From NCBI GenBank assembly GCA_963842945.1, contig CAWJIM010000018.1:1-64000 (forward strand): 64,000 nucleotides of DNA. Direction: 5' to 3'. The notes under the pieces were generated by a model. That model was not told the origin of the DNA. It saw only the letters and a program-made list of their open reading frames with translations, and ran no database searches. Numbering within the stretch: position 1 is the first letter of the stretch; every line of letters begins with the position of its first letter. The position numbers and the translations under genes are program-made. Below are positions 1 through 64,000 of this stretch, piece by piece. This DNA comes from an uncultured Gemmatimonadales bacterium (GTDB lineage: Bacteria; Gemmatimonadota; Gemmatimonadetes; Gemmatimonadales; GWC2-71-9).

Positions 1-2
1 TC

Positions 3-1568
3 ACGACCGTCGACCACAAGCGGATCGGAATCCTCTACCTCGTCACGTGCCTCTTCTTCTTCGGGGCAGGCGGGATCCTCGCTCTGCTCATGCGCTCGCA
101 GCTAGCCCAGGCGGATCAGACCTTCCTGACGCGCGACTCGTACAACGAGGTGATGACCGTCCACGGGACGGCCATGATCTTCCTGGTCGTCGTTCCGATT
201 CTCGCGGGCTTCGGAAACTTCCTCGTGCCGCTGATGATCGGAGCGCGCGACGTCGCGTTCCCGCGACTGAACGCGCTCTCGTACTGGCTCTTCCTCTTCG
301 GCGGGATCACGCTCTTCTCGAGCTTCTTCGCCTCGGGCGGGGCAGCCAAGACCGGGTGGACGATCTATGCGCCGCTCTCGAGTCGGCTCGGCGGGGACGG
401 CGTCGACATCCTCATCCTCGCGCTGCACATCCTGTCCATCTCCTCGCTCATCGGAGCAATCAACTTCGTCGTCACGATCCACCGGCTCCGGGCGCCCGGG
501 ATGTCCTGGATGCGCGTCCCCTTGTTCGTCTGGTCGATCGAGGTCTATGCGGCGCTCCTGATCGCCGTCCTGCCCGCGCTCTCCGCGGGCTTGACGCTGC
601 TGCTGCTCGATCGTCAGGCCGGCACTCATTTCTTCGATCCGGAGGGCGGCGGAAACGCGGTGCTCTTCCAACACGTCTTCTGGTTCTTCGGGCACCCCGA
701 GGTGTACGTGATGGTCCTGCCGGTGATGGGGATCGTCTCCGAGGTGATCCCCGTCTTCTCGCGCAAGCCGATCTTCGGCTACACGGCGATCGTCTTCTCC
801 ACGGTCGCGATCGGCTTCTACTCGATGCTCGTGTGGGCCCACCACATGTTCGCGGTCGGCCTGTCGACGCCACTCCTGGGCTTTTTCATGATCTCGTCGA
901 TGATCATCGCCGTCCCGACCGGCGTGAAGATCCTCAACTGGATCGCGACCACCTGGCGCGGCAACCTGATCTTCCAGACGCCGATGCTCTTCGCGCTCGG
1001 CTTCGTCGCCCTGTTCACGATCGGCGGCCTCTCCGGGATCTTCCTCGCGGTCTTCCCGTTCGACTGGCAGGCGCACGACTCGTACTTCGTCGTCGCCCAC
1101 CTGCACTACGTCCTGTTCGGCGGGTCGATGTTCGGGATCTTCGCCGGGCTCTACTACTGGTGGCCGAAGATCTTCGGGCGGCTGCTCGACGAGCGGCTCG
1201 GAAAGTGGCATTTCTGGCTGATGTTCATCGGCTTCAACCTCGCGTTCTTCCCACAGCACATGCTCGGCCTGATGGGCATGCCGAGGCGGATCTACACGTA
1301 CGGCGAGCGCTCGTGGGAGACCTACAACCTGATCTCGACGATCGGCGCGTTCGTGATGGCGGCCGGGATGATCGTCTTCGTGGTCAACATCATGTGGACG
1401 AGGAAGCGGCCGGGAGTGCGCTCCGGCAACGACCCGTGGCTCGGCGATACCCTTGAGTGGTACACGACCTCGCCACCGCCTCCGCACAACTTCGACAAGG
1501 TTCCCTACGTGACGAGCGCAAGGCCACTGCGAGATTTGCGACGCCGGATCTGGGAGCGGCGAATATGA
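3..1568 (+). CDS. ctaD: Cytochrome c oxidase subunit I (5'-partial)
   Basis: Frame opens at the window edge with TTVDHKRIG; motifs WFFGHPEVY, WAHHMF, VVAHLHY and GMPRR are present. Confidence 0.96.
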   Translation, partial: TTVDHKRIGILYLVTCLFFFGAGGILALLMRSQLAQADQTFLTRDSYNEVMTVHGTAMIFLVVVPILAGFGNFLVPLMIGARDVAFPRLNALSYWLFLFGGITLFSSFFASGGAAKTGWTIYAPLSSRLGGDGVDILILALHILSISSLIGAINFVVTIHRLRAPGMSWMRVPLFVWSIEVYAALLIAVLPALSAGLTLLLLDRQAGTHFFDPEGGGNAVLFQHVFWFFGHPEVYVMVLPVMGIVSEVIPVFSRKPIFGYTAIVFSTVAIGFYSMLVWAHHMFAVGLSTPLLGFFMISSMIIAVPTGVKILNWIATTWRGNLIFQTPMLFALGFVALFTIGGLSGIFLAVFPFDWQAHDSYFVVAHLHYVLFGGSMFGIFAGLYYWWPKIFGRLLDERLGKWHFWLMFIGFNLAFFPQHMLGLMGMPRRIYTYGERSWETYNLISTIGAFVMAAGMIVFVVNIMWTRKRPGVRSGNDPWLGDTLEWYTTSPPPPHNFDKVPYVTSARPLRDLRRRIWERRI

Positions 1569-2774
1569 GACCGGGGCCCTGGTTCCGGCTGACCGCGCTC
1601 GGTGGCGCGGCCGGGACGCTGCTCGCGGTCGTTTCCGGCACGGCAGCGCTCGGAGCCGGGCATCGCGTGCTCGCCGCTGTCGCGTTACCGCCTCTCGCAG
1701 CAGTCGTCGCCGCAGCGTGGGTCAGCTATCGACGCCTGCTTGCCCCGGCGCTTGCCGCCCTCGTCCTCTTCGGCCTCGCCGCGGCAGTCACGGCGCCGGG
1801 GCTCCACCTCGCCCTGGCCGCCGCGGCTTTCGCGGCTTCACTGGTGACGGCAGCCCTCTCGTGGCGGGGAGCGCCTCAGACCTCGCAACAGACTGTTGCC
1901 AGGTCTCGAAGGGAGACGGTTCGCGACTACGTGACGCTCACCAAGCCGCGGATCATGACGCTGCTCCTGCTGACGGGCTTCTGCGGGATGGTGATCGGGG
2001 CACAAGGCCTGCCGCCGGCCGGGCTCGCCGCGGCGGCCATGGCCGGGCTCGCTCTCGCCTGTGGCGGAGCAAGCGCGCTCAATCACGTGCTCGACGCGGA
2101 CATCGACCGGCTGATGGGCAAGCGGACCCGCTCGCGCCCCGTCGCTGCGGGCCGAGTTCCGGAGGCCTACGCGCTCGAGTTCGGGCTCGCCCTCTCCGCG
2201 CTCTCCTTCGTCCTGCTGGCGGGCTTCGTCAACGTGCTGGCCGCCGTGCTCGCCCTCGTTGGCAACCTGTTCTACGTCCTCGTCTACACGCGTCTGCTGA
2301 AGCGCACGACGCCGCAGAACATCGTCATCGGCGGAGCTGCCGGTGCGGTGCCGCCGCTCGTCGGGTGGGCCGCGGCAACGGGCGACCTGACGCTGCCGGC
2401 TCTCGTCCTGTTCGCGATCGTCTTCCTGTGGACGCCGCCCGCACTTCTGGGCGCTCGCCCTGCTCATCAAGCGCGACTACGCAGCAGCCGGCGTGCCGAT
2501 GCTTCCGGTCGTCCGCGGCGAGGACGAGACCGCCAAGCAGATCGTGCTCTACACCGTCGCTCTCGTCGCCTTCACGCTCGCGCCGGCGCTCTGGGGCCAG
2601 TTCGGAGCCGTGTACCTCGTGGCCGCGGCCGCGCTCGGGAGCTGCTTCCTCTTCCTCGCCTGGTGGCTTCGCCGTGAACGAACCCCGGCCCGCGCGGCCC
2701 TGCTGTTCCACTACTCGCTGGCGTACCTCGCGCTGATCTTCGTCGCTATGGCCTTCGACTCGGTGCTCGCGTGA
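1565..2774 (+). CDS. ctaB: Protoheme IX farnesyltransferase (heme O synthase) with a hydrophobic N-terminal extension; frameshift near 2440
   Basis: Motifs LTKPRI, DADIDRLMGKRTRSRP and NIVIGGAAGAVPPLVGW; WTPPHFWAL is split across frames; ATGA overlap with ctaD. Confidence 0.9.
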
Positions 2775-2992
2775 ACAAGAGACGAGAATCCGGTGCTCTG
2801 GAGCGGACGGCATCCGGCGCGATGCGCACGATGACCGGAACATTCGTCGCGCCCGCCGAGGCGGAGCCACGCGAGCCCACGCCCGAGGAAGGGCGCAGCA
2901 ACTCGCTCTTCGGGCTCGGCCTCTTTGCGATCTCCCTGCTGCTCTTCGCAGGGACGGTCGGGATCGCGCTCGTCTATCTCGCGCTCGACTAG
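2771..2992 (+). CDS. Small membrane protein with one C-terminal TM helix; start uncertain (2771 or 2822)
   Basis: GTGA overlap with ctaB; hydrophobic tail LFGLGLFAISLLLFAGTVGIALVYL. Confidence 0.5.
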   Translation: MNKRRESGALERTASGAMRTMTGTFVAPAEAEPREPTPEEGRSNSLFGLGLFAISLLLFAGTVGIALVYLALD

Positions 2993-2996
2993 TTAG

Positions 2997-3290
2997 CTAC
3001 ACCTGAGCCGGCTCCGGGTCGGGCCGAACGATCACCGTGTCGGCGACGCGGATGATCTCGTCGACCGGCAGCTCGGCGCGCGTGGCGTGGTCCCGGATCG
3101 CCTCCGGGCTCGTCGCCTGGTAGATGCAGACGGTGCCGACGGAGCCGCCGTTCTCCTCGAGGACGTAGGAGCGAATCCAGCGAATGTCGTCCGACATGTC
3201 CTCGCCGACCTGGCTCGAGCGCCCGGCTCCTTCCTGGAGCTCCTCGGGCGATTGCCAGCCGCTTCTGCGCAGAATCACGTACGTGTCCAT
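2997..3290 (-). CDS. DUF4242-family small protein
   Basis: WIRSYV...TVCIYQATSPEAIRDHATRAELPVDEI pattern; GAGG ribosome-binding site upstream. Confidence 0.75.
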   Translation of the reverse strand: MDTYVILRRSGWQSPEELQEGAGRSSQVGEDMSDDIRWIRSYVLEENGGSVGTVCIYQATSPEAIRDHATRAELPVDEIIRVADTVIVRPDPEPAQV

Positions 3291-3323
3291 TTACGCCTCC
3301 TCGGATCGGGGATCACAGATCCT

Positions 3324-4463
3324 ATGACTGTCGGCGCCGCTCCTCAAGGCATCTTTCTCGCCCGCCCGGCCGAGGTCGGGGACGGAATCCCGCTCGCCGT
3401 CAAGGACATCTTCGACACCGCGGGGCTCACGACCACATACGGCTCGATCGTCTTCGCCGACCACGTCCCCGACACGACGGCCGAGGCCGTGAGCCGGCTC
3501 GAAGGCGCCGGCTATGCGAACGTCGGAAAGACGAACCTGCACGAGTTCGCCTACGGGATCACGTCGGCGAACCCCCATTACGGCACCGTGCCCAACCCGG
3601 CGTTTCCGGGCAGGATGGCCGGCGGCTCGAGCGGAGGCTCGGCGGCGGCCCTGGCGGCCGGGCTGGCCGATGCCGCGCTCGGGACCGACTCGGGAGGCTC
3701 GGTGCGCATCCCGGCCGCGTGCTGCGGCATCGCCGGCCTCAAGCCCAGCTACGGGCTCGTCTCGCTCGACGGCTGCTTCCCGCTCGCCCCCAGCTTCGAC
3801 CACGTAGGCCCGATGGCGCGGACGGTCTCCGGCTGCGTCGAGATGATGCGTGCGCTCGTCGACGGCTTCGAGCCGATCGAGCTCCAGTCGCTCGAGGAAG
3901 TGGAGGTCGGGATCGCGTGGCTCGAGGACGCAGATCCTCTTGTCCACGCGCGTGTACGCGAGGCCGCCGACCTGTTTCCCCGCAGCCGCGAGCTCGACTT
4001 CCCGTTTCTGAGCGAGGTCGGCGTCGTCTTCATGCGCGAGGTCGCAGACGTCCACCGGGATCTCTTCGCCGAGTTCAAGGACTCCTACGGCGACAACGTG
4101 CGGACGAAGATCGAGCGCTGCCTCGAGGTGACCGACCCCGACTACGAGCGCGGAGTTCGGGCGCGGGCCGAGTATGCCGAGCGTGCGCGGGCCGCACTCG
4201 GCGGCGCCGATCTCGTGCTGACCCCGACCCTCGAGTTCGTCGCGCCTCCGCTGCCGGCGGACGACCTCGAGATCCGAGAGCGAACAGTCAGGCTCACCTT
4301 GCCGTTCAACGCCCTGGGCTGGCCGGCTCTCGCGCTTCCGTGCGGCGCCGCCGAGGACGGACTGCCCGCCTCGCTGCAGATCGCGGGCCCGCCGGGGTCC
4401 GACGCGCTTGTCTTGGCGGTCGGAGAACTGGTGGAGTCACTCATTCGAGGGACGCTCGAATGA
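3324..4463 (+). CDS. Amidase-signature family enzyme
   Basis: Motifs PLAVKD, GKTNLHEFAYG, GGSSGGSAAA and GTDSGGSVRIPA. Confidence 0.92.
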   Translation: MTVGAAPQGIFLARPAEVGDGIPLAVKDIFDTAGLTTTYGSIVFADHVPDTTAEAVSRLEGAGYANVGKTNLHEFAYGITSANPHYGTVPNPAFPGRMAGGSSGGSAAALAAGLADAALGTDSGGSVRIPAACCGIAGLKPSYGLVSLDGCFPLAPSFDHVGPMARTVSGCVEMMRALVDGFEPIELQSLEEVEVGIAWLEDADPLVHARVREAADLFPRSRELDFPFLSEVGVVFMREVADVHRDLFAEFKDSYGDNVRTKIERCLEVTDPDYERGVRARAEYAERARAALGGADLVLTPTLEFVAPPLPADDLEIRERTVRLTLPFNALGWPALALPCGAAEDGLPASLQIAGPPGSDALVLAVGELVESLIRGTLE

Positions 4464-4491
4464 GCCATTCCTGCCGAAGAACAGTCTTGCC

Positions 4492-6163
4492 ATGCCTGTC
4501 CGACTCACGATCGCCGGAGTTCTTGCGCTGCTCGCGCTCACCGTGGGCGCCGAGACCGCGATGGCTGCTCCGACTCCCAGGGCACCGCAGGGCCTGAAAG
4601 CTTTCCTGCTACGGGTCAACGAGCCCGAGTCGCTCAACAACCGAAGCTTCCCCCGCACACCGGCCTTCGCCTGGAAGCCCGTCGCGGGCGCGAAGAAGTA
4701 CGAGTTCGAGCTCTCGACGAGCGAGAAGTTCGCCGAGGGCGCGCTGATCTGGTCGAGCCAGAGCTCGGCCGTGAAGCTGACGAGCCCCGCGGCCACAGTC
4801 CCGATTTCCCTTCCCTGGATGACCGGCAACCCCTACGCGCTCTACGCGCGGGTTCGCGGCATCTCTCCGAGAGGCCACGAAGGCCGCTGGAGCAAGCCAT
4901 ACGGCTTCAACATGCGCTGGCGCGACCGGCCGAGGCCGCTCGATCCGCAGTTCCCGGGTCTGATCCGGTGGACGCCGATCGAGGGCGCAACCATGTACCA
5001 GGTCTGGCTCGAGGGCTCGACGACGTCGTTCTTCACGATCACGAACGTCGCCGACGAGCGGGAGTTCTACGCCTTCCACCACCAGGCTCCCTGGATCCAG
5101 TCGGTGAACTGGCGCATTCGCGCCGTCCGCAAGGTCTACGGCGACATCCCGACGGGCATGCCGCGCGTCACCTACGGCGCCTGGAGCGACTGGTTCACGA
5201 ACGTCAACCCGCCTTTCACCGTCGACTTCAACCCGCCGTTCACCCAGACGCCCGCCGAGATCGCGCTCGCCGGCACGGTCTCCGGCAACGACGTCAGCAC
5301 GCCTGGGAGTCCTCAGGCGCACGAGTTGCTCCCCGCCTTCCGGTGGACGGGCAACTACCGCTCCTGGGGCAACCCGGGCTTCCTCGACACGAACACCGAG
5401 CTGTTCCGCGTCTACGTCTACACCGACAGCGAGTGCGTGAACCGCGTCTACACGAGCGCGCTCGTCGGCGGCCCCGCGTACGCACCGCGGCTCGGGCAAA
5501 CGCTCGCCTATCCGGGGACGTTCGCCAACATCAGCGCCGCCCGCAGCGAATGGCTCAAGTACGGCGGCGAGGGCACGAGCGTGATGTGGGACGGAACTCC
5601 TGTCGCCCCCGCCGACGCGTCCACCACGGGGATCGACCTCTGGGACACGTACTGGCCGAGCGGCGGGTACTACTGGACCGTCGTGCCGGTCTTCCCGCGG
5701 CCTGACCCCATCGACGGGTCGAAGATCATGGAGTACCGCGACATCCAGCTTCCGGAGGACGTCTGCCGCGCAGGCGGCGCCGCCCGCTTCGGCAAGGTGA
5801 GCAAGCCGGTGCTGGTCGGAGACAAGGCGCCGTACGCGTCCGGTCTCTCGCCCGCAGGGAAGCTCGTCCCGGCCAAGCGCACCGTCTCCGGCTTTCTACG
5901 GAGCCCCGCTCGTCGCCTGGGAGCCCGTCCTCGGCGCCCACGAGTACGAGGTGCAGTGGAGCCGCAAGCTCAATCCCTGGCGCACCGAGCCCACCCCGCT
6001 CAAGACGGGGGCGACCTCGGCCGTGCTACCGCTGACCGTCGGCCGCTGGTACTACCGCGTCCGCGGACTCAATTACATGCTCCCCGCGAAGCCGGAGATG
6101 ACCTGGTCGAAGCCGGTCAACGTCCGCATCGCGAAGCCGCGCTTCAAGATCGTCAAGCGCTAG
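4492..6163 (+). CDS. Secreted Trp-rich protein with repeated Ig/Fn3-like modules; frameshift near 5900
   Basis: Signal peptide (…ETAMA); repeated W-x-P-[VI]-x-G-A-x-x-Y motif; C-terminus continues in the 5951..6163 frame. Confidence 0.7.
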
Positions 6164-7037
6164 TAGCAGCGAGCGCCGCGGCCTCGTAGATCGGGTCCCG
6201 CCGAACTCGTCGAGCTCGGCCGAGAGGAGATCGCTCCCGCGACGGCTGCTCGTGAGGGACCGGGCAATCCGCACCGTCGACGGCGACCTGCTCCACCTGT
6301 TCGGCGCTCTCGTGGACGAGGTCGACCTTGCGATCGAGGCGCGAGCGCAGCCAGCCGGCGAGAAGGGACGCCTCGGCCACCGGGCCGGTGACCTTCAGCT
6401 CGCTCGCCTCCGCGATTCCCGGCCAGAGGCCGGCCAGCGCGCGGCGCCACGGCTCGGTACGACGCCAGGCGATGTCCGAGCAAGCGGCGCGGTCGAATGG
6501 AAGGTCGGCGTACGCCTCAGGCGTGTCGGGCCATTCGCCGGAGTCGACGATCAAGCGGTCGCAGAGATCCACGAGCTGCTCGACTGCGGGGTCGCCGAAC
6601 GGCGGGCGCCCGCGCCAGCGGAGAAAGACGGGGAGCCCGGTGACGAGCAGCGGCATGACGATGCTGGCCGGCGCCTCCGCCCTCTTCCCGCGTAGGTGCA
6701 GCTCGATCACCTCGGCAGCGATGTGCCTCCGCTGATGCGAGAGGGGGAACGCGAGCACCGACACCCTCGCGTCGATCCCGTCGGTTCCCGACTCCTCTGG
6801 GAAGAGGAGGATTCCGCGGGACGGATGGCGCTCACCGAGCCCGGCGAGGGTCTCGACGGCCGCCTCCTGCCATTCGGGAGGAACCCAGGCGAGGTGCGTC
6901 ATGACGCTCGTCCGCAGGTCCGGGCCTTCCGTCTCCCCGGCGGACTCGTTCCGCAGCCGGTCGAGGGCGCCGGCCACATCGCCGATCGAGACGTCCTTCG
7001 CGCTCCACTCCGCGGCCTGGACGTCGGTCGCGCTCAA
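6153..7037 (-). CDS. opcA: Glucose-6-phosphate dehydrogenase assembly protein OpcA
   Basis: Motifs HPSRGI, PLLVTGLPVFLRWRG, RLIVDS, SDIAWRRTEPWR and LLAGWLRSRL; directly downstream of zwf; local indels near 6200-6240. Confidence 0.88.
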   Translation of the reverse strand: MSATDVQAAEWSAKDVSIGDVAGALDRLRNESAGETEGPDLRTSVMTHLAWVPPEWQEAAVETLAGLGERHPSRGILLFPEESGTDGIDARVSVLAFPLSHQRRHIAAEVIELHLRGKRAEAPASIVMPLLVTGLPVFLRWRGRPPFGDPAVEQLVDLCDRLIVDSGEWPDTPEAYADLPFDRAACSDIAWRRTEPWRRALAGLWPGIAEASELKVTGPVAEASLLAGWLRSRLDRKVDLVHESAEQVEQVAVDGADCPVPHEQPSRERSPLGRARRVRRDPIYEAAALAATSA

Positions 7038-8551
7038 TGCCGGAGCCACTCCCTGCCGTCGCGGCGCATGAGCTCGGTTGCAGCCACGGGGCCCCAGGTG
7101 CCCGCCGGATAGTTCGGGAAGGCGGGCCGGTCGCGGGCCCAGGTGGCGACGATCGCGTCGACGAGCGCCCATTGCTCCTCGACCTCGTCGGAGCGCGTGA
7201 ACAGCGTCTGGTCGCCCAGCATGGCGTCGAGGATCAGCCGCTCGTACGCCTCGGGCAGATCGGTGCGGAAGGCACCTCCGTACATGAAGTCCATGTGCAC
7301 GGTGCGGATCCGCATTCCCTGCCCCGGCACCTTCGCGCCGATCGCGAGCGAGACGCCCTCGTCGGGCTGGACGTGCACGAGCAGGAGGTTCGGACGCAGC
7401 TCCTCGGTCGCGGCGTCCTCGAACGGCGGGTGCGGAGCCTGCTGGAACTGGATCGCGATCGTCGTCTCCCGCCGCGCGAGGCGCTTGCCGGTGCGAACGT
7501 AGAAGGGAGTGTCGGCCCAGCGCCAGTTGTCGACGAAGAGCTTCGCTGCGACGTACGTCTCGGTCATCGACTCCGGAGCGACGCCCTCCTCCTCGCGATA
7601 TCCGGCCACCTCCTTGCCCTCGACGTAGCCCCGCCCGTACTGGCCGCGCACGATGTGCTTCGGGCCCGGCGTGTGGATCGCCTTCAGCACCTTCACCTTC
7701 TCGTTGCGCACCGAGTCGGCCGTGAAGTCGATCGGCGGCTCCATCGCGGTCAGCGCGACGAGCTGGAGCATGTGGTTCTGGACGATGTCCCGGATCGCGC
7801 CCGCCTGCTCGTAGAAGCCCGCCCGGCCCTCGATCCCCAGCGACTCCGCGACGGTGATCTGGACGTGGTCGATGAACTGGCGGTTCCAGATCGGCTCGAA
7901 GATCCCGTTCGCGAAGCGAAGGGCGAGCATGTTCTGGACGGTCTCCTTGCCGAGGTAGTGATCGATCCGGAAGACCTCTTCCTCGGTGAAGTAGCTGCTG
8001 ATCAGCTCCGTGAGCTCCCGCGCCGAAGCGAGGTCGTGGCCGAACGGCTTCTCGATGATGAGCCGCACCAGCCCTCGGTCTTGCGCCGCTTGCCGAGCTC
8101 CTCGACGATCGTCGGCATCGCCGCGCGGCGGAACTGCGAGGTAGTAGACGCGATTGCCGCGTGTGCCTCGCTCGTCGTCGAGCTGCGTTCAGGGTCTCCG
8201 CGAGCTTGTCCTCGCCGCTCTCGTCCGCGAAGTCCATGGGGAGGTAGTGCGTCGCCGGGGCGAGCCAGTCCCAGACTTCCTGCTTGAAGTCGTCGCGGCC
8301 GAACTCGCGGACGGCGTGCTCCATCCGGTCGCGGAACTCGTCGTCCGTCCACTCGCGAACGTGCGGTGCCGACGACCGCGAAGCGCTCCGGCAGCAGGCG
8401 CCGGCAGGCGAGCGCAGTAGAGCGCAGGGAAGATCTTGCGATGGCAGAGGTCGCCGGATGCGCCGAAGACGACCATCGCGCACGGCTCGGGAGCGCGCCG
8501 CGGGCCGAGGCCCGTGAGCAGCGGGTTCTCGGCGAGCTCGGTGTCGGTCAT
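7034..8551 (-). CDS. zwf: Glucose-6-phosphate 1-dehydrogenase; several frameshifts at 8070-8420
   Basis: Motifs FGASGDL, IIEKPFG, RIDHYLGKE, RDIVQNH and PEAYERL. Confidence 0.95.
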
Positions 8552-9417
8552 TGCGTCTTCACCGCGTGCCCGCCGAACTGGGCGCGAAGGGCGGCGTTGA
8601 CCTTCGCTGCAAACGACTCGTCCTGCCGCGAGGCGAAGCGCGCGAAGAGCGCGGCCGTGATCACCGGTGCGGGAACGTCCTCGTCGATCGCCGCGGCGAT
8701 GGTCCAGCGACCCTCGCCGGAGTCCTCGACGTAACCGGCGATGTCCCTCAGGTCGCTCCCGTGTGCGTCGAACGCGTCGTGCAGAAGCTCGAGCAACCAG
8801 GAGCGGACGACCGAGCCATAGCGCCAAATGCCGGAGATCTCCGCAAGGTCGAGGTCGAACTCGGAGGCTCGCATGATCTCGAACCCCTCGCCGTAGGCCT
8901 GCATGAGGCCGTACTCGATCCCGTTGTGGACCATCTTGGTGAAGTGGCCGGCGCCGGCTGGGCCGACGTGGGCCCATCCGTCCTCGGGAGCAAGCGTCTG
9001 GAAAGCCGGCGCGAGCAGCCCGACGGGCTCGTCTGCGCCGCCGGCCATCAGGCAGAACCCTTCCGTCAGCCCCCAGATCCCGCCGGAGACGCCCACGTCC
9101 AGAAAGTGGATCTCTCGTTCCGCCGCCTCCCGGTTGCGCCGCTGCGAGTCACGGAAGTTCGAGTTGCCGCCGTCGACGATTATGTCGCCGGCTTCGAGGA
9201 TCCCGAGCAGCTCCCGGAAGGCGCTCTCCGTGGGATCGCCCGCCGGGATCATCATCCAGACGGCTCTCGGCGGCTCGAGCTGAGCCGCGAGCTCCTCGAG
9301 CGAGGATGCTGTCGACTCCTCTTTCGGGTCGTAGCTCATGACCTCGTGACCGTCCAGGCGGAGCCGCTCCGTCATCCCGGAGCCCATGCGTCCGAGGCCG
9401 ACCATTCCGAGTTTCAT
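8548..9417 (-). CDS. gnd: 6-phosphogluconate dehydrogenase (decarboxylating, short type)
   Basis: Motifs MKLGMVGLGRMG, VDGGNS, GVSGG, KMVHNGIEYG and LRAQFGGH. Confidence 0.95.
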   Translation of the reverse strand: MKLGMVGLGRMGSGMTERLRLDGHEVMSYDPKEESTASSLEELAAQLEPPRAVWMMIPAGDPTESAFRELLGILEAGDIIVDGGNSNFRDSQRRNREAAEREIHFLDVGVSGGIWGLTEGFCLMAGGADEPVGLLAPAFQTLAPEDGWAHVGPAGAGHFTKMVHNGIEYGLMQAYGEGFEIMRASEFDLDLAEISGIWRYGSVVRSWLLELLHDAFDAHGSDLRDIAGYVEDSGEGRWTIAAAIDEDVPAPVITAALFARFASRQDESFAAKVNAALRAQFGGHAVKTQ

Positions 9418-10770
9418 AGCTCGTCCAGTTTCACACGGCAGACGCGCCGACCCCGCTCCTTGAGCGCTTCGAGGTCGCCCGCGGCCTGGGCGGCGATCAG
9501 CCGCTTGAAGCCGAAGTCGCGACCCGGGATCTCGAGCTCTTCTCCGAAGTCGTCGACGACCTGAATCGCCAGGATCGAGTTCGGGCCGCCCTTGTGCAAC
9601 TGGCCTGTCGAGTGCAGGTAGCGAGGCCCGAGGCCCTTGGTGACGACGCAGCCCGTTTCCCGCGCCCTGTGGACGAGCTTGTCGAGCTCGCCCTCCCGCT
9701 CGGGGTCGATGAATGCCTGGATACAGATGTAGTTCGGCGGCTCGCGCCTCTGCGAGCAGCTCCTCGATCGACCCTTCGGGACCTGTCTCGGGGTCAGACC
9801 CCTGGCCATGGCCGGAAGAGAGGAGGGCGCTCGTCCGGTCCTTCGCCGCCTGCACGTCGGGCTGGTCGAACGGGTTGATGCCGAGGATCGACCCGGCGAC
9901 CGCAGTCGCGAACTCCCAGCGGAAGAACTCGGCGCCGAGGTCGTACGGGTCGTCGAAGCGCACCTGCCCCTGCTGGCGGTCGGGTCCCGCGGCGGGGTCT
10001 TCGTCGGGGGCGGGGACGAGGCCCTTGCCCTCCTTGCCGGTCGACTCCGCGATGAGCTGCTCGGCCCAGAGCCCGAACCCGCCCGGGGTCTCGTCGATGC
10101 AGATCTTGTCGCGCCCATCGCTCCAGCCCTCACCGAACTGCAACCCGAACGCGAAGCCCGGATTCTCCTCGCCGAGCCGGCACCACTGGGCCATCGAGTC
10201 GGCTCGCTCGAGCAACATCCTGACGTCGAGGTCCATCAAGGCCGCGGGCACCATCCCGAATGGCGAGAGCACCGAGTAGCGCCCGCCGATCGTCGGCTCT
10301 CCGTTGACGACCCACGCGAAATCGCGCTCGCGCGCGAACTGCTCGAGCTCGGTCCCGGGGTCGGTGATCGCGCCGAACGACCCCTTCCCGCCCTTCAGGA
10401 AATAGTCGAGCTGAGAGCGCGTCTCGAGGGTCGTTCCCGACTTCGATGCCGCGACGAAGAGCGTGCGGTCCGCGTCGATCTGCTGCTCGAGCCGGCGGAT
10501 AGCGGTCGGGTGGGTCGTGTCGAGGACGTGCAGACGTTCGATTCCGAAGGTGCGGCGAATGACCTCCGGGCCCAGGCTGGAGCCACCCATGCCGAGGAGG
10601 ACGACGTCGTCGAAGTCGCGGTCGAGAGCCTCCAGCTCTTCGACGCGCTCGAGCATCCTTCCGGGCTCGTCGAGCCAGCCGAGCCAGTGTGCCTCGTCGC
10701 GACCGGTCCAGACAGTCGAGTCCCGGGCCCAGATCCGGTCGACGAGCTCGACTGCTTCCAGCGAGCTCAC
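9414..10770 (-). CDS. pgi: Glucose-6-phosphate isomerase (type related to the PGI half of Tal-Pgi fusions); frameshift near 9750
   Basis: Motifs LGMGGSSLGPE, SKSGTTLET, IGGRYSVLS, EQLIAESTGK, NPFDQPDVQAAK and GPRYLHSTGQLHKGGP. Confidence 0.88.
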
Positions 10771-11558
10771 GAGAGAAACTCCAGCACCAGCCGGTCGAAC
10801 TCGGCAGGGCGCTCGAGGCTCGGGACGTGCGCGGTCGCGGGGATCGTCGTACGGCGCGCATGGGGGATCGACGCTTGGAGGCGGTCTGCGATCGAATGCA
10901 TGTCGGGACGATCCTCTACGCCGACGATGATCAGCGTGGGGACATCGATCTCTCCCAGGCGCTCGACGAGATCCGGCACGAGCGGCTCCTCCTCTGCTTC
11001 GTCGCCGAGCGGAATCTGCAGCTCGAAGGCCCGCCGCTGCATCTCGCCGACCTGGTCTCGCACGGTTCCGTCGACGTCTGCGGGCTCCCGCCCGGGGCCG
11101 TCGACCCACATCCGGAGGTTGACCTCGACCGCGGCGTCCAGGTCGCCGGCCTCGATCGCGGCTCCCTCCTCGGCCCAACCAGCCTGTGTCTCCTCCGTCC
11201 AGTCGTGGCCGGGTAGGCCGGAGCCCACGAGCACGAGCGCGGACACGAGCTCCGGCCGGGCAACCGCGACCTCGAGCGCCACGCGCCCTCCCAGCGACAC
11301 GCCGACGAGCGCGGCCGGGCCCAGCTCGAGCCGTTCGAGCAAGCCGACGAGGTCACCCGCGTGCGAGTACGAGCCCGGCGAGATCGGCGTCTTGCCAAAG
11401 CCGCGCATGTCGTAGCGAACCGTCCGGTGCCGGGGCGGAAACGTCGCCCACTGCGGCTCCCACATCCGGCTGTCCGCGATGCCCTCGTGGACGAGGACGA
11501 CCGGCGGCCCCTCGCCCGCGACCTCGTAGTGGAGCTCAGCTTCCTTCGTTGCGGTCAC
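10767..11558 (-). CDS. Alpha/beta-fold hydrolase
   Basis: Motifs YDMRGFG, nucleophile GVSLGG and C-terminal AHVP; start/stop overlaps with both neighbours. Confidence 0.9.
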   Translation of the reverse strand: MTATKEAELHYEVAGEGPPVVLVHEGIADSRMWEPQWATFPPRHRTVRYDMRGFGKTPISPGSYSHAGDLVGLLERLELGPAALVGVSLGGRVALEVAVARPELVSALVLVGSGLPGHDWTEETQAGWAEEGAAIEAGDLDAAVEVNLRMWVDGPGREPADVDGTVRDQVGEMQRRAFELQIPLGDEAEEEPLVPDLVERLGEIDVPTLIIVGVEDRPDMHSIADRLQASIPHARRTTIPATAHVPSLERPAEFDRLVLEFLS

Positions 11559-12658
11559 GCCGGCGCTAGCTGCCCGCGCTTGGCCTCGATGCCTTCGAGG
11601 AGCTCGGTGAACGAGTCGCTGAACTTCTGGACTCCTTCACGCTCGAGCGTGTCGCTGACGTCGTCGTAGTCCACCCCGGCTTCGGCGAGCTGCTCGAAGA
11701 GGCGATGCGCCTCGTCCACGTCCTGCTCGAGGGTGAGCGCGACCTCGCCGTGATCCTGGAAGGCCTCGACCGTTTCCTTGGGCATCGTGTCGACGGTCTC
11801 GGGCCCGATCAGCTGCTCGACGTACATCACGTCCCGGTAGTCCGGGTTCTTCGTCGAAGTCGAGGCCCAGAGGCAGCGCTGCCTGGTCGCGCCCTTCGCG
11901 GCGAGCGCCTCCCAGCGCTCGCCCGAGAAGATGCGCTTGTAGTTCTGGTAGGCGAGCTTCGCGTTCGCGATCGCGAGCTTGCCCTTCAGCTCCGGGTGCC
12001 CGACCTCGTCGAGCCGCCGGTCAGCCTCCGTGTCGACGCGCGAGACGAAGAAACTCGCGACCGACGCGACCGTCGACGGATCGCCTCCGGCCTCGACGAG
12101 CCGCTCGAGCCCGCGGATGTAGGACTCGGCGACCTCCTCGTGGCGCTGGAGGGAGAAGATCAGCGTCACGTTGATGTTGCGGCCGCGCGAGATCATCTCC
12201 TCGATCGCGCCGAGACCAGGCTGCGTGGCCGGAATCTTCACGTGAAGGTTCGGCTTGTCGACCCACTCGTGGAAGCGGATCGCCTGTTGGATCGTCGCGT
12301 CGGTGTCGTACGCGAGATTGGGGTCGACCTCGAGCGAGACGTAACCGTCCTGGCCCTTCCCTTCGTCCCAGACGGGCCGGAAGAGGTCGCACGCGTCCTT
12401 GATGTCCTGGACGGCGAGCTGGAAGAAGATCTCGGTCGGATCGTCGTGCTCACGGACGACCTCCTTCAGCTGGTCGTCGTACCAGTCGCCTTCGGCCATC
12501 GCCTTCTGGAAGATGGTCGGGTTCGAGGTCACTCCGACGACGGCGTCCTCGCTCATCATCCGTGTGAGCTCACCGGTCTTGAGCCATTCCCGCGAGAGCG
12601 AGTCGATCCAAACGGACTGACCCAGCTCGGAAAGCTGGTGGAGTCGTGAGTTACCCAT
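11555..12658 (-). CDS. tal: Transaldolase
   Basis: Motifs GVTSNPTIF, VSLEVDP, VKIPAT, NVTLIFS, ASFFVSRVD and LWASTSTK. Confidence 0.96.
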   Translation of the reverse strand: MGNSRLHQLSELGQSVWIDSLSREWLKTGELTRMMSEDAVVGVTSNPTIFQKAMAEGDWYDDQLKEVVREHDDPTEIFFQLAVQDIKDACDLFRPVWDEGKGQDGYVSLEVDPNLAYDTDATIQQAIRFHEWVDKPNLHVKIPATQPGLGAIEEMISRGRNINVTLIFSLQRHEEVAESYIRGLERLVEAGGDPSTVASVASFFVSRVDTEADRRLDEVGHPELKGKLAIANAKLAYQNYKRIFSGERWEALAAKGATRQRCLWASTSTKNPDYRDVMYVEQLIGPETVDTMPKETVEAFQDHGEVALTLEQDVDEAHRLFEQLAEAGVDYDDVSDTLEREGVQKFSDSFTELLEGIEAKRGQLAPA

Positions 12659-13103
12659 GTGCCTTCTCCATTTCTTCGATCTTCTCCAACCTACGCACGT
12701 ACCGTTCTCCGCCGTCGAACTTGGCTCCCAGAAAGGCCCGGACGAGCTCTCCGGCGAGCTCGGCGCCGACTATCTCGGAGCCGAGGCAGATCACGTTCAT
12801 GTCGTCGTGCTCGACGCCCTGGTGCGCCGAGTACGTGTCGTGGCAGATGGCCGCGCGGATCCCGTCGACTTTGCACGCCGCGATCGACGCGCCAACGCCG
12901 GAGCCGCAGACCAGGACACCCCGCTCGGCCGCACCCGTCTGGATCGTCTCGCCGATCTCCCGCGCTTTATCGGGATAGTCGATCTTCGGCTCGGGCGCGT
13001 TCGTGCCGAGGTCGACCGGCTCGTGGCCTGCGCGAACGATCTCTTCGAGGACGCGCTCCCGCAGTTTGACGCCACGATGGTCGAAGGCCGCAGCGACCTT
13101 CAT
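12651..13103 (-). CDS. rpiB: Ribose-5-phosphate isomerase B
   Basis: Motifs DHRG, DYPD, CGSGVGASIAACK and HDDMNVICLG. Confidence 0.93.
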   Translation of the reverse strand: MKVAAAFDHRGVKLRERVLEEIVRAGHEPVDLGTNAPEPKIDYPDKAREIGETIQTGAAERGVLVCGSGVGASIAACKVDGIRAAICHDTYSAHQGVEHDDMNVICLGSEIVGAELAGELVRAFLGAKFDGGERYVRRLEKIEEMEKAHG

Positions 13104-13148
13104 GAGATCTGCACGTGCGCACCCTCCACAACCCGTTAGGTTAACCCG

Positions 13149-15014
13149 ATGAGCAACTCAGAGCTATGGCGCGAGCTGGGGCAGCAGCTTCGCGTCGACT
13201 CGGTCCGGGCAGCCGCTGTCACGAACTCGGGACATCCCACCTCCTCGATGTCTGCGGCGGACCTGATGGCCGTGCTGTACGCGAACTACCTCCATTACGA
13301 CTTCGACAACCCCGACGACGCGCGGAACGACCACGTCGTCTTCTCCAAGGGCCATGCCTCGCCGCTCGTCTACTCACTTTTCAAGGCCGCCGGGGCGATC
13401 ACGGACGAGGAGCTGCTCACGTTCCGCAGGTTCGGCAGCCGCTTCGAAGGGCATCCGACGCCGATCATCCCCTGGGTCGACGTCGCCACCGGCTCGCTCG
13501 GGCAGGGTCTTCCCTTCTCCGTCGGCATCGCGCTCGCCGGCAAGCGGCTCGACCGCCTTCCCTACCGGGTCTGGGCGCTGTGCGGCGACAGCGAGATGGC
13601 CGAGGGCTCGATGTGGGAGGCCTTCGAGCACGGCGCCTACGAGAAGCTCGACAACCTGACCGCGATCATCGACGTCAACCGGCTGGGCCAGCGGGGCGAG
13701 ACGATGCACGGCTGGGACCTCGACTCGTACGCGAAGCGGGCCGAGGCCTTCGGCTGGCACGCGATCGAAATCGACGGCCACGACGTCGAGGCGATCGACC
13801 AGGCATACGCGGAAGCGATCGCGACGAAGGAGCAGCCGACGGTGATCGTCGCCAGGACGGTCAAGGGCAAGGGAGTGAAGGCCGTCGAGAACCAGGAAAA
13901 CTGGCACGGAAAGGCTCTCGACGATCCCGAAGGCGCGATCGAAGAGCTCGGCGGCATCCGCAACATCGTGATCGACGTCGCCAGGCCGGAGATCGAGGGC
14001 GAGCCTCACGTGTTCGAGACCGGCCCGCTCGAGCTACCGACCTGGGAGCTCGGCGAGGAGGTCGCGACGCGCAGGGCGTACGGTGACGCGCTCAAGGCAC
14101 TCGGCGACGGCCGCGGCGACGTCGTTGCGCTCGACGGCGAGGTCTCGAACTCGACCTACGCGGAGATCTTCGCCAAGGCCCACCCCGACCGCTACTTCGA
14201 GATGTTCATCGCCGAGCAGCAGCTGGTCGCGGCGGCCGTCGGGATCCAGGTGCGCAACTGGAAGCCGTTCGCATCGACGTTCGCCGCGTTCTTCACGCGT
14301 GCCTACGACTTCGTGCGCATGGCGGCGATCAGCCGCGCCGAGATCAAGCTCTCGGGCTCGCACGCGGGCGTCTCGATCGGGGAGGACGGGCCTGTCGCAG
14401 ATGGCGCTCGAAGATCTGGCGGCTTTCCGGGCCGTCCATAGCTCGACCGTCCTCTACCCCTCCGACGCGAATCAGACGGCGAAGCTGGTCGAGGCGATGG
14501 TCGACCTCGGCGGGATCTCGTACATGCGAACGACTCGTGCCGCTACGCCGGTCATCTACGGGCCGGACGAGGACTTCCCGGTCGGCGGTTGCAAGGTCGT
14601 CCGCTCGTCGGACTCGGACGACGTGACGATCGTCGGCGCCGGGATCACGCTGCACGAGGCGCTGAAAGCCGCAGACAAGCTCGCCGAGGAAGGCGCTCAA
14701 CGCACGCGTGATCGACCTCTATTCGGTGAAGCCGGTCGACGTCGACACGCTTCGCGCAGCGGCCGAGGCCACCGGCGGGCGCTTCGTCACCGTCGAGGAC
14801 CACTGGCCGGAGGGCGGCCTCGGCGAGGCCGTGCTCTCAGCGTTCGCCGACACGGACGAGCGGCCGCGCGTCGTGAAGCTCGCCGTGCGCGAGATGCCGA
14901 CCTCGGGCAAGCCGGCGGAGCTGCTGGCAGCGGCCGGCATCGACGCCGACCACATCGTGGCCGCGGCGCGTCAGGTCGTCGAGAACGGTCGGAGCCGCGG
15001 TCGCGTCGAGCTGA
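13149..15014 (+). CDS. tkt: Transketolase (short, animal-TKT-like bacterial type); frameshifts near 14390 and 14700; end approximate
   Basis: Motifs SGHPTSSMS, SKGHA, GSLGQG, GDSEMAEG, IAEQ, SIGEDGxSQMALED and TVEDH. Confidence 0.9.
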
Positions 15015-17051
15015 GCCTTGGCGGCTGCCACGAGCGCGTCGGGCGTGAAGCCGAACTTCGTCTGAAGGTCCTTGAGCGGCGCCGAGGCGCCGAACGTCGT
15101 CATGCCCACCATGTGGCCGGTCAAGCCGACGTAGCGCTCCCAGCCGAAGGTCGACGCCTGCTCGACCGCGACGCGCGCGGTCACCTGCGGCGGCAGCACC
15201 TGATTGCGGTACTCGGCCGGCTGGCGCTCGAAGAGCTCCCAGGAGGGCATGCTCACGACCCGCGCGCCGACGCCTTCGGCGACGAGTTGCTCGTAGGCGC
15301 CGACCGCAAGGCCGACCTCCGTACCGGTCGCCATGAGGATGACCTCGGGCTCGCCGCCGTCTGCGTCTGCGAGGACGTAAGCGCCCTGGCGCAGGCCGTC
15401 GGCCGCCGCGTACTTCGTGCGATCGAGGGTCGGCATGTTCTGCCGGGAGAGAACGAGCGCGACGGGATCGTGCTGAGTCTCCATGATCAGGCGCCAGGCC
15501 TCCGCGACCTCGTTCGCGTCGCCTGGACGCAGCGTGATCAGGCCGGGCATGGCGCGCAGCGAGGCGAGGTGCTCGATCGGCTGGTGCGTCGGGCCGTCCT
15601 CGCCGACCCCGATCGAGTCGTGGGTGAAGATGTAGATGGCCGGGATCTCCATGATCGCCGCGAGGCGGATCGGCGAGCGGCCGTAGTCCGAGAAGATGAG
15701 GAAGCCGGAGCCGAAAGCCCGGATCTTCGAGAGCGAGAGCCCGTTCACGATCGCGCCCATGGCGTGCTCGCGGACGCCGAGGTGCAGGTTGCGGCCGCTC
15801 TGGTCCTCCGCCGAGAAGTCGCCCGCGCCTTCGAAGGTAAGCCGCGTCTTCGTCGACGGCGCGAGGTCGGCGGCGCCGCCGATCAGCCAGGGGACGTTCT
15901 GGGCGATCGCGTTCAGGACCTGAGCGGACGCGTCGCGCCCGGCCACGCCCTTCTCGTCGGGCGGGAACTCGGGCAAGTCGCTGTCCCAGCCGTCCGGGAG
16001 CTCGCGCCGCTGCATCTTCAGAAGCTGGTCGGCGAGCTCAGGATGCTCGCTCGCGTAGGCGCCGTAGAGCTCGAGCCAGGCCTCGCGCGCCTCCTGGCCG
16101 CGCTTGCCGATGCCGTCGGCGAAGTGCTCGCAGCACGCCGTCTGGGACGAGGAACTGGGCGTCCTCGGGCCAGCCGTAGTTGCGCTTCGTCGCGCGGATC
16201 TCGTCCTCGCCGAGCGGCTCGCCGTGCGCAGCGCTCGTGTCCTGCTTTGAGGGCGCGCCGTAGCCGATGTGGCTGTCGACGACGATGAGCGTGGGCGCTC
16301 GTCCTCCTTCTTGAACGTCTCGAAGGCGCGGGTGAGCATCTCGAGGTCGTTCGCATCGCCGACACGCGTGACGTTCCAGCCATAGGCGATGAAGCGCGTG
16401 GCGACGTCCTCGGAGAACGCGAGAGCCGTGTTGCCCTCGATCGTGATCTTGTTGTTGTCGTAGATCCAGCAGAGGTTCGAGAGCTTCAGATGCCCTGCCA
16501 GCGAGGCCGCCTCGCTCGAGATCCCCTCCATCATGCAGCCGTCGCCGCCGAGCGCGTAGACGTCGTAGTCGAAGAGCTCGTACCCCGGCCGGTTGAAGTA
16601 CGCGGCCTGCCAGAGGCCGGCGATCGCCATCCCGACGCGAGGTCGCGACGCCGGCGCCCAGCGGGCCTGTCGTCGTCTCGATCCCCGAGGTCCAGCGGTA
16701 CTCGGGATGTCCCGGGCACTTCGAGTCGAGCTGGCGGAAGCGCTTCAGGTCGTCGAGCGGGACGGTCAGCTCGCCGAGCGTCTCGTAGGCGGGGTTGACC
16801 GCCTTGACGGCGCTCAGGTGGAGGAGGGCATAGAGAAGCGTCGAGGCGTGACCCATCGAATGCACGTAGCGGTCGCGGTTCGGCCAGATCGGGTCGTCGG
16901 GGTCGAAGCGCAGGAACCGTTGCCAGAGCGTGTAGGCCACGGGCGCCATCGCCATCGGCGTCCCGGGATGGCCCGAGTTGGCCGCCTGGACGGCGTCCAT
17001 CGCCAGCGTCCTGATCGTGTTGACACATAGGGCGTCGAGTTCGGTGCTCAT
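14971..17051 (-). CDS. tkt: Transketolase (TktA type); several frameshifts; end approximate
   Basis: Motifs [37 protein letters not shown] and [16 protein letters not shown]. Confidence 0.93.
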
Positions 17052-17094
17052 GGCTGCCGAAGCTTCACACAATCGGAACCCCGCGCGCGAGTCC

Positions 17095-17144
17095 GCGGCA
17101 CATCCAGCGGCACATCCAGCGGCACATCCCCACCCGGGTGGGGA
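17095..17144. repeat. Three tandem 12-mers (GCGGCACATCCA) followed by an 18-bp perfect palindrome (TCCCCACCCGGGTGGGGA)
   Basis: Read directly: units at 17095, 17107 and 17119 (last base differs); palindrome at 17127-17144; lies between the divergent tkt and ABC-F genes. Confidence 0.85.
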
Positions 17145-17245
17145 GAGCTCCACCCGCCACCCGCTCCGAGCGTACCCCGGCACCTGAGGCACGTCTGTGC
17201 CGGCAATGCGGCAAATCTGTGAATCCGCACATCTACGCTTAGGGC

Positions 17246-19129
17246 ATGGCCGTCGTCACCGCAACCAACCTCCGCAAGGAGCTCTCCGGCGACCTGCTCT
17301 TCGACGGCGTCTCATTCAAGGTCGAGCGCCGCGACCGGGTCTCGCTCTCCGGGCCGAATGGGGCCGGAAAGACGACCCTGCTCCGGATGCTGAACGGCGA
17401 GACCGAGCTTCACGGCGGCAAGCTCTTCATGGCCAAGGGCACACGGATCGCGCTCCACGACCAGCGACCACCCGCCGAGAGCGGTGCTTCGCTCCGCGAC
17501 TACGTCCTCTCCGGCGCCGCCGATCTCACCGCCACCGAGCGCGAGCTCAGCCGGCTCGAGGAGGCGATGGCCGCGGGCGACCACGAGGCGGCGACGCTGC
17601 GCCGGTACTCGGAAACGCAGGCCCGCCTCGAGCACGCCGGTGGCTATGCCTGGCGCGAGCGGCTCGACTCGGTCACGCGCAACCTCGGCTTCTCGGCAGC
17701 CGATCTCGAGCGTCCGCTCACGACCTTCTCCGGCGGAGAGCTCACCCGCGCCTCACTCGCCCGGGCGCTCGGCGGCGACCCCGACCTCCTGCTGCTCGAC
17801 GAGCCCACCAACCACCTGGACGTCGCGAGCCTCGAATGGCTCGAGCGCGAGCTGCAGTCGATCGACGCCGCCATCGTCCTCGTCGCGCACGACCGGTGGT
17901 TCCTGGAGGCGGTGACGACCGCGGTGCTCGAGCTCGAGGCCGGCCGCTCGACGTACTTCGCGGGGCCCTGGCACAACTGGCGCCGCGAGAAGGCCGCGCG
18001 CCTCTCCGCCGCGACGACGACGGCACACCGCGTCGACGTCGACATCGCTCGCCTCGAGCGGTTCGTCGAGCGCTTCCGCTACAAGAAGAATCTCGCAAAG
18101 CGCGCCCAGGCCAAGCTGACGCACATCGGGCGACTACAGAAGGAGCGCGCCGAGCTCGGGGGCGAGATCGCCCTCCTGACCCGTCGGGCCAAGAGCCTGG
18201 GCTTCGAGTTCCTCCAGCCGAAGCGAAGTGGGCGAACGGTCGTCGAGGCCGATGGTGTCGAGCTCGCCGCAGGCGACAAGGACTTGCTCGCGAACGTCGG
18301 GTTCGCCGTCGAGCGGGGTGAGCACGTGGCGCTCGTCGGCCCGAACGGCTCGGGCAAGACCACGCTGCTGGAAACCCTGCTCGGACGTCGAGAACCGGTT
18401 GCGGGAAAGCTGAAGCTCGGGCACGGAGTCGAGGCGGCGTACTTCTCCCAGCACGAGATCGAGCTCGACGAGAGCAGATCCGTGCTCGCGGTCACGCAGA
18501 ACGCCACCGGACTGCAGCGCCCGCAGGCCCAGAACCTCCTCGGCCGGTTCCTCTTCACGGGCTGGGAGATGCACGAGCGCTCGGTCGCGGTTCTCTCCGG
18601 CGGCGAGCGGCGACGGCTCGCCCTCGCGCTCGTCGTCGCTTCCGGCGCGAACCTGCTCCTCCTCGACGAGCCCACGAACCACCTCGACCTGGAGAGCCGC
18701 GAGGCCCTGGAGGCGGCCCTCGACGCGTTCCCCGGCACCCTCGTGCTCGTCTCCCATGACCGAGCCCTCCTGGACGCGATCGCCGATCGAACGCTTGCGC
18801 TCGAGGACGGCACGATCCGCTCCTACGACGGCGGCTGGGCAGAGTACGTTGCTGCTCGCGACGCCCGACTCGCGCCGCCCGAGCGCGAGCCCGAGCCCGC
18901 GAAGCCGAAGAAGGCGAAGGCCCGGCCACCGAGGAAGCAAAGGCCGTCGGAGCTCGAGCAGCTCGAGGCTGAGATCGCAAGCCGGGAGTCCGAGATCTCG
19001 GAGCTCGAGCGCCAGCTCGCGGAAGACTGGGCGAACGTGGACGTCGTCGCCGCCCACCGCCGCGCGCGGGACGAGCTTCAGGCCCTGCTCTCCCGCTGGG
19101 AGCAGCTCTTCGACCGCTCCGGCGCCTAG
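17246..19129 (+). CDS. ABC-F family ATPase (ribosome-associated)
   Basis: Two ABC cassettes (GPNGAGKT / [23 protein letters not shown]), no TM segments, coiled-coil C-terminus. Confidence 0.94.
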
Positions 19130-19913
19130 TCGCCCGAACTCGAGCGCAGATACGCGCGCTGCGCTCGGCGGTTCTGGTACCAGATGACGAGCGCGATGAT
19201 CACCGGAATTCCGATGATCAGCGACAGCAGGCCGATCGGAACGGCCCACCAGTAGCCCCCGAGCCTCCCCTGCTCGGGGCGGAACGGCTCCGGCTCCACC
19301 GCCCGGCGCGCTCTCCGCTCCGCCCTCGCAGCCCGCTTGGCCTCGGCGGCCGCCTTCTTCTCCTCCGCCGCCGACAGGTCGGGCGGGCCGTGAAATCTCT
19401 TCGGCAACCAGTAGTCGACCTTCCACTCGCCGCCCTTCGTCCTGACGAGCTCGACGTCGGCCGTCACCGCCGAGTAGCCCGAGTCGGGCTTCGGGAAGAG
19501 GAAGACCTCCAGGCCGACGGTGTCCTTGTACGAGTACTGGACGAGGCTCCAGTCCCCAGGCCGCGGTCCGCCGCTGGGTACGGGACGACGGGCAGCTGCC
19601 CGCTGTTCCACTCCTTCCGCGTCAAGCCTTCCTTGAGGCTCGGCCCGGCGAGGTCCCACGAGCGTGAGACATCCTCGCGTGCGACGGCCGACTTGATGAA
19701 GTCCCTGAGTACCGGCCGGACCGCCCGCCTCTTCGCCGCGGTGAACGGCGCAGCCGTCGGCTCCGCCGGGAAGGAGCCCTCAGGCCCCGTGGGGTTGCCC
19801 GGATCGCCTGGATTCGAGTAGTGCACGCCAAGGAAGACGAGCGGCGCGATCACGAGCGGGATCGACAGCCAGATGAGCCGGCGGCGCCAGCGAGGTGAGC
19901 GGAGGATTCGCAC
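19126..19913 (-). CDS. Hypothetical membrane protein; frameshift near 19555
   Basis: ORFs 19464..19913 and 19126..19659 join into one protein with N- and C-terminal TM helices. Confidence 0.65.
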
Positions 19914-19936
19914 AGCGTGTCATTGTCGCTACGCCG

Positions 19937-20510
19937 TCAAGCGTCGGCGCCGAGGGTCGCGAGCACGGCCTCGGCGACGACCTTGAGGGGCCGGCCCGAG
20001 ACCTGGCTCGCCTTTCGTAGCCGCGCGAAAGCCTCCTCCTCGGACAGGTTCTCCTTCTCCATCAGGAGCCCCTTCGCCCGCTCGATCACCTTGCGCGCGG
20101 CGAGCGCCTCCGAGAGCGAGTCCGCCTCCTCGCGGAGCGCGGTCAGCTCGTCGTGCCGTGCGCGGGCCGCATGGATCGCGGGCAGGAGGTCCTGCTCGCG
20201 AAACGGCTTGACGAGGTAGCCGAAGACACCGGCCTCGACCGCGCGAGAGACGAGCTCCTCCTGGCCGTAGGCGGTGAGCATCACGATCGGGATCGGCCGC
20301 TCCTCGAGGATGCGGCGGGCCGCTTCGATGCCGTCCAGGCGAGGCATCTTCACGTCGAGGACCGCCACGTCGGGCTCCTCGCGAGCGCGCGAGCTCGACC
20401 GCCTCCTCGCCGTCGCGCGCCTCGGCGCAGACCTCGAACCCCGCCCGTTCGAGCAGGGCCCGGAGGTCGAGCCTGATGATCGTCTCGTCCTCGGCGATCA
20501 GGACTCTCAC
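19937..20510 (-). CDS. pdtaR: Receiver-ANTAR response regulator (PdtaR/EutV-like); frameshift near 20380
   Basis: Receiver motifs IAEDE, LDVKMP, LTA and YLVKP; ANTAR motif RKVIERAKGLLM...SEEEAFARLRKAS. Confidence 0.9.
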
Positions 20511-20933
20511 ACGCGGAACTCTACGAAGGAATCTCCGAGGTGAGGCTCTCGGCGAGCATGAACGGGTTGCCGTCGGGGTCGTAGAACATGCAGAGCTTGA
20601 CCATGCCCTCGATCTCGTAGGTGTCGCCGTCGAACCGCACGCCGTGCGACTCCATGTGCTCCGGGCCGCGTCGATGTCCAGACGCCGAAGGTCGGGGTCG
20701 TGCCGCCCGGCTTGACCTCCTCGACCTGGCCGAGCCCGATCGCACGGCTTCGATGGCCGTCGCCAGCTCGCACCAGCCGTACTCGTCGATCATGTAGACG
20801 GCTCGAAGCCGAGCACGTCCCCGTACCACGCGATCGAGCGCTCGAGGTCGGACACGTTGACCGAGAGACGATGTTCTCGTCTTCTCGAACGGCGTGTTCG
20901 TCGCCACTGGGCTGCCTGGACCTGCTCGCTCAT
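20507..20933 (-). CDS. VOC/glyoxalase family protein; multiple indels
   Basis: Fragments VNVSDLERSIAWYGDVLGF and FYDPDGNPFMLAE; GGAGG ribosome-binding site. Confidence 0.75.
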
Positions 20934-20993
20934 CGCGACTCCTCCTCCGATGGCGGTTCTGTCTTGTCCTGTTTTTATACTAAGCATACTTCT

Positions 20994-21518
20994 ATGTCAA
21001 TCGCGCTCTCTTCCACCACCGCTGGGCCGCGCCGATCCTCGCGGAGCTGCACCGCCAGCGGGGAAGCCGCTTCGTCACGCTCCTCGAACACTCGGCCTCG
21101 GGCGGGAATCGCTGCGCCGCACGCTCGCGGCCCTGATCGACGCGGGGCTCGTATGACGAAACCCCGGCTACGGCCACCCACTGCGCCCGGAGTACGTGCT
21201 CACCAGGGCGGGACGGCCGTCGCACCGGCGTGCCTGCCGCTTGTCGCAGCGCTGCGCCGCGGCGACTCGACGACGTCGGCCTGAAGAAGTGGTCGATGCC
21301 CGCGGTGCTCGCCTGGCCGACGGCGAGTGCCGCTACTCGGAGCTGCGCAAGCGGCTCCCGGGGTCTCGCCGAGGGCGCTTACGCTCGCGCTCAAGGATCT
21401 CGGGCTGCCGGCCTCGTCGAGCGGCGCGTCACCCGCGACTACCCGCCCGCCACGGGCTACCGCCTGACCGCCAGAAGCTCGCCGGCTCGCAGCCCTCGCG
21501 AGTCGCGTCGCCGGCTGA
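20994..21518 (+). CDS. HxlR-like winged-helix regulator, probably tandem domains; heavily frameshifted
   Basis: Reconstructed fragments HHRWAAPILAEL, GYGHPLRPEYVLT, KKWSMP, RYSELRKRLPG and VERRVTRDYPPATGYRLT. Confidence 0.6.
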
Positions 21519-21531
21519 GCTCGCGCCAGGT

Positions 21532-21845
21532 TCATCGGCCAGCGTTCCAGGCGCTGTCCGCCAGGTCATGACGTCCACGGCCATCCGGCCTGCTCGGACG
21601 GACGAGGTCGGACTCGGCGAGCCGCCGCGTCTCTTCGCAGATCCGTGCGGTAGAGGCAGAAGCCGCGCATGGTCTCGTCCGCCTGCTCCGAGAACGGCCC
21701 GGCCAGGACGAGGACTCCTCGCTCGTCCATGGCTCCGAGGTGTGCCAGGTGCTGCGCCTGAAGGACCTCTAGCTCGTCGTCGGAGAACTCGAGCGCACGT
21801 GGGCCGCGTCGGAGCGAGAACGAAGCTGTAGCTCTCGAGCTCCAA
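21532..21845 (-). CDS. YciI-family protein; frameshifted; end approximate
   Basis: Fragments QAQHLAHL, LVLAGPF, MRGFCLY and SVRAGRMAVDVMTW. Confidence 0.7.
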
Positions 21846-23256
21846 CTAGGGCGGGAAGACCACCTCGGCCCGAAGGCCGTCGCCTTCGAGCGAAGGTCGA
21901 GCTCGCCGCCGAGCTCGTCGCGGACGAGCGCCCGCACGATCGAGAGGCCGGTGCCCGCTCTCGCCGCGCGATCCCGCTGCCGTCGTCGGCGATCGCGAGC
22001 ACGACCTCGTCGTCCCGCTGCGTGAGCTCGACCCGGATGCGGTCGCCGCCGTGCTCGAGCGCGTTCTGCAGCAGCTCGCTGAAGACGAGCGCCAGGGCGG
22101 TCGCCTTGTCGCCGGCGAGCGAGACCGAGCTCGAGCGCGGTCTCGACCGTACTTCTCGGCGCCCAGCCCCTGGACGAGCATCGAGCGCAGCCGGTCGAGC
22201 AGCTCGTGCGAGGTCGACCTCCTCGTCGCCGCTGCTCGGTGAGCACCTCGTGGACGGCGGCGATCGCGAGGATGCGGTTGACCGAGTCCTCGAGCGCCCG
22301 CCGCGGCTCGACGCCGTTCGCGCGCGCCTGCAGGCGCAGCAGCGAGGCGACCGTCTGGAGGTTGTTCTTGACGCGGTGGTGGATCTCCTGGGCCAGGACG
22401 CCGCGCATGACGGCCCGGCCGTGCTCGAGCGCCACCGCCGCGTGGTGCGCGATCGACGCCGAGCAGCGCGCGGTCCTCGTCGGTGAAGGGCGTGTCGCGG
22501 TCGCAGACGAGCTCGCCGATCACGCGCCGCTTCCAGCGCAGCGGCAGCCGCACCGCGTACGCGCCGGCGCGCCCCTCGGGCCAGGCGATCTTGCCGTCCT
22601 CGAGCACGAGCGCCGCGCCGGTCGCGCCGACCGCGTCCATCGTCGTCTTCACGATCGCCTCGAGCGACTCCTCGAGGTAGAGCGACTCCGAGACCGCCTC
22701 GGAGATCTTGGCGAGCGCCTCGAGCTCGCCGACCCGGCGCTGCGCCTGCGCATAGAGCTGCGCATGCTCGATCGATCTGCGCGACCTGGGCGGCGATCGC
22801 GAGCAGCAGGTCGATCTCGCCCGGCGAGAACTCCCGCGGCGTCGCGCGTGCGCACGTTGAGCGCGCCCTCGAGCTTGTCCCGCGGCGACGATCGGCACGG
22901 CCAGGATCGACTCGTACTCGTCCTCGCGGAGGTTCGCGAACGCCTTGAAGCGCGGGTCGAGATGCGCCTGCGACGGGATCATGATCGGCGCGAGCTCGGC
23001 GGCGGCCGTGCCCGTGATCCCCTCGCCCGGCCGCATCCGCGGGCGGCGGGTCATCTCCTCGACCCGCGTCCCGTGCGTCGCCCGCAGGACGAGCTCGCCG
23101 GCCGGGCGTCGTAGAGGTAGACGAAGCACGCGTCGGCGTCGAGCGCCTCCGCGACCCCGCGGGCCACGAGGTCGAGCACCTCCTCGAGGTCGAGCGAGGA
23201 GTTGACCGCCGCGATCGTCTCGGTCAGCAGGCGCAGATGGCGCCGGACGCGTCCAT
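21846..23256 (-). CDS. pdtaS: Cytoplasmic GAF-domain histidine kinase (PdtaS/HisKA_2 type); many frameshifts
   Basis: H-box QEIHHRVKNNLQTVASLLRLQAR; ELLQNALEH, IADDGSG and GTGLSIV; GAF motifs GEGITG and SILAVP; TACAAT 5 nt before the ATG. Confidence 0.85.
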
Positions 23257-23382
23257 TACCGATTGTAGGAAGCCGAGCAGATCGTGCTGGCACCGTCGAG
23301 ATAGCGACCGCGGACTCCGGATGCTTAACAAATCTTTACGTCCGCCGACTTTTCCTCAACACGGCCCTCGTAGGTTCTCGTC

Positions 23383-23648
23383 GTGAACCTCGAGCTGACC
23401 TATCCGACGCGCGGCTACCTCGTCGCCGACACAGCGGCCGGATCGTCGGCAAGGTCGAGTGCCCGATGTACGGCCGCGAGCAGGACGTCCCGGACGCGCT
23501 CGCCGTGCGCTCCGGCTTCCTCTCCCGGCGCCGCCGGCTCGTGCCGGCAGAGGCGATCGTCGAGATCGACGACCGCAGCCGCGTGATCGGCCTCGGCGTC
23601 GAGCGCGAGGCGATCCGCGCGTTTCTTTGGGACGGCTTCCCTGCGTAA
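23383..23648 (+). CDS. Small PRC-barrel-like protein; frameshift near 23435
   Basis: GRIVGKVE...ALAVRSGFLSRRRRLVPAEAIVEID pattern. Confidence 0.55.
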
Positions 23649-23770
23649 CGACTACGAGCTGCCCGAAGAGCAGCTCGCGGTCGGCCGTCAGCGGTCTCTG
23701 CCGCTCCGCCAGTCGGCAAGGACCGGTGAGGCATTCGATTGTCCTACTTGCGCTAGAGAACGCGATCCGC

Positions 23771-25143
23771 CTAAGTACCGCCAGGTAGCGCTCGTGCTCC
23801 CAGTCGGTGAGCTGAACCCGGTACTCGTCCCACTCCTTGCGCTTGAGCTCGACGTAGCGGTCGAAGATGTGCGGGCCGAGCGCCTTGCGGGCGAGCTCGG
23901 ACTCCGCCAGCTGCGTCGATCGCCTCGCCGAGCGTCTCCGGGAGCGAGACGATCCCGCGCTCCTTCCGCTGCTCCGGCGGTCAGGTGGTAGAGGTTCGTC
24001 TCCATCGGCTCGGGCAGCTCGTAGCCCTGCTCGATCCCCTCGAGCCCCGCGTGCAGCAGCGACGCGAAGGTGAGGTACGGGTTGCAGGCGGGGTCGGGAC
24101 AGCGGATCTCGGCGCGCGTCGCCTGCTCCGAGCCCGGCTTGTAGAGCGGGATCCGGATCAGCGCCGAGCGGTTCCGCTGCGACCACGCGACGTAGACCGG
24201 CGCCTCGTAGCCCGGCACGAGCCGCTTGTAGGAGTTGACCCACTGGGCGAAGATCGCCGAGATCTCGCGCGCGTGGCGGAGCTGCCCGGCGATGAACGCC
24301 TTGCCGACGTCGGAGAGGTGCCACTGGTCGTCGGCGTCGAAGAAGCTGTTGCGCCCGTCGGTGAAGAGCGACTGGTGCGTGTGCATGCCCGAGCCGTTCT
24401 CGCCGAAGATCGGCTTCGGCATGAAGGTCGCGTGGAAGCCGGCCTTCTTGGCGATCTCCTTGACGATCAGCCGGTAGGTGAGCGTGTGGTCGGCCATCTC
24501 GAGCGCCGGCGCGAACTCGCATGTCGATCTCGTGCTGCGACGGGCCCGACCTCGTGGTGGACGTACTCGATCGGGATGCCCATCTGCTCGAGCGCCGCGG
24601 ACGGTCTCCTGGCGCAGCTCGCTCGCGGCGTCCAGCGTCGTCATCGCGAAGTAGCCGCCCTCGTCGAGCGTCTCGGTGCCCTTGTCGTCCTTGAACAGGA
24701 AGTACTCGAGCTCGGGGCCGACGTTGAACGTGTCGAAGCCCATCGACTGCATCCGGTCGAGCGCGCGGCGTAGGACGTAGCGCGGGTCGCCCTCGTACGG
24801 CTTGCCGTCGGGCGTGACGACGTCGCAGATCATCCGGCCGACCTTCGTCTCGCCTTCCTTCCACGGCATCATCTGGTAGGTGCCGGGATCGGGGATCGCG
24901 ACCATGTCCGACTCCTCGATCGCGTTGAAGCCGGTGATCGACGAGCCGTCGAAGCCCATCCCGTCGTCGAGCGCGCCGTCGATCTCGCTCGGGCGTGACC
25001 GCGAAGCTCTTCAGGTGCCCCTCGAGGTCGGTGAACCAGAGGAGCAGGAACTCGACCCCGTCCGCCTTGATCTTCTCCAGCGCGTCCTTGCGCGCCTCCT
25101 CGCTCGACGTCGCTCTGTTCTTCGACTCGACCTGCTCTGGCAC
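23771..25143 (-). CDS. glnA: Glutamine synthetase type I (GlnA2/GSI-alpha-like); frameshifts
   Basis: Motifs FTDLEGHLK, FDGSSI, GPELEYF, ATFMPKP, NGSGMHTHQS, NSYKRLVPGYEAP and NRSALIRIP. Confidence 0.93.
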
Positions 25144-25167
25144 GAAAAACCTCCTCGCTAGAAATGC

Positions 25168-25250
25168 AAAAAGCCCCGGGCGAGAAGCGCCCGAGGCCTC
25201 GTCGCCTCTACGACGAGATCAGGCTACCACGGCTCACCGCGACCTGTCCA
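25168..25250 (-). promoter_or_regulatory. glnA promoter and leader with an ANTAR-like hairpin overlapping an intrinsic terminator
   Basis: On the minus strand: TGGACA-18-TAGCCT promoter; hairpin GAGGC-GACGAG-GCCTC (25208-25193); terminator GCCTCGGGCG-cttct-CGCCCGGGGC-TTTTT (25197-25168); GAGGAGG ribosome-binding site follows. Confidence 0.75.
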
Positions 25251-25384
25251 GCGAACTACTCGCTCGGAGCGTGAAATCCCGCTGCTGACGCCGCGGCCCG
25301 CGACAGAAGCTCATGAACCGACGGCCAGACGCCGAAGCTCGGTCTGGAGAACGGTCCAGTCAAGGTGCGATGGAGCGAGACCTC

Positions 25385-26061
25385 ATGAGGCAAGTGCTTC
25401 AACGATTCGTGCGTCTGTCCCGCCGATGATCGTCGCGATGCGTCGCGCTGTTCGTGGCGTTGTCGGGCGACCGCGATGTGCAGACGTCTTCCGGCGCTGA
25501 TCACCGGCGCCCAGATCAAGAACAGCTCGATCAGCAGGCCTCGACGTCGAGAACAGGTCGCTCAGGCCGAAGGATCGTCGAGGGTTCGGTGCGGGGCCCG
25601 CGCAGGTCGCTCGCGGACTCCAGGGACTGCAGGGCGTCCAGGGCGATCCAGGGCGTCCAGGGCGTCGAGGGCCGCGGGGCCGCTCGGGGTAGCACGCAGC
25701 TTTTGCGCCGGGTGCAGGCGGCACGGAAGCACCTCAGCCGGCGCGTCGACAGGACGCCCGTCGCAGGTCAGAGCCGTCGGACGCGACTGACCTCGTCAAG
25801 GGCGAGGGATGCCGCAGCCGACCGGGACCCTGCTTCGGCGCCCTCGGTTTCCAGGTCGCGCAACGTGGTGGTCTCGACTCGACAACGCCGACGCTGCCGC
25901 TGCCGACCGCAGACCTGATCGCGAGCGTCGCGATGCGACCGCGGTGAGGACCTGGGAGATCTCGTGCCCGCGACTCACAATCAGGCGCGGGTGCGAATCG
26001 TCGACGGAAGCACGGCCGCCGCACAGGACGGGCAGTTCTTCATCTGGATCGAGCAGCGTGA
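25385..26061 (+). pseudogene. Secreted collagen-like (Gly-X-Y) protein; reading frame badly disrupted, probably by sequencing error
   Basis: Signal-peptide-like start; fragment LITGAQIKNSSI; CAGGGCGTC repeats at 25620-25670 encode QGVQG-type triplets. Confidence 0.55.
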
Positions 26062-26109
26062 TCCGGATAAGGTGCTGTCGTCTGACGATCCGCTCGCTGC
26101 GATAGCGGT

Positions 26110-27371
26110 TCACGCCTCTGCACGGGCAGCTCCTCGAGCTCGGGCTCGCGGCCGCCGTGGCGGATCGCGCGCGGCCGTAGAGGGCGAGCGCCGGCGCGAT
26201 CGCAAGAGCGCCCGACGGCAAGCGCCGTCGCGGATGCCCCACACGTTGCCGATCACGCCGAGCACGGGCCCGCCGCCGGCCTGGCCGATCGCGTCCGCCT
26301 GGCCCGCTGATCGAGATCACCGTCGCCCGCACGCTCGAATCGGTGATCTGCTCGTTCAGCCAGATCGTGTAGAGCGGCCCGGCGAGGTTGCGCGCCAGGA
26401 AGACGCCGAGCATCGCGACGATCGCGAGCCAGACGCATCCCGGTCAGCGCGAACACGAGCATCGCCGACCATCTGGATGGCCGTGAGACCGAAGAGCCAG
26501 CTGGTCACGACCTTCCGCCCGCCGTGCTCGAAGCGCTTGATGAGCCGGCCCGTCGCGAAGAACCCGAACACCATCCCGACGAGCCAGAAGATCCCGAACC
26601 AGACGACCGGGTCCAGGCTGCCGACTGCGGGAAGCCCGACGTCGCGCAGGAAGTGCGCCTCCTTCAGGCGGTCGAAGGCCTCGCTGGACATGCCCATGAA
26701 GAAGTCGACCCCGATCAGGAGCAGGATCACCGGAGCGGCCCACGCGTAGCGAGCGCCGCTCGCGGCCGTCGAGCGCAGCTCGGTCAGCGCCGATCCGCGC
26801 TCGTGCCGCGGCTTGCGCTGGAAGCCGGTCTCGGGCATGCAGCGACGATGCAGAGAACGCCGCACAGCGCCGTGGCCGCGCCGCCGGCGATCACGCCGGC
26901 ACGGAGGGAGACGAGGCCGATCGCGACCTGCACGATCAGCCCGAGAACGGAGCCGACGTACGCGATACGCGAGCCCTTGCAGGAAGACGCGACCGGACTT
27001 TCTCGACTCCCACCTCGTCGGTGATCCAGGCCTGCTCGGCGCCGCTCGTGAACGTGTACGAGAAGCCCCAGAACGCCCAGAGCGCGATGATCAGCCACGG
27101 CTGCCGAGACGACGCCGACGAGCATCCAGGCGAGGCCCATCCCGAGGTAGCCGACGATCAGCGACAGCCGCCGGCTGTATGTGTCGGCGACGACTCCGGT
27201 CGGGACTTCGAACAGGAACACGGCCGCTTCCATCGCCGTTCCCATCAGGATCAGCTGGAGCGGCGAGAGGTCCAGCTCGCTGACGAGGAACACCGCCATC
27301 ACGACCCACGTCGGCACGCGAGAGAGGATCTGGATGACGTAGTAGAGCCGGGTCGCGTCCGCGCGCCTCAT
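26110..27371 (-). CDS. MFS transporter; frameshifts
   Basis: Motifs LFEVPTGVVADTYSRRLS, SGAEQAWITDE and DSSVRATVIS. Confidence 0.85.
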
Positions 27372-28272
27372 GCGAGCCCCTCCAGAGGCAGCGGAGCGCG
27401 ACCATCGTGATCGTGACGTCGCGGTACTCGTAGCCGAGCTGCTCATTGACGCGCCGCATCCCGTCGTTCCCGCGCTGGGTCCACGTGACGACTTCGCGGA
27501 AGCCGTTCTCCGCTGCCCACGCGAGCTCCGCCCGCTTGAGCGCCGGAAGCCAGGCCGCGGCGGCGCCAGTCACGCCGGACAACCGTCAGCCCGTCCTCGG
27601 CGACCCCGGGTTGTCGTGGCGCATCAGACCGGAGAAACCGACGATCTCGCCGTCGGCCAGCGCGACGAACGAGCCCTCGGGGATCGTCGCCTCGTCGCGA
27701 AGCCAGTCCTCGATCGAGACGGCGCGCAGGCGCCTCGAGCGCCATGTCGTGGTAGCCCTCGGACGCGAGCGGGATACGCCTCCCGCAGCAGCGCGGGCCG
27801 CTCCGCGACCGTGACGACCTCGATTCCGTCCGGAAGGGGCGGGGCGCGGCTCGCGCGCCGAGACTGCTTGACCTGCTCGACCTGACGATCGTCTCGCGAA
27901 AGCCGAACCGCTCGGCGAACGGCTGCGAGCCCTCCTCCTCCACGTGCGCCGCGATCTTGTCGACTCGAGCGTCGAGGCATGCGCGACGAGCTCGCGCAGC
28001 AGCGCCGTGCCTACCCCGCGGCGGCGCGCGTCCGGAAGGACGCGGACCTTGACGGAGAAGCGGTCGCCGATGTCCGAGCGGTCGGCGAGCCCGCTGCCGA
28101 CGACCTCCCCGTCGAGCTCGGCGACGAGGAGGCGCCGCTCCGGCCTGTCGGCCAGCTGCGCACGGAAGAGCTCTGACCGACCCGCCCGACTCGTTCGGGA
28201 AGACAGCGCGCGGCGAATGCGGATGAAGGCCTCGAGGTCGGCGTCGCTCTCGGCTCGGCGAACCTCGATCAC
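27368..28272 (-). CDS. Tandem-domain GNAT acetyltransferase; frameshifts
   Basis: Motifs VLPDARRRGVGTALL, VRRDWRRRGLA and NDGMRRVNEQLGY. Confidence 0.8.
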
Positions 28273-29107
28273 TATCCCGACCTCTTCAGCTTCCCGTGCT
28301 GCTTCGCATACCGCTCGCCGCGGCGGAAGACCTCGAGCCCGAGCGGAATCGAGACGATGCCGATGATGATCAGCGGCCAGATGTTCGGCCACATGTCCGT
28401 GACCCCGGCGCCGTCGATGATCGCGTCCCGGATGCCGTCGAGCGCATACGTGGCCGGCGAGATGACCGAGAGCCACTGCATCCACTCCGGCAGGACGCTG
28501 ACCGGGTAGTAGACGCCGGAGACGACGAGCAGGAGCCCCTGCGCGACGAAGCCGAGCTGCGTGCCCTTCTCGGGCGAGATCAGCGGCAGGACCGCGGTCA
28601 TCATCCCGATCCCGATGAACGAGATCGAGGCGACGAGGAGCACGACCAGGGCCGCGACGAAGTTGGCGCCCGCGAGGCTCGAGGTCGAAGAAGAGCGCGA
28701 CGACGCCGAAGAGGAGCACCGCGCGAATGACGCCGTAGACGATCGCGAAGGCGCCCATCCCGAACAGGTGGATCGGGCGCGAGAGCGGCGCCATGAACGT
28801 GTACTCGATCGTCCCCTCCCAGCGCTCCCACGCGACCGTCTCCGTGAGGATCTCGAAGATGATCCCGAGGTAGGCCCAGACGACCGCCCCGACGAGCAGG
28901 ATCGTCGTCACGCGGTCGACGTCGATCGTGCCGCCGCCGGCCTCGATGCCCTTCGGCGATGAAGACGATCGTCAGCGTGTTCGCGACGGTCCAGAGGAAG
29001 AACGCGACGTCCCACCAGATGTAGCGCTTGACGAGGTAGACGTTCCGCTCGAAGACGCCGGCGAGGCCGATCAGCTCGTGGCGGAGGGTTGCGGCAGCTC
29101 CGGGCAT
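28272..29107 (-). CDS. ABC-2 type exporter permease; frameshifts
   Basis: Motifs WERWEGTIEYTFMAP, SGVYYPVSVLPEW and SPATYALDGIR. Confidence 0.88.
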
Positions 29108-29915
29108 CAGTCTTCGTCCTCCTCTCGCTTCTCGTCCTCGAATGCCTTGCCGGTCGCCGCGAAGAACGCCTCCTCGAGGGTCTCCGCGCCGTAGCGGCGC
29201 TTGAGGTCCTCGACCGGCTCGAGCGCAGAGCAGCTTGCCGTCGTCGAGGATGCCGACGCGATCTGCGAGCGCCTCGGCCTCGTCGAGGTCGTGCGTGCAG
29301 AGCAGGATCGTCGCGTCGTGGATCTCGCGAATCTCGCGGATGAAATCCTGGACCTCGAGCTTCGAGCGCGGGTCGAGGCCGGTCGTCGGCTCGTCGAGGA
29401 GCAGCAGGACCGGCTGCGGTCAGCAGCGCCCGCGCGAGCGCGACCTTCTGCTGCATCCCGCGCGAGAGCTCCTCCATCGCCTCGCCGCGGCGATCGGCCG
29501 GGAAGCCGACCTTCTCAAGGATCCGCGGGATCTCGTCGCGCGTGTCGCCGGGCGTCATCCCGTAGAAACGCGCGGCATACGAGAGGTTCTCGGTCGACGA
29601 CATCTTCTTGAAGAACGACGCCTCGACCGACACGCGGTTGACGAGCCGGCGCACGGCGCGCGTCTCCTTGAAGACGTCGTGCCCGAAGACGTGCGCGCTG
29701 CCGCCGTCGTGCAGCAGCAGCGTCGAGAGCAGGCGGACGAGCGTCGACTTGCCCGAGCCGTTCTGGCCGAGGATGGCGACGCATTCGCCGCGAGCGATCT
29801 CGAAGCTGACTCCGCGGAGTGCCTCCACGCGCTCGCGGCGCCGGCGCAGGCCGGAGCGCTTACCGTCGCTACGGCGGAACTCCTTGCGCAAGTTTTGGAC
29901 TTCGACTGCGGGCAC
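29107..29915 (-). CDS. ABC exporter ATP-binding subunit; frameshifts
   Basis: Motifs GQNGSGKST, LSRGMQQK, LLLDEPTTGLD and LEEAFF. Confidence 0.9.
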
Positions 29916-29996
29916 GTGTTGCTCCAGACTCGACTTGCAGGGACACCGAACCGGCGCACCGACCCGCTTGAAGGGTGGCGCGCGCAGAAACCGGAA

Positions 29997-30053
29997 TCAG
30001 CCGAGGCGCAACATCGCGGGGATCAGCGTAGCTACGACGACGGCCGAGGGCAA
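29997..30053 (-). promoter_or_regulatory. Promoter TTGCCC-17-TACGCT followed by a 5-codon uORF (MLRLG) upstream of the ABC exporter
   Basis: -35 at 30053-30048, -10 at 30030-30025; ATG TTG CGC CTC GGC TGA at 30014-29997. Confidence 0.5.
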
Positions 30054-30063
30054 GACCGCGGGG

Positions 30064-31641
30064 TCATCTGCGGCCCATAGTGAGGTTCACGCGCGCGCCC
30101 TGGCGAAGGCGCACGCCCGCCCGCGGACTCTGGCGCACGACCCGGCGCCAGCTCTTTCGGGACGAGTGCACGACGCGAACTCTGCCGACCGAGCAGTGCG
30201 CGCGCTGAATGCGTCTCCGGGCGATTCCGTACCGCAGATGGATCACGCGGGGCACGCGGCAACGAACCCGTGAGGCCGGCGGTGGCGGCGCGAGCGGCCC
30301 AAGGTCCACCCCGAGCGCGATCACGTGGTCGGATGTGCCGTCGGAGCCCTTGCCCGCCACGACGAGCCGACCGGCGGCAGCGGGATCCGAGCCCGGTTGG
30401 ATGACGACGCCCGTGCCCCACAGTCTCGTCGCGAGCGGGTCGTACGTCGCCTTCCCGCCCATGCCGAACGAGTTGTCCAGCGTCCCGTCTTCGTTGTAGC
30501 GCGAGGCCGCAAACTGGTCACCGGGCGGGAGATCGGAGAGCGCGAGGCCGCCCGAGACGACCTTGCCATCAGCTTGCACGGCGACCCCGTGAGCCACCGC
30601 GAACACGCGTCCGAACGACGTCGTCACAGTGCCCGAGCCTCCGAATGCATGGTCGAGGACTCCGGAGCTCAGGTAGCGAGCGACGCGGAAGGCCCCGGAG
30701 CCGTCACTGCCGGCCACGACGATCTTGTTGCCGGGGGCAGGCGCGAGCGCCCAGGCCCTCTGACTGTAGGAACCGCGGCCGGCGACGATGCCGTCAGAGC
30801 CGAAGGTCGGGTCGAGCCGACCCGTCGGCGTGTATCGGACGACAGCGAAGGCGTTCGCGCGGGGATCCGACATGTCAGCGGTGCCGGCCACGACGATTCG
30901 GGCCCCGATGAGGATGACGGCGGCCGCTTGGTCACGCGAGGAACCGCCCACGCTCGTGTTGACGACGCCGCCGTTTCCGAACGTCGGATCGAGGTCTCCG
31001 TTCGACCTGAGGCGCAGCACGGTGAAGCCATCGCCGCCGGGTCCTACGGCCAGGACCTTCCCGTCGGGCTGAACCGCGACTCCCTCGGCTCCGCCGAAGG
31101 CTCCTACGTGGACGGTCTTGACGCCGTCTCCGGAAAAGGTCGGGTCGAGCGCGCCCGAGGGCGTGTAGCGCACGAACGCGAAGTCCGTTCCTCCGGGAAC
31201 CACGGTCAGGCCGGCCACGACGACCCTCCCGTCGGGACCGACCGCGACTGCCGCTGCGAAATCAGAAGCGGCACCGCCTGAGTCGATCGGCGTACGAACG
31301 ACGCCAGCGCTTCCGAATCCGCGGTCGAGATTCCCGTCCGGAGTCAGGCGAGCGACGAAGAAGTCGGCGTCCGAAGCCTGCGCCCGGTAGGGAGCGGGCG
31401 GTGGCGGAGGCGGGGGCGCCTGGTCGTCGATCGTCCCGGCGAGCACGACCTTGCCGTCGGCCTGCACAGCCGCGGCAGACGCTGCCGACTGGAGCGCAGG
31501 CGAAAGGACGACACGGCCGCCGGTGCCGAACGCCGGGTCGAGGTCGCCCGCCGTCGTCGGCGCCGCACCGGCGAAGCCGCAAAGCGCGACGAGAACGCCG
31601 ACCGCAGCGACGCACACGCCGAGCGGCCTGCGCGCTGACAT
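30064..31641 (-). CDS. Secreted delta-60-repeat (beta-propeller) protein with a C-terminal PASTA-like domain
   Basis: Repeated G-x-LD-x-x-FG-x-x-G and AVQxDGK motifs; C-terminal CRVPRVI...VVRQSPRAG; signal peptide. Confidence 0.85.
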   Translation of the reverse strand: MSARRPLGVCVAAVGVLVALCGFAGAAPTTAGDLDPAFGTGGRVVLSPALQSAASAAAVQADGKVVLAGTIDDQAPPPPPPPAPYRAQASDADFFVARLTPDGNLDRGFGSAGVVRTPIDSGGAASDFAAAVAVGPDGRVVVAGLTVVPGGTDFAFVRYTPSGALDPTFSGDGVKTVHVGAFGGAEGVAVQPDGKVLAVGPGGDGFTVLRLRSNGDLDPTFGNGGVVNTSVGGSSRDQAAAVILIGARIVVAGTADMSDPRANAFAVVRYTPTGRLDPTFGSDGIVAGRGSYSQRAWALAPAPGNKIVVAGSDGSGAFRVARYLSSGVLDHAFGGSGTVTTSFGRVFAVAHGVAVQADGKVVSGGLALSDLPPGDQFAASRYNEDGTLDNSFGMGGKATYDPLATRLWGTGVVIQPGSDPAAAGRLVVAGKGSDGTSDHVIALGVDLGPLAPPPPASRVRCRVPRVIHLRYGIARRRIQRAHCSVGRVRVVHSSRKSWRRVVRQSPRAGVRLRQGARVNLTMGRR

Positions 31642-31711
31642 GACCAAAGCGTAGTCCGCTCTGAGCGGATCGCCTAGCGCTTCGTCCGGCCGATTTCGTA
31701 GATTGTCGCCA

Positions 31712-31779
31712 AGTGCTCGCCGCCGAAGGCGGGCGCTGAGGCAATGGGGCCTCAGGACTTCGAGTCCTGGGCCCTTTTT
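31712..31779 (+). promoter_or_regulatory. Dual-hairpin ANTAR-target RNA overlapping an intrinsic terminator in the glnII leader
   Basis: P1 AGTGCTCGCC-GCCGAA-GGCGGGCGCT; P2 GAGGC-AATGGG-GCCTC; terminator GGGCC.CAGGACT-TCG-AGTCCTG.GGCCC-TTTTT; TAGATT -10 at 31699-31704. Confidence 0.85.
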
Positions 31780-31806
31780 CTTTGGTCCGAGAAAAGGAGG
31801 GGGCAC

Positions 31807-32850
31807 GTGAAGTACAAGCTCGAGTACATCTGGCTGGACGGCTACGAGCCGGTTCCGAACCTACGCAGTAAGACGAAGATCGTCGACTTCGACGCAGAGC
31901 CGACAGTCGAACAATTGCCGCTCTGGAACTTCGACGGCAGCTCCACCCGCCAGGCGGACGGCTCGAGTTCGGACTGCTTCCTCCAGCCAGTCGCGCTCTT
32001 CCCTGACCCCGCCCGCAACCACGCCCGCCTAGTCATGTGCGAGGTGCTGCTGCCCGACGGGACGCCGCATCCGTCGAACAGCCGCGCCGCGATCGCCGAC
32101 GACCCCGACGCCTGGTTCGGCTTCGAGCAGGAGTACTTTCTGTACAAGGACGGCGCGCCCCTCGGGTTCCCGAAGGAGGGCTTCCCCGCCCCGCAGGGCG
32201 AGTACTACACGGGCGTCGGCTTCAAGAACGTCGGCGACGTCGCGCGGCAGATCGTGGACGAGCACATCGACCTCTGCGTCGAGGCCGGCATCGCGATCGA
32301 GGGCGTGAACGCAGAGGTCGCGAAGGGCCAATGGGAGTTCCAGATTTTCGGCAAAGGCGCCCGGCACGCGGCCGACGAGCTCTGGATCGCGCGCTACCTG
32401 ATGCTCCGCCTCTGCGAGCGCTTCGGCGTCGACGTCAACTTCCATCCGAAGCCGCTCGGTGCGGACGTCGACTGGAACGGCTCGGGGTTGCACACCAACT
32501 TCTCGACGAAGCACATGCGCGAGATCGGCGGCGAGGAATACTTCACGGCGCTGATGAGCGCGTTCTCGGAGGCGCGAGACGAGCACATCGCGTGCTATGG
32601 GCCTGAGAACCACCTGCGCCTGACCGGCCTCCACGAGACAGCAGCGATCGACGAGTTCACGCACGGCGTCGCCGACCGCGGCGCGTCAGTCCGCATCCCG
32701 CACAGCTTCGTCAACGACGGCCATCGCGGCTATCTCGAGGATCGGCGGCCGAATTCGATGGCCGACCCGTACCGCATCACCGGCCGCATCGTGCAGACGA
32801 TTCGGTCGGTTGCAGCGCACGCGCTGATCGAGGATGCGTTCGCCGCGTAG
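31807..32850 (+). CDS. glnII: Glutamine synthetase type II
   Basis: Motifs KLEYIWLDG, LRSKTK, WNFDGSST, FGFEQEY, NAEVAKGQWEFQ, DWNGSGLHTNFST and LEDRRPNS; AGGAGG ribosome-binding site. Confidence 0.95.
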   Translation: MKYKLEYIWLDGYEPVPNLRSKTKIVDFDAEPTVEQLPLWNFDGSSTRQADGSSSDCFLQPVALFPDPARNHARLVMCEVLLPDGTPHPSNSRAAIADDPDAWFGFEQEYFLYKDGAPLGFPKEGFPAPQGEYYTGVGFKNVGDVARQIVDEHIDLCVEAGIAIEGVNAEVAKGQWEFQIFGKGARHAADELWIARYLMLRLCERFGVDVNFHPKPLGADVDWNGSGLHTNFSTKHMREIGGEEYFTALMSAFSEARDEHIACYGPENHLRLTGLHETAAIDEFTHGVADRGASVRIPHSFVNDGHRGYLEDRRPNSMADPYRITGRIVQTIRSVAAHALIEDAFAA

Positions 32851-33335
32851 TGCTCGAGGTGCGCGAGCTTCGGGGAGACGACTGGCCTGCCGTGCGAGAG
32901 ATCTTCGAGCAGGGGATCGCAGGCAAGAACGCCACGTTCGAGACCGAGGCTCCCTCCTGGCACGTATGGAACCGCTCGCAGCTCGACGGCCACCGCTACG
33001 TGGCCGTCGAGGGCGGGCGAGTAGTCGGCTGGGTCGCGGCGCACCCGGTCTCGTCACGACCTTGCTACGCGGGCGTCGTCGAGCACAGCGTCTACGTCCA
33101 CGACGACTGGCAGGGGAAGGGAACCGGCCGCGCGCTCCTCGAGCGGCTCTTCGAGAGCACCGAGGCGGCCGGGATCTGGACGATCCAGACGGGGATCTTC
33201 CCGGAGAACGAGGCCAGCCTCGCGCTGCACGTGAAGTGCGGGTTCCGCGTCGTCGGGACGCAGGAACGGCTCGGACAGCTCGACGGCGTCTGGCGTGACG
33301 TCGTCGTCCTCGAACGACGGAGCAAGGAGATCTGA
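32850..33335 (+). CDS. GNAT N-acetyltransferase of the phosphinothricin/methionine-sulfoximine (Pat/YncA/ArsN-like) family
   Basis: Motifs ATFETEAP, EHSVYV, QGKGTGRALL and IFPENEASLALHVKCGFRVVG. Confidence 0.88.
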   Translation: MLEVRELRGDDWPAVREIFEQGIAGKNATFETEAPSWHVWNRSQLDGHRYVAVEGGRVVGWVAAHPVSSRPCYAGVVEHSVYVHDDWQGKGTGRALLERLFESTEAAGIWTIQTGIFPENEASLALHVKCGFRVVGTQERLGQLDGVWRDVVVLERRSKEI

Positions 33336-33336
33336 C

Positions 33337-33687
33337 ATGACCAAGGTGGAGGCAGTGGTCACCCGCGAGCGAGTCGAGATCGTGATCGATGCGGTCGAGA
33401 CCGAGACCGGGCATGTGGGCGTGACGGTGGTCGAGGCGATCGGCCACGGGCGCCAGAGGGGGGTCACGCATGAGTATCGCGGCCGCGTCTTCGAATCGCG
33501 CTTCCTCCCGAAGGCCCTCCTGACGTTCATCGTCGAGGACTCCCTCGCGACGGCCGTGGTCGCCGCGGTCACCGATGCGGCCCGCTCCGGACACGAGTCC
33601 GGTGACGGCATCGTCTGGACGACGCGCATCGAGAACGTGATGCACAACCGCACCGGCCTCTCGCTGGGCGAGGTGGAGGTCGCATGA
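33337..33687 (+). CDS. glnK: P-II family nitrogen regulator (divergent)
   Basis: Motifs KVEAVV, GHGRQRG...YRG...FLPK and GDG; immediately upstream of amtB. Confidence 0.85.
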   Translation: MTKVEAVVTRERVEIVIDAVETETGHVGVTVVEAIGHGRQRGVTHEYRGRVFESRFLPKALLTFIVEDSLATAVVAAVTDAARSGHESGDGIVWTTRIENVMHNRTGLSLGEVEVA

Positions 33688-35084
33688 GGAACGCCGACCT
33701 CCTCATCGCCGTCAACACGGTCTGGGTCGTGCTCGCGGCGGTGCTCGTGATGTTCATGCAGGCCGGGTTCGCGTTCCTCGAGGCGGGCCTGACGCGCATG
33801 AAGAACGCCGCGCACATCGCGGGCAAGAACGTCCTCATCTTCGGCGTCTGCTCGATCGTCTACTGGGCAGTCGGGTTCGGGCTCGCCTTCGGCGACGGCA
33901 ACTCGGTGATCGGAACGAGCGGCTTCTTCCCGTCGACGGACGAGCTCCTGTCGATCGGTGCTGCCCCGTTCAGCTTCTTCACCACGATCCCCGCTGCAGC
34001 GGGCTACCTGTTCGAGGTCGTGTTCGCCGGTGTCGCCCTCGCAATCGTCTGGGGCGCGATGGCCGAGCGGGCGAAGCTGTGGGTCTACATCGTCTTCGGC
34101 GCCTTCTTCACCGTCCTCTACTCGGTGGTCTCGCACTGGGTCTGGCACGCGGGCGGATGGCTCTTCTCGATCGGCATGCAGGACTTCGCAGGGTCGACGG
34201 TCGTCCACTACCAGGGCGCGCTGGCTGCACTGGCCGGCGCGCTCTTGCTCGGGCCTCGCATCGGCAAGTTCGGCCGCGACGGACGCGCGAACCCGATCCC
34301 CGGCCACAACATGCCGTACGCCGTCCTCGGGACGCTCATCCTCTGGTTCGGCTGGTTCGGGTTCAACCCCGGCTCGACGCTGGGCGTCGTCACGGGCGAG
34401 AACATCGGCTACTTCGGCTACGTGGCCCTGATCACGAACGTCGCGGCAGCCGCGGGAGCGCTCGGCGGGATCGGCGTGGCCTGGCTTGTCCTGCGCAAGC
34501 CGGACGTCTCGATGATGCTGAACGGCGTCATCGCGGCGCTGGTCGCCATCACGGCAGCCTCAGGCTTCGTTGCGCCGTGGGCGGGGGTCGTGATCGGCGC
34601 CGTCGCCGGCGCGATCGCAGTCGTGGGCGTCCTCGGGGTCGAGCGGCTTGGGATCGACGACCCGATCGGCGCAGTCGCCGTCCACGGGATGGCCGGAGTG
34701 TGGGGAACGCTCGCCACCGGCCTCTTCGCGGTGCCCTCGCTCGCGTCCAATCTCGCGACCGGGACGGGCGGGCTCGTCTACACCGGGAGCTTCCACCAGC
34801 TCGGCGTGCAGGCGGTCGGGCTCGTCGCTGTCGGAGCTTTCACCTTCACGGCTTGCTTCGGCTGCCTTTGGGCGTTGAAGGCGCTTTGGGGGATCCGGGT
34901 CGAGGAGCACGTCGAGACCGCGGGCCTGGACGTCGCCGAGCACGGAATGTGGGGCTACCCCGAGTTCTACATCCCGGTCCCGGGTGGTTATGGAACCGAG
35001 TCGCACTCACACTTGATCGGCCGGCAGCACAAGCACGAGACCGAAGCGGAGCTCACGCCCGAGCCCGCGAAGGAAGCCGCCTAG
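33684..35084 (+). CDS. amtB: Ammonium transporter
   Basis: Motifs FMQAGFAFLEAG, GAMAER, DFAGSTVVH, LWFGWFGFN and DDPIGAVAVHG. Confidence 0.96.
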   Translation: MRNADLLIAVNTVWVVLAAVLVMFMQAGFAFLEAGLTRMKNAAHIAGKNVLIFGVCSIVYWAVGFGLAFGDGNSVIGTSGFFPSTDELLSIGAAPFSFFTTIPAAAGYLFEVVFAGVALAIVWGAMAERAKLWVYIVFGAFFTVLYSVVSHWVWHAGGWLFSIGMQDFAGSTVVHYQGALAALAGALLLGPRIGKFGRDGRANPIPGHNMPYAVLGTLILWFGWFGFNPGSTLGVVTGENIGYFGYVALITNVAAAAGALGGIGVAWLVLRKPDVSMMLNGVIAALVAITAASGFVAPWAGVVIGAVAGAIAVVGVLGVERLGIDDPIGAVAVHGMAGVWGTLATGLFAVPSLASNLATGTGGLVYTGSFHQLGVQAVGLVAVGAFTFTACFGCLWALKALWGIRVEEHVETAGLDVAEHGMWGYPEFYIPVPGGYGTESHSHLIGRQHKHETEAELTPEPAKEAA

Positions 35085-35934
35085 GTCGCTCCTTCGAAGG
35101 AGCGAAGCGCATCTGCTCCCGCGGCCAGCCAGCGGCGCGCCCGGTTCACGTTCGGGCCATCCGGCGCGAGAGCGACGGTGTCGGATTGCAGCTCGGTCAG
35201 GACGAGCAGCGCGCGCCGCGGGTCTGGCTCCGAGAGAGCGCTCCTCGATTCGCCCCGCAAGCCGGTCGGGCTTCACGGCGAGCGGCGCTACACGGGCCGC
35301 CAGGCGCTTGTGCGTCGGCTGCCAGACCCGGTTCAGCGCATAGACGATCTGGAGGACTCGCGACGCGTCGTCGACCATCCGCTCCAGGCGTGAGAGCCGC
35401 TCGCCGGGACGAGCGATGGTGAGCAGTCCCTCCGGAGCGAAACCGCCCCAGGTCAGAGCAGCGTCCTCGATCTGCGCCCTGGCAAGCTCCTCCGGATAGT
35501 CGCCGAGCCGGGCTTGCCACCGCGACAACGAGCCGGAGGTCCGCAGCGGCAAGCCGTTGGCGATCGCGTCGGCCGCGGACGACGGGCCGCCGAGGAGGAT
35601 CGCGTCGACGGTCGGACTCCGCGTGCTCGCGCGACCACCAGACGAGCTCGAGAGGCACGCCCTCACGCCGGCCGGAAACACGCTGGGTCGGCCCGCCCTG
35701 CTCGCCCCAGGTATCGAGCTCTTCGAGCCCCGCAGCGGCCGAGCGTGGTCGAAGCAAGCAGCGAGCTCGAGTGGCTCCGGCGTGACGATCAGCATCTCGA
35801 TGTCGGAGATCTCGTCGGCGACGCCGCGCGAAACGCTGCCGGTGAGCACGACCTCCTCCGCCACCTCGCGCGGAAGCGCATCCGCGACGCGCTGGGCGAG
35901 ATCCTGCAGCTCTTCGGCTCGGCTCCGTCGCCAC
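35081..35934 (-). CDS. Pol-beta-like nucleotidyltransferase-domain protein; frameshifts
   Basis: LTGSVSRGVADEISDIE motif (GS-x10-DxE). Confidence 0.7.
35086..35105. terminator. 20-bp perfect palindrome just after the amtB stop (possible terminator hairpin)
   Basis: TCGCTCCTTCGAAGGAGCGA at the convergent junction; no U-tract. Confidence 0.4.
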
Positions 35935-35958
35935 GACGGAAGTCTTCCGGACCCGAAG

Positions 35959-36312
35959 CTAGTCCTGCCGAGGATCGAGTTGATCGGCGAGCTCTCCGGC
36001 CTCGCCGAGCTTCTCGACGAGCTCGTACCGCGCACCTTCGCCATCGGTCTCGACCACGCGCTCCACGTCCGAGTAGACGTGGCCCGGCCTGACCAGGAAG
36101 TGCGTCGACGTGTCACGGATGTGCTCGTACTCCTCGAGCGTGAGTGAAATGCTCTCGGTGCACCCCGTATCCGCGCACTCGCAAGAGAACACGTGAAAGG
36201 TCGAGGTCTCGTCGCGTGACACGGCCTCGATCTTCTCGTTGACCTCACGGAAGAGGCTCTGATTCCGAGCCGCGCGCTCGTGCCGGTCTTGAGCTGTCCG
36301 TTGCACCCTCAC
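35959..36312 (-). CDS. Hypothetical Cys/His-containing protein
   Basis: RAARNQSLFREVNE...CECADTGC...PGH...VEK; clean ORF. Confidence 0.7.
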   Translation of the reverse strand: MRVQRTAQDRHERAARNQSLFREVNEKIEAVSRDETSTFHVFSCECADTGCTESISLTLEEYEHIRDTSTHFLVRPGHVYSDVERVVETDGEGARYELVEKLGEAGELADQLDPRQD

Positions 36313-36446
36313 GTCCTCGCTAGCACGTCGATGATTTGGCTAAACGAGGAGGAGGCCGCAGCTCGTCTGCCGTCGATGGTAACACCACTCCGGTTTGGCA
36401 TCTATCCCCGAGAAGGACTGGTCAGCGGCCTGAGAGGGGGGCGCGA

Positions 36447-37218
36447 CTACAGCTTCTTGAACGTGACGCTCACCCGGCGGGTGACGTCGTCGGTGCAGCT
36501 CGTGTCGCCTCCGCACTCGGGGTACGACGTGACCTTGTGGCTCGTGCCGGTGACGATCAGCGTCCTGCGGCGCGCCACGGTCGCGATGCTGGGCATCTTC
36601 ATGAGGAGCTCACCGAGGCGGGTTCCGCCAGCGAGCCGCTCGGTGAAGAGCTCGCTCTGGCCGAGATGGCACTCACCTTGCCGAGAGGCGAACTGGAAGC
36701 CGGCCACGTCTGCTTGGAGAAAGCGGCGGTTGTAACCCGAGATGCGGCTCACGGCGCGGCGCGGGATCGCGAACGTGCCGCAGCCGGCCTTACCGATCGG
36801 CTCGCAGTCGCCGCTGTCGGGCTCCGGAGGGTTCTGCGTCGTGTTGTCGACGAGCGTGATCGTGCCCTTGGCCGGCTGCCACCCGATGTCGCGGATGCCC
36901 CCTCCGCCCGGGACCGGGAATACCGACGACCCAGCTTCCCGGCTTCCCGGGGATGTTGCCGGCGGCCCACGGGTGATAGATCAGCTTCACGAGCTTCGTC
37001 TTCACGAACTGGAACTTGAGCGTCATGGTCCCCCCGCCGGTGACATGGCAAGGCTCGGAATCGGTGACCGTCCACCGATCGACGAGCTCCCCGCTCACCA
37101 CCGTCAGGCGATGGCTGTAGCCCCGGCCCTCGGTGGCAGCGTCGGAGGAAGGCAGGACGCTGGCCGCGCCCGCGATGCTCAAAAGCAGTAGAGCAATCGC
37201 AATGCGGACGCGGACCAT
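36447..37218 (-). CDS. Hypothetical secreted protein; frameshift near 36900
   Basis: Signal peptide MVRVRIAIALLLLSIAGAAS; continues in the 36447..36752 frame; several Cys residues. Confidence 0.6.
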
Positions 37219-37254
37219 GTCGACCAGCCTCGCACAAAGACCCGGCGGCTGCGT

Positions 37255-37965
37255 TTACGCGATGGCAAATGTCACTGTCACGCTCGCCTGGACGTCCTGC
37301 GTCCCAGGCTCGATCGGCGCGGCCTTGTCGAGGACGGCCCGCTCTGCTCCGCCTGCGTAGTAGGGCTCCGGGCCGCCGCTGAAGCCTTCCGTGATCGCCG
37401 TCACCGAGCCGAGCCGTACCCCGGCCGCGCCTGCGAGCGCTTCGGCCTTCTTGCGCGCATCGGCGACCGCGTCGCGGAGCGCCTTCGCCTGGAGCTTGTC
37501 CTGATTCGAGCGCGTCAGCGAGGGGCCGTAGACCTCGTTCGCCCCGGCGTTCGACGCTGCGTCGAGCACCGCCCCGGCTCTGGACAGGTTGTCGATCTTG
37601 ACCGAGACCGAGTTCCTGGCCATGTAGCCCTCGATCCGGCCCTCGTCCGCGTAGGAAGGTGACACCGAGACGTCCTGCGTCTTGATGTCGCCGCGGTCGA
37701 CACCGGCCGATTTCAGAGCTGCGATCACCCTGTTCATCTGGTCCGAGTTGGAGGCAAGCGCCTCGCGGGCCGTCGAGCCCTCGCTCTGGACTCCAACCGT
37801 GAACGTGGCCTCGTTCGGCACGGAGGTGACGGTCCCGACGCCGGTGACTGTGATGCCGCCTGCCGGCTTCGAGGCGCCACCGGCTGTCTCTGGACGGCCA
37901 ACGCCGGCGAGAGCGACGACCGCGGCGCCGACCGCGACGAGGACTGCAATTCGGATCAGTTTCAT
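37255..37965 (-). CDS. SIMPL (DUF541/YggE) domain protein
   Basis: Motifs ITVTGVG, LKSAGV...DIKT, ARKKAEALA and PIEPGTQDVQASVTVTF. Confidence 0.9.
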   Translation of the reverse strand: MKLIRIAVLVAVGAAVVALAGVGRPETAGGASKPAGGITVTGVGTVTSVPNEATFTVGVQSEGSTAREALASNSDQMNRVIAALKSAGVDRGDIKTQDVSVSPSYADEGRIEGYMARNSVSVKIDNLSRAGAVLDAASNAGANEVYGPSLTRSNQDKLQAKALRDAVADARKKAEALAGAAGVRLGSVTAITEGFSGGPEPYYAGGAERAVLDKAAPIEPGTQDVQASVTVTFAIA

Positions 37966-38031
37966 GATCTTGCTCCTTTGAAGGGTTCGACTAGATACGG
38001 CGCCGCGTCGGCTTCCCGTCACAATCGCGGC

Positions 38032-38754
38032 GTGCGCTACCAATTCGTCGACTGCCGCTGGCAGCTCGGAAGCCCCGACCGCGGGCGGGAGCTCTACCTC
38101 GCCGACCACATCCCCGGTGCCTCGTTCCTGGACGTCGACCAGGACCTGTCGGCTGCCCCCGGCGAGCGTGGGCGACACCCACTTCCAGACTCCGACGACT
38201 TCGCCGCCGCCGCCTCGCGAGCCGGGATCGGGGAGGGGGTCTTCGTCGTCGCCTACGGGCCGCTGGGCGGCGGGGAGCGCCTCTGGTGGCTGCTCCGGCA
38301 CTTCGGTCACGAGGATGTAGCCGTCCTCCGTGGCGGCATCGAGGCCTGGCGCGGGCCACTGCGCAAGGGCGAGGAAGAGGTCGAGCCCGCGCGATTCGAG
38401 CCGCGTCTGCGCGAGGGCGACACGATCGAGGCCGCAGAGCTCGCCGAGCGGCTCGAGGATCCGGCGCTGCTCGTCCTCGACGCCCGTGTCCCGGAGCGCT
38501 TCCGCGGCGAGCCCAACCCGATCGACAAGGTGCCGGGCCGGATCCCCGGTGCGCGGAATCTGCCCTTCACGTCCGAAGATGCGATCCCAGACGAGGTCCT
38601 CGCCGCGGAGGAGATCGCCGTCTACTGCGGGTCGGGCGTCACCGCCTGCGTGCCGTTGTTTGCGCTCGCCGAGGCCGGCCGCCCCGACGCAAAGCTCTAC
38701 CCGGGCTCGTGGAGCGAGTGGGAGGGCCTAGGTTTGCCCGTCGAGCGCGGGTAG
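38032..38754 (+). CDS. Tandem rhodanese sulfurtransferase (SseA-like)
   Basis: Motifs HIPGA, GRHPLP, GRIPGA, YCGSGVTAC and YPGSWSEW. Confidence 0.92.
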   Translation: MRYQFVDCRWQLGSPDRGRELYLADHIPGASFLDVDQDLSAAPGERGRHPLPDSDDFAAAASRAGIGEGVFVVAYGPLGGGERLWWLLRHFGHEDVAVLRGGIEAWRGPLRKGEEEVEPARFEPRLREGDTIEAAELAERLEDPALLVLDARVPERFRGEPNPIDKVPGRIPGARNLPFTSEDAIPDEVLAAEEIAVYCGSGVTACVPLFALAEAGRPDAKLYPGSWSEWEGLGLPVERG

Positions 38755-39240
38755 GTAGGGGCGCCAGCCGTGTGGGATCTTTGGAGCCGCCAGGCGGATG
38801 AAGAGAACGGGCTGCGGTGGGCGCGGCTGGTGGACGAGCGTCATCGCAGCCTCTTCGAGCGACCGGTTTCCCTTGCGTAAGTTGCACGGCGAGCACGAGG
38901 TGACGACGTTCTCCCAGACCGAGTCGCCGCCGCGGCTGCGAGGGACGACGTGGTCGAGCGTGAGCCGACCGCTCGTGGTGCCGCAGTAGACGCAGCGCCA
39001 GCCGTCGCGGGCGAAGAGCGCCCGGCGGGAGATCTTGCGCTGGACGGCGCGCGGCACCCGCACGTACTGGACAAGCCTGATCACGTGCGGCCAGGGGTAG
39101 GTGTCGCTCGCCGAGCGGAGCGGCTGGTTGAGCTCCTCGAGCACCTCCGCCTTGCCCTTGAAGACGAGCACGTGGGCCCGCCTCACCGACGTGACGTTCA
39201 GGGGCTCGTAGCTCGCGTTGAGCACCAGGACCTGCGTCAT
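38728..39240 (-). CDS. HNH endonuclease (McrA-like, conserved type)
   Basis: Motifs VLVLNASYEPL, RDGWRCVYCG, TLDHVVPRSRGG and CSPCNLRKGN. Confidence 0.92.
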   Translation of the reverse strand: MTQVLVLNASYEPLNVTSVRRAHVLVFKGKAEVLEELNQPLRSASDTYPWPHVIRLVQYVRVPRAVQRKISRRALFARDGWRCVYCGTTSGRLTLDHVVPRSRGGDSVWENVVTSCSPCNLRKGNRSLEEAAMTLVHQPRPPQPVLFIRLAAPKIPHGWRPYLPALDGQT

Positions 39241-39301
39241 GACACAAAAAATGTAGCGACTCGCGCGCAAATCACGGCATCGCTTCTAGGATTTCCCCTC
39301 G

Positions 39302-39778
39302 ATGGACCTCTCTGCGGCTGCCTGGATTGCCGTCGGCGCGGCCTGCGTGGCCGGGGCGGCGCTTGCGGTGTCCGTCTATCTCGCCCTCCAGATCCGGCGA
39401 GTTCGCGCGGCCCAGCTCGTCCTGCTCGGCGGAGGCAAGGCCGACCTCGTCGACTTCGCGGTCTCGCTGCAGGCCCGCATCGACGACCTGCATCGAGCCG
39501 TGGACGAGGTCGCGGCCGCTCTCGCCCGGGTCGATCGGCGAGTCGACGGGTCGGTCACGAACACCTCGCTCGTCCGCTACGACGCGTACGAGGGTGCAGG
39601 CGGGCACCAGTCGGCCTCGATCGCACTGCTCGACGCCGGCCGCTCCGGAATCGTCGTCAGCGCGATCCAGGGACGCGACTACGCGAGGATCTACGTGAAG
39701 GAGCTCGATCGCGGACAGCCGAACGTCGGGCTCTCGCCCGAGGAGCAGGAGGCTGTCGAAAAGGCGATGGCGGGCTAG
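39302..39778 (+). CDS. DUF4446-family membrane-anchored protein
   Basis: N-terminal TM helix; LVRYDAY...GGHQSASIALLD...RIYVK...LSPEEQEAV. Confidence 0.82.
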   Translation: MDLSAAAWIAVGAACVAGAALAVSVYLALQIRRVRAAQLVLLGGGKADLVDFAVSLQARIDDLHRAVDEVAAALARVDRRVDGSVTNTSLVRYDAYEGAGGHQSASIALLDAGRSGIVVSAIQGRDYARIYVKELDRGQPNVGLSPEEQEAVEKAMAG

Positions 39779-39782
39779 ACGC

Positions 39783-40902
39783 CTAGCCGACCGAGAACTG
39801 CACCGGATAGCTGGCGGTGTTGTTGTCGACGCTCTGCTCCTGGGGCACGGGGTCGACCTCGATCGGTCAGCGACGTCCGCTGGTCGAAGCGCGGCAACGT
39901 GATGTCCCGGAACTCGACGGTCGTCTCGTCGCCGGAGTTGAGCAGCGCGATCGTCGCCTGCTTGGTGATCGGCTGAGTCTGCTGGATCGTGAGCCTCACC
40001 TTGAGGCCGACTTCCTGCGCGCAACCGGAGTTCTCGACCAGGACGGCGAACCCGAGATCAGTCGATGCCTGAATGGTGTTCGTCTCGTCCGCCGAGAGCT
40101 CCCGGCCGGATGGAAGCACCTTCGTCGAAACGATGCCCGTGCCCCGTGGAGTGCACGTCGGACTGCCGGTTTCCGTACCGTGAATCCGCTGCCAGACCGC
40201 CTTCATCGAGGCTGTCGTCGCGATGTCGGCGTTCGGGAGGAAGGTCGAATCCGGCACGTTGACGCCCGTGATGCTGAGGTTCTGGAGCTCTTTGATCGTC
40301 GGATCCTTGAACAGGTCCTCCCAGATGACGTCGCTCGCCACGAAGCGATTCATCTGCTGCCCGAGCAGCGGCCCGGCCTGATTTGCGTTCGTCGAGGCGG
40401 CCGTGCTCTTGAAGGCGTCGGTCATCCCTTTCAGGCCCTCGAAGCGGAGGTCGAACGAGTCGAGCATGTGCGCGTGCTGAGCTCGCAGCCGGCCGGGCGG
40501 TTCGAGCCCTCGCGCCTGGGTTGCGATCTGGTTCTGCTGATCCGCGAGCCCCGAGAGCTCGTTCTCGACATCCGATTCCTTGGTGCCACGCGTCGTGAGA
40601 AGCGTGTTGAACTGCCTGCCAAGCTGCTCGGAGCGCGTCGCGTAGCCGGAGACGTCCTGGACGTAGTCCCGGTAGGCGTCCTTGCGCTGGTCCTCGCGAC
40701 AGCCGTTCACCCAGAGGATGAGCAGGAGCACGATCAGGATGGCGAAGCTGATCAGGCCGACGAGGCGCAGAAGCGGCGTGAGCCCGGTTGGTGGCCGGAC
40801 GGGAGGGCGAGGCCCTCGGCGACGCGGCCGTTCTTCGGCTGATTCTCGGGTGTCCGACTCCTCGAAGAAGTCGAACTCGATGTCGCTCTCGCGGTCGCTC
40901 AT
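39783..40902 (-). CDS. Hypothetical single-TM protein with a C-terminal CARDB/Ig-like domain; frameshift near 39870
   Basis: TM helix LVGLISFAILIVLLLILWV; helical middle; tail VENSG...EVDPVPQEQSVDNN. Confidence 0.7.
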
Positions 40903-40994
40903 CAGGAGTCGGCAGGGCTAGGAGCCGGGTCACCTTATCGCGTTCCCCGGCTAGTGCAGGAGTTTTGGCGGCGGACGCCAAATCGGAGCGGCGA

Positions 40995-42743
40995 ATGTCG
41001 AGCGCCGTCGAACCCATGGACCCGAGCGGCCTCGTCCTGGGCCGTTACCGCCCCCTGCGGCCCCTCGGGAGCGGCGGCTCGGGCACCGTCTGGCTCGCGC
41101 GCGACGAGACCTCCGGCCTCGAGGTCGCCCTCAAGATCATCGCCAAGGAGGGAAGGGCAGCCCCGCGCGCGGAGCGGGAGGCCGAGGCTGCGACCCGTCT
41201 GCGCCATCCCCACTGCCTTCGCGCGTACGGCCTCGAATCGGACGACAAGCATCTGTACATCCCGTACGAGTACGTGCCGGGATCGACTCTCCGTCAGGCC
41301 CTGCGCACGGGCGAGCTCGGGGACGACGGCGCCGTCGAGGCGGCCGCCCAGATCCTCGAGGGCCTTGCCTTTGCCCACGCGCGCGGGATCGTCCACCGTG
41401 ACGTCAAGCCCTCGAACGTGCTCGTCACCGACGAGGAGCACGTCTCGGTACGGCTGTTCGACTTCGGCCTCGCCCAGCTCGCCGATGCGGAGACGCTCAC
41501 CGCCGTCGGCGACGTCCCGGGAACGCTCGCCTACATCTCTCCCGAGCGTCTGCTGGGCGAGCAGGCGGGGCCGCCGGCCGACATCTGGGCCGTGGGCGTC
41601 CTGCTGTGGGAGGCGCTTTCGGGGCATCACCCGTTCTGGCGCGCATCACCGCTCGAGACCGGAGAGGTGATCAAGGCCGGGGCTCCTTCGATCGGAGAGG
41701 CGCGGCCCGACCTTCCCGAGCCCCTCATCGCCGCCGTCGACGCCGCGCTATCGGTCGATCCGGCTCTGAGACCCTCCGCGGCGCGACTCTCGAAGACGTT
41801 GCGGGCCGCCTGGCTGGAACGGATGCCAAGCCGTGCTCGGCCGAAGACGAACGTCAAGATCGATCCGAGGCGCTTGCTCGCGCGGAGCGCCGCTCCCGCC
41901 TTGGCAGCGCTCTCGGCGGGCTGGGTGGCCGCCGCGCTTCCCTTCTATCCGGCCAGATGGCCGCTCCTGCTCGCCGCGGTCGCCGCAGCGCTCACGGCCT
42001 GGCGCGCGAGGCTCGGGCTTGCGTTCACGCTGGCGGTGCCTCTGTTTCCGCTCGGCAACGTGTCGCTCGGGCTCGCTTCGGCCTTCGCGGGGCTGGCAAT
42101 CGTGTGGCTCGCGCTGATGTGGGGCGACGCGCGGCGCGGGCTCCTCTTCGGGTCCGGGATCGTTCTCGGCGCACTCGGCCTGCTGGGGCTGATTCCACTT
42201 CTGGTGATGCACGTTGCGAGCACGGTGCGGCGCATGGCGCTCGCGCTCGTCACGGTGCTCCTGGCGGGCGCCGTCGCCGGCATCCACGGGTCGGCGATCC
42301 CGTTCGGCGGCAAGGAAGCGGCTGCTCTCGGCGTCGCCGGCAGCGAGCATCCGGTCGCGGTTCTCGAAGCGGTCTGGCAGTGGCTCCTGCAGAACCCGGC
42401 TCTGGGTGTGGAAGCGCTGATCCTCGCCGCGGCTGCCGGGGCGCTCCCCCATGTGACACGAAGAGCCGACCTCTCGATCGCGACCTTCGCGGCCCTGTTG
42501 CTGGGAGCAACCCTGCTCGCGGCCCCGCGCGCCGGAGCAGTGGCGCTCGTCTTCACGGGCTGGCTCACGTATCTCGCTCTCACCGTCCAGTCGCGGCGGC
42601 TCCCCGAGCGAGCCGTCGCGCCGCGCCGTCTCGGCGCATATCTGACACAGACAGGCGCGCTCTTCCTCGATAGGCTCAAAGCGGCGGGTGGTCAGCGGTG
42701 GCCCCGCGTACAAGGGCGATTCAGGCAGGCAGGCGCTCGGTAA
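40995..42743 (+). CDS. Hanks-type Ser/Thr kinase with a multi-pass membrane C-terminus
   Basis: Motifs LGSGGSG, VALK, HRDVKPSN, DFG and YISPE; many hydrophobic helices follow. Confidence 0.9.
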   Translation: MSSAVEPMDPSGLVLGRYRPLRPLGSGGSGTVWLARDETSGLEVALKIIAKEGRAAPRAEREAEAATRLRHPHCLRAYGLESDDKHLYIPYEYVPGSTLRQALRTGELGDDGAVEAAAQILEGLAFAHARGIVHRDVKPSNVLVTDEEHVSVRLFDFGLAQLADAETLTAVGDVPGTLAYISPERLLGEQAGPPADIWAVGVLLWEALSGHHPFWRASPLETGEVIKAGAPSIGEARPDLPEPLIAAVDAALSVDPALRPSAARLSKTLRAAWLERMPSRARPKTNVKIDPRRLLARSAAPALAALSAGWVAAALPFYPARWPLLLAAVAAALTAWRARLGLAFTLAVPLFPLGNVSLGLASAFAGLAIVWLALMWGDARRGLLFGSGIVLGALGLLGLIPLLVMHVASTVRRMALALVTVLLAGAVAGIHGSAIPFGGKEAAALGVAGSEHPVAVLEAVWQWLLQNPALGVEALILAAAAGALPHVTRRADLSIATFAALLLGATLLAAPRAGAVALVFTGWLTYLALTVQSRRLPERAVAPRRLGAYLTQTGALFLDRLKAAGGQRWPRVQGRFRQAGAR

Positions 42744-42769
42744 ACTCGCCGGCGGGGTAGGACCCGCCC

Positions 42770-43540
42770 GTGACCGTGCTTCGAAACATCGAGCAGAAGA
42801 TCGAGGCGCTTTTCGAGGGCGTCTTCGGCCGCGCGTTCCGTACCAACGTCCAGCCCGTCGAGCTGGCGCGGAAGCTCGCGAAGGAGATGGACGACCACCG
42901 CATGGTCTCGGTCTCGCGCGTGTATGCGCCCAACGAGTACTCGGTCTACCTCTCCCCCGGCGACCGCGAGCAGTTCGACAGCTACGAGGAATCGCTCCTG
43001 AGCGAGCTGCAGGAGTACCTCGCCGAGCACGCGCGCCGCGAGTCGTACGTCCTTCTCAGCTCGCCGAAGGTGCTCCTGAACACCGACTCCGACCTCGAGG
43101 TCGGCGAGTTCGGGATCGCGACGCGCATGGTGCAGCCCGAGCCCGGCCAGGGGCCTTCCGAGCCCTTGCCGGAGGCTCCTCCCGGCGCAACGATGGTCTA
43201 CAAGCCCCAGGGCCCACCGACCGAGGCGGCCACCCCCGGCGAGCTGGGCGTCGTCCCGGAGGTCGTCACGCTCGACGAAAACGGGACCAAGCACGAGATC
43301 GACAAGGTCAGCGTCGTCATCGGCCGCTCGAAGGAGTGCGACATCCGCCTCGCCGACCCCAACGTCTCCAGACGGCACGCCGAGCTGCGGCAAGAGGGAA
43401 CCGCATACTGGATCCTCGATCTCGGCTCGACGAACGGGCTGACGGTCAACGGTCGCCGCCAGCAGCGGGCGAAGCTCGAGAATCGGGACCGGATCACCAT
43501 CGGATCGACCGACCTGGTCTTTCACAGAACGGGCTCATGA
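42770..43540 (+). CDS. fhaA: DUF3662 + FHA domain protein
   Basis: VQPVELARKLAKEMD...APNEY; FHA motifs IGRS, VSRRHA and DLGSTNG. Confidence 0.92.
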   Translation: MTVLRNIEQKIEALFEGVFGRAFRTNVQPVELARKLAKEMDDHRMVSVSRVYAPNEYSVYLSPGDREQFDSYEESLLSELQEYLAEHARRESYVLLSSPKVLLNTDSDLEVGEFGIATRMVQPEPGQGPSEPLPEAPPGATMVYKPQGPPTEAATPGELGVVPEVVTLDENGTKHEIDKVSVVIGRSKECDIRLADPNVSRRHAELRQEGTAYWILDLGSTNGLTVNGRRQQRAKLENRDRITIGSTDLVFHRTGS

Positions 43541-44025
43541 TCGCGGCCTCAGTCGACGTCGAGGGCGCGCTCCTCATCCTCAAGGCCTGCTTCCTCTTCC
43601 TTCTCTATGTCTTCATCTGGCGCATAGTTCGTACCGCCAGCCGTGATCTCCGCCTCCCACAAGAGAGCTTCGTGCTCGGCCCACAGCAAGCCGCAGCCGT
43701 CGGCCTGCAGCCCGAGCCCCAGGTGAACATGGGCCGCCTCGTCGTCCTGAAGAGCACCGCCATCGACGAGAACACCGAGTTCGTGCTCGACTCGGCCGGC
43801 ATCTCGATCGGACGGGGTGGGCCGAACGAGGTCCGGCTCGACGGCGACGACTTCGCATCCGTGCAGCACGCACGCGTGGAGCCGCGGCGCGACGGCGTGT
43901 GGATCGAGGACGTCGGCTCGACGAACGGCACATACGTCAACGGCGTGCGGCTCTCTCGGGCGCGCAAGCTCACGGCCGGCGACCTCGTCCGCGTCGGCGA
44001 GACCGACCTGAGGTTCGAGACATGA
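43537..44025 (+). CDS. fhaB: Membrane-anchored FHA protein
   Basis: N-terminal TM helix; motifs IGR, ASVQHA and DVGSTNGT. Confidence 0.9.
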   Translation: MIAASVDVEGALLILKACFLFLLYVFIWRIVRTASRDLRLPQESFVLGPQQAAAVGLQPEPQVNMGRLVVLKSTAIDENTEFVLDSAGISIGRGGPNEVRLDGDDFASVQHARVEPRRDGVWIEDVGSTNGTYVNGVRLSRARKLTAGDLVRVGETDLRFET

Positions 44026-45032
44026 GCGTGTTCCTCGGCCGAAGCACGGGCCTCTCCCACCCGGGACGCAAGCGGCGCCGCAACGAGGACGCCTGGGTCT
44101 GCCAGCCGCCACTCTTTGCAGTGGCTGACGGCATGGGCGGCGCCCGCGGCGGCGAGATCGCGTCCCGCCTGGCCGCGACCGCACTTGGCGAGAGCGTCGA
44201 CGGAAGCGGCGAGGAGAGGGTGGTCGCGCTCATCCAGAAGGCGAACCAGCACGTCTATGAGCGTGCCCGTGACGATGCAGAGGCCTCCGGGATGGGCACG
44301 ACGATCACCGTCGCGCTCGTCGAGGACGGCGTCGTCGCGATCGGTCACGTGGGCGACTCGCGCGGTTATCTGATCCGCGACCGAAAGGTCGAGCAGCTGA
44401 CCGAGGACCACTCGCTCGTCGCCGAGCTCGTCCGCAGCGGGCGGCTCTCGCCGGAGGAAGCCGATACGCACCCGCAACGGTCGGTCATCACCCGCGCCCT
44501 CGGCACCGATCCCGACGTCGACGTCGACTCCTTCTCGATCGAGGCGAAGGCGGGCGACGTCTTTCTCATCTGCTCGGACGGGCTGACCTCGATGGTCGGA
44601 GACGACACGATCCTCGGCATCGTCGAGCAGAGCCGGGACAACTTCGACGCGATCGCGAAGGAGCTCATCGGAGCGGCGAACGAGAGCGGAGGCGAGGACA
44701 ACATCACCGTCGTCTTCTTCGAGATGACCGACAAGGCGCCCGAGCCCGTGGCCGAGACGAAGACCATGCCGGCAGTCCAGCCGCCCTCCGCCACGGATGC
44801 AGACGAGGACACACTCTCCGGCCTCGAGGGCGTGCCGACCGTGCAGACGATGGTCGTCCCGCCCGACCAGGTGCACTCGGTCGCAGTGGACGGAACGCCA
44901 CCAGCGGCGCCGCCCGTCCCCGAGGAGCCGAAGGAGCGGTTCAGCGTCCGGGCCGCTCGTCTCATCGTCGCGCTCGCGGTCGTCGCCGCCATGGCTCTCC
45001 TCGTGTACTGGCTTCTCGGCCAGAGCAGATGA
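44022..45032 (+). CDS. pstP: PP2C-family Ser/Thr phosphatase
   Basis: Motifs RRRNED, VADGMGG, HVGDSR, CSDGL and GGEDNIT; C-terminal TM helix. Confidence 0.93.
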   Translation: MSVFLGRSTGLSHPGRKRRRNEDAWVCQPPLFAVADGMGGARGGEIASRLAATALGESVDGSGEERVVALIQKANQHVYERARDDAEASGMGTTITVALVEDGVVAIGHVGDSRGYLIRDRKVEQLTEDHSLVAELVRSGRLSPEEADTHPQRSVITRALGTDPDVDVDSFSIEAKAGDVFLICSDGLTSMVGDDTILGIVEQSRDNFDAIAKELIGAANESGGEDNITVVFFEMTDKAPEPVAETKTMPAVQPPSATDADEDTLSGLEGVPTVQTMVVPPDQVHSVAVDGTPPAAPPVPEEPKERFSVRAARLIVALAVVAAMALLVYWLLGQSR

Positions 45033-46312
45033 GCTACCGGAACCGCGAGCTCGTCAACCTCGTCGTCGTCGCAGTCATCACCGGCCTCGGCTTCGCGAGC
45101 GTCTACATCGCGCGCCAGGACATCGTGTCGACCGGGTCGCTCTCCTACGCGCTTTTCTTCTTCGCGATCTTCCTCGTCGCGCACGTAATCGCCCGCGTAG
45201 CCGTGCCGCAGGCAGACCCGTACCTGCTGCCGATGGCTGCGCTCCTGGCGGCGATCGGCGTGACGGAGATCTACCGGCTCGACCCTGACAACGCTTTCCG
45301 GCAGGGCCTCTGGATCGTCGTCGGGGTCGCCGCGTTCGCAGCGACTCTGCTCCTCCTCCGCCACGACTACCGACGCCTCGAGAGCTACAAGTATCTCTTC
45401 GGCCTGACCGCCGTCGCTCTGCTCTTCCTGCCGGCTCTCCCGCTGATCGGCGAGCAGATCAACGGAGCCCGGCTCTGGGTGCGCTTCGGGGGGATCCAGT
45501 TTCAGCCGGGCGAGCTGGCCAAGATCATGTTGATCGTCTTTCTCGCCGGTTACCTGCGCGAGAAGCGCGAGGTGCTCGCCCAGGGGCGCCTGAAGGACTT
45601 CGGCCCGCTCATGGCGATCTGGGGCGCGGCCATGCTCGTGATCGTCCAGACGAACGACCTCGGGAGCGCGCTTCTCTACTACGGGATCTTCCTCGCGATG
45701 CTGTACGTGGCCACTGCGAAGGCCTGGTTCGCGGCCGCAGGCCTCGTCCTGTTCATCGGCGGCTCTTCGCTGCTCTACCAGGTCGTCCCCAGGGTCGAGG
45801 AGCGGGTCTCGATCTGGCTCGACCCCTGGGAGCAGAGTCACGCGGCCGGATACCAGATCGTCCAGTCGCTCTTCTCGATCGGGAACGGGGGCTTCGCAGG
45901 CAAGGGTCTCGGAAAGGGCGTGTTCGCAACGACCAACGGCCGTGACCTGATTCCCCAGCTCAACACCGATTTCATCTACTCGGCGCTCGCGCAAGAGCTC
46001 GGGCTGATCGGATCGGCGGCGCTCGTCCTCGTCTACATGCTGATCTGCCTGCGCGGCTTCCGGATCGCGCTCCTCGCGCAGGACGGCTTCTCCAAGCTGC
46101 TCGCCGTCGGACTGACGTTCGGTTTCGCGCTCCAGACGTTCATCATCGTCGGCGGCGTGCTCCGCCTGATCCCGCTGACCGGGATCACGCTTCCCTTTGT
46201 GAGCTACGGCGGGTCGAGCGTCGTCGCGAACTTCATCCTGCTCGCAGGCCTCCTCCTCATCTCCCATCGAGCGAACTCGTTGAGCCAGATCTCGATGGAG
46301 GGCCGGCCGTGA
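45029..46312 (+). CDS. rodA: SEDS peptidoglycan polymerase (RodA/FtsW family)
   Basis: Motifs QPGELAK, NDLG, TDFIYS and PLTGITLPFVSYGGSS. Confidence 0.94.
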   Translation: MSYRNRELVNLVVVAVITGLGFASVYIARQDIVSTGSLSYALFFFAIFLVAHVIARVAVPQADPYLLPMAALLAAIGVTEIYRLDPDNAFRQGLWIVVGVAAFAATLLLLRHDYRRLESYKYLFGLTAVALLFLPALPLIGEQINGARLWVRFGGIQFQPGELAKIMLIVFLAGYLREKREVLAQGRLKDFGPLMAIWGAAMLVIVQTNDLGSALLYYGIFLAMLYVATAKAWFAAAGLVLFIGGSSLLYQVVPRVEERVSIWLDPWEQSHAAGYQIVQSLFSIGNGGFAGKGLGKGVFATTNGRDLIPQLNTDFIYSALAQELGLIGSAALVLVYMLICLRGFRIALLAQDGFSKLLAVGLTFGFALQTFIIVGGVLRLIPLTGITLPFVSYGGSSVVANFILLAGLLLISHRANSLSQISMEGRP

Positions 46313-47778
46313 ACCGGCAGATCACGCGGATGGCCGTAGTCGGCCTCATCCTGCTCGCGGCGCTCGTCGTCGGCACGACCTACTGGCAGGCCTGGGCCGC
46401 GAGCGGGCTCGCCGACCGGCAGGACAACTCGATCCAGCTCGTCGCCGAGTTCTCGGTGAAGCGCGGAAAGATCTTCGCCGCCGACGGGCGGACCGTGCTC
46501 GCGGACAACGTGAGGCGCAAGGTCGCCGGGCAGACGCTTTTCTTCAGGAAGTACCCGCAGCGCGGGCTCGCGGCGCACATCGTCGGCTACTCGACGCAGG
46601 TTCGCTCCCGGGCGGGCCTCGAAGCCTCGCAGAACGACTTCCTGACGGGCTCGAACACGAACCTGAACACCGTGCTCGACACGACTTTCGACAAGCTCAA
46701 AGGCGCAACGATCAAGGGGAACGACCTCCACCTCACGCTGCGGCCGGAGGCACAGCGAGTCGCTCTGAACGCGCTCGGCGGCAAGTGCGGCGCCGCGGTC
46801 GCAATCGAGCCGCGAACCGGCCGCGTGCTCGTGAGCGTGTCGAGCCCGACTTACGACCCGAACCTGATCGAAGGCAAGTACGACCTCGCCTCGAGATCGA
46901 AGTTCGGCTGCCCACCCCTCCAGAACCGCGCGACCGCAGGCCTCTACACGCCTGGCTCGACGTTCAAGACTGTCACTGCCGCCGCGGCGCTCGACTCCGG
47001 CGAGTTCACGCCGAGCTCGACGTTCAACGACCCCGGCTACTGCATCGAGTACGGAGCGCACGTGAACAACTACGACACCTCGTCCCCGTTCGGCAACGTC
47101 ACGCTCGCAACGGCGATGCAGAACTCGATCAACTCGGTCTTTTGCAACATCGGCCAGGCACTCGGCGGGCTGCGCATCGTCAAGCAGATGAAGGACTTCG
47201 GCTTCTACTCGGTACCGCCGCTCGAGACCCCGGTCAACGAGCGGTCGGTCAGCGGTCTCTACAACAGCAAGAGAAAGCTCGTCGACCCGAAGGAAGAGAG
47301 CCAGATCGATCCCGGGCGGCTCGCGTTCGGCCAGGGCCCCGAAACGGGCGAGCCGCAAACAACGCCGCTGCAGATGGCGATGGTCGCGGCTGCGATCGCG
47401 AACGGCGGCCTAGTCATGCGGCCATACGTCGTCGAGAGGATCACCGCTCCGGACGGGACGGAGGTCACGAAGACGAAGCCCGACATCCTCGGTCGAGCCG
47501 TGAGCGCCAAGACTGCGGCCGAGGTCACCGCGATGATGGAATCGGTCGTCAGCGGCGGAACCGGCACCGCGGCGCAGATTCCGGGCATCTCGGTCGCAGG
47601 CAAGACCGGAACGGCCGAGGGCGGTGTCGCCGGCCGCAACACGACCTCGTTCGTCGCCTTCGCGCCGGCCGACAACCCGAGAGTGGCCGTCGCGGTCTTC
47701 CTCGAGCGCCAGAGCGGCACCGGCGGGACGACAGCGGCCCCGATCGCCAAGGCGATCATGGAGGCGCTGATCCGGTGA
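46309..47778 (+). CDS. pbpA: Class B penicillin-binding protein
   Basis: Active-site motifs STFK, SIN and KTG. Confidence 0.93.
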   Translation: MNRQITRMAVVGLILLAALVVGTTYWQAWAASGLADRQDNSIQLVAEFSVKRGKIFAADGRTVLADNVRRKVAGQTLFFRKYPQRGLAAHIVGYSTQVRSRAGLEASQNDFLTGSNTNLNTVLDTTFDKLKGATIKGNDLHLTLRPEAQRVALNALGGKCGAAVAIEPRTGRVLVSVSSPTYDPNLIEGKYDLASRSKFGCPPLQNRATAGLYTPGSTFKTVTAAAALDSGEFTPSSTFNDPGYCIEYGAHVNNYDTSSPFGNVTLATAMQNSINSVFCNIGQALGGLRIVKQMKDFGFYSVPPLETPVNERSVSGLYNSKRKLVDPKEESQIDPGRLAFGQGPETGEPQTTPLQMAMVAAAIANGGLVMRPYVVERITAPDGTEVTKTKPDILGRAVSAKTAAEVTAMMESVVSGGTGTAAQIPGISVAGKTGTAEGGVAGRNTTSFVAFAPADNPRVAVAVFLERQSGTGGTTAAPIAKAIMEALIR

Positions 47779-47802
47779 GCGCGAACGTACCCTGATTAGG
47801 AC

Positions 47803-48895
47803 ATGGCCTACGTCGACACCCTGATCAACACGCTCTTCGACGGGCGCTACCGGATCGTCCGGAAGCTCGGCTCGGGCGGGATGGCGGACGTCTACCTGGC
47901 CGAGGACGAGGAGCTCGGGCGCCGGGTCGCGGTCAAGATCCTGAACGACCGGCATGCGAACGACGAGTCGTTCGTCGAGCGCTTCCGCAGGGAGGCCAAG
48001 AACGCCGCGGGCCTCTCGCACCCGAACATCGTGTCGATCTACGACCGCGGCGAGGCCGAGGGCACGTACTACATCGCGATGGAGTACCTCGACGGGCGGA
48101 GCCTGAAGGAGCTCGTCGTCGCCCGGGGGCCGCTGCCGACCGGCGATGCGATCCAGTTCACCCGCCAGGTGCTCGGCGCACTTCGCTTCGCCCATCGCAA
48201 GGGCGTCGTCCACCGCGACATCAAGCCGCACAACGTCATGGCCGACGCGGACGGGCGCCTGAAGGTGACCGACTTCGGCATCGCGCGGGCGGGCGTGAGC
48301 CAGATGACCGAGGCGGGCTCGATCATCGGGACGGCGCAGTACCTCTCGCCCGAGCAGGCCCGGGGCGCCGCGGTCGATCAGCGCTCGGACCTGTACTCCG
48401 TCGGGATCCTGCTCTACGAGATGCTGACCGGGACCGTGCCCTTCACGGGCGACTCGCCGGTCGAGATCGCGATGAAGCACCTGTCCGACACGCCGCGGCC
48501 GCCATCGCTCCAGCGCCCCGAGATCCCGCCCGACCTCGACATGGTCGTACTCCGCGCGCTGGCGAAGAACCCCGACGACCGCTTCCAGACCGCCGAGGAG
48601 ATGGACGCAGAGCTCGACCGGGTCGCTCAGGGCGTCGGCGTGACGGCCGAGACGGCGGATGCGGCCACTGCGGTCCTCTCGGGCACGGCGCTTTCGAACG
48701 CCCCGACTGCGGTCGTGCCCCCGCGCCGCCCGCCAGCGGCAGCGCGCCCCTCGTATCGCTACGCCGACCCTCCGGCCCGCCGGCGACCCATCTGGCCGTG
48801 GCTGCTCGCATTGCTCCTCGTCGTGCTCGCCGGCGTCGCCGGCGTCTACGCGTACGGGCAGATCCAGGATTCGCTCGGCAGCTCGGCGACCACGT
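47803..48895 (+). CDS. pknB: Ser/Thr kinase PknB, truncated just after the TM helix (no PASTA domains)
   Basis: Motifs LGSGGMADVY, HRDIKPHN, DFGIAR and GTAQYLSPEQA; the frame runs into unrelated sequence after QIQDSLGSSAT. Confidence 0.92.
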
Positions 48896-48953
48896 CGGGC
48901 TCGTACGCGGCTTTGTCTCGCACCGTGATGTCTACCACCACATATGCCGGCAT
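48895..48953 (-). pseudogene. N-terminal fragment of a DUF1330-like protein, cut at the junction
   Basis: MPAYVVVDITVRDKAAYE with a GAGG ribosome-binding site; similarity ends abruptly. Confidence 0.6.
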
Positions 48954-48982
48954 CGAAGCCTCGGTAATTCGGGGAAGCGGGG

Positions 48983-49438
48983 TCAGGGCCGGGGAGCACC
49001 GATGCCGCGCGCCATGGCCGTTGCTGCGAATACCATGAGGACCACAAGAGCGACCTGAACGTTGCTGATGGTGGCCAGAGTGCCCGCGCCAGCAGTATCC
49101 ACCGGCCGGCCGGCTGCCGCTGCCCGGCGCCACCGCATCAGGGCCATCATGGGCCGGAGCTCAAGGGCGAGGATCAGGAGCAGCAGTCCCATCTTGGTGA
49201 GAAAGACGTGGTTCTGGAGATAGTAGCTGGTGCTCTTTTCCAATCCCCCAAGGAGCCGCCATACCCCGGTGCTGATCCAGAGGGCCGCTGCCCCGCCCCA
49301 CCACGCATCGGCCAAGAAGACGCTCCTCAGGCCTCCGGCGTCGAGCTCGCGACGCAACCCTCGCCCCCGAGCCCACACCGCCCCCAGCCCAATGCCCAGC
49401 GCCAGCAGGTGAAGTGAGGCCAGCACCCAGCGCAGCAT
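48983..49438 (-). CDS. DUF2214-family membrane protein
   Basis: LHLLALGIG...DAWWG...EKSTSYYLQNHVFLTKM...MARGIG. Confidence 0.82.
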   Translation of the reverse strand: MLRWVLASLHLLALGIGLGAVWARGRGLRRELDAGGLRSVFLADAWWGGAAALWISTGVWRLLGGLEKSTSYYLQNHVFLTKMGLLLLILALELRPMMALMRWRRAAAAGRPVDTAGAGTLATISNVQVALVVLMVFAATAMARGIGAPRP

Positions 49439-49873
49439 CACGGACAGACGCTCCATATAGGTGAGCGAACCCGGGCCTTCGGTGAACCCGATCCTGGTGT
49501 AGAGCTCGGCGGCATCCCGGGTCAGCAACGCCACCCGGCGCAGACCCCGAAGATCCGGGTGGGCCAGCATGCACTCCGACAGCCACCGGCCCAGGCCGCG
49601 TCCGCGGTAACTGGCCAAGATTACCACGTCGGTCCAGTAGGCGTAGGTAGCCAGGTCCGAAACGGCTCGTCCGAAGCCCGCCAGGATCGGCCCATCCAGA
49701 AGGGCAAAGCAGACGGAGTTCTGGATGGCCCGCGCCAGGACCTCACGCTTCATCTCGCGGGCCCAGAAGGTCGTTCTGAGCAGTTCCAGGGCGGAATCGG
49801 GATCGATGCGCCGACGGTCAGTGGTGATGACCAGCCCGTCGCGCCGGTATTCCACGGGGGCGTCAGCCAGCAT
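49439..49873 (-). CDS. GNAT acetyltransferase (appears fused in frame to the next gene, probably through an indel)
   Basis: ITTDRRRID...FWA...GFGRAVSDLATYAYWTDVVI...YRGRGLG...LLTRDAAELY. Confidence 0.82.
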
Positions 49874-49898
49874 GGGGGAACCGGCTCCGATGGCTACC

Positions 49899-50345
49899 TC
49901 AGGCCCGGTGATCCGATACCGGAGCGGCGCCCCGCCAGCGGCGCCAGAGCAGGAGCAGCATGGCCAGCAGGTTGGCCCCGGCAAGGCCGGCGCCGATCAG
50001 GATCATTCCTCGGGCCACGGCTCGAAGCAGGCCCAGCTCGCGGACATCCATCACGCCGAGGAGGACTCTGGCGGTGAGAAACGCGGCCGCTCCGGAGAAC
50101 AGGAGGAGTTGCAGCAGAAGCAGCGGGCGGTACCCCATGCCCGCGTAGAGCCAATAGAGGGCCAGGGCCACCAGCATCCAGGCCAGCAATCCGGTTCGAG
50201 TTCCATGCCCCAGCGGAAGCTCACGCAGCAGAGGTACCACCAGGAGAGCGAGTGCCACCAGCATCAGGAGCAGCCTCCAGCTGGCCCGCCATAGCTCTCG
50301 GGGTGACGCGTCTTCCGCGGTATGCAGATTCGGCTCCTGATCCAC
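49899..50345 (-). CDS. Hypothetical membrane protein (about 4 TM helices)
   Basis: Hydrophobic ORF with an upstream GAGG. Confidence 0.65.
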   Translation of the reverse strand: MDQEPNLHTAEDASPRELWRASWRLLLMLVALALLVVPLLRELPLGHGTRTGLLAWMLVALALYWLYAGMGYRPLLLLQLLLFSGAAAFLTARVLLGVMDVRELGLLRAVARGMILIGAGLAGANLLAMLLLLWRRWRGAAPVSDHRA

Positions 50346-50444
50346 TATGCCTCGCTGGTCATGGCAGGTTCATTTTACGCTTCAAGAGTCACCAGGGGAA
50401 CGGGCGGCTAAGGCTGGACCGATCGTCTGGCGATACTTTAACCG

Positions 50445-52316
50445 ATGACCTCACCCCGTCCTGAGCCCGGAACAGCCCGCGAACGGATCCGCACCGTGAT
50501 CGTGGACGATCACGATCAGGTTGGGCTGCTGGTCGCCCGGCGCATCGCCGATCTTATTCAGGCCCGGCACCGGGCGGGAGCCCGCGCGGTGCTCGGTCTG
50601 GCCACCGGATCTACCCCTGTAGGAGTCTACCGCGAGCTCATTCGGATGCACCAGCAGGAAGGCTTGAGCTTTGCGGACGTGGTCACCTTCAATCTGGACG
50701 AGTACTACCCCATGGACCCGGGCAGCATCCATTCCTATCACCGGTTCATGTGGGAAAATCTTTTCGCTCACCTGGATATTCTGCCCCACAACGTTCACCT
50801 GCCCCGGGGGGACGTCCCGCGGGATGCGGTGGAAGATGAGTGCCGTTGCTACGAAGAGAAGATCCGGGCGGCCGGCGGAATCGATCTGCAGATTCTGGGA
50901 ATTGGGCGGACCGGTCACATCGGCTTCAATGAGCCCGGCTCCGGCGCGGAGAGCCGCACTCGGCTGGTGACCCTGGACCTGATAACCCGGAAAGACACGG
51001 CAGCCGATTTCTTCGGAGAGGAGAACGTACCTCGAGAAGCCCTGACCATGGGAGTGGAGACCATCTTCGAGGCACGAGAGATCCTGATTCTCGCCACTGG
51101 TGAGCACAAGTCCGCCATCGTGCGCCGGGCGGTCGAGGGAGAAGTGGACCACGAGGTGGCCGCGACTTTCCTCCAGAACCACGGCAATACCACCTGCTAC
51201 CTCGATCGCGCGGCGGCGGCGGAGCTCACCCGGGTGGCGACACCCTGGCTACTGGGGCCGGTTGAGTGGACGCCGGCGGGGGTGGTCCGGGCCGTCGTCT
51301 GGCTTTCGCATCAGACCGGAAAGGCCATCCTGAAGCTGACGCAGCGGGATTACGCCGAGCACCATCTGTCTTCCCTGGTGGCTCGCTACGGCACGCCCGG
51401 CTCTTTGAATGGTGAGGTATTCAACGCCCTCGGGGCCAAGATCCGGGGACGCTCCAAGCTGCCCCGCCACAGCCGCATCATCTGTTTCTCCCCCCATCCC
51501 GACGACGACGTGATCTCCATGGGAGGCATTCTCCACAAGCTCGCCGTCAACGGGAACCAGCTGACAGTGGCCTACATGACCAGTGGCAATCTGGCGGTGT
51601 TCGACCACGACGTTCGGCGCCATCTGGACTTCATCCGGCGGCTGGCCGGTGAGCGCCACCTGCCCGACGCCGCCGCGCTGGAGCTGGAGCGCCGGATCAC
51701 CGAGTTTCTGGCCCGCAAGCGGCCGGGCGATGTGGACATTCCCGAGGTGCAGGACGCCAAGCGCCTGATTCGAGAGTCCGAGGCCGTGGCCGGCATCCGC
51801 ACGCTTGGGCTGGAGGATCATGCAGCCCGATTCCTGGATCTGCCCTTCTATCAGACCGGCAAGGTGAAGAAGGATCCGATCGGACCGGAGGACATCACCA
51901 TCGTGCGGAACCTCCTGGAGGAGATTCGGCCCGAGCTGGTCTTCGTGGCGGGAGATCTCTCCGATCCTCACGGAACCCACCGGCTCTGCAAAGAGGCGGT
52001 CGAGCGCGCGCTGGAGCTCTATGTCCAGGGCGGCGGCAAACGGCCCGATGTGTGGCTCTATCGGGGAGCCTGGCAGGAGTGGTCGGTCACCGAAGCAACC
52101 TGGCTGGTCCCGCTGTCTCAGGAAGAGCTGCGGCTCAAGATCCAGGCAATCTTCAAGCATCAATCACAGAAGGACACTGCCCCGTTTCCCGGACCGGATG
52201 AGCGGGAGTTCTGGCAGACGGGTCGAAGCCCGCAATAAGAACACTGCCGCGGAGCTCGACCGGCTGGGCTCTGGCCGAATATTTCGCCATGGAGGCCTAT
52301 GTAGTCGCCCCGTGAC
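50445..52316 (+). CDS. nagB: Long glucosamine-6-phosphate deaminase with a C-terminal PIG-L-like domain; indels at 52220-52270
   Basis: Motifs GLATGSTP, FNLDEY, GIGRTGHIGFNEPGS, SPHPDDD, DPHGTH and HQSQ. Confidence 0.93.
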
Positions 52317-52380
52317 CGACCTCACCTCGAGCGTTGCTGCCAATGACTAGGGTAAATCAGGTCAAATCATCGAGGGTTAG

Positions 52381-53013
52381 GTGTCGCGTCACGTTCCATC
52401 GCTGCTGCTCCTGCTGCTCCTCTCAACTCCGCTGAGCGGGGTTGCCTCCCAGTCCACCTCAGCCCGACCAGTCGTAACCATCACCCCCACCGCCGGCCCC
52501 TTCGACTTCGGCGACTATTTCACCGGACCGGTCGGAGTGACCTTTTCCAATCAGGGTGCCCCAGGATACGGCGGAGAGCTTTCGGTTCGGGTCTGGAAAG
52601 GCGTGAGCGTGCTCGGCTCCGTGCTGCACGCGAGCTCGAACTGGAGCTTCGACGACATTCCCCTGCTGGGAAGGGTAACCGTCGAGGGAGCAAGCCTCTG
52701 GTTCTATGACCTCGGAGTGAGGGGCCAGGCCCGGCTGGCCAGCTCGAGTCCGCTCTCCGCCTTTGCTCAGCTGGGCGCCGGTGCCATCCACTATTCGGTA
52801 GACAATCCGCTGTTCTCCGGCAGTGCCTTCAACGTCACCTTTTCGGGGGGAGTGGGCCTGATCGCCAACCTGGGCGAGCGATTCACCCTCCAAGGCCTGG
52901 TGAAGGACTACTACGCATCATTCCGGAGTGTGGATGACGCCGCGGCATATGGAGTTGAAGGCCAGCGGGCGCACACGCTGGCCCTGCTCTTCGGACTGGG
53001 CATTGGGTTGTGA
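52381..53013 (+). CDS. Putative outer-membrane beta-barrel protein
   Basis: Signal peptide; alternating amphipathic strands. Confidence 0.65.
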   Translation: MSRHVPSLLLLLLLSTPLSGVASQSTSARPVVTITPTAGPFDFGDYFTGPVGVTFSNQGAPGYGGELSVRVWKGVSVLGSVLHASSNWSFDDIPLLGRVTVEGASLWFYDLGVRGQARLASSSPLSAFAQLGAGAIHYSVDNPLFSGSAFNVTFSGGVGLIANLGERFTLQGLVKDYYASFRSVDDAAAYGVEGQRAHTLALLFGLGIGL

Positions 53014-53025
53014 CCCAGCTCGGCG

Positions 53026-53346
53026 TCAGGCAGTGTCGAGCACACGGTAGACCACCCAGTGTTGAGACCCCGGAACCACGAACGGCGCCAGCGCATCCGA
53101 GTGACTTCGGAACTGGGGTGCCGCCATACCCGCCAGGGCGAGCTCGAAATCGGCCAGTGACTCGAACCAGTACTCGTCGACTACGTGCGATGCGGACGGA
53201 CCAATCATTCCAGCCAGGAGCCGGGTGCCTTTTGCCCGCTTGAACTCCGAGCTGGCGAACTTCTCCTTACCCCACGCCCGCATCACTCGAACCGCATCCG
53301 CCTGCTTGCCGTAGAGAATGTCGAGATGCCACTGACACACGAACAT
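53026..53346 (-). CDS. Small hypothetical protein (dimeric alpha/beta-barrel-like)
   Basis: Clean ORF with GGAG; FESLADFE motif. Confidence 0.65.
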   Translation of the reverse strand: MFVCQWHLDILYGKQADAVRVMRAWGKEKFASSEFKRAKGTRLLAGMIGPSASHVVDEYWFESLADFELALAGMAAPQFRSHSDALAPFVVPGSQHWVVYRVLDTA

Positions 53347-53359
53347 TGATCTGCTCCGA

Positions 53360-53891
53360 CTAAGGAAGGTTTCGACCGACTAGGTCCACGGGAGCAACTC
53401 TCAGCTGCCGTTCGATGAGCTGCACCGCTTCGTCCGGTGTGGCAGCATTGAGCAACCGGCCGCCGCGCATTCCGCCGAAAAGCTCTCGGGCAGCAGAATC
53501 GGCCCCCAGCAGAATCACCGGCTTCTCCGCCTTCAGCGCCAGCGCCACCTCGGAAGCCGTGCCCGGCCCCTCGACTCCACACGCGATGACGACGTCGCTG
53601 GTCAACACGTTGATCATGTTCCGGGCCTCACCCATCCCCGTGAAGACGGCAATGTCTACATCGGGACCGGTTCACTCCGCCGGCGCTCGGGAGGATACCG
53701 AGCGTCAAACTGCCCGCCACCTCCTTCGCCCCGGCAGACGCGGCGGCCATGACGCCTTCCGGCCGTCCTCCGGTGAGCACAATCCAACCGCGCTGAGCCA
53801 GGAGTGTGCCCAGCTCGCGCGCGAAGGCGAGGTTCTGGATGCTCGCCTCACCGGCACCCATAACGCCGATCACCGGCCGGCGGGGCGGCAC
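53360..53891 (-). CDS. TIGR00725/LOG-like Rossmann-fold protein; frameshift near 53670
   Basis: Motifs IGVMG, LTGG...GVMAAAS, GMGEARN and GTASEVALAL. Confidence 0.85.
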
Positions 53892-53945
53892 TAGCTCATT
53901 CCGGCGGACATGCCTCGGTCCCCGATCATCGAGTGAGATGTGAGC

Positions 53946-54170
53946 CTACGGCCGTCTCGGCCGTAGCAGATGCCAGAGCAGCGCCGCCAACCCAATACTG
54001 AGCAACGCCGCGGTCGTGTTGACCAGGAAAAACGTCCGATAGGCGTCAGCGCCGGAAGCATCGCGGCCCACCCAGCTGTGCCATTCCTGCCAGGCGCGAA
54101 CCGCTCCCACGATGCTGTTTCCGGCCAGTATCCCGCCGATCAAGACCAAGCCATAACGTAGCGCCTTCAC
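53946..54170 (-). CDS. Small two-TM protein
   Basis: GGAGG upstream; two hydrophobic segments. Confidence 0.55.
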   Translation of the reverse strand: MKALRYGLVLIGGILAGNSIVGAVRAWQEWHSWVGRDASGADAYRTFFLVNTTAALLSIGLAALLWHLLRPRRP

Positions 54171-54194
54171 CTCTTCCTCCGAGGGCCTTGAATC

Positions 54195-54223
54195 TTGACA
54201 AGGCTACCCCATGGGGGTATCTT
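54195..54223 (+). promoter_or_regulatory. Near-consensus sigma70 promoter with a palindromic operator in the spacer
   Basis: TTGACA-17-TATCTT; TACCCCATGGGGGTA at 54205-54219. Confidence 0.7.
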
Positions 54224-54525
54224 CTCCCCGTCGCGAGCCCATCCCCTGGGGAAGAGAGATGGCGCTACCCGGGCGTCCATTCCATCGCGAACCGTGCCGT
54301 AACTGGCTCGGCGAACACAACTTAAAACCTTGACCGTCCGGCTGGTTGTCAGGCCGGAAATTCCCTGCCGCCGACCATCGTGGTCAGCCTGCTGCTGTCA
54401 CGGCCCTGCCGCCAAATGACCGCAGCGCGCTTCCAGTGCGTGTGGGGTGTCACGACCCTCCCTCCGGGAGAGAAAGTGTGCGCATGGGCATGAACTCTCA
54501 CCAGGTACATTGGGGCAGATGGCCC

Positions 54526-55557
54526 ATGCTCCGGACCGTGATGTCTGGAGCATTCCTCGCCTTCGTGGTTGCCTGTAGCGGCAACGAAGGTCTCAGTCCT
54601 ACGGTGGAGGCTCCGTCTACCACTCCCCCTCCCGTCGACAGCGCCTCTACGCCGGTCGACAGCAGCACCACCGCTCCAACCGATTCGCTCACGCCTCCCG
54701 ACACAACCGGTTTCAGCGGAGCCGTTGGGGCAATCGATAACCGTTCCAGTCTCCCGGGAATCGTCTTTGCCTCCGGCGAGATGGACAACCAATACCTGAA
54801 TACCGTCCACACCGGCTCGAAGCGAGGCGGCGGTCTCACTCCGCAAAATATTATCCAGCTGCTGAACGAGGCCCGGGCCCGCGGTGGCCGCATCGTTGTC
54901 AAGCTCTGTATGGGTCGTGACAGCTACGTCAAGAACCCGGATGGGACCTTCAGCCTCACCAAGTGGAAGGAGCTGGTCGGCCGGTTCAGAAGCGTGAATC
55001 TCACGCCTTATATCAATGACGGGACCATCGTCGGGCACTTCCTGATCGACGAGCCCCACCGCACCGCCAAGTGGGGTGGCAAGATCATTCCTCAGGCCAC
55101 GGTCGAGGCCATGGCCCAGTACAGCAAGCAGCTCTGGCCCACCATGACCACCTTCGTCCATACCCAGATGGACTGGCTCGCCGGCACACCGGTGACCTAC
55201 CGGTATCTGGATGCCGGCTGGGCACAGTACATGGCTGGTAAGGGAGATATCAATAACTGGGCGGCGGGTGAGATCACCCGCGCCAAGAGCAAGGGCCTCG
55301 GGCTGTTGCTCGGGTTGAATGTGATTGCCGGCAGCACCGCGAGCGGCGGGTTGAGGGGCTACTACCCTGGTTACTATGCGATGAACGCTACCCAGCTCAA
55401 GAGCTGGGGGACCGCCCTCCTCAACCAGAGCTATGCCTGCGCCTTCTTCATGTGGCAGTTCAACTCGGCCTACTACGGCCGCTCGGATATCAAGGCTTCG
55501 ATGTCCGCGTTATCCGCCATGGCCAAGGCCCACCCCAAGACCTCGTGCCAGCAGTAG
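54526..55557 (+). CDS. Putative lipoprotein: Ser/Thr/Pro-rich linker plus a possible glycoside-hydrolase-like domain
   Basis: Lipobox-like FVVAC; low-complexity linker; FLIDEP motif; aromatic-rich. Confidence 0.7.
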   Translation: MLRTVMSGAFLAFVVACSGNEGLSPTVEAPSTTPPPVDSASTPVDSSTTAPTDSLTPPDTTGFSGAVGAIDNRSSLPGIVFASGEMDNQYLNTVHTGSKRGGGLTPQNIIQLLNEARARGGRIVVKLCMGRDSYVKNPDGTFSLTKWKELVGRFRSVNLTPYINDGTIVGHFLIDEPHRTAKWGGKIIPQATVEAMAQYSKQLWPTMTTFVHTQMDWLAGTPVTYRYLDAGWAQYMAGKGDINNWAAGEITRAKSKGLGLLLGLNVIAGSTASGGLRGYYPGYYAMNATQLKSWGTALLNQSYACAFFMWQFNSAYYGRSDIKASMSALSAMAKAHPKTSCQQ

Positions 55558-55575
55558 GCTGATGTCTCCAGCCAG

Positions 55576-55607
55576 CGAGAGGCCGGTCCACTCGGGCCGG
55601 CCTCTCG
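55576..55607. terminator. Hairpin between convergent genes
   Basis: 11-bp stem CGAGAGGCCGG / CCGGCCTCTCG. Confidence 0.7.
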
Positions 55608-55622
55608 GTTTCGGGCGAAGAT

Positions 55623-55856
55623 TCAGACGTGGTCGACCGCAGCCGGGACTCCACTCTCCCGCGCGCAGTGAGCACAACAGAAGAACGTCCCCTCCGCTTC
55701 GATCCCGTGTCCCACGATCTTGCATCCACAGTGCTCGCAGACGGGCGCCAGTTTGTGGATGGCGCACTCAAAGCTGTCGAACGTATGGGTCTGGCCGGCC
55801 GTGACCACCTGGAACGACATATGGTAATCGTTGCCGCACACCTCACATCGAGCCAT
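55623..55856 (-). CDS. Cys/His-rich small metal-binding protein (often labelled prokaryotic metallothionein)
   Basis: MARCEVCGNDY...FDSFECAIH...CEHCGC...CCAHCA; GGAGG upstream. Confidence 0.85.
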   Translation of the reverse strand: MARCEVCGNDYHMSFQVVTAGQTHTFDSFECAIHKLAPVCEHCGCKIVGHGIEAEGTFFCCAHCARESGVPAAVDHV

Positions 55857-55939
55857 TGAACCCTCCTGGTCCGAGCCGCACGATACGGCCACCCCGAAGA
55901 GTGGCCCGTCGGCTCCGGAAATTCCAGCGGGGCAATCGC

Positions 55940-56254
55940 TCAGGGCTCGTTGTTTCGGCGGGCCTCCATCAGCTGGGCCAGATTTGATGGCCTGGTGCCC
56001 AGCAGGGCGCCGGTGGGGCTGACGTAAATTGCGGCCCCATTCGGCCCGAACTCGCGCGCTTGAGGATAGGAGATGATCCAGCCCCGCGGCTGCCCTCGCA
56101 GCACCGAGATGCCCTTGTACGCAAAGCGGCTGGCCGGCGGGCCGAGGCCCTGGGGATTGGGACCCATCACTTTGCCGGCGGTAAAACGCGCGCCGGCAAA
56201 GGAGGCACCCAGCAGAGCGGCGGCAATGACCAGCAGAAGGAAGAGTGCCCGCAT
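55940..56254 (-). CDS. Hypothetical exported protein
   Basis: N-terminal hydrophobic segment; GGAG upstream. Confidence 0.6.
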   Translation of the reverse strand: MRALFLLLVIAAALLGASFAGARFTAGKVMGPNPQGLGPPASRFAYKGISVLRGQPRGWIISYPQAREFGPNGAAIYVSPTGALLGTRPSNLAQLMEARRNNEP

Positions 56255-56274
56255 GGGCTCCCGTCAGAAGAGGT

Positions 56275-56427
56275 TCAACCGCGCCGTTTGAAGAACTGCA
56301 CGGCCCGCTCGTGCTTCTCGGCTGCGGCGCGAGTCTTGAACGTGCCCAGATTTCGCCGCTTTCCCGTCCGGGGATCCTTTTTCCTGGAGTACAGCCGGTA
56401 CTCCCCACTGGACAGCTTTCGAATCAT
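56275..56427 (-). CDS. 50-aa basic protein (below the ORF-track cutoff)
   Basis: MIRKLSSGEYRLYSRKKDPRTGKRRNLGTFKTRAAAEKHERAVQFFKRRG; ATGA overlap with the upstream gene; AGGAGG site. Confidence 0.75.
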   Translation of the reverse strand: MIRKLSSGEYRLYSRKKDPRTGKRRNLGTFKTRAAAEKHERAVQFFKRRG

Positions 56428-56795
56428 CCTGCTGCCTCCTTCAGCTGCTTCCACATTCCCAGAACCCGTCCGTCCGGGTCCTCGAACAAGGAGAGCTGGC
56501 CCACCCCGGGCACGTCCACCTTATCCACCAGGATCTTTCCCCCTGCCCGCCGGATCTTGTCGCCGAAACGATCCAGGTCATCCACGTCGATGTAGAGCGC
56601 AAGCTTGGCGGGCCAGGGGCCGGATTTCGGCTTCATGATGCCTCCGCCGATCCCGCCGGGACCACCGGGCTCCACCAGCTGGTAGTCGAGCGCAGGGATC
56701 GGGCGGATGTTCCAGCCGAATACCGCACGGTAGAACTCCGCGGTTCCGGCGGGATCCTCCGACCAGAACTCCCAGTGGACCACAGGCTGTCCCAT
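56424..56795 (-). CDS. VOC family protein
   Basis: Motifs VVHWE, FYRAVFGW, YIDVDDLD and FEDPDGRVLG. Confidence 0.9.
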   Translation of the reverse strand: MGQPVVHWEFWSEDPAGTAEFYRAVFGWNIRPIPALDYQLVEPGGPGGIGGGIMKPKSGPWPAKLALYIDVDDLDRFGDKIRRAGGKILVDKVDVPGVGQLSLFEDPDGRVLGMWKQLKEAAG

Positions 56796-56806
56796 GCCTC
56801 ACGCCC

Positions 56807-57145
56807 TCACTTGATTACCACGGCGGTTCCGCTGGCGCTCACCATGAGCATCCCGCCGCCGGAGCCCATCGTGATGGTCTCATAATCCAGATCCACCCCG
56901 ACCACCGCGTTTCCTCCCAGCCGGGCTGCCTCTTCCTGCATCTCGTCCAGGGCAATGGTCTTGGCCTTGCGCAGCTCCTCTTCGTACGCGGCCGAACGCC
57001 CGCCTACGATGTCTCGGATGCCGGCGAACAGGTCACGGAAGATGTTGGCCCCCAGGATGGCTTCGCCACTGACGAGGCCGAGATATTGAGAGATGGCCCG
57101 GCCCTCGAGGCTGGGCGTGGTGACGACGAGCATGTGACTCCTCAT
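56807..57145 (-). CDS. YbjQ/UPF0145 family protein (likely start 57133)
   Basis: [24 protein letters not shown]...GTAV. Confidence 0.92.
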
Positions 57146-57196
57146 TGCTTCGGTTGACCTGTACCGGAGAGCCGCCCTCGGGGTTCCTTGCCCAAC

Positions 57197-57781
57197 CTAG
57201 CAAACAGATCTCCTACAAGCCACGCCGCATGACCGACTCGGCGCCTGGGCCCTCACGAACTCAGCGGCATCTTTCGCCAGCATCCAGCCTGCCCCGATAG
57301 CAATCAGGTAGAGCAGCACGCCGGCCAGATAAACAACGCCTCCGATCAGCTGGTCCTGCTTCAGCAGTCCCCAGTTGCCCAGCAACCAGGCCCAGTCGTG
57401 CTCCCCACCGCCCACCAGCGGTAATGCCTGCAGGCGAGCGTCTCGGATATACACCGAAATATTCCAGCAATTCTGGCCCAGCCACCAGAGCGGAACCGTG
57501 GCCCCGTGCACGTCACCCTGCCGCCAGAGCGCCCCGGCGAACACCGACGGCACGATGAGCTGCATCAGTGTCCCACCCATCACACCCAGGGTCTCGCCGC
57601 CGGCTGCGAAGACCAGATGTCCGGTCTCGTGAATAGCCAGGTCGAGACTATCCAGCCAGCGAAACGCCTCCGGAGACCGGAGGCAGATCCAGCCGTACAC
57701 CGCAAGGACCAGCGTCAAACCCAGCCGCCAGTGGAACACCGGGGCCGAGGCCTCATCGTGCGGCGGGATAGGCCGGCTCAC
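57197..57781 (-). CDS. Conserved membrane protein with an HExGH motif
   Basis: Motifs IHETGH, GGTLMQL and GGGEHDW. Confidence 0.75.
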   Translation of the reverse strand: MSRPIPPHDEASAPVFHWRLGLTLVLAVYGWICLRSPEAFRWLDSLDLAIHETGHLVFAAGGETLGVMGGTLMQLIVPSVFAGALWRQGDVHGATVPLWWLGQNCWNISVYIRDARLQALPLVGGGEHDWAWLLGNWGLLKQDQLIGGVVYLAGVLLYLIAIGAGWMLAKDAAEFVRAQAPSRSCGVACRRSVC

Positions 57782-58167
57782 ACCAGGGTGGCGCCGGCCT
57801 GGGCTAACAACTCCCGCAACACCGACCGGTGGCAGCTCCGCTCGTCCTCACAGAAGCAGCCCATCGAAAGATTGACGTCGGCGCTGAGAGCGGCCAGAAG
57901 CTCGAGTATACGCGATGCGGGCGCCTGCGACATTTCAGACCGATATCGCCGGGCAAAGGTTTCCCACCGGCGGCCGGTCAGCGGCTGGGAGCGCGCCCAC
58001 TTGAGCAGTGCAGCACTGGGTGCCAGCTCCGGCAGCCACACGTCGTAGTAGTTCAACCGGGAATAATCGGCCTTGGCTACGCCGCGGGGAGGACGCCGCA
58101 CCGTACCCAGCCTGATGCCTTCCTCCGGGGCACGCGGGGATCCGAGCTGGACGATGCGAATGCCCAT
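57778..58167 (-). CDS. DUF488 family protein
   Basis: Motifs [20 protein letters not shown] and [12 protein letters not shown]. Confidence 0.88.
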
Positions 58168-58179
58168 GGTTGAATACGG

Positions 58180-59591
58180 CTAGAACCGGCTGACATCGAA
58201 GAAGACCAGCCGCCAGTCGGGAGAGTAATAGAGACTCGCTATCACCCTCGTTTCGGGTCCCTTCCCTATCGCATAACAGGCGCGCGCAACCGGCGAGGAA
58301 AGCCAGCTGATATTTCGGCCACTGACATTGTCGCAGCCCAGCGATTGCCAGCCCTCTATCGGTCCCAGCTCCTCGCTGAGCTCGCGCCGGGACGACGGAG
58401 ACAGAAATTGCTGCAGTCCGGGTGTAGTCACAGCTGTGTCGGCCGCCTTGGCCACCCGGGCCAGCACCTGCTCGTCTCGAATGGGAGGTCTCGGATCCGG
58501 TAGCGGCGCGCTCAGCCGGTGAGGCGGAGTGAGTGCCGGCTCGAAGAGCCCAGCGATTCCTTCCGCGAGAGCGCTCGGCTGTGCCTGCGCCAGATTGGCC
58601 AGCGCAATCACGGTCAGGCCGTACTCCGGGTACCGATAGATCGCGGTCTTGAAACCCTGCCAGGAACCGGTGTGACCAATCCGCGGATGCCCCCGCTGCG
58701 GCGTGAGGTCCCAGCCGAATCCGTAGGGATACCGGCCGCCGCTGTTCAGTCGAACCCGAGACCAGGCGAGCTGCAGCGCCGTCGAGTCCGGGACCCGAAG
58801 GTGATCCAGCGAGTGCGCCCATTCCACCAGGTCGTTGATGCTCAGGTACAAGCGAGCCGTCGGCCGTCGTGTTGAGGGAGGGCGCCACCCAGTCCTGGTT
58901 CTTGAGCTCGCCCTTGACCAGCTGGTATCCGGCGCTGCGGTTGGGCACGATGTCCGCCTCGGAGATGATCCGGGTGGTGCGCATCTCGAGGGGACCGAAG
59001 ATCAGTTGCTGCAGAACGTCGCCGTAAAACCGGCCGGTCACCCGATGAATCAGGACCCCCAGGAGGAGATATCCCGTGTTGCTGTAGGACCAGCGATCAC
59101 CCGGCGGGAAATCCAGGGGCTTCGAAGCCGCGAACTTCACCAGCTGGTCTTCGGTGTAATCCTTTCGGTAGTCGAACGTGGAATCGGTGTACTCGGCCAT
59201 GCCCGAGGTGTGGGTCAACAGATGCCGCACGGTGATGTCCTTCCATGCGGCGCCTCCCTCCGAAAGCCATTTGCTGATCTTGTCGTCCAGGCTCAGGCGC
59301 CCCTGCTCTGCCAGCATCACGACCGCGGCAGCCGTAAACTGCTTACCCAGAGAGCCTGACTGGTACAGTGTGCTCTCGCTGGCCGCTACCTGAAGCTCCA
59401 CATTTGCCAGGCCGTACCCGCGCCGGAGCAGAACACTGTCGTTCCGCACGACGGCGATGGAGACGCCGGGGATGTGCTGCCGGCTCATCTCGGTCGTGAC
59501 GTACCGATCGACAGCGCTGAGAGCAGATTGCTGTCCCGCGACGGAGCCCCATGGCACCAGCAACAGGGCAACGACGAATGGTCGAGTCAAC
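58180..59591 (-). CDS. Serine hydrolase (beta-lactamase class C-like); frameshift near 58850
   Basis: Motifs SLGK, LLTHTSG, YSN and HTGS. Confidence 0.9.
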
Positions 59592-59594
59592 GGC

Positions 59595-60113
59595 TCAGGC
59601 CACTCCTGCGGCGGCGGTCCGAGACCGGCGCGCGTATGACATGGGAGACTTGCCCAGCTGCCGGCGGATGAACCCAATCTGGCCCAGATGATAGGAGTCA
59701 TGCTGGACCAGGAACGCTACCATGCCCAGCCGGGTGGTGTCTTCCGCCAGAAACCGTTGCGCCGTTGGCTCCGCCAGCTCGGTAGTAGTCAACCGGTCGA
59801 GTACCGATTGCAGATGAGCGCTCACTCCCGCCCACGCCCAGCGGATCTCCTCCAGGCTGGGCCATTCGGTGATGTCGTCCATGCTCCGCACATCGGCGAG
59901 GTAGTGGGCAATGGGATTGACCAGGGTGTGTCCCAGACGTGCGACCAGGAAATGCCTCGAGTCCGTGAGGTGCTCAGCCAGAAAGGTGATGCTGTTTCCT
60001 CCGGCTTCGAGTCTCCGTTGCGCTTCGCTGTCGGAGAGTCCTTCGAGGCAGTTCAGCAGCAGATCCGTGTTGAGATCATATAGTGCGGCGAGTGGCCTGA
60101 CTTGTGGCTCCAT
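59595..60113 (-). CDS. DinB family protein
   Basis: Motifs [10 protein letters not shown] and [16 protein letters not shown] site. Confidence 0.88.
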
Positions 60114-60190
60114 GGCGCCTCCTCGTGCAGCGGGCCGTTCGGCGTAAAATACACGCCCTTGTCCCGGTCCAGCGACGGGTCCGACAACTG

Positions 60191-60233
60191 CTCACCACGG
60201 AGGCACGGAATGCACGGAGGTAGCACGGACTCC
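60191..60233 (+). repeat. 43-bp CACGGA-module repeat, copy 1
   Basis: CTCACCACGGAGGCACGGAATGCACGGAGGTAGCACGGACTCC. Confidence 0.85.
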
Positions 60234-60239
60234 TGGTTC

Positions 60240-60640
60240 AGCGTAGGAGTCGTTTGATCCCAAAGGGCAAGATCTCGACATTGAAATATCAAACAACAGT
60301 CCCGAGGACACTGTCCCGCAGGCGCATGTCGGTCATCAGCTGGGACGAATGGATAGGCAGGAGGTTTCTCGACCGATTTGATTTCGACGATTACGGCGTT
60401 CTCCACCAGCATATCGATGATATAGCCCTTCGGCAGGGTGGACACCCTTGTATTCTATGGGTTGCATCACCTGGCTCTCGTCGAGATTCCCCTTAGGTCC
60501 ATCTCTCGGCAAAGACACGTCTCATAGCTCGATTCCAGAAGGCCCGGCCCCAGATGCCGGTGACACTACATGCGCCTGCCCGAATGTCTTTGGAGTTGTT
60601 GGATTTCGATGCTCGCAGATCTTCCTGCTTTGGAAATGAA
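60240..60640 (-). pseudogene. GxxExxY protein, frame-disrupted; ends approximate
   Basis: [18 protein letters not shown] and GYIIDMLVENAVIVEIKSVEK lie in different frames; locally lower GC. Confidence 0.75.
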
Positions 60641-60663
60641 ACGACTCTTAGCTGAACCAGCAA

Positions 60664-60727
60664 TCCGTGCTCCTTCCGTGTCTTCCGTGTCTCCGTGGTG
60701 AGCTTTGTTAGTGTGCTTCCGTGGTGA
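60664..60727 (-). repeat. Inverted CACGGA-module repeat (copy 2) plus a partial copy
   Basis: Reverse complement of 60664-60702 is CTCACCACGGAGACACGGAAGACACGGAAGGAGCACGGA; that of 60713-60727 is TCACCACGGAAGCAC. Confidence 0.8.
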
Positions 60728-60805
60728 ACAACTTTGTTTACCTTAAGCCCGTGCCCAATCCTATCGAGGAACACCAAGGAGCTGGTGGGCAGTCGGAGGA
60801 CCGGG

Positions 60806-61274
60806 ATGTTTCGTAGGAGCCAGGCTGCCGACATTCTAACCGGGGGCGTGGTCGCCGGGACGCTCGACATCACCTACGCCTGCGTCTTCTGGGCGCTCAA
60901 GGCCGGCGTTCCCCCGCGGCGCATCTTTCAGTCGGTCGCTGCCGGACTGTTGGGGCCAGCCAGTTTCGAAGGCGGAGCGGCGACCGCCGCGCTGGGGCTG
61001 GTGCTCCACTTCTTCATCGCAACCACGATGTCGCTGGTGTACTACATCGCCGCCGGGCGCTTCCCGGTGCTCGTGCGCCGGGCTTTTCTGTGCGGCGCGA
61101 TCTACGGTCTTCTGCTCTACGCGGTGATGAACTACGTGGTGGTCCCGCTCTCCCGAGCCTCGCCCGGGCCCCGGGATCCGCTCTGGATCGGGCTCTCGTC
61201 CTGGTCCATATGTTCCTGATCGGGGTGCCGATTGCGCTGATCGCTCGGTCGGGCCGTAGCGCTGTCCGGACTAG
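60806..61274 (+). CDS. Hypothetical membrane protein; frameshift near 61200
   Basis: GGVVAGTLDI...IFQSVAAGLLG...LHFFIA...MNYVVVPLS. Confidence 0.75.
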
Positions 61275-61423
61275 CCGATCTGGTTCGAGGGTTCCAAGTT
61301 GATGAAGCCATCCTCTGCGGAAGGCCTAGGCGATTATCCCGGCCTTGAAGGCCAGGTGGCCCGCACCGAGCAGCACGATCTCCGACACCTCATGGTCCAG
61401 CGACAGGACCTGGCAGGAGCCCC

Positions 61424-62840
61424 GTGACCTCTCTCGGCACCAGCTTCCTGGAGCAGGTGAACCAGGCCTTCAATCACGCGGCCACGTTCACCCACCACGA
61501 CCCCACCCTGCTCGCCAACATCCGCGAGTGCAAGAACCTCTTCTACACCAGCTTTCCCATCAAGCGCGACGACGGCCGGATCGAGGTGATGCACGCCTGG
61601 CGGGCGGAGCACAGCCACCACAAGCTCCCGACCAAGGGTGGGATCCGTTACGCCGACAACGTCGATGCCGACGAGGTGCAGGCGCTCGCCGCGCTGATGA
61701 CCTACAAGTGCGCTCTGGTGGACGTGCCCTTCGGCGGGGCCAAGGGCGGGATCCGGCTCAACCCCAAGAAGTACTCGGTGGACGAGCTGGAGCGGATCAC
61801 CCGACGCTACGTCTTCGAGCTGGTGCGGAAGAACTTCATGGGCCCGGGGCTCGATGTCCCCGCCCCGGATGTGGGCACCAGCTCCCGGGAAATGGCCTGG
61901 ATCGCCGACACCTACACCCAGCTCCGCCCCGGCGAGCTGGACGCGATGGGCTGCGTCACCGCCAAGCCGGTGAGCGCCGGCGGGATCCGGGGCCGCACCG
62001 AGGCCACCGGCCGCGGGGTCTTCTTTGGCACCCGCGAGTTGGTGAGCGTCGCCGAAGACATGAAGGCGCTGGGGCTCAGCCCCGGCATCGAGGGCAAGCG
62101 GGTGGTGGTGCAGGGACTGGGCAACGTCGGCTACTTCGCCGCCAAGTTCTTCCAGCAGGCAGGAGCAGTCCTGGTGGGACTGGCCGAGTCGGAAGGCGCG
62201 ATCGCCAACCCCAAGGGACTCGATTTGGAGAAGGTGATGGCCCACCGCCTGGAGCGGAAAAAGCTCACCGATTTTCCCGGCGCCACCAACCTCGCCCGGA
62301 GAGAGGATGCGCTGGAGCTGGACTGTGACATCCTTATTCCCGCAGCCCTCGAGCGGCAGATCACGGCGGAGAACGCCGGCCGGGTCAAGGCGAAGATTGT
62401 GGTCGAAGCGGCCAACGGTCCCACCACTCCAGAAGCGGACAAAATTCTGGATCAGCGGAACGTCATGGTCATCCCCGATGCCTACATCAACTCCGGCGGG
62501 GTCACCGTCTCCTACTTCGAGTGGGTGAAGAACCTGGGCCATGTCCGCTTCGGCCGGATGCAGAAGCGCTACGAGCAGGCCTCCTACGGCCGGCTGCTGC
62601 AGGCAACGGAGCAGCTGACCGGCAAGCACTTCACCCCGGAGCAGGTAGCGCTGGTGACCCACGGGGCGAGCGAGGAGGATCTGGTCAATTCGGGGCTGGA
62701 AGAAACGATGATCGGCGCCTATCACCCGATCCGCGAGGTGTGGAAGCAGGAACCCGAAAGAAAACCTCCGGATCGCGGCGATGATCGTGGCGATCGACAA
62801 GGTGGCGATGAGTTACGAGCAGCTCGGGATATTTCCCTAG
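61424..62840 (+). CDS. gdhA: Glutamate dehydrogenase (Glu/Leu/Phe/Val family); frameshift near 62757
   Basis: Motifs KGGIRY, MTYKC, FGGAKGG, DVPAPD, QGLGNVG, EAANGP and GGVTVSYFEW. Confidence 0.94.
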
Positions 62841-62844
62841 GCGA

Positions 62845-63327
62845 ATGAAGTGCTACCTCGCAATCGTCTTCGCTTTCGGTAGCGGTTTCGCCTTTCCGGT
62901 CGCTGCGCAATGGCAGGCTCAGGTCTCGCCCGGGACTCGGGTGCAGTTGCGGTTGCCGGAGGCGCAGTATCAGGCCGGCCCGAAGGGACAGTTCATTCGC
63001 GGTCGCGTCACCCACCTTGCGGGGGACACGCTTTACCTCGCCGTGACCGACAGCCTGGGTCCCCTCGCCATTCCTCGCACCTTCATCCAGAAGCTCGAGA
63101 TCAGCCGGGGCGTTCCCTCCCGCGGCATCAGCGCCCTGCAGCGAGGCTTGATGGGTGCAGTGCTGGGAGCGGCGACCTTCTATGTCGTGACAAAGCTTGA
63201 CTCCGACGGGCAGGACGACTCCGGAGACGCCGCTCTCATTGGAGGCGCCATCGGTCTGGGGCTGGGAGGCCTGACCGGTGCGCTCTGGCCCCGCGAGCGG
63301 TGGAAGCGAGTGCGTCCTGCGTTCTAG
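62845..63327 (+). CDS. Hypothetical secreted protein with Gly-rich hydrophobic helices
   Basis: Signal peptide; GGAIGLGLGGLTGAL...ERW tail. Confidence 0.7.
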   Translation: MKCYLAIVFAFGSGFAFPVAAQWQAQVSPGTRVQLRLPEAQYQAGPKGQFIRGRVTHLAGDTLYLAVTDSLGPLAIPRTFIQKLEISRGVPSRGISALQRGLMGAVLGAATFYVVTKLDSDGQDDSGDAALIGGAIGLGLGGLTGALWPRERWKRVRPAF

Positions 63328-63331
63328 GACA

Positions 63332-63374
63332 CTCACCACGGAAGCACGGAAGGCACGGAGGTAGCACGGACTCC
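63332..63374 (+). repeat. 43-bp CACGGA-module repeat, solo copy
   Basis: 41 of 43 bases identical to 60191-60233. Confidence 0.85.
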
Positions 63375-63502
63375 CTCGCGAAAGACGGTTACCGGTTGAC
63401 CGCTGCCACCCGGTAGGATCCCGTTCCCCCTATAAAATTGGTCGACTAGTGGATCACGAGGCCCCATGGCATCTTGGAGCATCGACCATCTCCGAGGATA
63501 CC

Positions 63503-64000
63503 ATGCTCCGCTTCGCCAGCGCTCTCCTTCTCACTCTGCTCCTCACCACGCGAATCTCGGCCCAGGGTCCGGGCACCAAGTTCGCGGGTCTCATCGGCGG
63601 AGCAACCCTGAGTGACATCTCCAACCTGCCTGGAGTCGGGGACGACCGCTGGGGCGGGACCGCCGGCATCTTTGGCGGAGTCAACGCGGGGCCGACCGCC
63701 GTGACCCTGGAGGCCAACTGGATCCAGAAGGGCGGCGGCGACACCAAGCTGAGCTATATCGAGTTTCCCCTCACCATAGGCGCCATCTTGGCGCCGGAAG
63801 GGAAAACCTACCGGGCGCGGGTCTACTCCGGGGTCAGCTTCGGCTTCAAGGTCGATTGCAACTGTGAGAACGCCAAGGGCAGCGAGTGGGGCTGGCCGCT
63901 GGGCCTTCAGATCGCCAAAGTGACCAATACCGGGAAGTTCTTCGGCTTCGACGTCAAGTACACCTGGCCCCTATCTGACGCGTTCGAGTTCGCCGAGGCT
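63503..64000 (+). CDS. Outer-membrane beta-barrel/porin-family protein (3'-partial)
   Basis: MLRFASALLLTLLLTTRISAQ...GGATLS...LEANWIQKG...KLSYIEFPL; frame open to the window end. Confidence 0.7.
   Translation, partial: MLRFASALLLTLLLTTRISAQGPGTKFAGLIGGATLSDISNLPGVGDDRWGGTAGIFGGVNAGPTAVTLEANWIQKGGGDTKLSYIEFPLTIGAILAPEGKTYRARVYSGVSFGFKVDCNCENAKGSEWGWPLGLQIAKVTNTGKFFGFDVKYTWPLSDAFEFAEA

Follow-up and report, generated by a model that had tools for sequence, protein, structure and literature searches.

Across the Gaiellales, the terminators in the leaders of nitrogen-assimilation genes are likely overridden by a receiver-ANTAR protein encoded next to them, and comparative analysis suggests that the Gaiellaceae glnA leader, with its single hairpin, is included. 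The locus was found in a window of 64,000 nucleotides (the whole stretch of DNA that was analysed). Control of nitrogen assimilation by RNA-level antitermination, as proposed in the preliminary description, is supported at the sequence level by conservation of the leaders, covariation in the terminators and in the upstream hairpin P1, co-occurrence with the regulator, the identity of the targets, and a search that found no GlnR ortholog.

Provenance and genes of the locus

The contig is chimeric. Positions 1 to ~49 kb of the window are Gaiellaceae DNA, and the composition shifts along the contig near 49 kb. The same-genus genomes of the source bin gave generic receiver matches only (36/36). 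For these two reasons neither the genome that contains the window nor its relatives served as a test set; because the contig is chimeric, the tests were run on other genomes.

The receiver-ANTAR gene, the GAF/HisKA_2 kinase gene, glnA, glnII-GNAT-PII-amtB and both leader hairpins were all located where the preliminary description had placed them (Table 1). The regulator, which is in two pieces, is 93-97% identical to an intact ortholog, and the frameshifts revealed by intact orthologs in the regulator, kinase and glnA are most likely assembly errors. In the homolog search, close relatives alone were among the matches listed.

Table 1. Features of the nitrogen locus, numbered from the first letter of the window.
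Feature	Position	Strand	Remarks
Receiver-ANTAR response regulator	19937..20510	-	Pfam REC + ANTAR; one frameshift near 20381-20391
Soluble kinase, GAF - small GAF-like fold - HisKA_2 - HATPase_c	21846..23256	-	at least five frameshifts
-10-like hexamer, predicted leaderless kinase promoter	23262..23267	-	5 nt upstream of kinase start
glnA, type I glutamine synthetase	~23771..25143	-	three frameshifts; 3' end approximate; ortholog exceeds TIGR00653 cut-off
U-tract of glnA leader terminator	25162..25172	-	
glnA leader terminator stem-loop	25173..25197	-	
Single hexaloop hairpin of glnA leader, P2-equivalent	25193..25208	-	loop GACGAG at 25198-25203; 3' arm common with terminator
Predicted -10 hexamer, glnA promoter	25221..25226	-	14 nt 5' of hairpin GGC
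Conserved CGTCCG in promoter spacer	31683..31688	+	10 nt 5' of -10 hexamer
Predicted -10 hexamer, glnII operon promoter	31699..31704	+	35 nt 5' of P2 GGC
P1 hexaloop hairpin	31713..31736	+	loop GCCGAA at 31722-31727
P2 hexaloop hairpin	31738..31753	+	loop AATGGG; 3' arm common with terminator
glnII leader terminator	31747..31783	+	stem 31747-31774, U-tract from 31775
glnII-GNAT-PII-amtB span	31807..35084	+	
glnII-type glutamine synthetase	31807..32850	+	Pfam; best NCBIfam model GlnII, 392 bits vs cut-off 500
GNAT acetyltransferase	32850..33335	+	nearest ArsN1-type enzymes, below cut-off
PII protein	33337..33687	+	profile match
Ammonium transporter AmtB	33684..35084	+	profile match

Leader structure

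Each leader can be folded either as a terminator or as a P2 hexaloop hairpin with G at loop position 4 (G4), the 5' arm of the terminator being common to both structures, and in the two leaders of the window the RBS lies 3' of the U-tract. In computed folding the terminator is preferred over P2 by ~7 kcal/mol. The GAGGC-N6-GCCTC hairpins with G4 that had been reported in both leaders, with a 3' arm that serves as the 5' arm of the terminator, were recovered, whereas P1 of the glnII leader, which also carries G4, had been missed; the glnA leader of the window has no such upstream hexaloop. The bare GAGGC-N6-GCCTC pattern is modestly above chance in the window (three matches were reached by 2 of 100 shuffles); among its 18 matches in the whole bin, a U-tract follows only the two leader copies.

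P1 is present in the glnII leader and in 32 of 37 non-glnA leaders. Loop position 1 is G in 30 of the 32 P1 loops and A in 28 of the 37 dual P2 loops. All five outer pairs of P1 covary, with a closing C-G in 44/46, and the terminator pairs also covary (66 double-changed cells vs 20 in shuffles). The top three pairs of P2 are invariant, and covariation is therefore unable to demonstrate formation of P2.

Regulator, targets and distribution

The best PDB matches of the intact regulator ortholog were Rv1626 (E 8e-52) and EutV. Its REC and ANTAR domains exceed the Pfam cut-offs, and the phospho-acceptor Asp of the receiver aligns with the Asp motif of both proteins. Among the RNA-contact residues of EutV, R142, K143, K149, E160 and R168 are kept in the regulator, with two substitutions (K147R, Y164F); the G4-contacting positions are retained as R, K, E and an aromatic residue. 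Where EutV has Met172, Gln is found in every regulator (73/73), and the positions of Asn173, Arg175 and Arg177 differ too; these departures, like the frequent G at loop position 1, count against the proposed antitermination. The Met is likewise absent from the structure 6hmj, that of an RNA-binding protein. In EutV, Met172 is described as essential, and loop position A1 as free of protein contact (PMC3369931/PMC8934654). The linked regulator was the only ANTAR protein found in two of five genomes tested.

A scan of related Thermoleophilia genomes with an RNA model, the course the preliminary description had proposed, gave matches of at least 35 bits in 21 of the 22 genomes with the regulator and in none of the 99 without it (class sample). 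In the order sample of 101 genomes, 93 had the regulator, 79 the RNA and 77 both, a co-occurrence that is confounded by kinship and linkage. Genes for glutamine synthetase, PII and ammonium transporters make up most of the targets. Each of the 100 classified sites lies in front of glnA, GSI-beta, glnII, PII, amt, GNAT or a receiver paralog; two sites with no reference gene behind them were discarded as false positives. Nine of the 14 weak RNA matches outside Gaiellales were inspected, and the arrangement was seen in none of the nine. The presence of glnR, also raised in the preliminary description, was checked by a search with a positive control, which found no GlnR ortholog in the Gaiellales genomes searched.

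The kinase and its signal

In the proposed scheme, the neighbouring kinase would phosphorylate the receiver-ANTAR protein, likely at nitrogen shortage; by analogy with EutV and GnfR, the phosphorylated dimer would load on P1 and hold P2, and RNA polymerase would pass the terminator and transcribe glnII or GSI-beta, GNAT, PII and amtB. A leaderless promoter is predicted for the kinase gene; in 50 of 67 orthologs, TAnnnT precedes the start by 6-8 nt. Its sensor consists of a GAF domain and a small GAF-like fold, HisKA_2 is present, and a search of the kinase for a PAS domain gave no match. The likening of the pair to PdtaS/PdtaR in the preliminary description therefore holds for the regulator, through Rv1626, and for the kinase extends to the catalytic class and not to the sensor; no entry named PdtaS was among the kinase's 11 PDB matches.

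The favoured signal, and the least certain step of the scheme, is inhibition of the kinase by glutamine through an EI-Ntr-like GAF, which is advanced here tentatively. The GAF of EI-Ntr is described as glutamine-binding (PMC4848567), and the PtsP/EI-Ntr GAF was the best characterised match of the first kinase GAF by phmmer, NCBIfam and Foldseek (E 5e-21, ~30-33% identity, TM-score of 0.90 to 3trc). A lid-loop motif, derived from these same sequences, occurs in 2/2 PtsP, 18/21 kinases and 0/545 other GAFs. Both observations argue against the alternative that the switch operates as proposed and the kinase monitors nitrogen status by an indirect route (PII or glutamine synthetase) or senses another ligand (for example 2-oxoglutarate, or a redox or metal cue). 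The chances of this alternative are nevertheless about even: the identity to PtsP is low, the kinase GAF belongs to a very large group (46,869 representatives), and a quick GAF tree, with two PtsP rows only, sets it apart from PtsP and with other actinobacterial GAFs. Moreover, PII is co-regulated, and PdtaS is reported to be inhibited by Cu and NO (PMC12132213). Multi-GAF proteins predominated in the GAF search of cluster representatives.

The single hexaloop of glnA

In 62 of 63 Gaiellaceae-type glnA leaders, a -10 hexamer (background rate, 0.5%) ends 11-19 nt 5' of the hairpin and thus leaves no space for P1. A P1 of at least 4 bp was found in one of the 63, which belongs to the sister clade, where the glnA leaders are dual (11/11). 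The conservation of the leader hairpins expected from the preliminary description was observed, the GAGGC-N6-GCCTC motif being retained in 49 of 53 orthologous, unselected glnA leaders. Sequence varies at the last two loop positions (5-6) and in the flank 5' of the hairpin, and loop position 1 is G in 52 of 62 glnA hairpins. Transcription of Gaiellaceae glnA is predicted to start ~5-13 nt 5' of the hairpin, so the regulator would need to capture P2 directly. The U-tract is weaker in single than in dual leaders (5.13 vs 6.14 T in 8 nt), which would let the main glutamine synthetase be expressed at a basal level and induced to a modest degree.

A different reading, to which we give a rather low probability, is that the dual leaders are ANTAR switches and the single glnA hairpin is unregulated, being kept as an inbuilt competitor through which the terminator leaks and expression is set at a fixed level. 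Deletion of P1 is reported to abolish induction by EutV, P1 being required in vivo and treated as obligatory for antitermination in the published accounts (PMC3369931/PMC8934654), which counts against antitermination at a single hairpin. The weaker U-tract points in the same direction, as do the computed probability near 1 with which the nascent hairpin forms without protein, and the loss or degradation of the element in four lineages (4/53 leaders) that retain the regulator. However, a stem alone would suffice for a competitor, yet 49/53 leaders preserve loop length, A2 and G4, and the terminator is still preferred over the hairpin, by a median of 7.3 kcal/mol in computed folding, as in dual leaders. 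As for further elements in the single leaders, the apical terminator loop was ruled out as a second hexaloop, being variable in length and sequence, and a longer capture window was rejected, the stem-end distance being the same (24.5 vs 24 nt).

Control of the leaders by something other than this ANTAR protein, such as a small riboswitch or a different protein that binds RNA, is very improbable: the G1 loops and the Met-to-Gln change are unlike EutV, but the combination of dual G4 hexaloops with an overlapping terminator is the architecture of ANTAR targets, the element occurs in 0/9 outgroup glnA leaders without a regulator ortholog, an Rfam search gave no family at gathering score, and neither a pseudoknot nor a 5' helix in the glnA leader did better than shuffled sequences, 45 of 200 of which were as low.

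Beyond antitermination by the adjacent regulator, a fuller scenario may be sketched, which we regard as doubtful: that Gaiellales swapped GlnR for a glutamine-inhibited histidine kinase with an EI-Ntr-type GAF and an ANTAR antiterminator as central nitrogen regulator, with Gaiellaceae glnA as a natural single-hexaloop attenuator antiterminated without a recruitment hairpin. If true, a single regulator would serve two classes of promoter that differ in dynamic range.

Comparison with known systems

Actinobacterial GlnR controls glnA, glnII and amtB-glnK. GlnR (PF21695) is a DNA-binding protein, whereas the Gaiellales system would act on the same kind of genes at the RNA level; it is a candidate for the central nitrogen regulator of this soil order, which is widespread and for the most part uncultured.

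Regulation of nitrogen genes by ANTAR proteins has precedents. In Geobacter sulfurreducens, the kinase GnfK and the receiver-ANTAR antiterminator GnfR have targets that include glnK-amtB, and the GnfR site, CAGGCAANGGCGCC, overlaps a terminator and is resembled by the Gaiellales P2 (PMC2995071). GnfK is described there as lacking a sensor domain and acting under GnfL/GnfM, whereas the Gaiellales kinase has GAF sensors; the Geobacter system is linked to RpoN promoters for nif genes (PMC2995071), in contrast to Gaiellales, where the promoters appear sigma-70-like and glutamine synthetases are among the targets. Ramesh et al. 2012 predicted dual-hexaloop RNAs in front of genes for PII, ammonium transporters and glutamine synthesis (PMC3369931).

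Enterococcus faecalis EutW/EutV shares with Gaiellales a receiver-ANTAR protein, P1 and P2 G4 hexaloops, and a P2 that overlaps the terminator (PMC3369931, PMC8934654). The Gaiellales system differs in serving nitrogen assimilation rather than ethanolamine, in its common G1 loops, in the Gln at Met172 and, in Gaiellaceae glnA, in the absence of P1. What appears to be new is that this leader keeps one hexaloop where other leaders and sister-clade glnA are dual. The orthologous glnA leaders with P1 (11/11, one clade) and without it (62), under closely related regulators, would offer a natural test of the need for P1.

With mycobacterial PdtaS/PdtaR (Rv3220c/Rv1626), the pair has in common a regulator whose best solved relative is Rv1626 and a soluble HisKA_2 kinase. 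PdtaS is described with a GAF/PAS sensor (10.1101/660928, PMC8164766, PMC12132213), whereas the Gaiellales kinase gave no PAS match. PdtaR targets are described as repressing translation, and few actinobacterial ANTAR RNAs as overlapping terminators (10.1101/660928, PMC8164766); the leaders in the window instead place the RBS beyond the U-tract.

Finally, the GAF of EI-Ntr (PtsP; PMC4848567) has its putative counterpart here joined to a histidine kinase. Among characterised proteins the kinase GAF seems closest to this glutamine-binding domain, a relationship that is also new, although the quick tree does not join them as sisters, and the Gaiellales kinase is put forward as a candidate glutamine sensor.

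Origin of the Locus

The nitrogen locus of the window is Gaiellaceae DNA within a chimeric contig. This follows from the GC content and tetranucleotide use of about the first 49 kb, which are unlike those of the rest of contig C18, whose start the window is, and of the bin, from the bin's same-genus relatives, which gave only generic receiver matches to the regulator in 36/36 genomes, and from the regulator's best 80 matches (82–97% identity), all Gaiellaceae or Gaiellales where named below class. A pknB gene is cut near 48.9–49 kb. Because the locus is foreign to the bin, absence tests in the bin are uninformative. Frameshifts relative to intact orthologs (one in the regulator, at least five in the kinase, three in glnA, none in glnII) are presumably assembly errors, and intact orthologs were used instead.

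Features of the window, of two other contigs of the bin (C16, C19) and of related loci in other genomes (L-numbers)
Feature	Location	Strand	Remark
CGTCCG	window 31683-31688		10 nt upstream of -10 hexamer
GNAT gene	window 32850-33335	+	
PII gene	window 33337-33687	+	
Actinobacterial-type cluster	window 42770-49038		FHA proteins, phosphatase, RodA, penicillin-binding protein, PknB (named from translations)
Chimeric junction	window ~48900-49000		Gaiellaceae-like stretch, truncated pknB at end, then DNA matching bulk of bin
Composition outlier	C16 190-250 kb		similar to window's start
Composition outlier	C19 570-740 kb		similar to window's start
Short leader	L201:1272-1321	-	-10-like hexamer just 7-9 nt before hairpin
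Short leader	L213:1270-1318	-	-10-like hexamer just 7-9 nt before hairpin
Stand-alone receiver protein	L151:4499-5630		behind same leader type

Two Classes of Leader

The genes and both GAGGC-N6-GCCTC hairpins lie where the preliminary description had placed them. The motif has 18 matches in the 4.3-Mb bin, and just the window's two are backed by a U-tract. Among 80 related loci (kinase present in 74, start of glnA in 53), the motif was kept in 49/53 glnA leaders. Four lineages in which the regulator persists show loss or decay of the attenuator (glnA leaders of L019, L023, L031, and L070). In an alignment of 63 leaders, 95.7% of cells are paired in the terminator stem, and both bases have changed in 66 cells versus 20 in shuffles; the uppermost pairs in the hexaloop stem are invariant and, therefore, give no covariation evidence. 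By folding, the stable end state is the terminator, whose energy is a median of 7.3–7.8 kcal/mol below that of the antiterminated form, and hexaloop hairpin formation in nascent RNA has a probability near 1.

In leaders of genes other than glnA, a TAnnnT hexamer ends 31–40 nt upstream of the hairpin GGC (35/37), and an upstream hexaloop with G at loop position 4 (P1) is present in 32/37 with at least three pairs and in 29/37 with at least four. P1 most often ends 12 nt upstream of the hairpin GGC, and its pairs covary. The glnII leader of the window is of this dual type, in which P1 precedes P2, the hexaloop sharing its 3′ arm with the terminator. In glnA leaders the hexamer (consensus TAGACT) lies 11–19 nt upstream of the hairpin in 62/63, against a background rate of 0.5%; the predicted start sites would thus leave 5–13 nt of RNA 5′ of the hairpin, and no P1. 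Three-pair loops occur at the P1 distance in 6/63 glnA leaders; one belongs to a true dual leader of the sister clade, and the other five are located at the predicted start or 5′ of it.

A FastTree glnA phylogeny (26 single-leader rows sampled from those collected, one a duplicate) grouped the dual leaders in one clade (11/11, support 99), with single and lost leaders as its sister (support 100); no element was present in 9/9 outgroup glnA leaders examined. Which of the two types arose from the other does not follow from this tree, but with dual leaders at almost every other target we infer that P1 was lost in the single glnA leaders. U-tract strength (T in 8 nt) was 5.13 in single versus 6.14 in dual leaders, and 6–7 in 10 sister-clade glnA leaders. 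The two short leaders in L201 and L213, one of which precedes a GNAT gene, are possible independent single-hairpin cases.

Most dual-leader promoters carry the CGTCCG element at the same 10-nt distance from the -10 hexamer (each base 63–83% of 35), as do several sister-clade glnA promoters, and TCCG occurs at this offset in just 7/428 other -10-like sites. The element may serve control at the DNA level or may reflect common ancestry.

Predicted Regulon and Co-Occurrence

A covariance-model scan gave one or two strong sites per genome in 5/5 Gaiellaceae genomes, 150 candidates being scored in each. Extended to 121 Thermoleophilia genomes, the scan, which the preliminary description had proposed as a check, gave matches of at least 35 bits in 21/22 genomes with the regulator (E ≤ 1e-70), and the 99/121 without it reached at most 29.2 bits. 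Across 101 genomes of the order, the regulator was present in 93, the RNA in 79, and both in 77, counts that are inflated by kinship and linkage. Seven of the 16 regulator-only genomes were examined; three carry a divergent dual glnA leader, and four have no glnA within the examined stretch.

The genes behind 100 classified sites (102 found, 2 dropped) were glnA (63), GSI-beta (14), PII-amtB (9), glnII (8), GNAT (2), a second amt (2), and receiver paralogs (2). Outside this set, the leader also stands in front of amt genes and of genes for stand-alone receiver proteins, a Bmp-family binding protein, an EamA transporter, and a transglutaminase-like protein; behind several other sites no gene was identified. 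Stand-alone receiver proteins follow this leader type in L151, L154, L199, L205, and L207, and one such gene directly precedes a second receiver-ANTAR gene; the receivers could feed back negatively by acting as phosphate sinks.

Searches of Gaiellaceae and Thermoleophilia genomes did not find GlnR, which fits the RNA-level control first proposed. Its receiver family scored 92–153 bits in 11/61 genomes of a phylum draw (the tally counts G186 and G230, flagged unpublished; G186 is also in the kinase draw, and no claim depends on either), at most 31 bits, in 6/121, among Thermoleophilia, and below cut-off in five Gaiellaceae genomes. A real GlnR query gave only 30–41% matches without the N-terminus in five genomes.

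Regulator, Kinase, and Accompanying Genes

Rv1626 and EutV are the nearest matches of the regulator, which keeps most G4-contacting positions. EutV's essential Met172 is Gln in 73/73 copies, an argument against assuming that EutV's mode of binding simply carries over; 6hmj likewise has no Met there. The linked regulator is the sole ANTAR protein found in 2/5 genomes, and a second is present in 3/5.

The kinase comprises a GAF domain, a small GAF-like fold, HisKA_2, and HATPase_c. A phylum-wide draw of 201 genomes, with 8 candidates scored in each, yielded it in one only, the Gaiellaceae centre. Because -10 hexamers often adjoin the start codons of the kinase (50/67) and regulator (33/67), their expression is likely not dependent on glnA read-through. 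The first GAF best matches PtsP/EI-Ntr by phmmer (E 5e-21), by NCBIfam (1.8e-24 versus 5.6e-12 for NifA), and among single GAF structures. Weighing against the EI-Ntr assignment are an identity of about 30%, equally high scores of other GAFs against the kinase profile, and a quick tree that placed the domain with other actinobacterial GAFs. EI-Ntr is described as inhibited by glutamine through its GAF domain (PMC4848567). PdtaS is described as constitutively active and ligand-inhibited (PMC12132213; 10.1101/660928), making an inhibitory ligand a reasonable model. The EI-Ntr-like GAF is a plausible sensor lead, and direct sensing of glutamine by the kinase is a tentative, somewhat doubtful proposal.

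The co-regulated GNAT has its best matches, at scores below cut-off, among ArsN1 and phosphinothricin acetyltransferases, and it may shield glutamine synthetase against inhibitory amino-acid analogues. Of 14 aligned PII copies, most have the T-loop HEYRGRVFESRF; its Phe occupies the position of the uridylylated Tyr51 of E. coli PII, so this PII may be unmodified.

Comparison with Known ANTAR Systems

The system is real, and antitermination of nitrogen genes by ANTAR proteins is already known in kind. Geobacter GnfK/GnfR works alike, its site CAGGCAANGGCGCC preceding the terminators that stand in front of nif and glnK-amtB genes (PMC2995071), and nitrogen-linked ANTAR RNAs predicted in 2012 are similar (PMC3369936). 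A survey of actinobacterial ANTAR RNAs reported few that overlap terminators, and no Gaiella entry was found in its available passages and supplements (PMC8164766). No description of a single-hexaloop terminator leader or of Gaiellales ANTAR control was found in the literature covered, mostly open-access papers.

Apart from A1, the dual leaders have the structure that defines ANTAR targets, and ANTAR antitermination very probably operates there. The glnA leader lacks the second hairpin of that definition; antitermination probably extends to it too. Deletion of P1 abolished EutV induction (Ramesh et al., PMC3369931). The dimer was shown to bind one hexaloop, P1 was proposed as a recruitment hairpin, and single sites were expected where no transcribing polymerase limits time (Walshe et al., PMC8934654). 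The main new point is the division into two leader classes, with, on predicted starts, a single hexaloop in Gaiellaceae glnA. A conserved single hexaloop overlapping a terminator would not fit the expectation of Walshe et al., which makes the glnA leader a sharp, testable anomaly among ANTAR targets.
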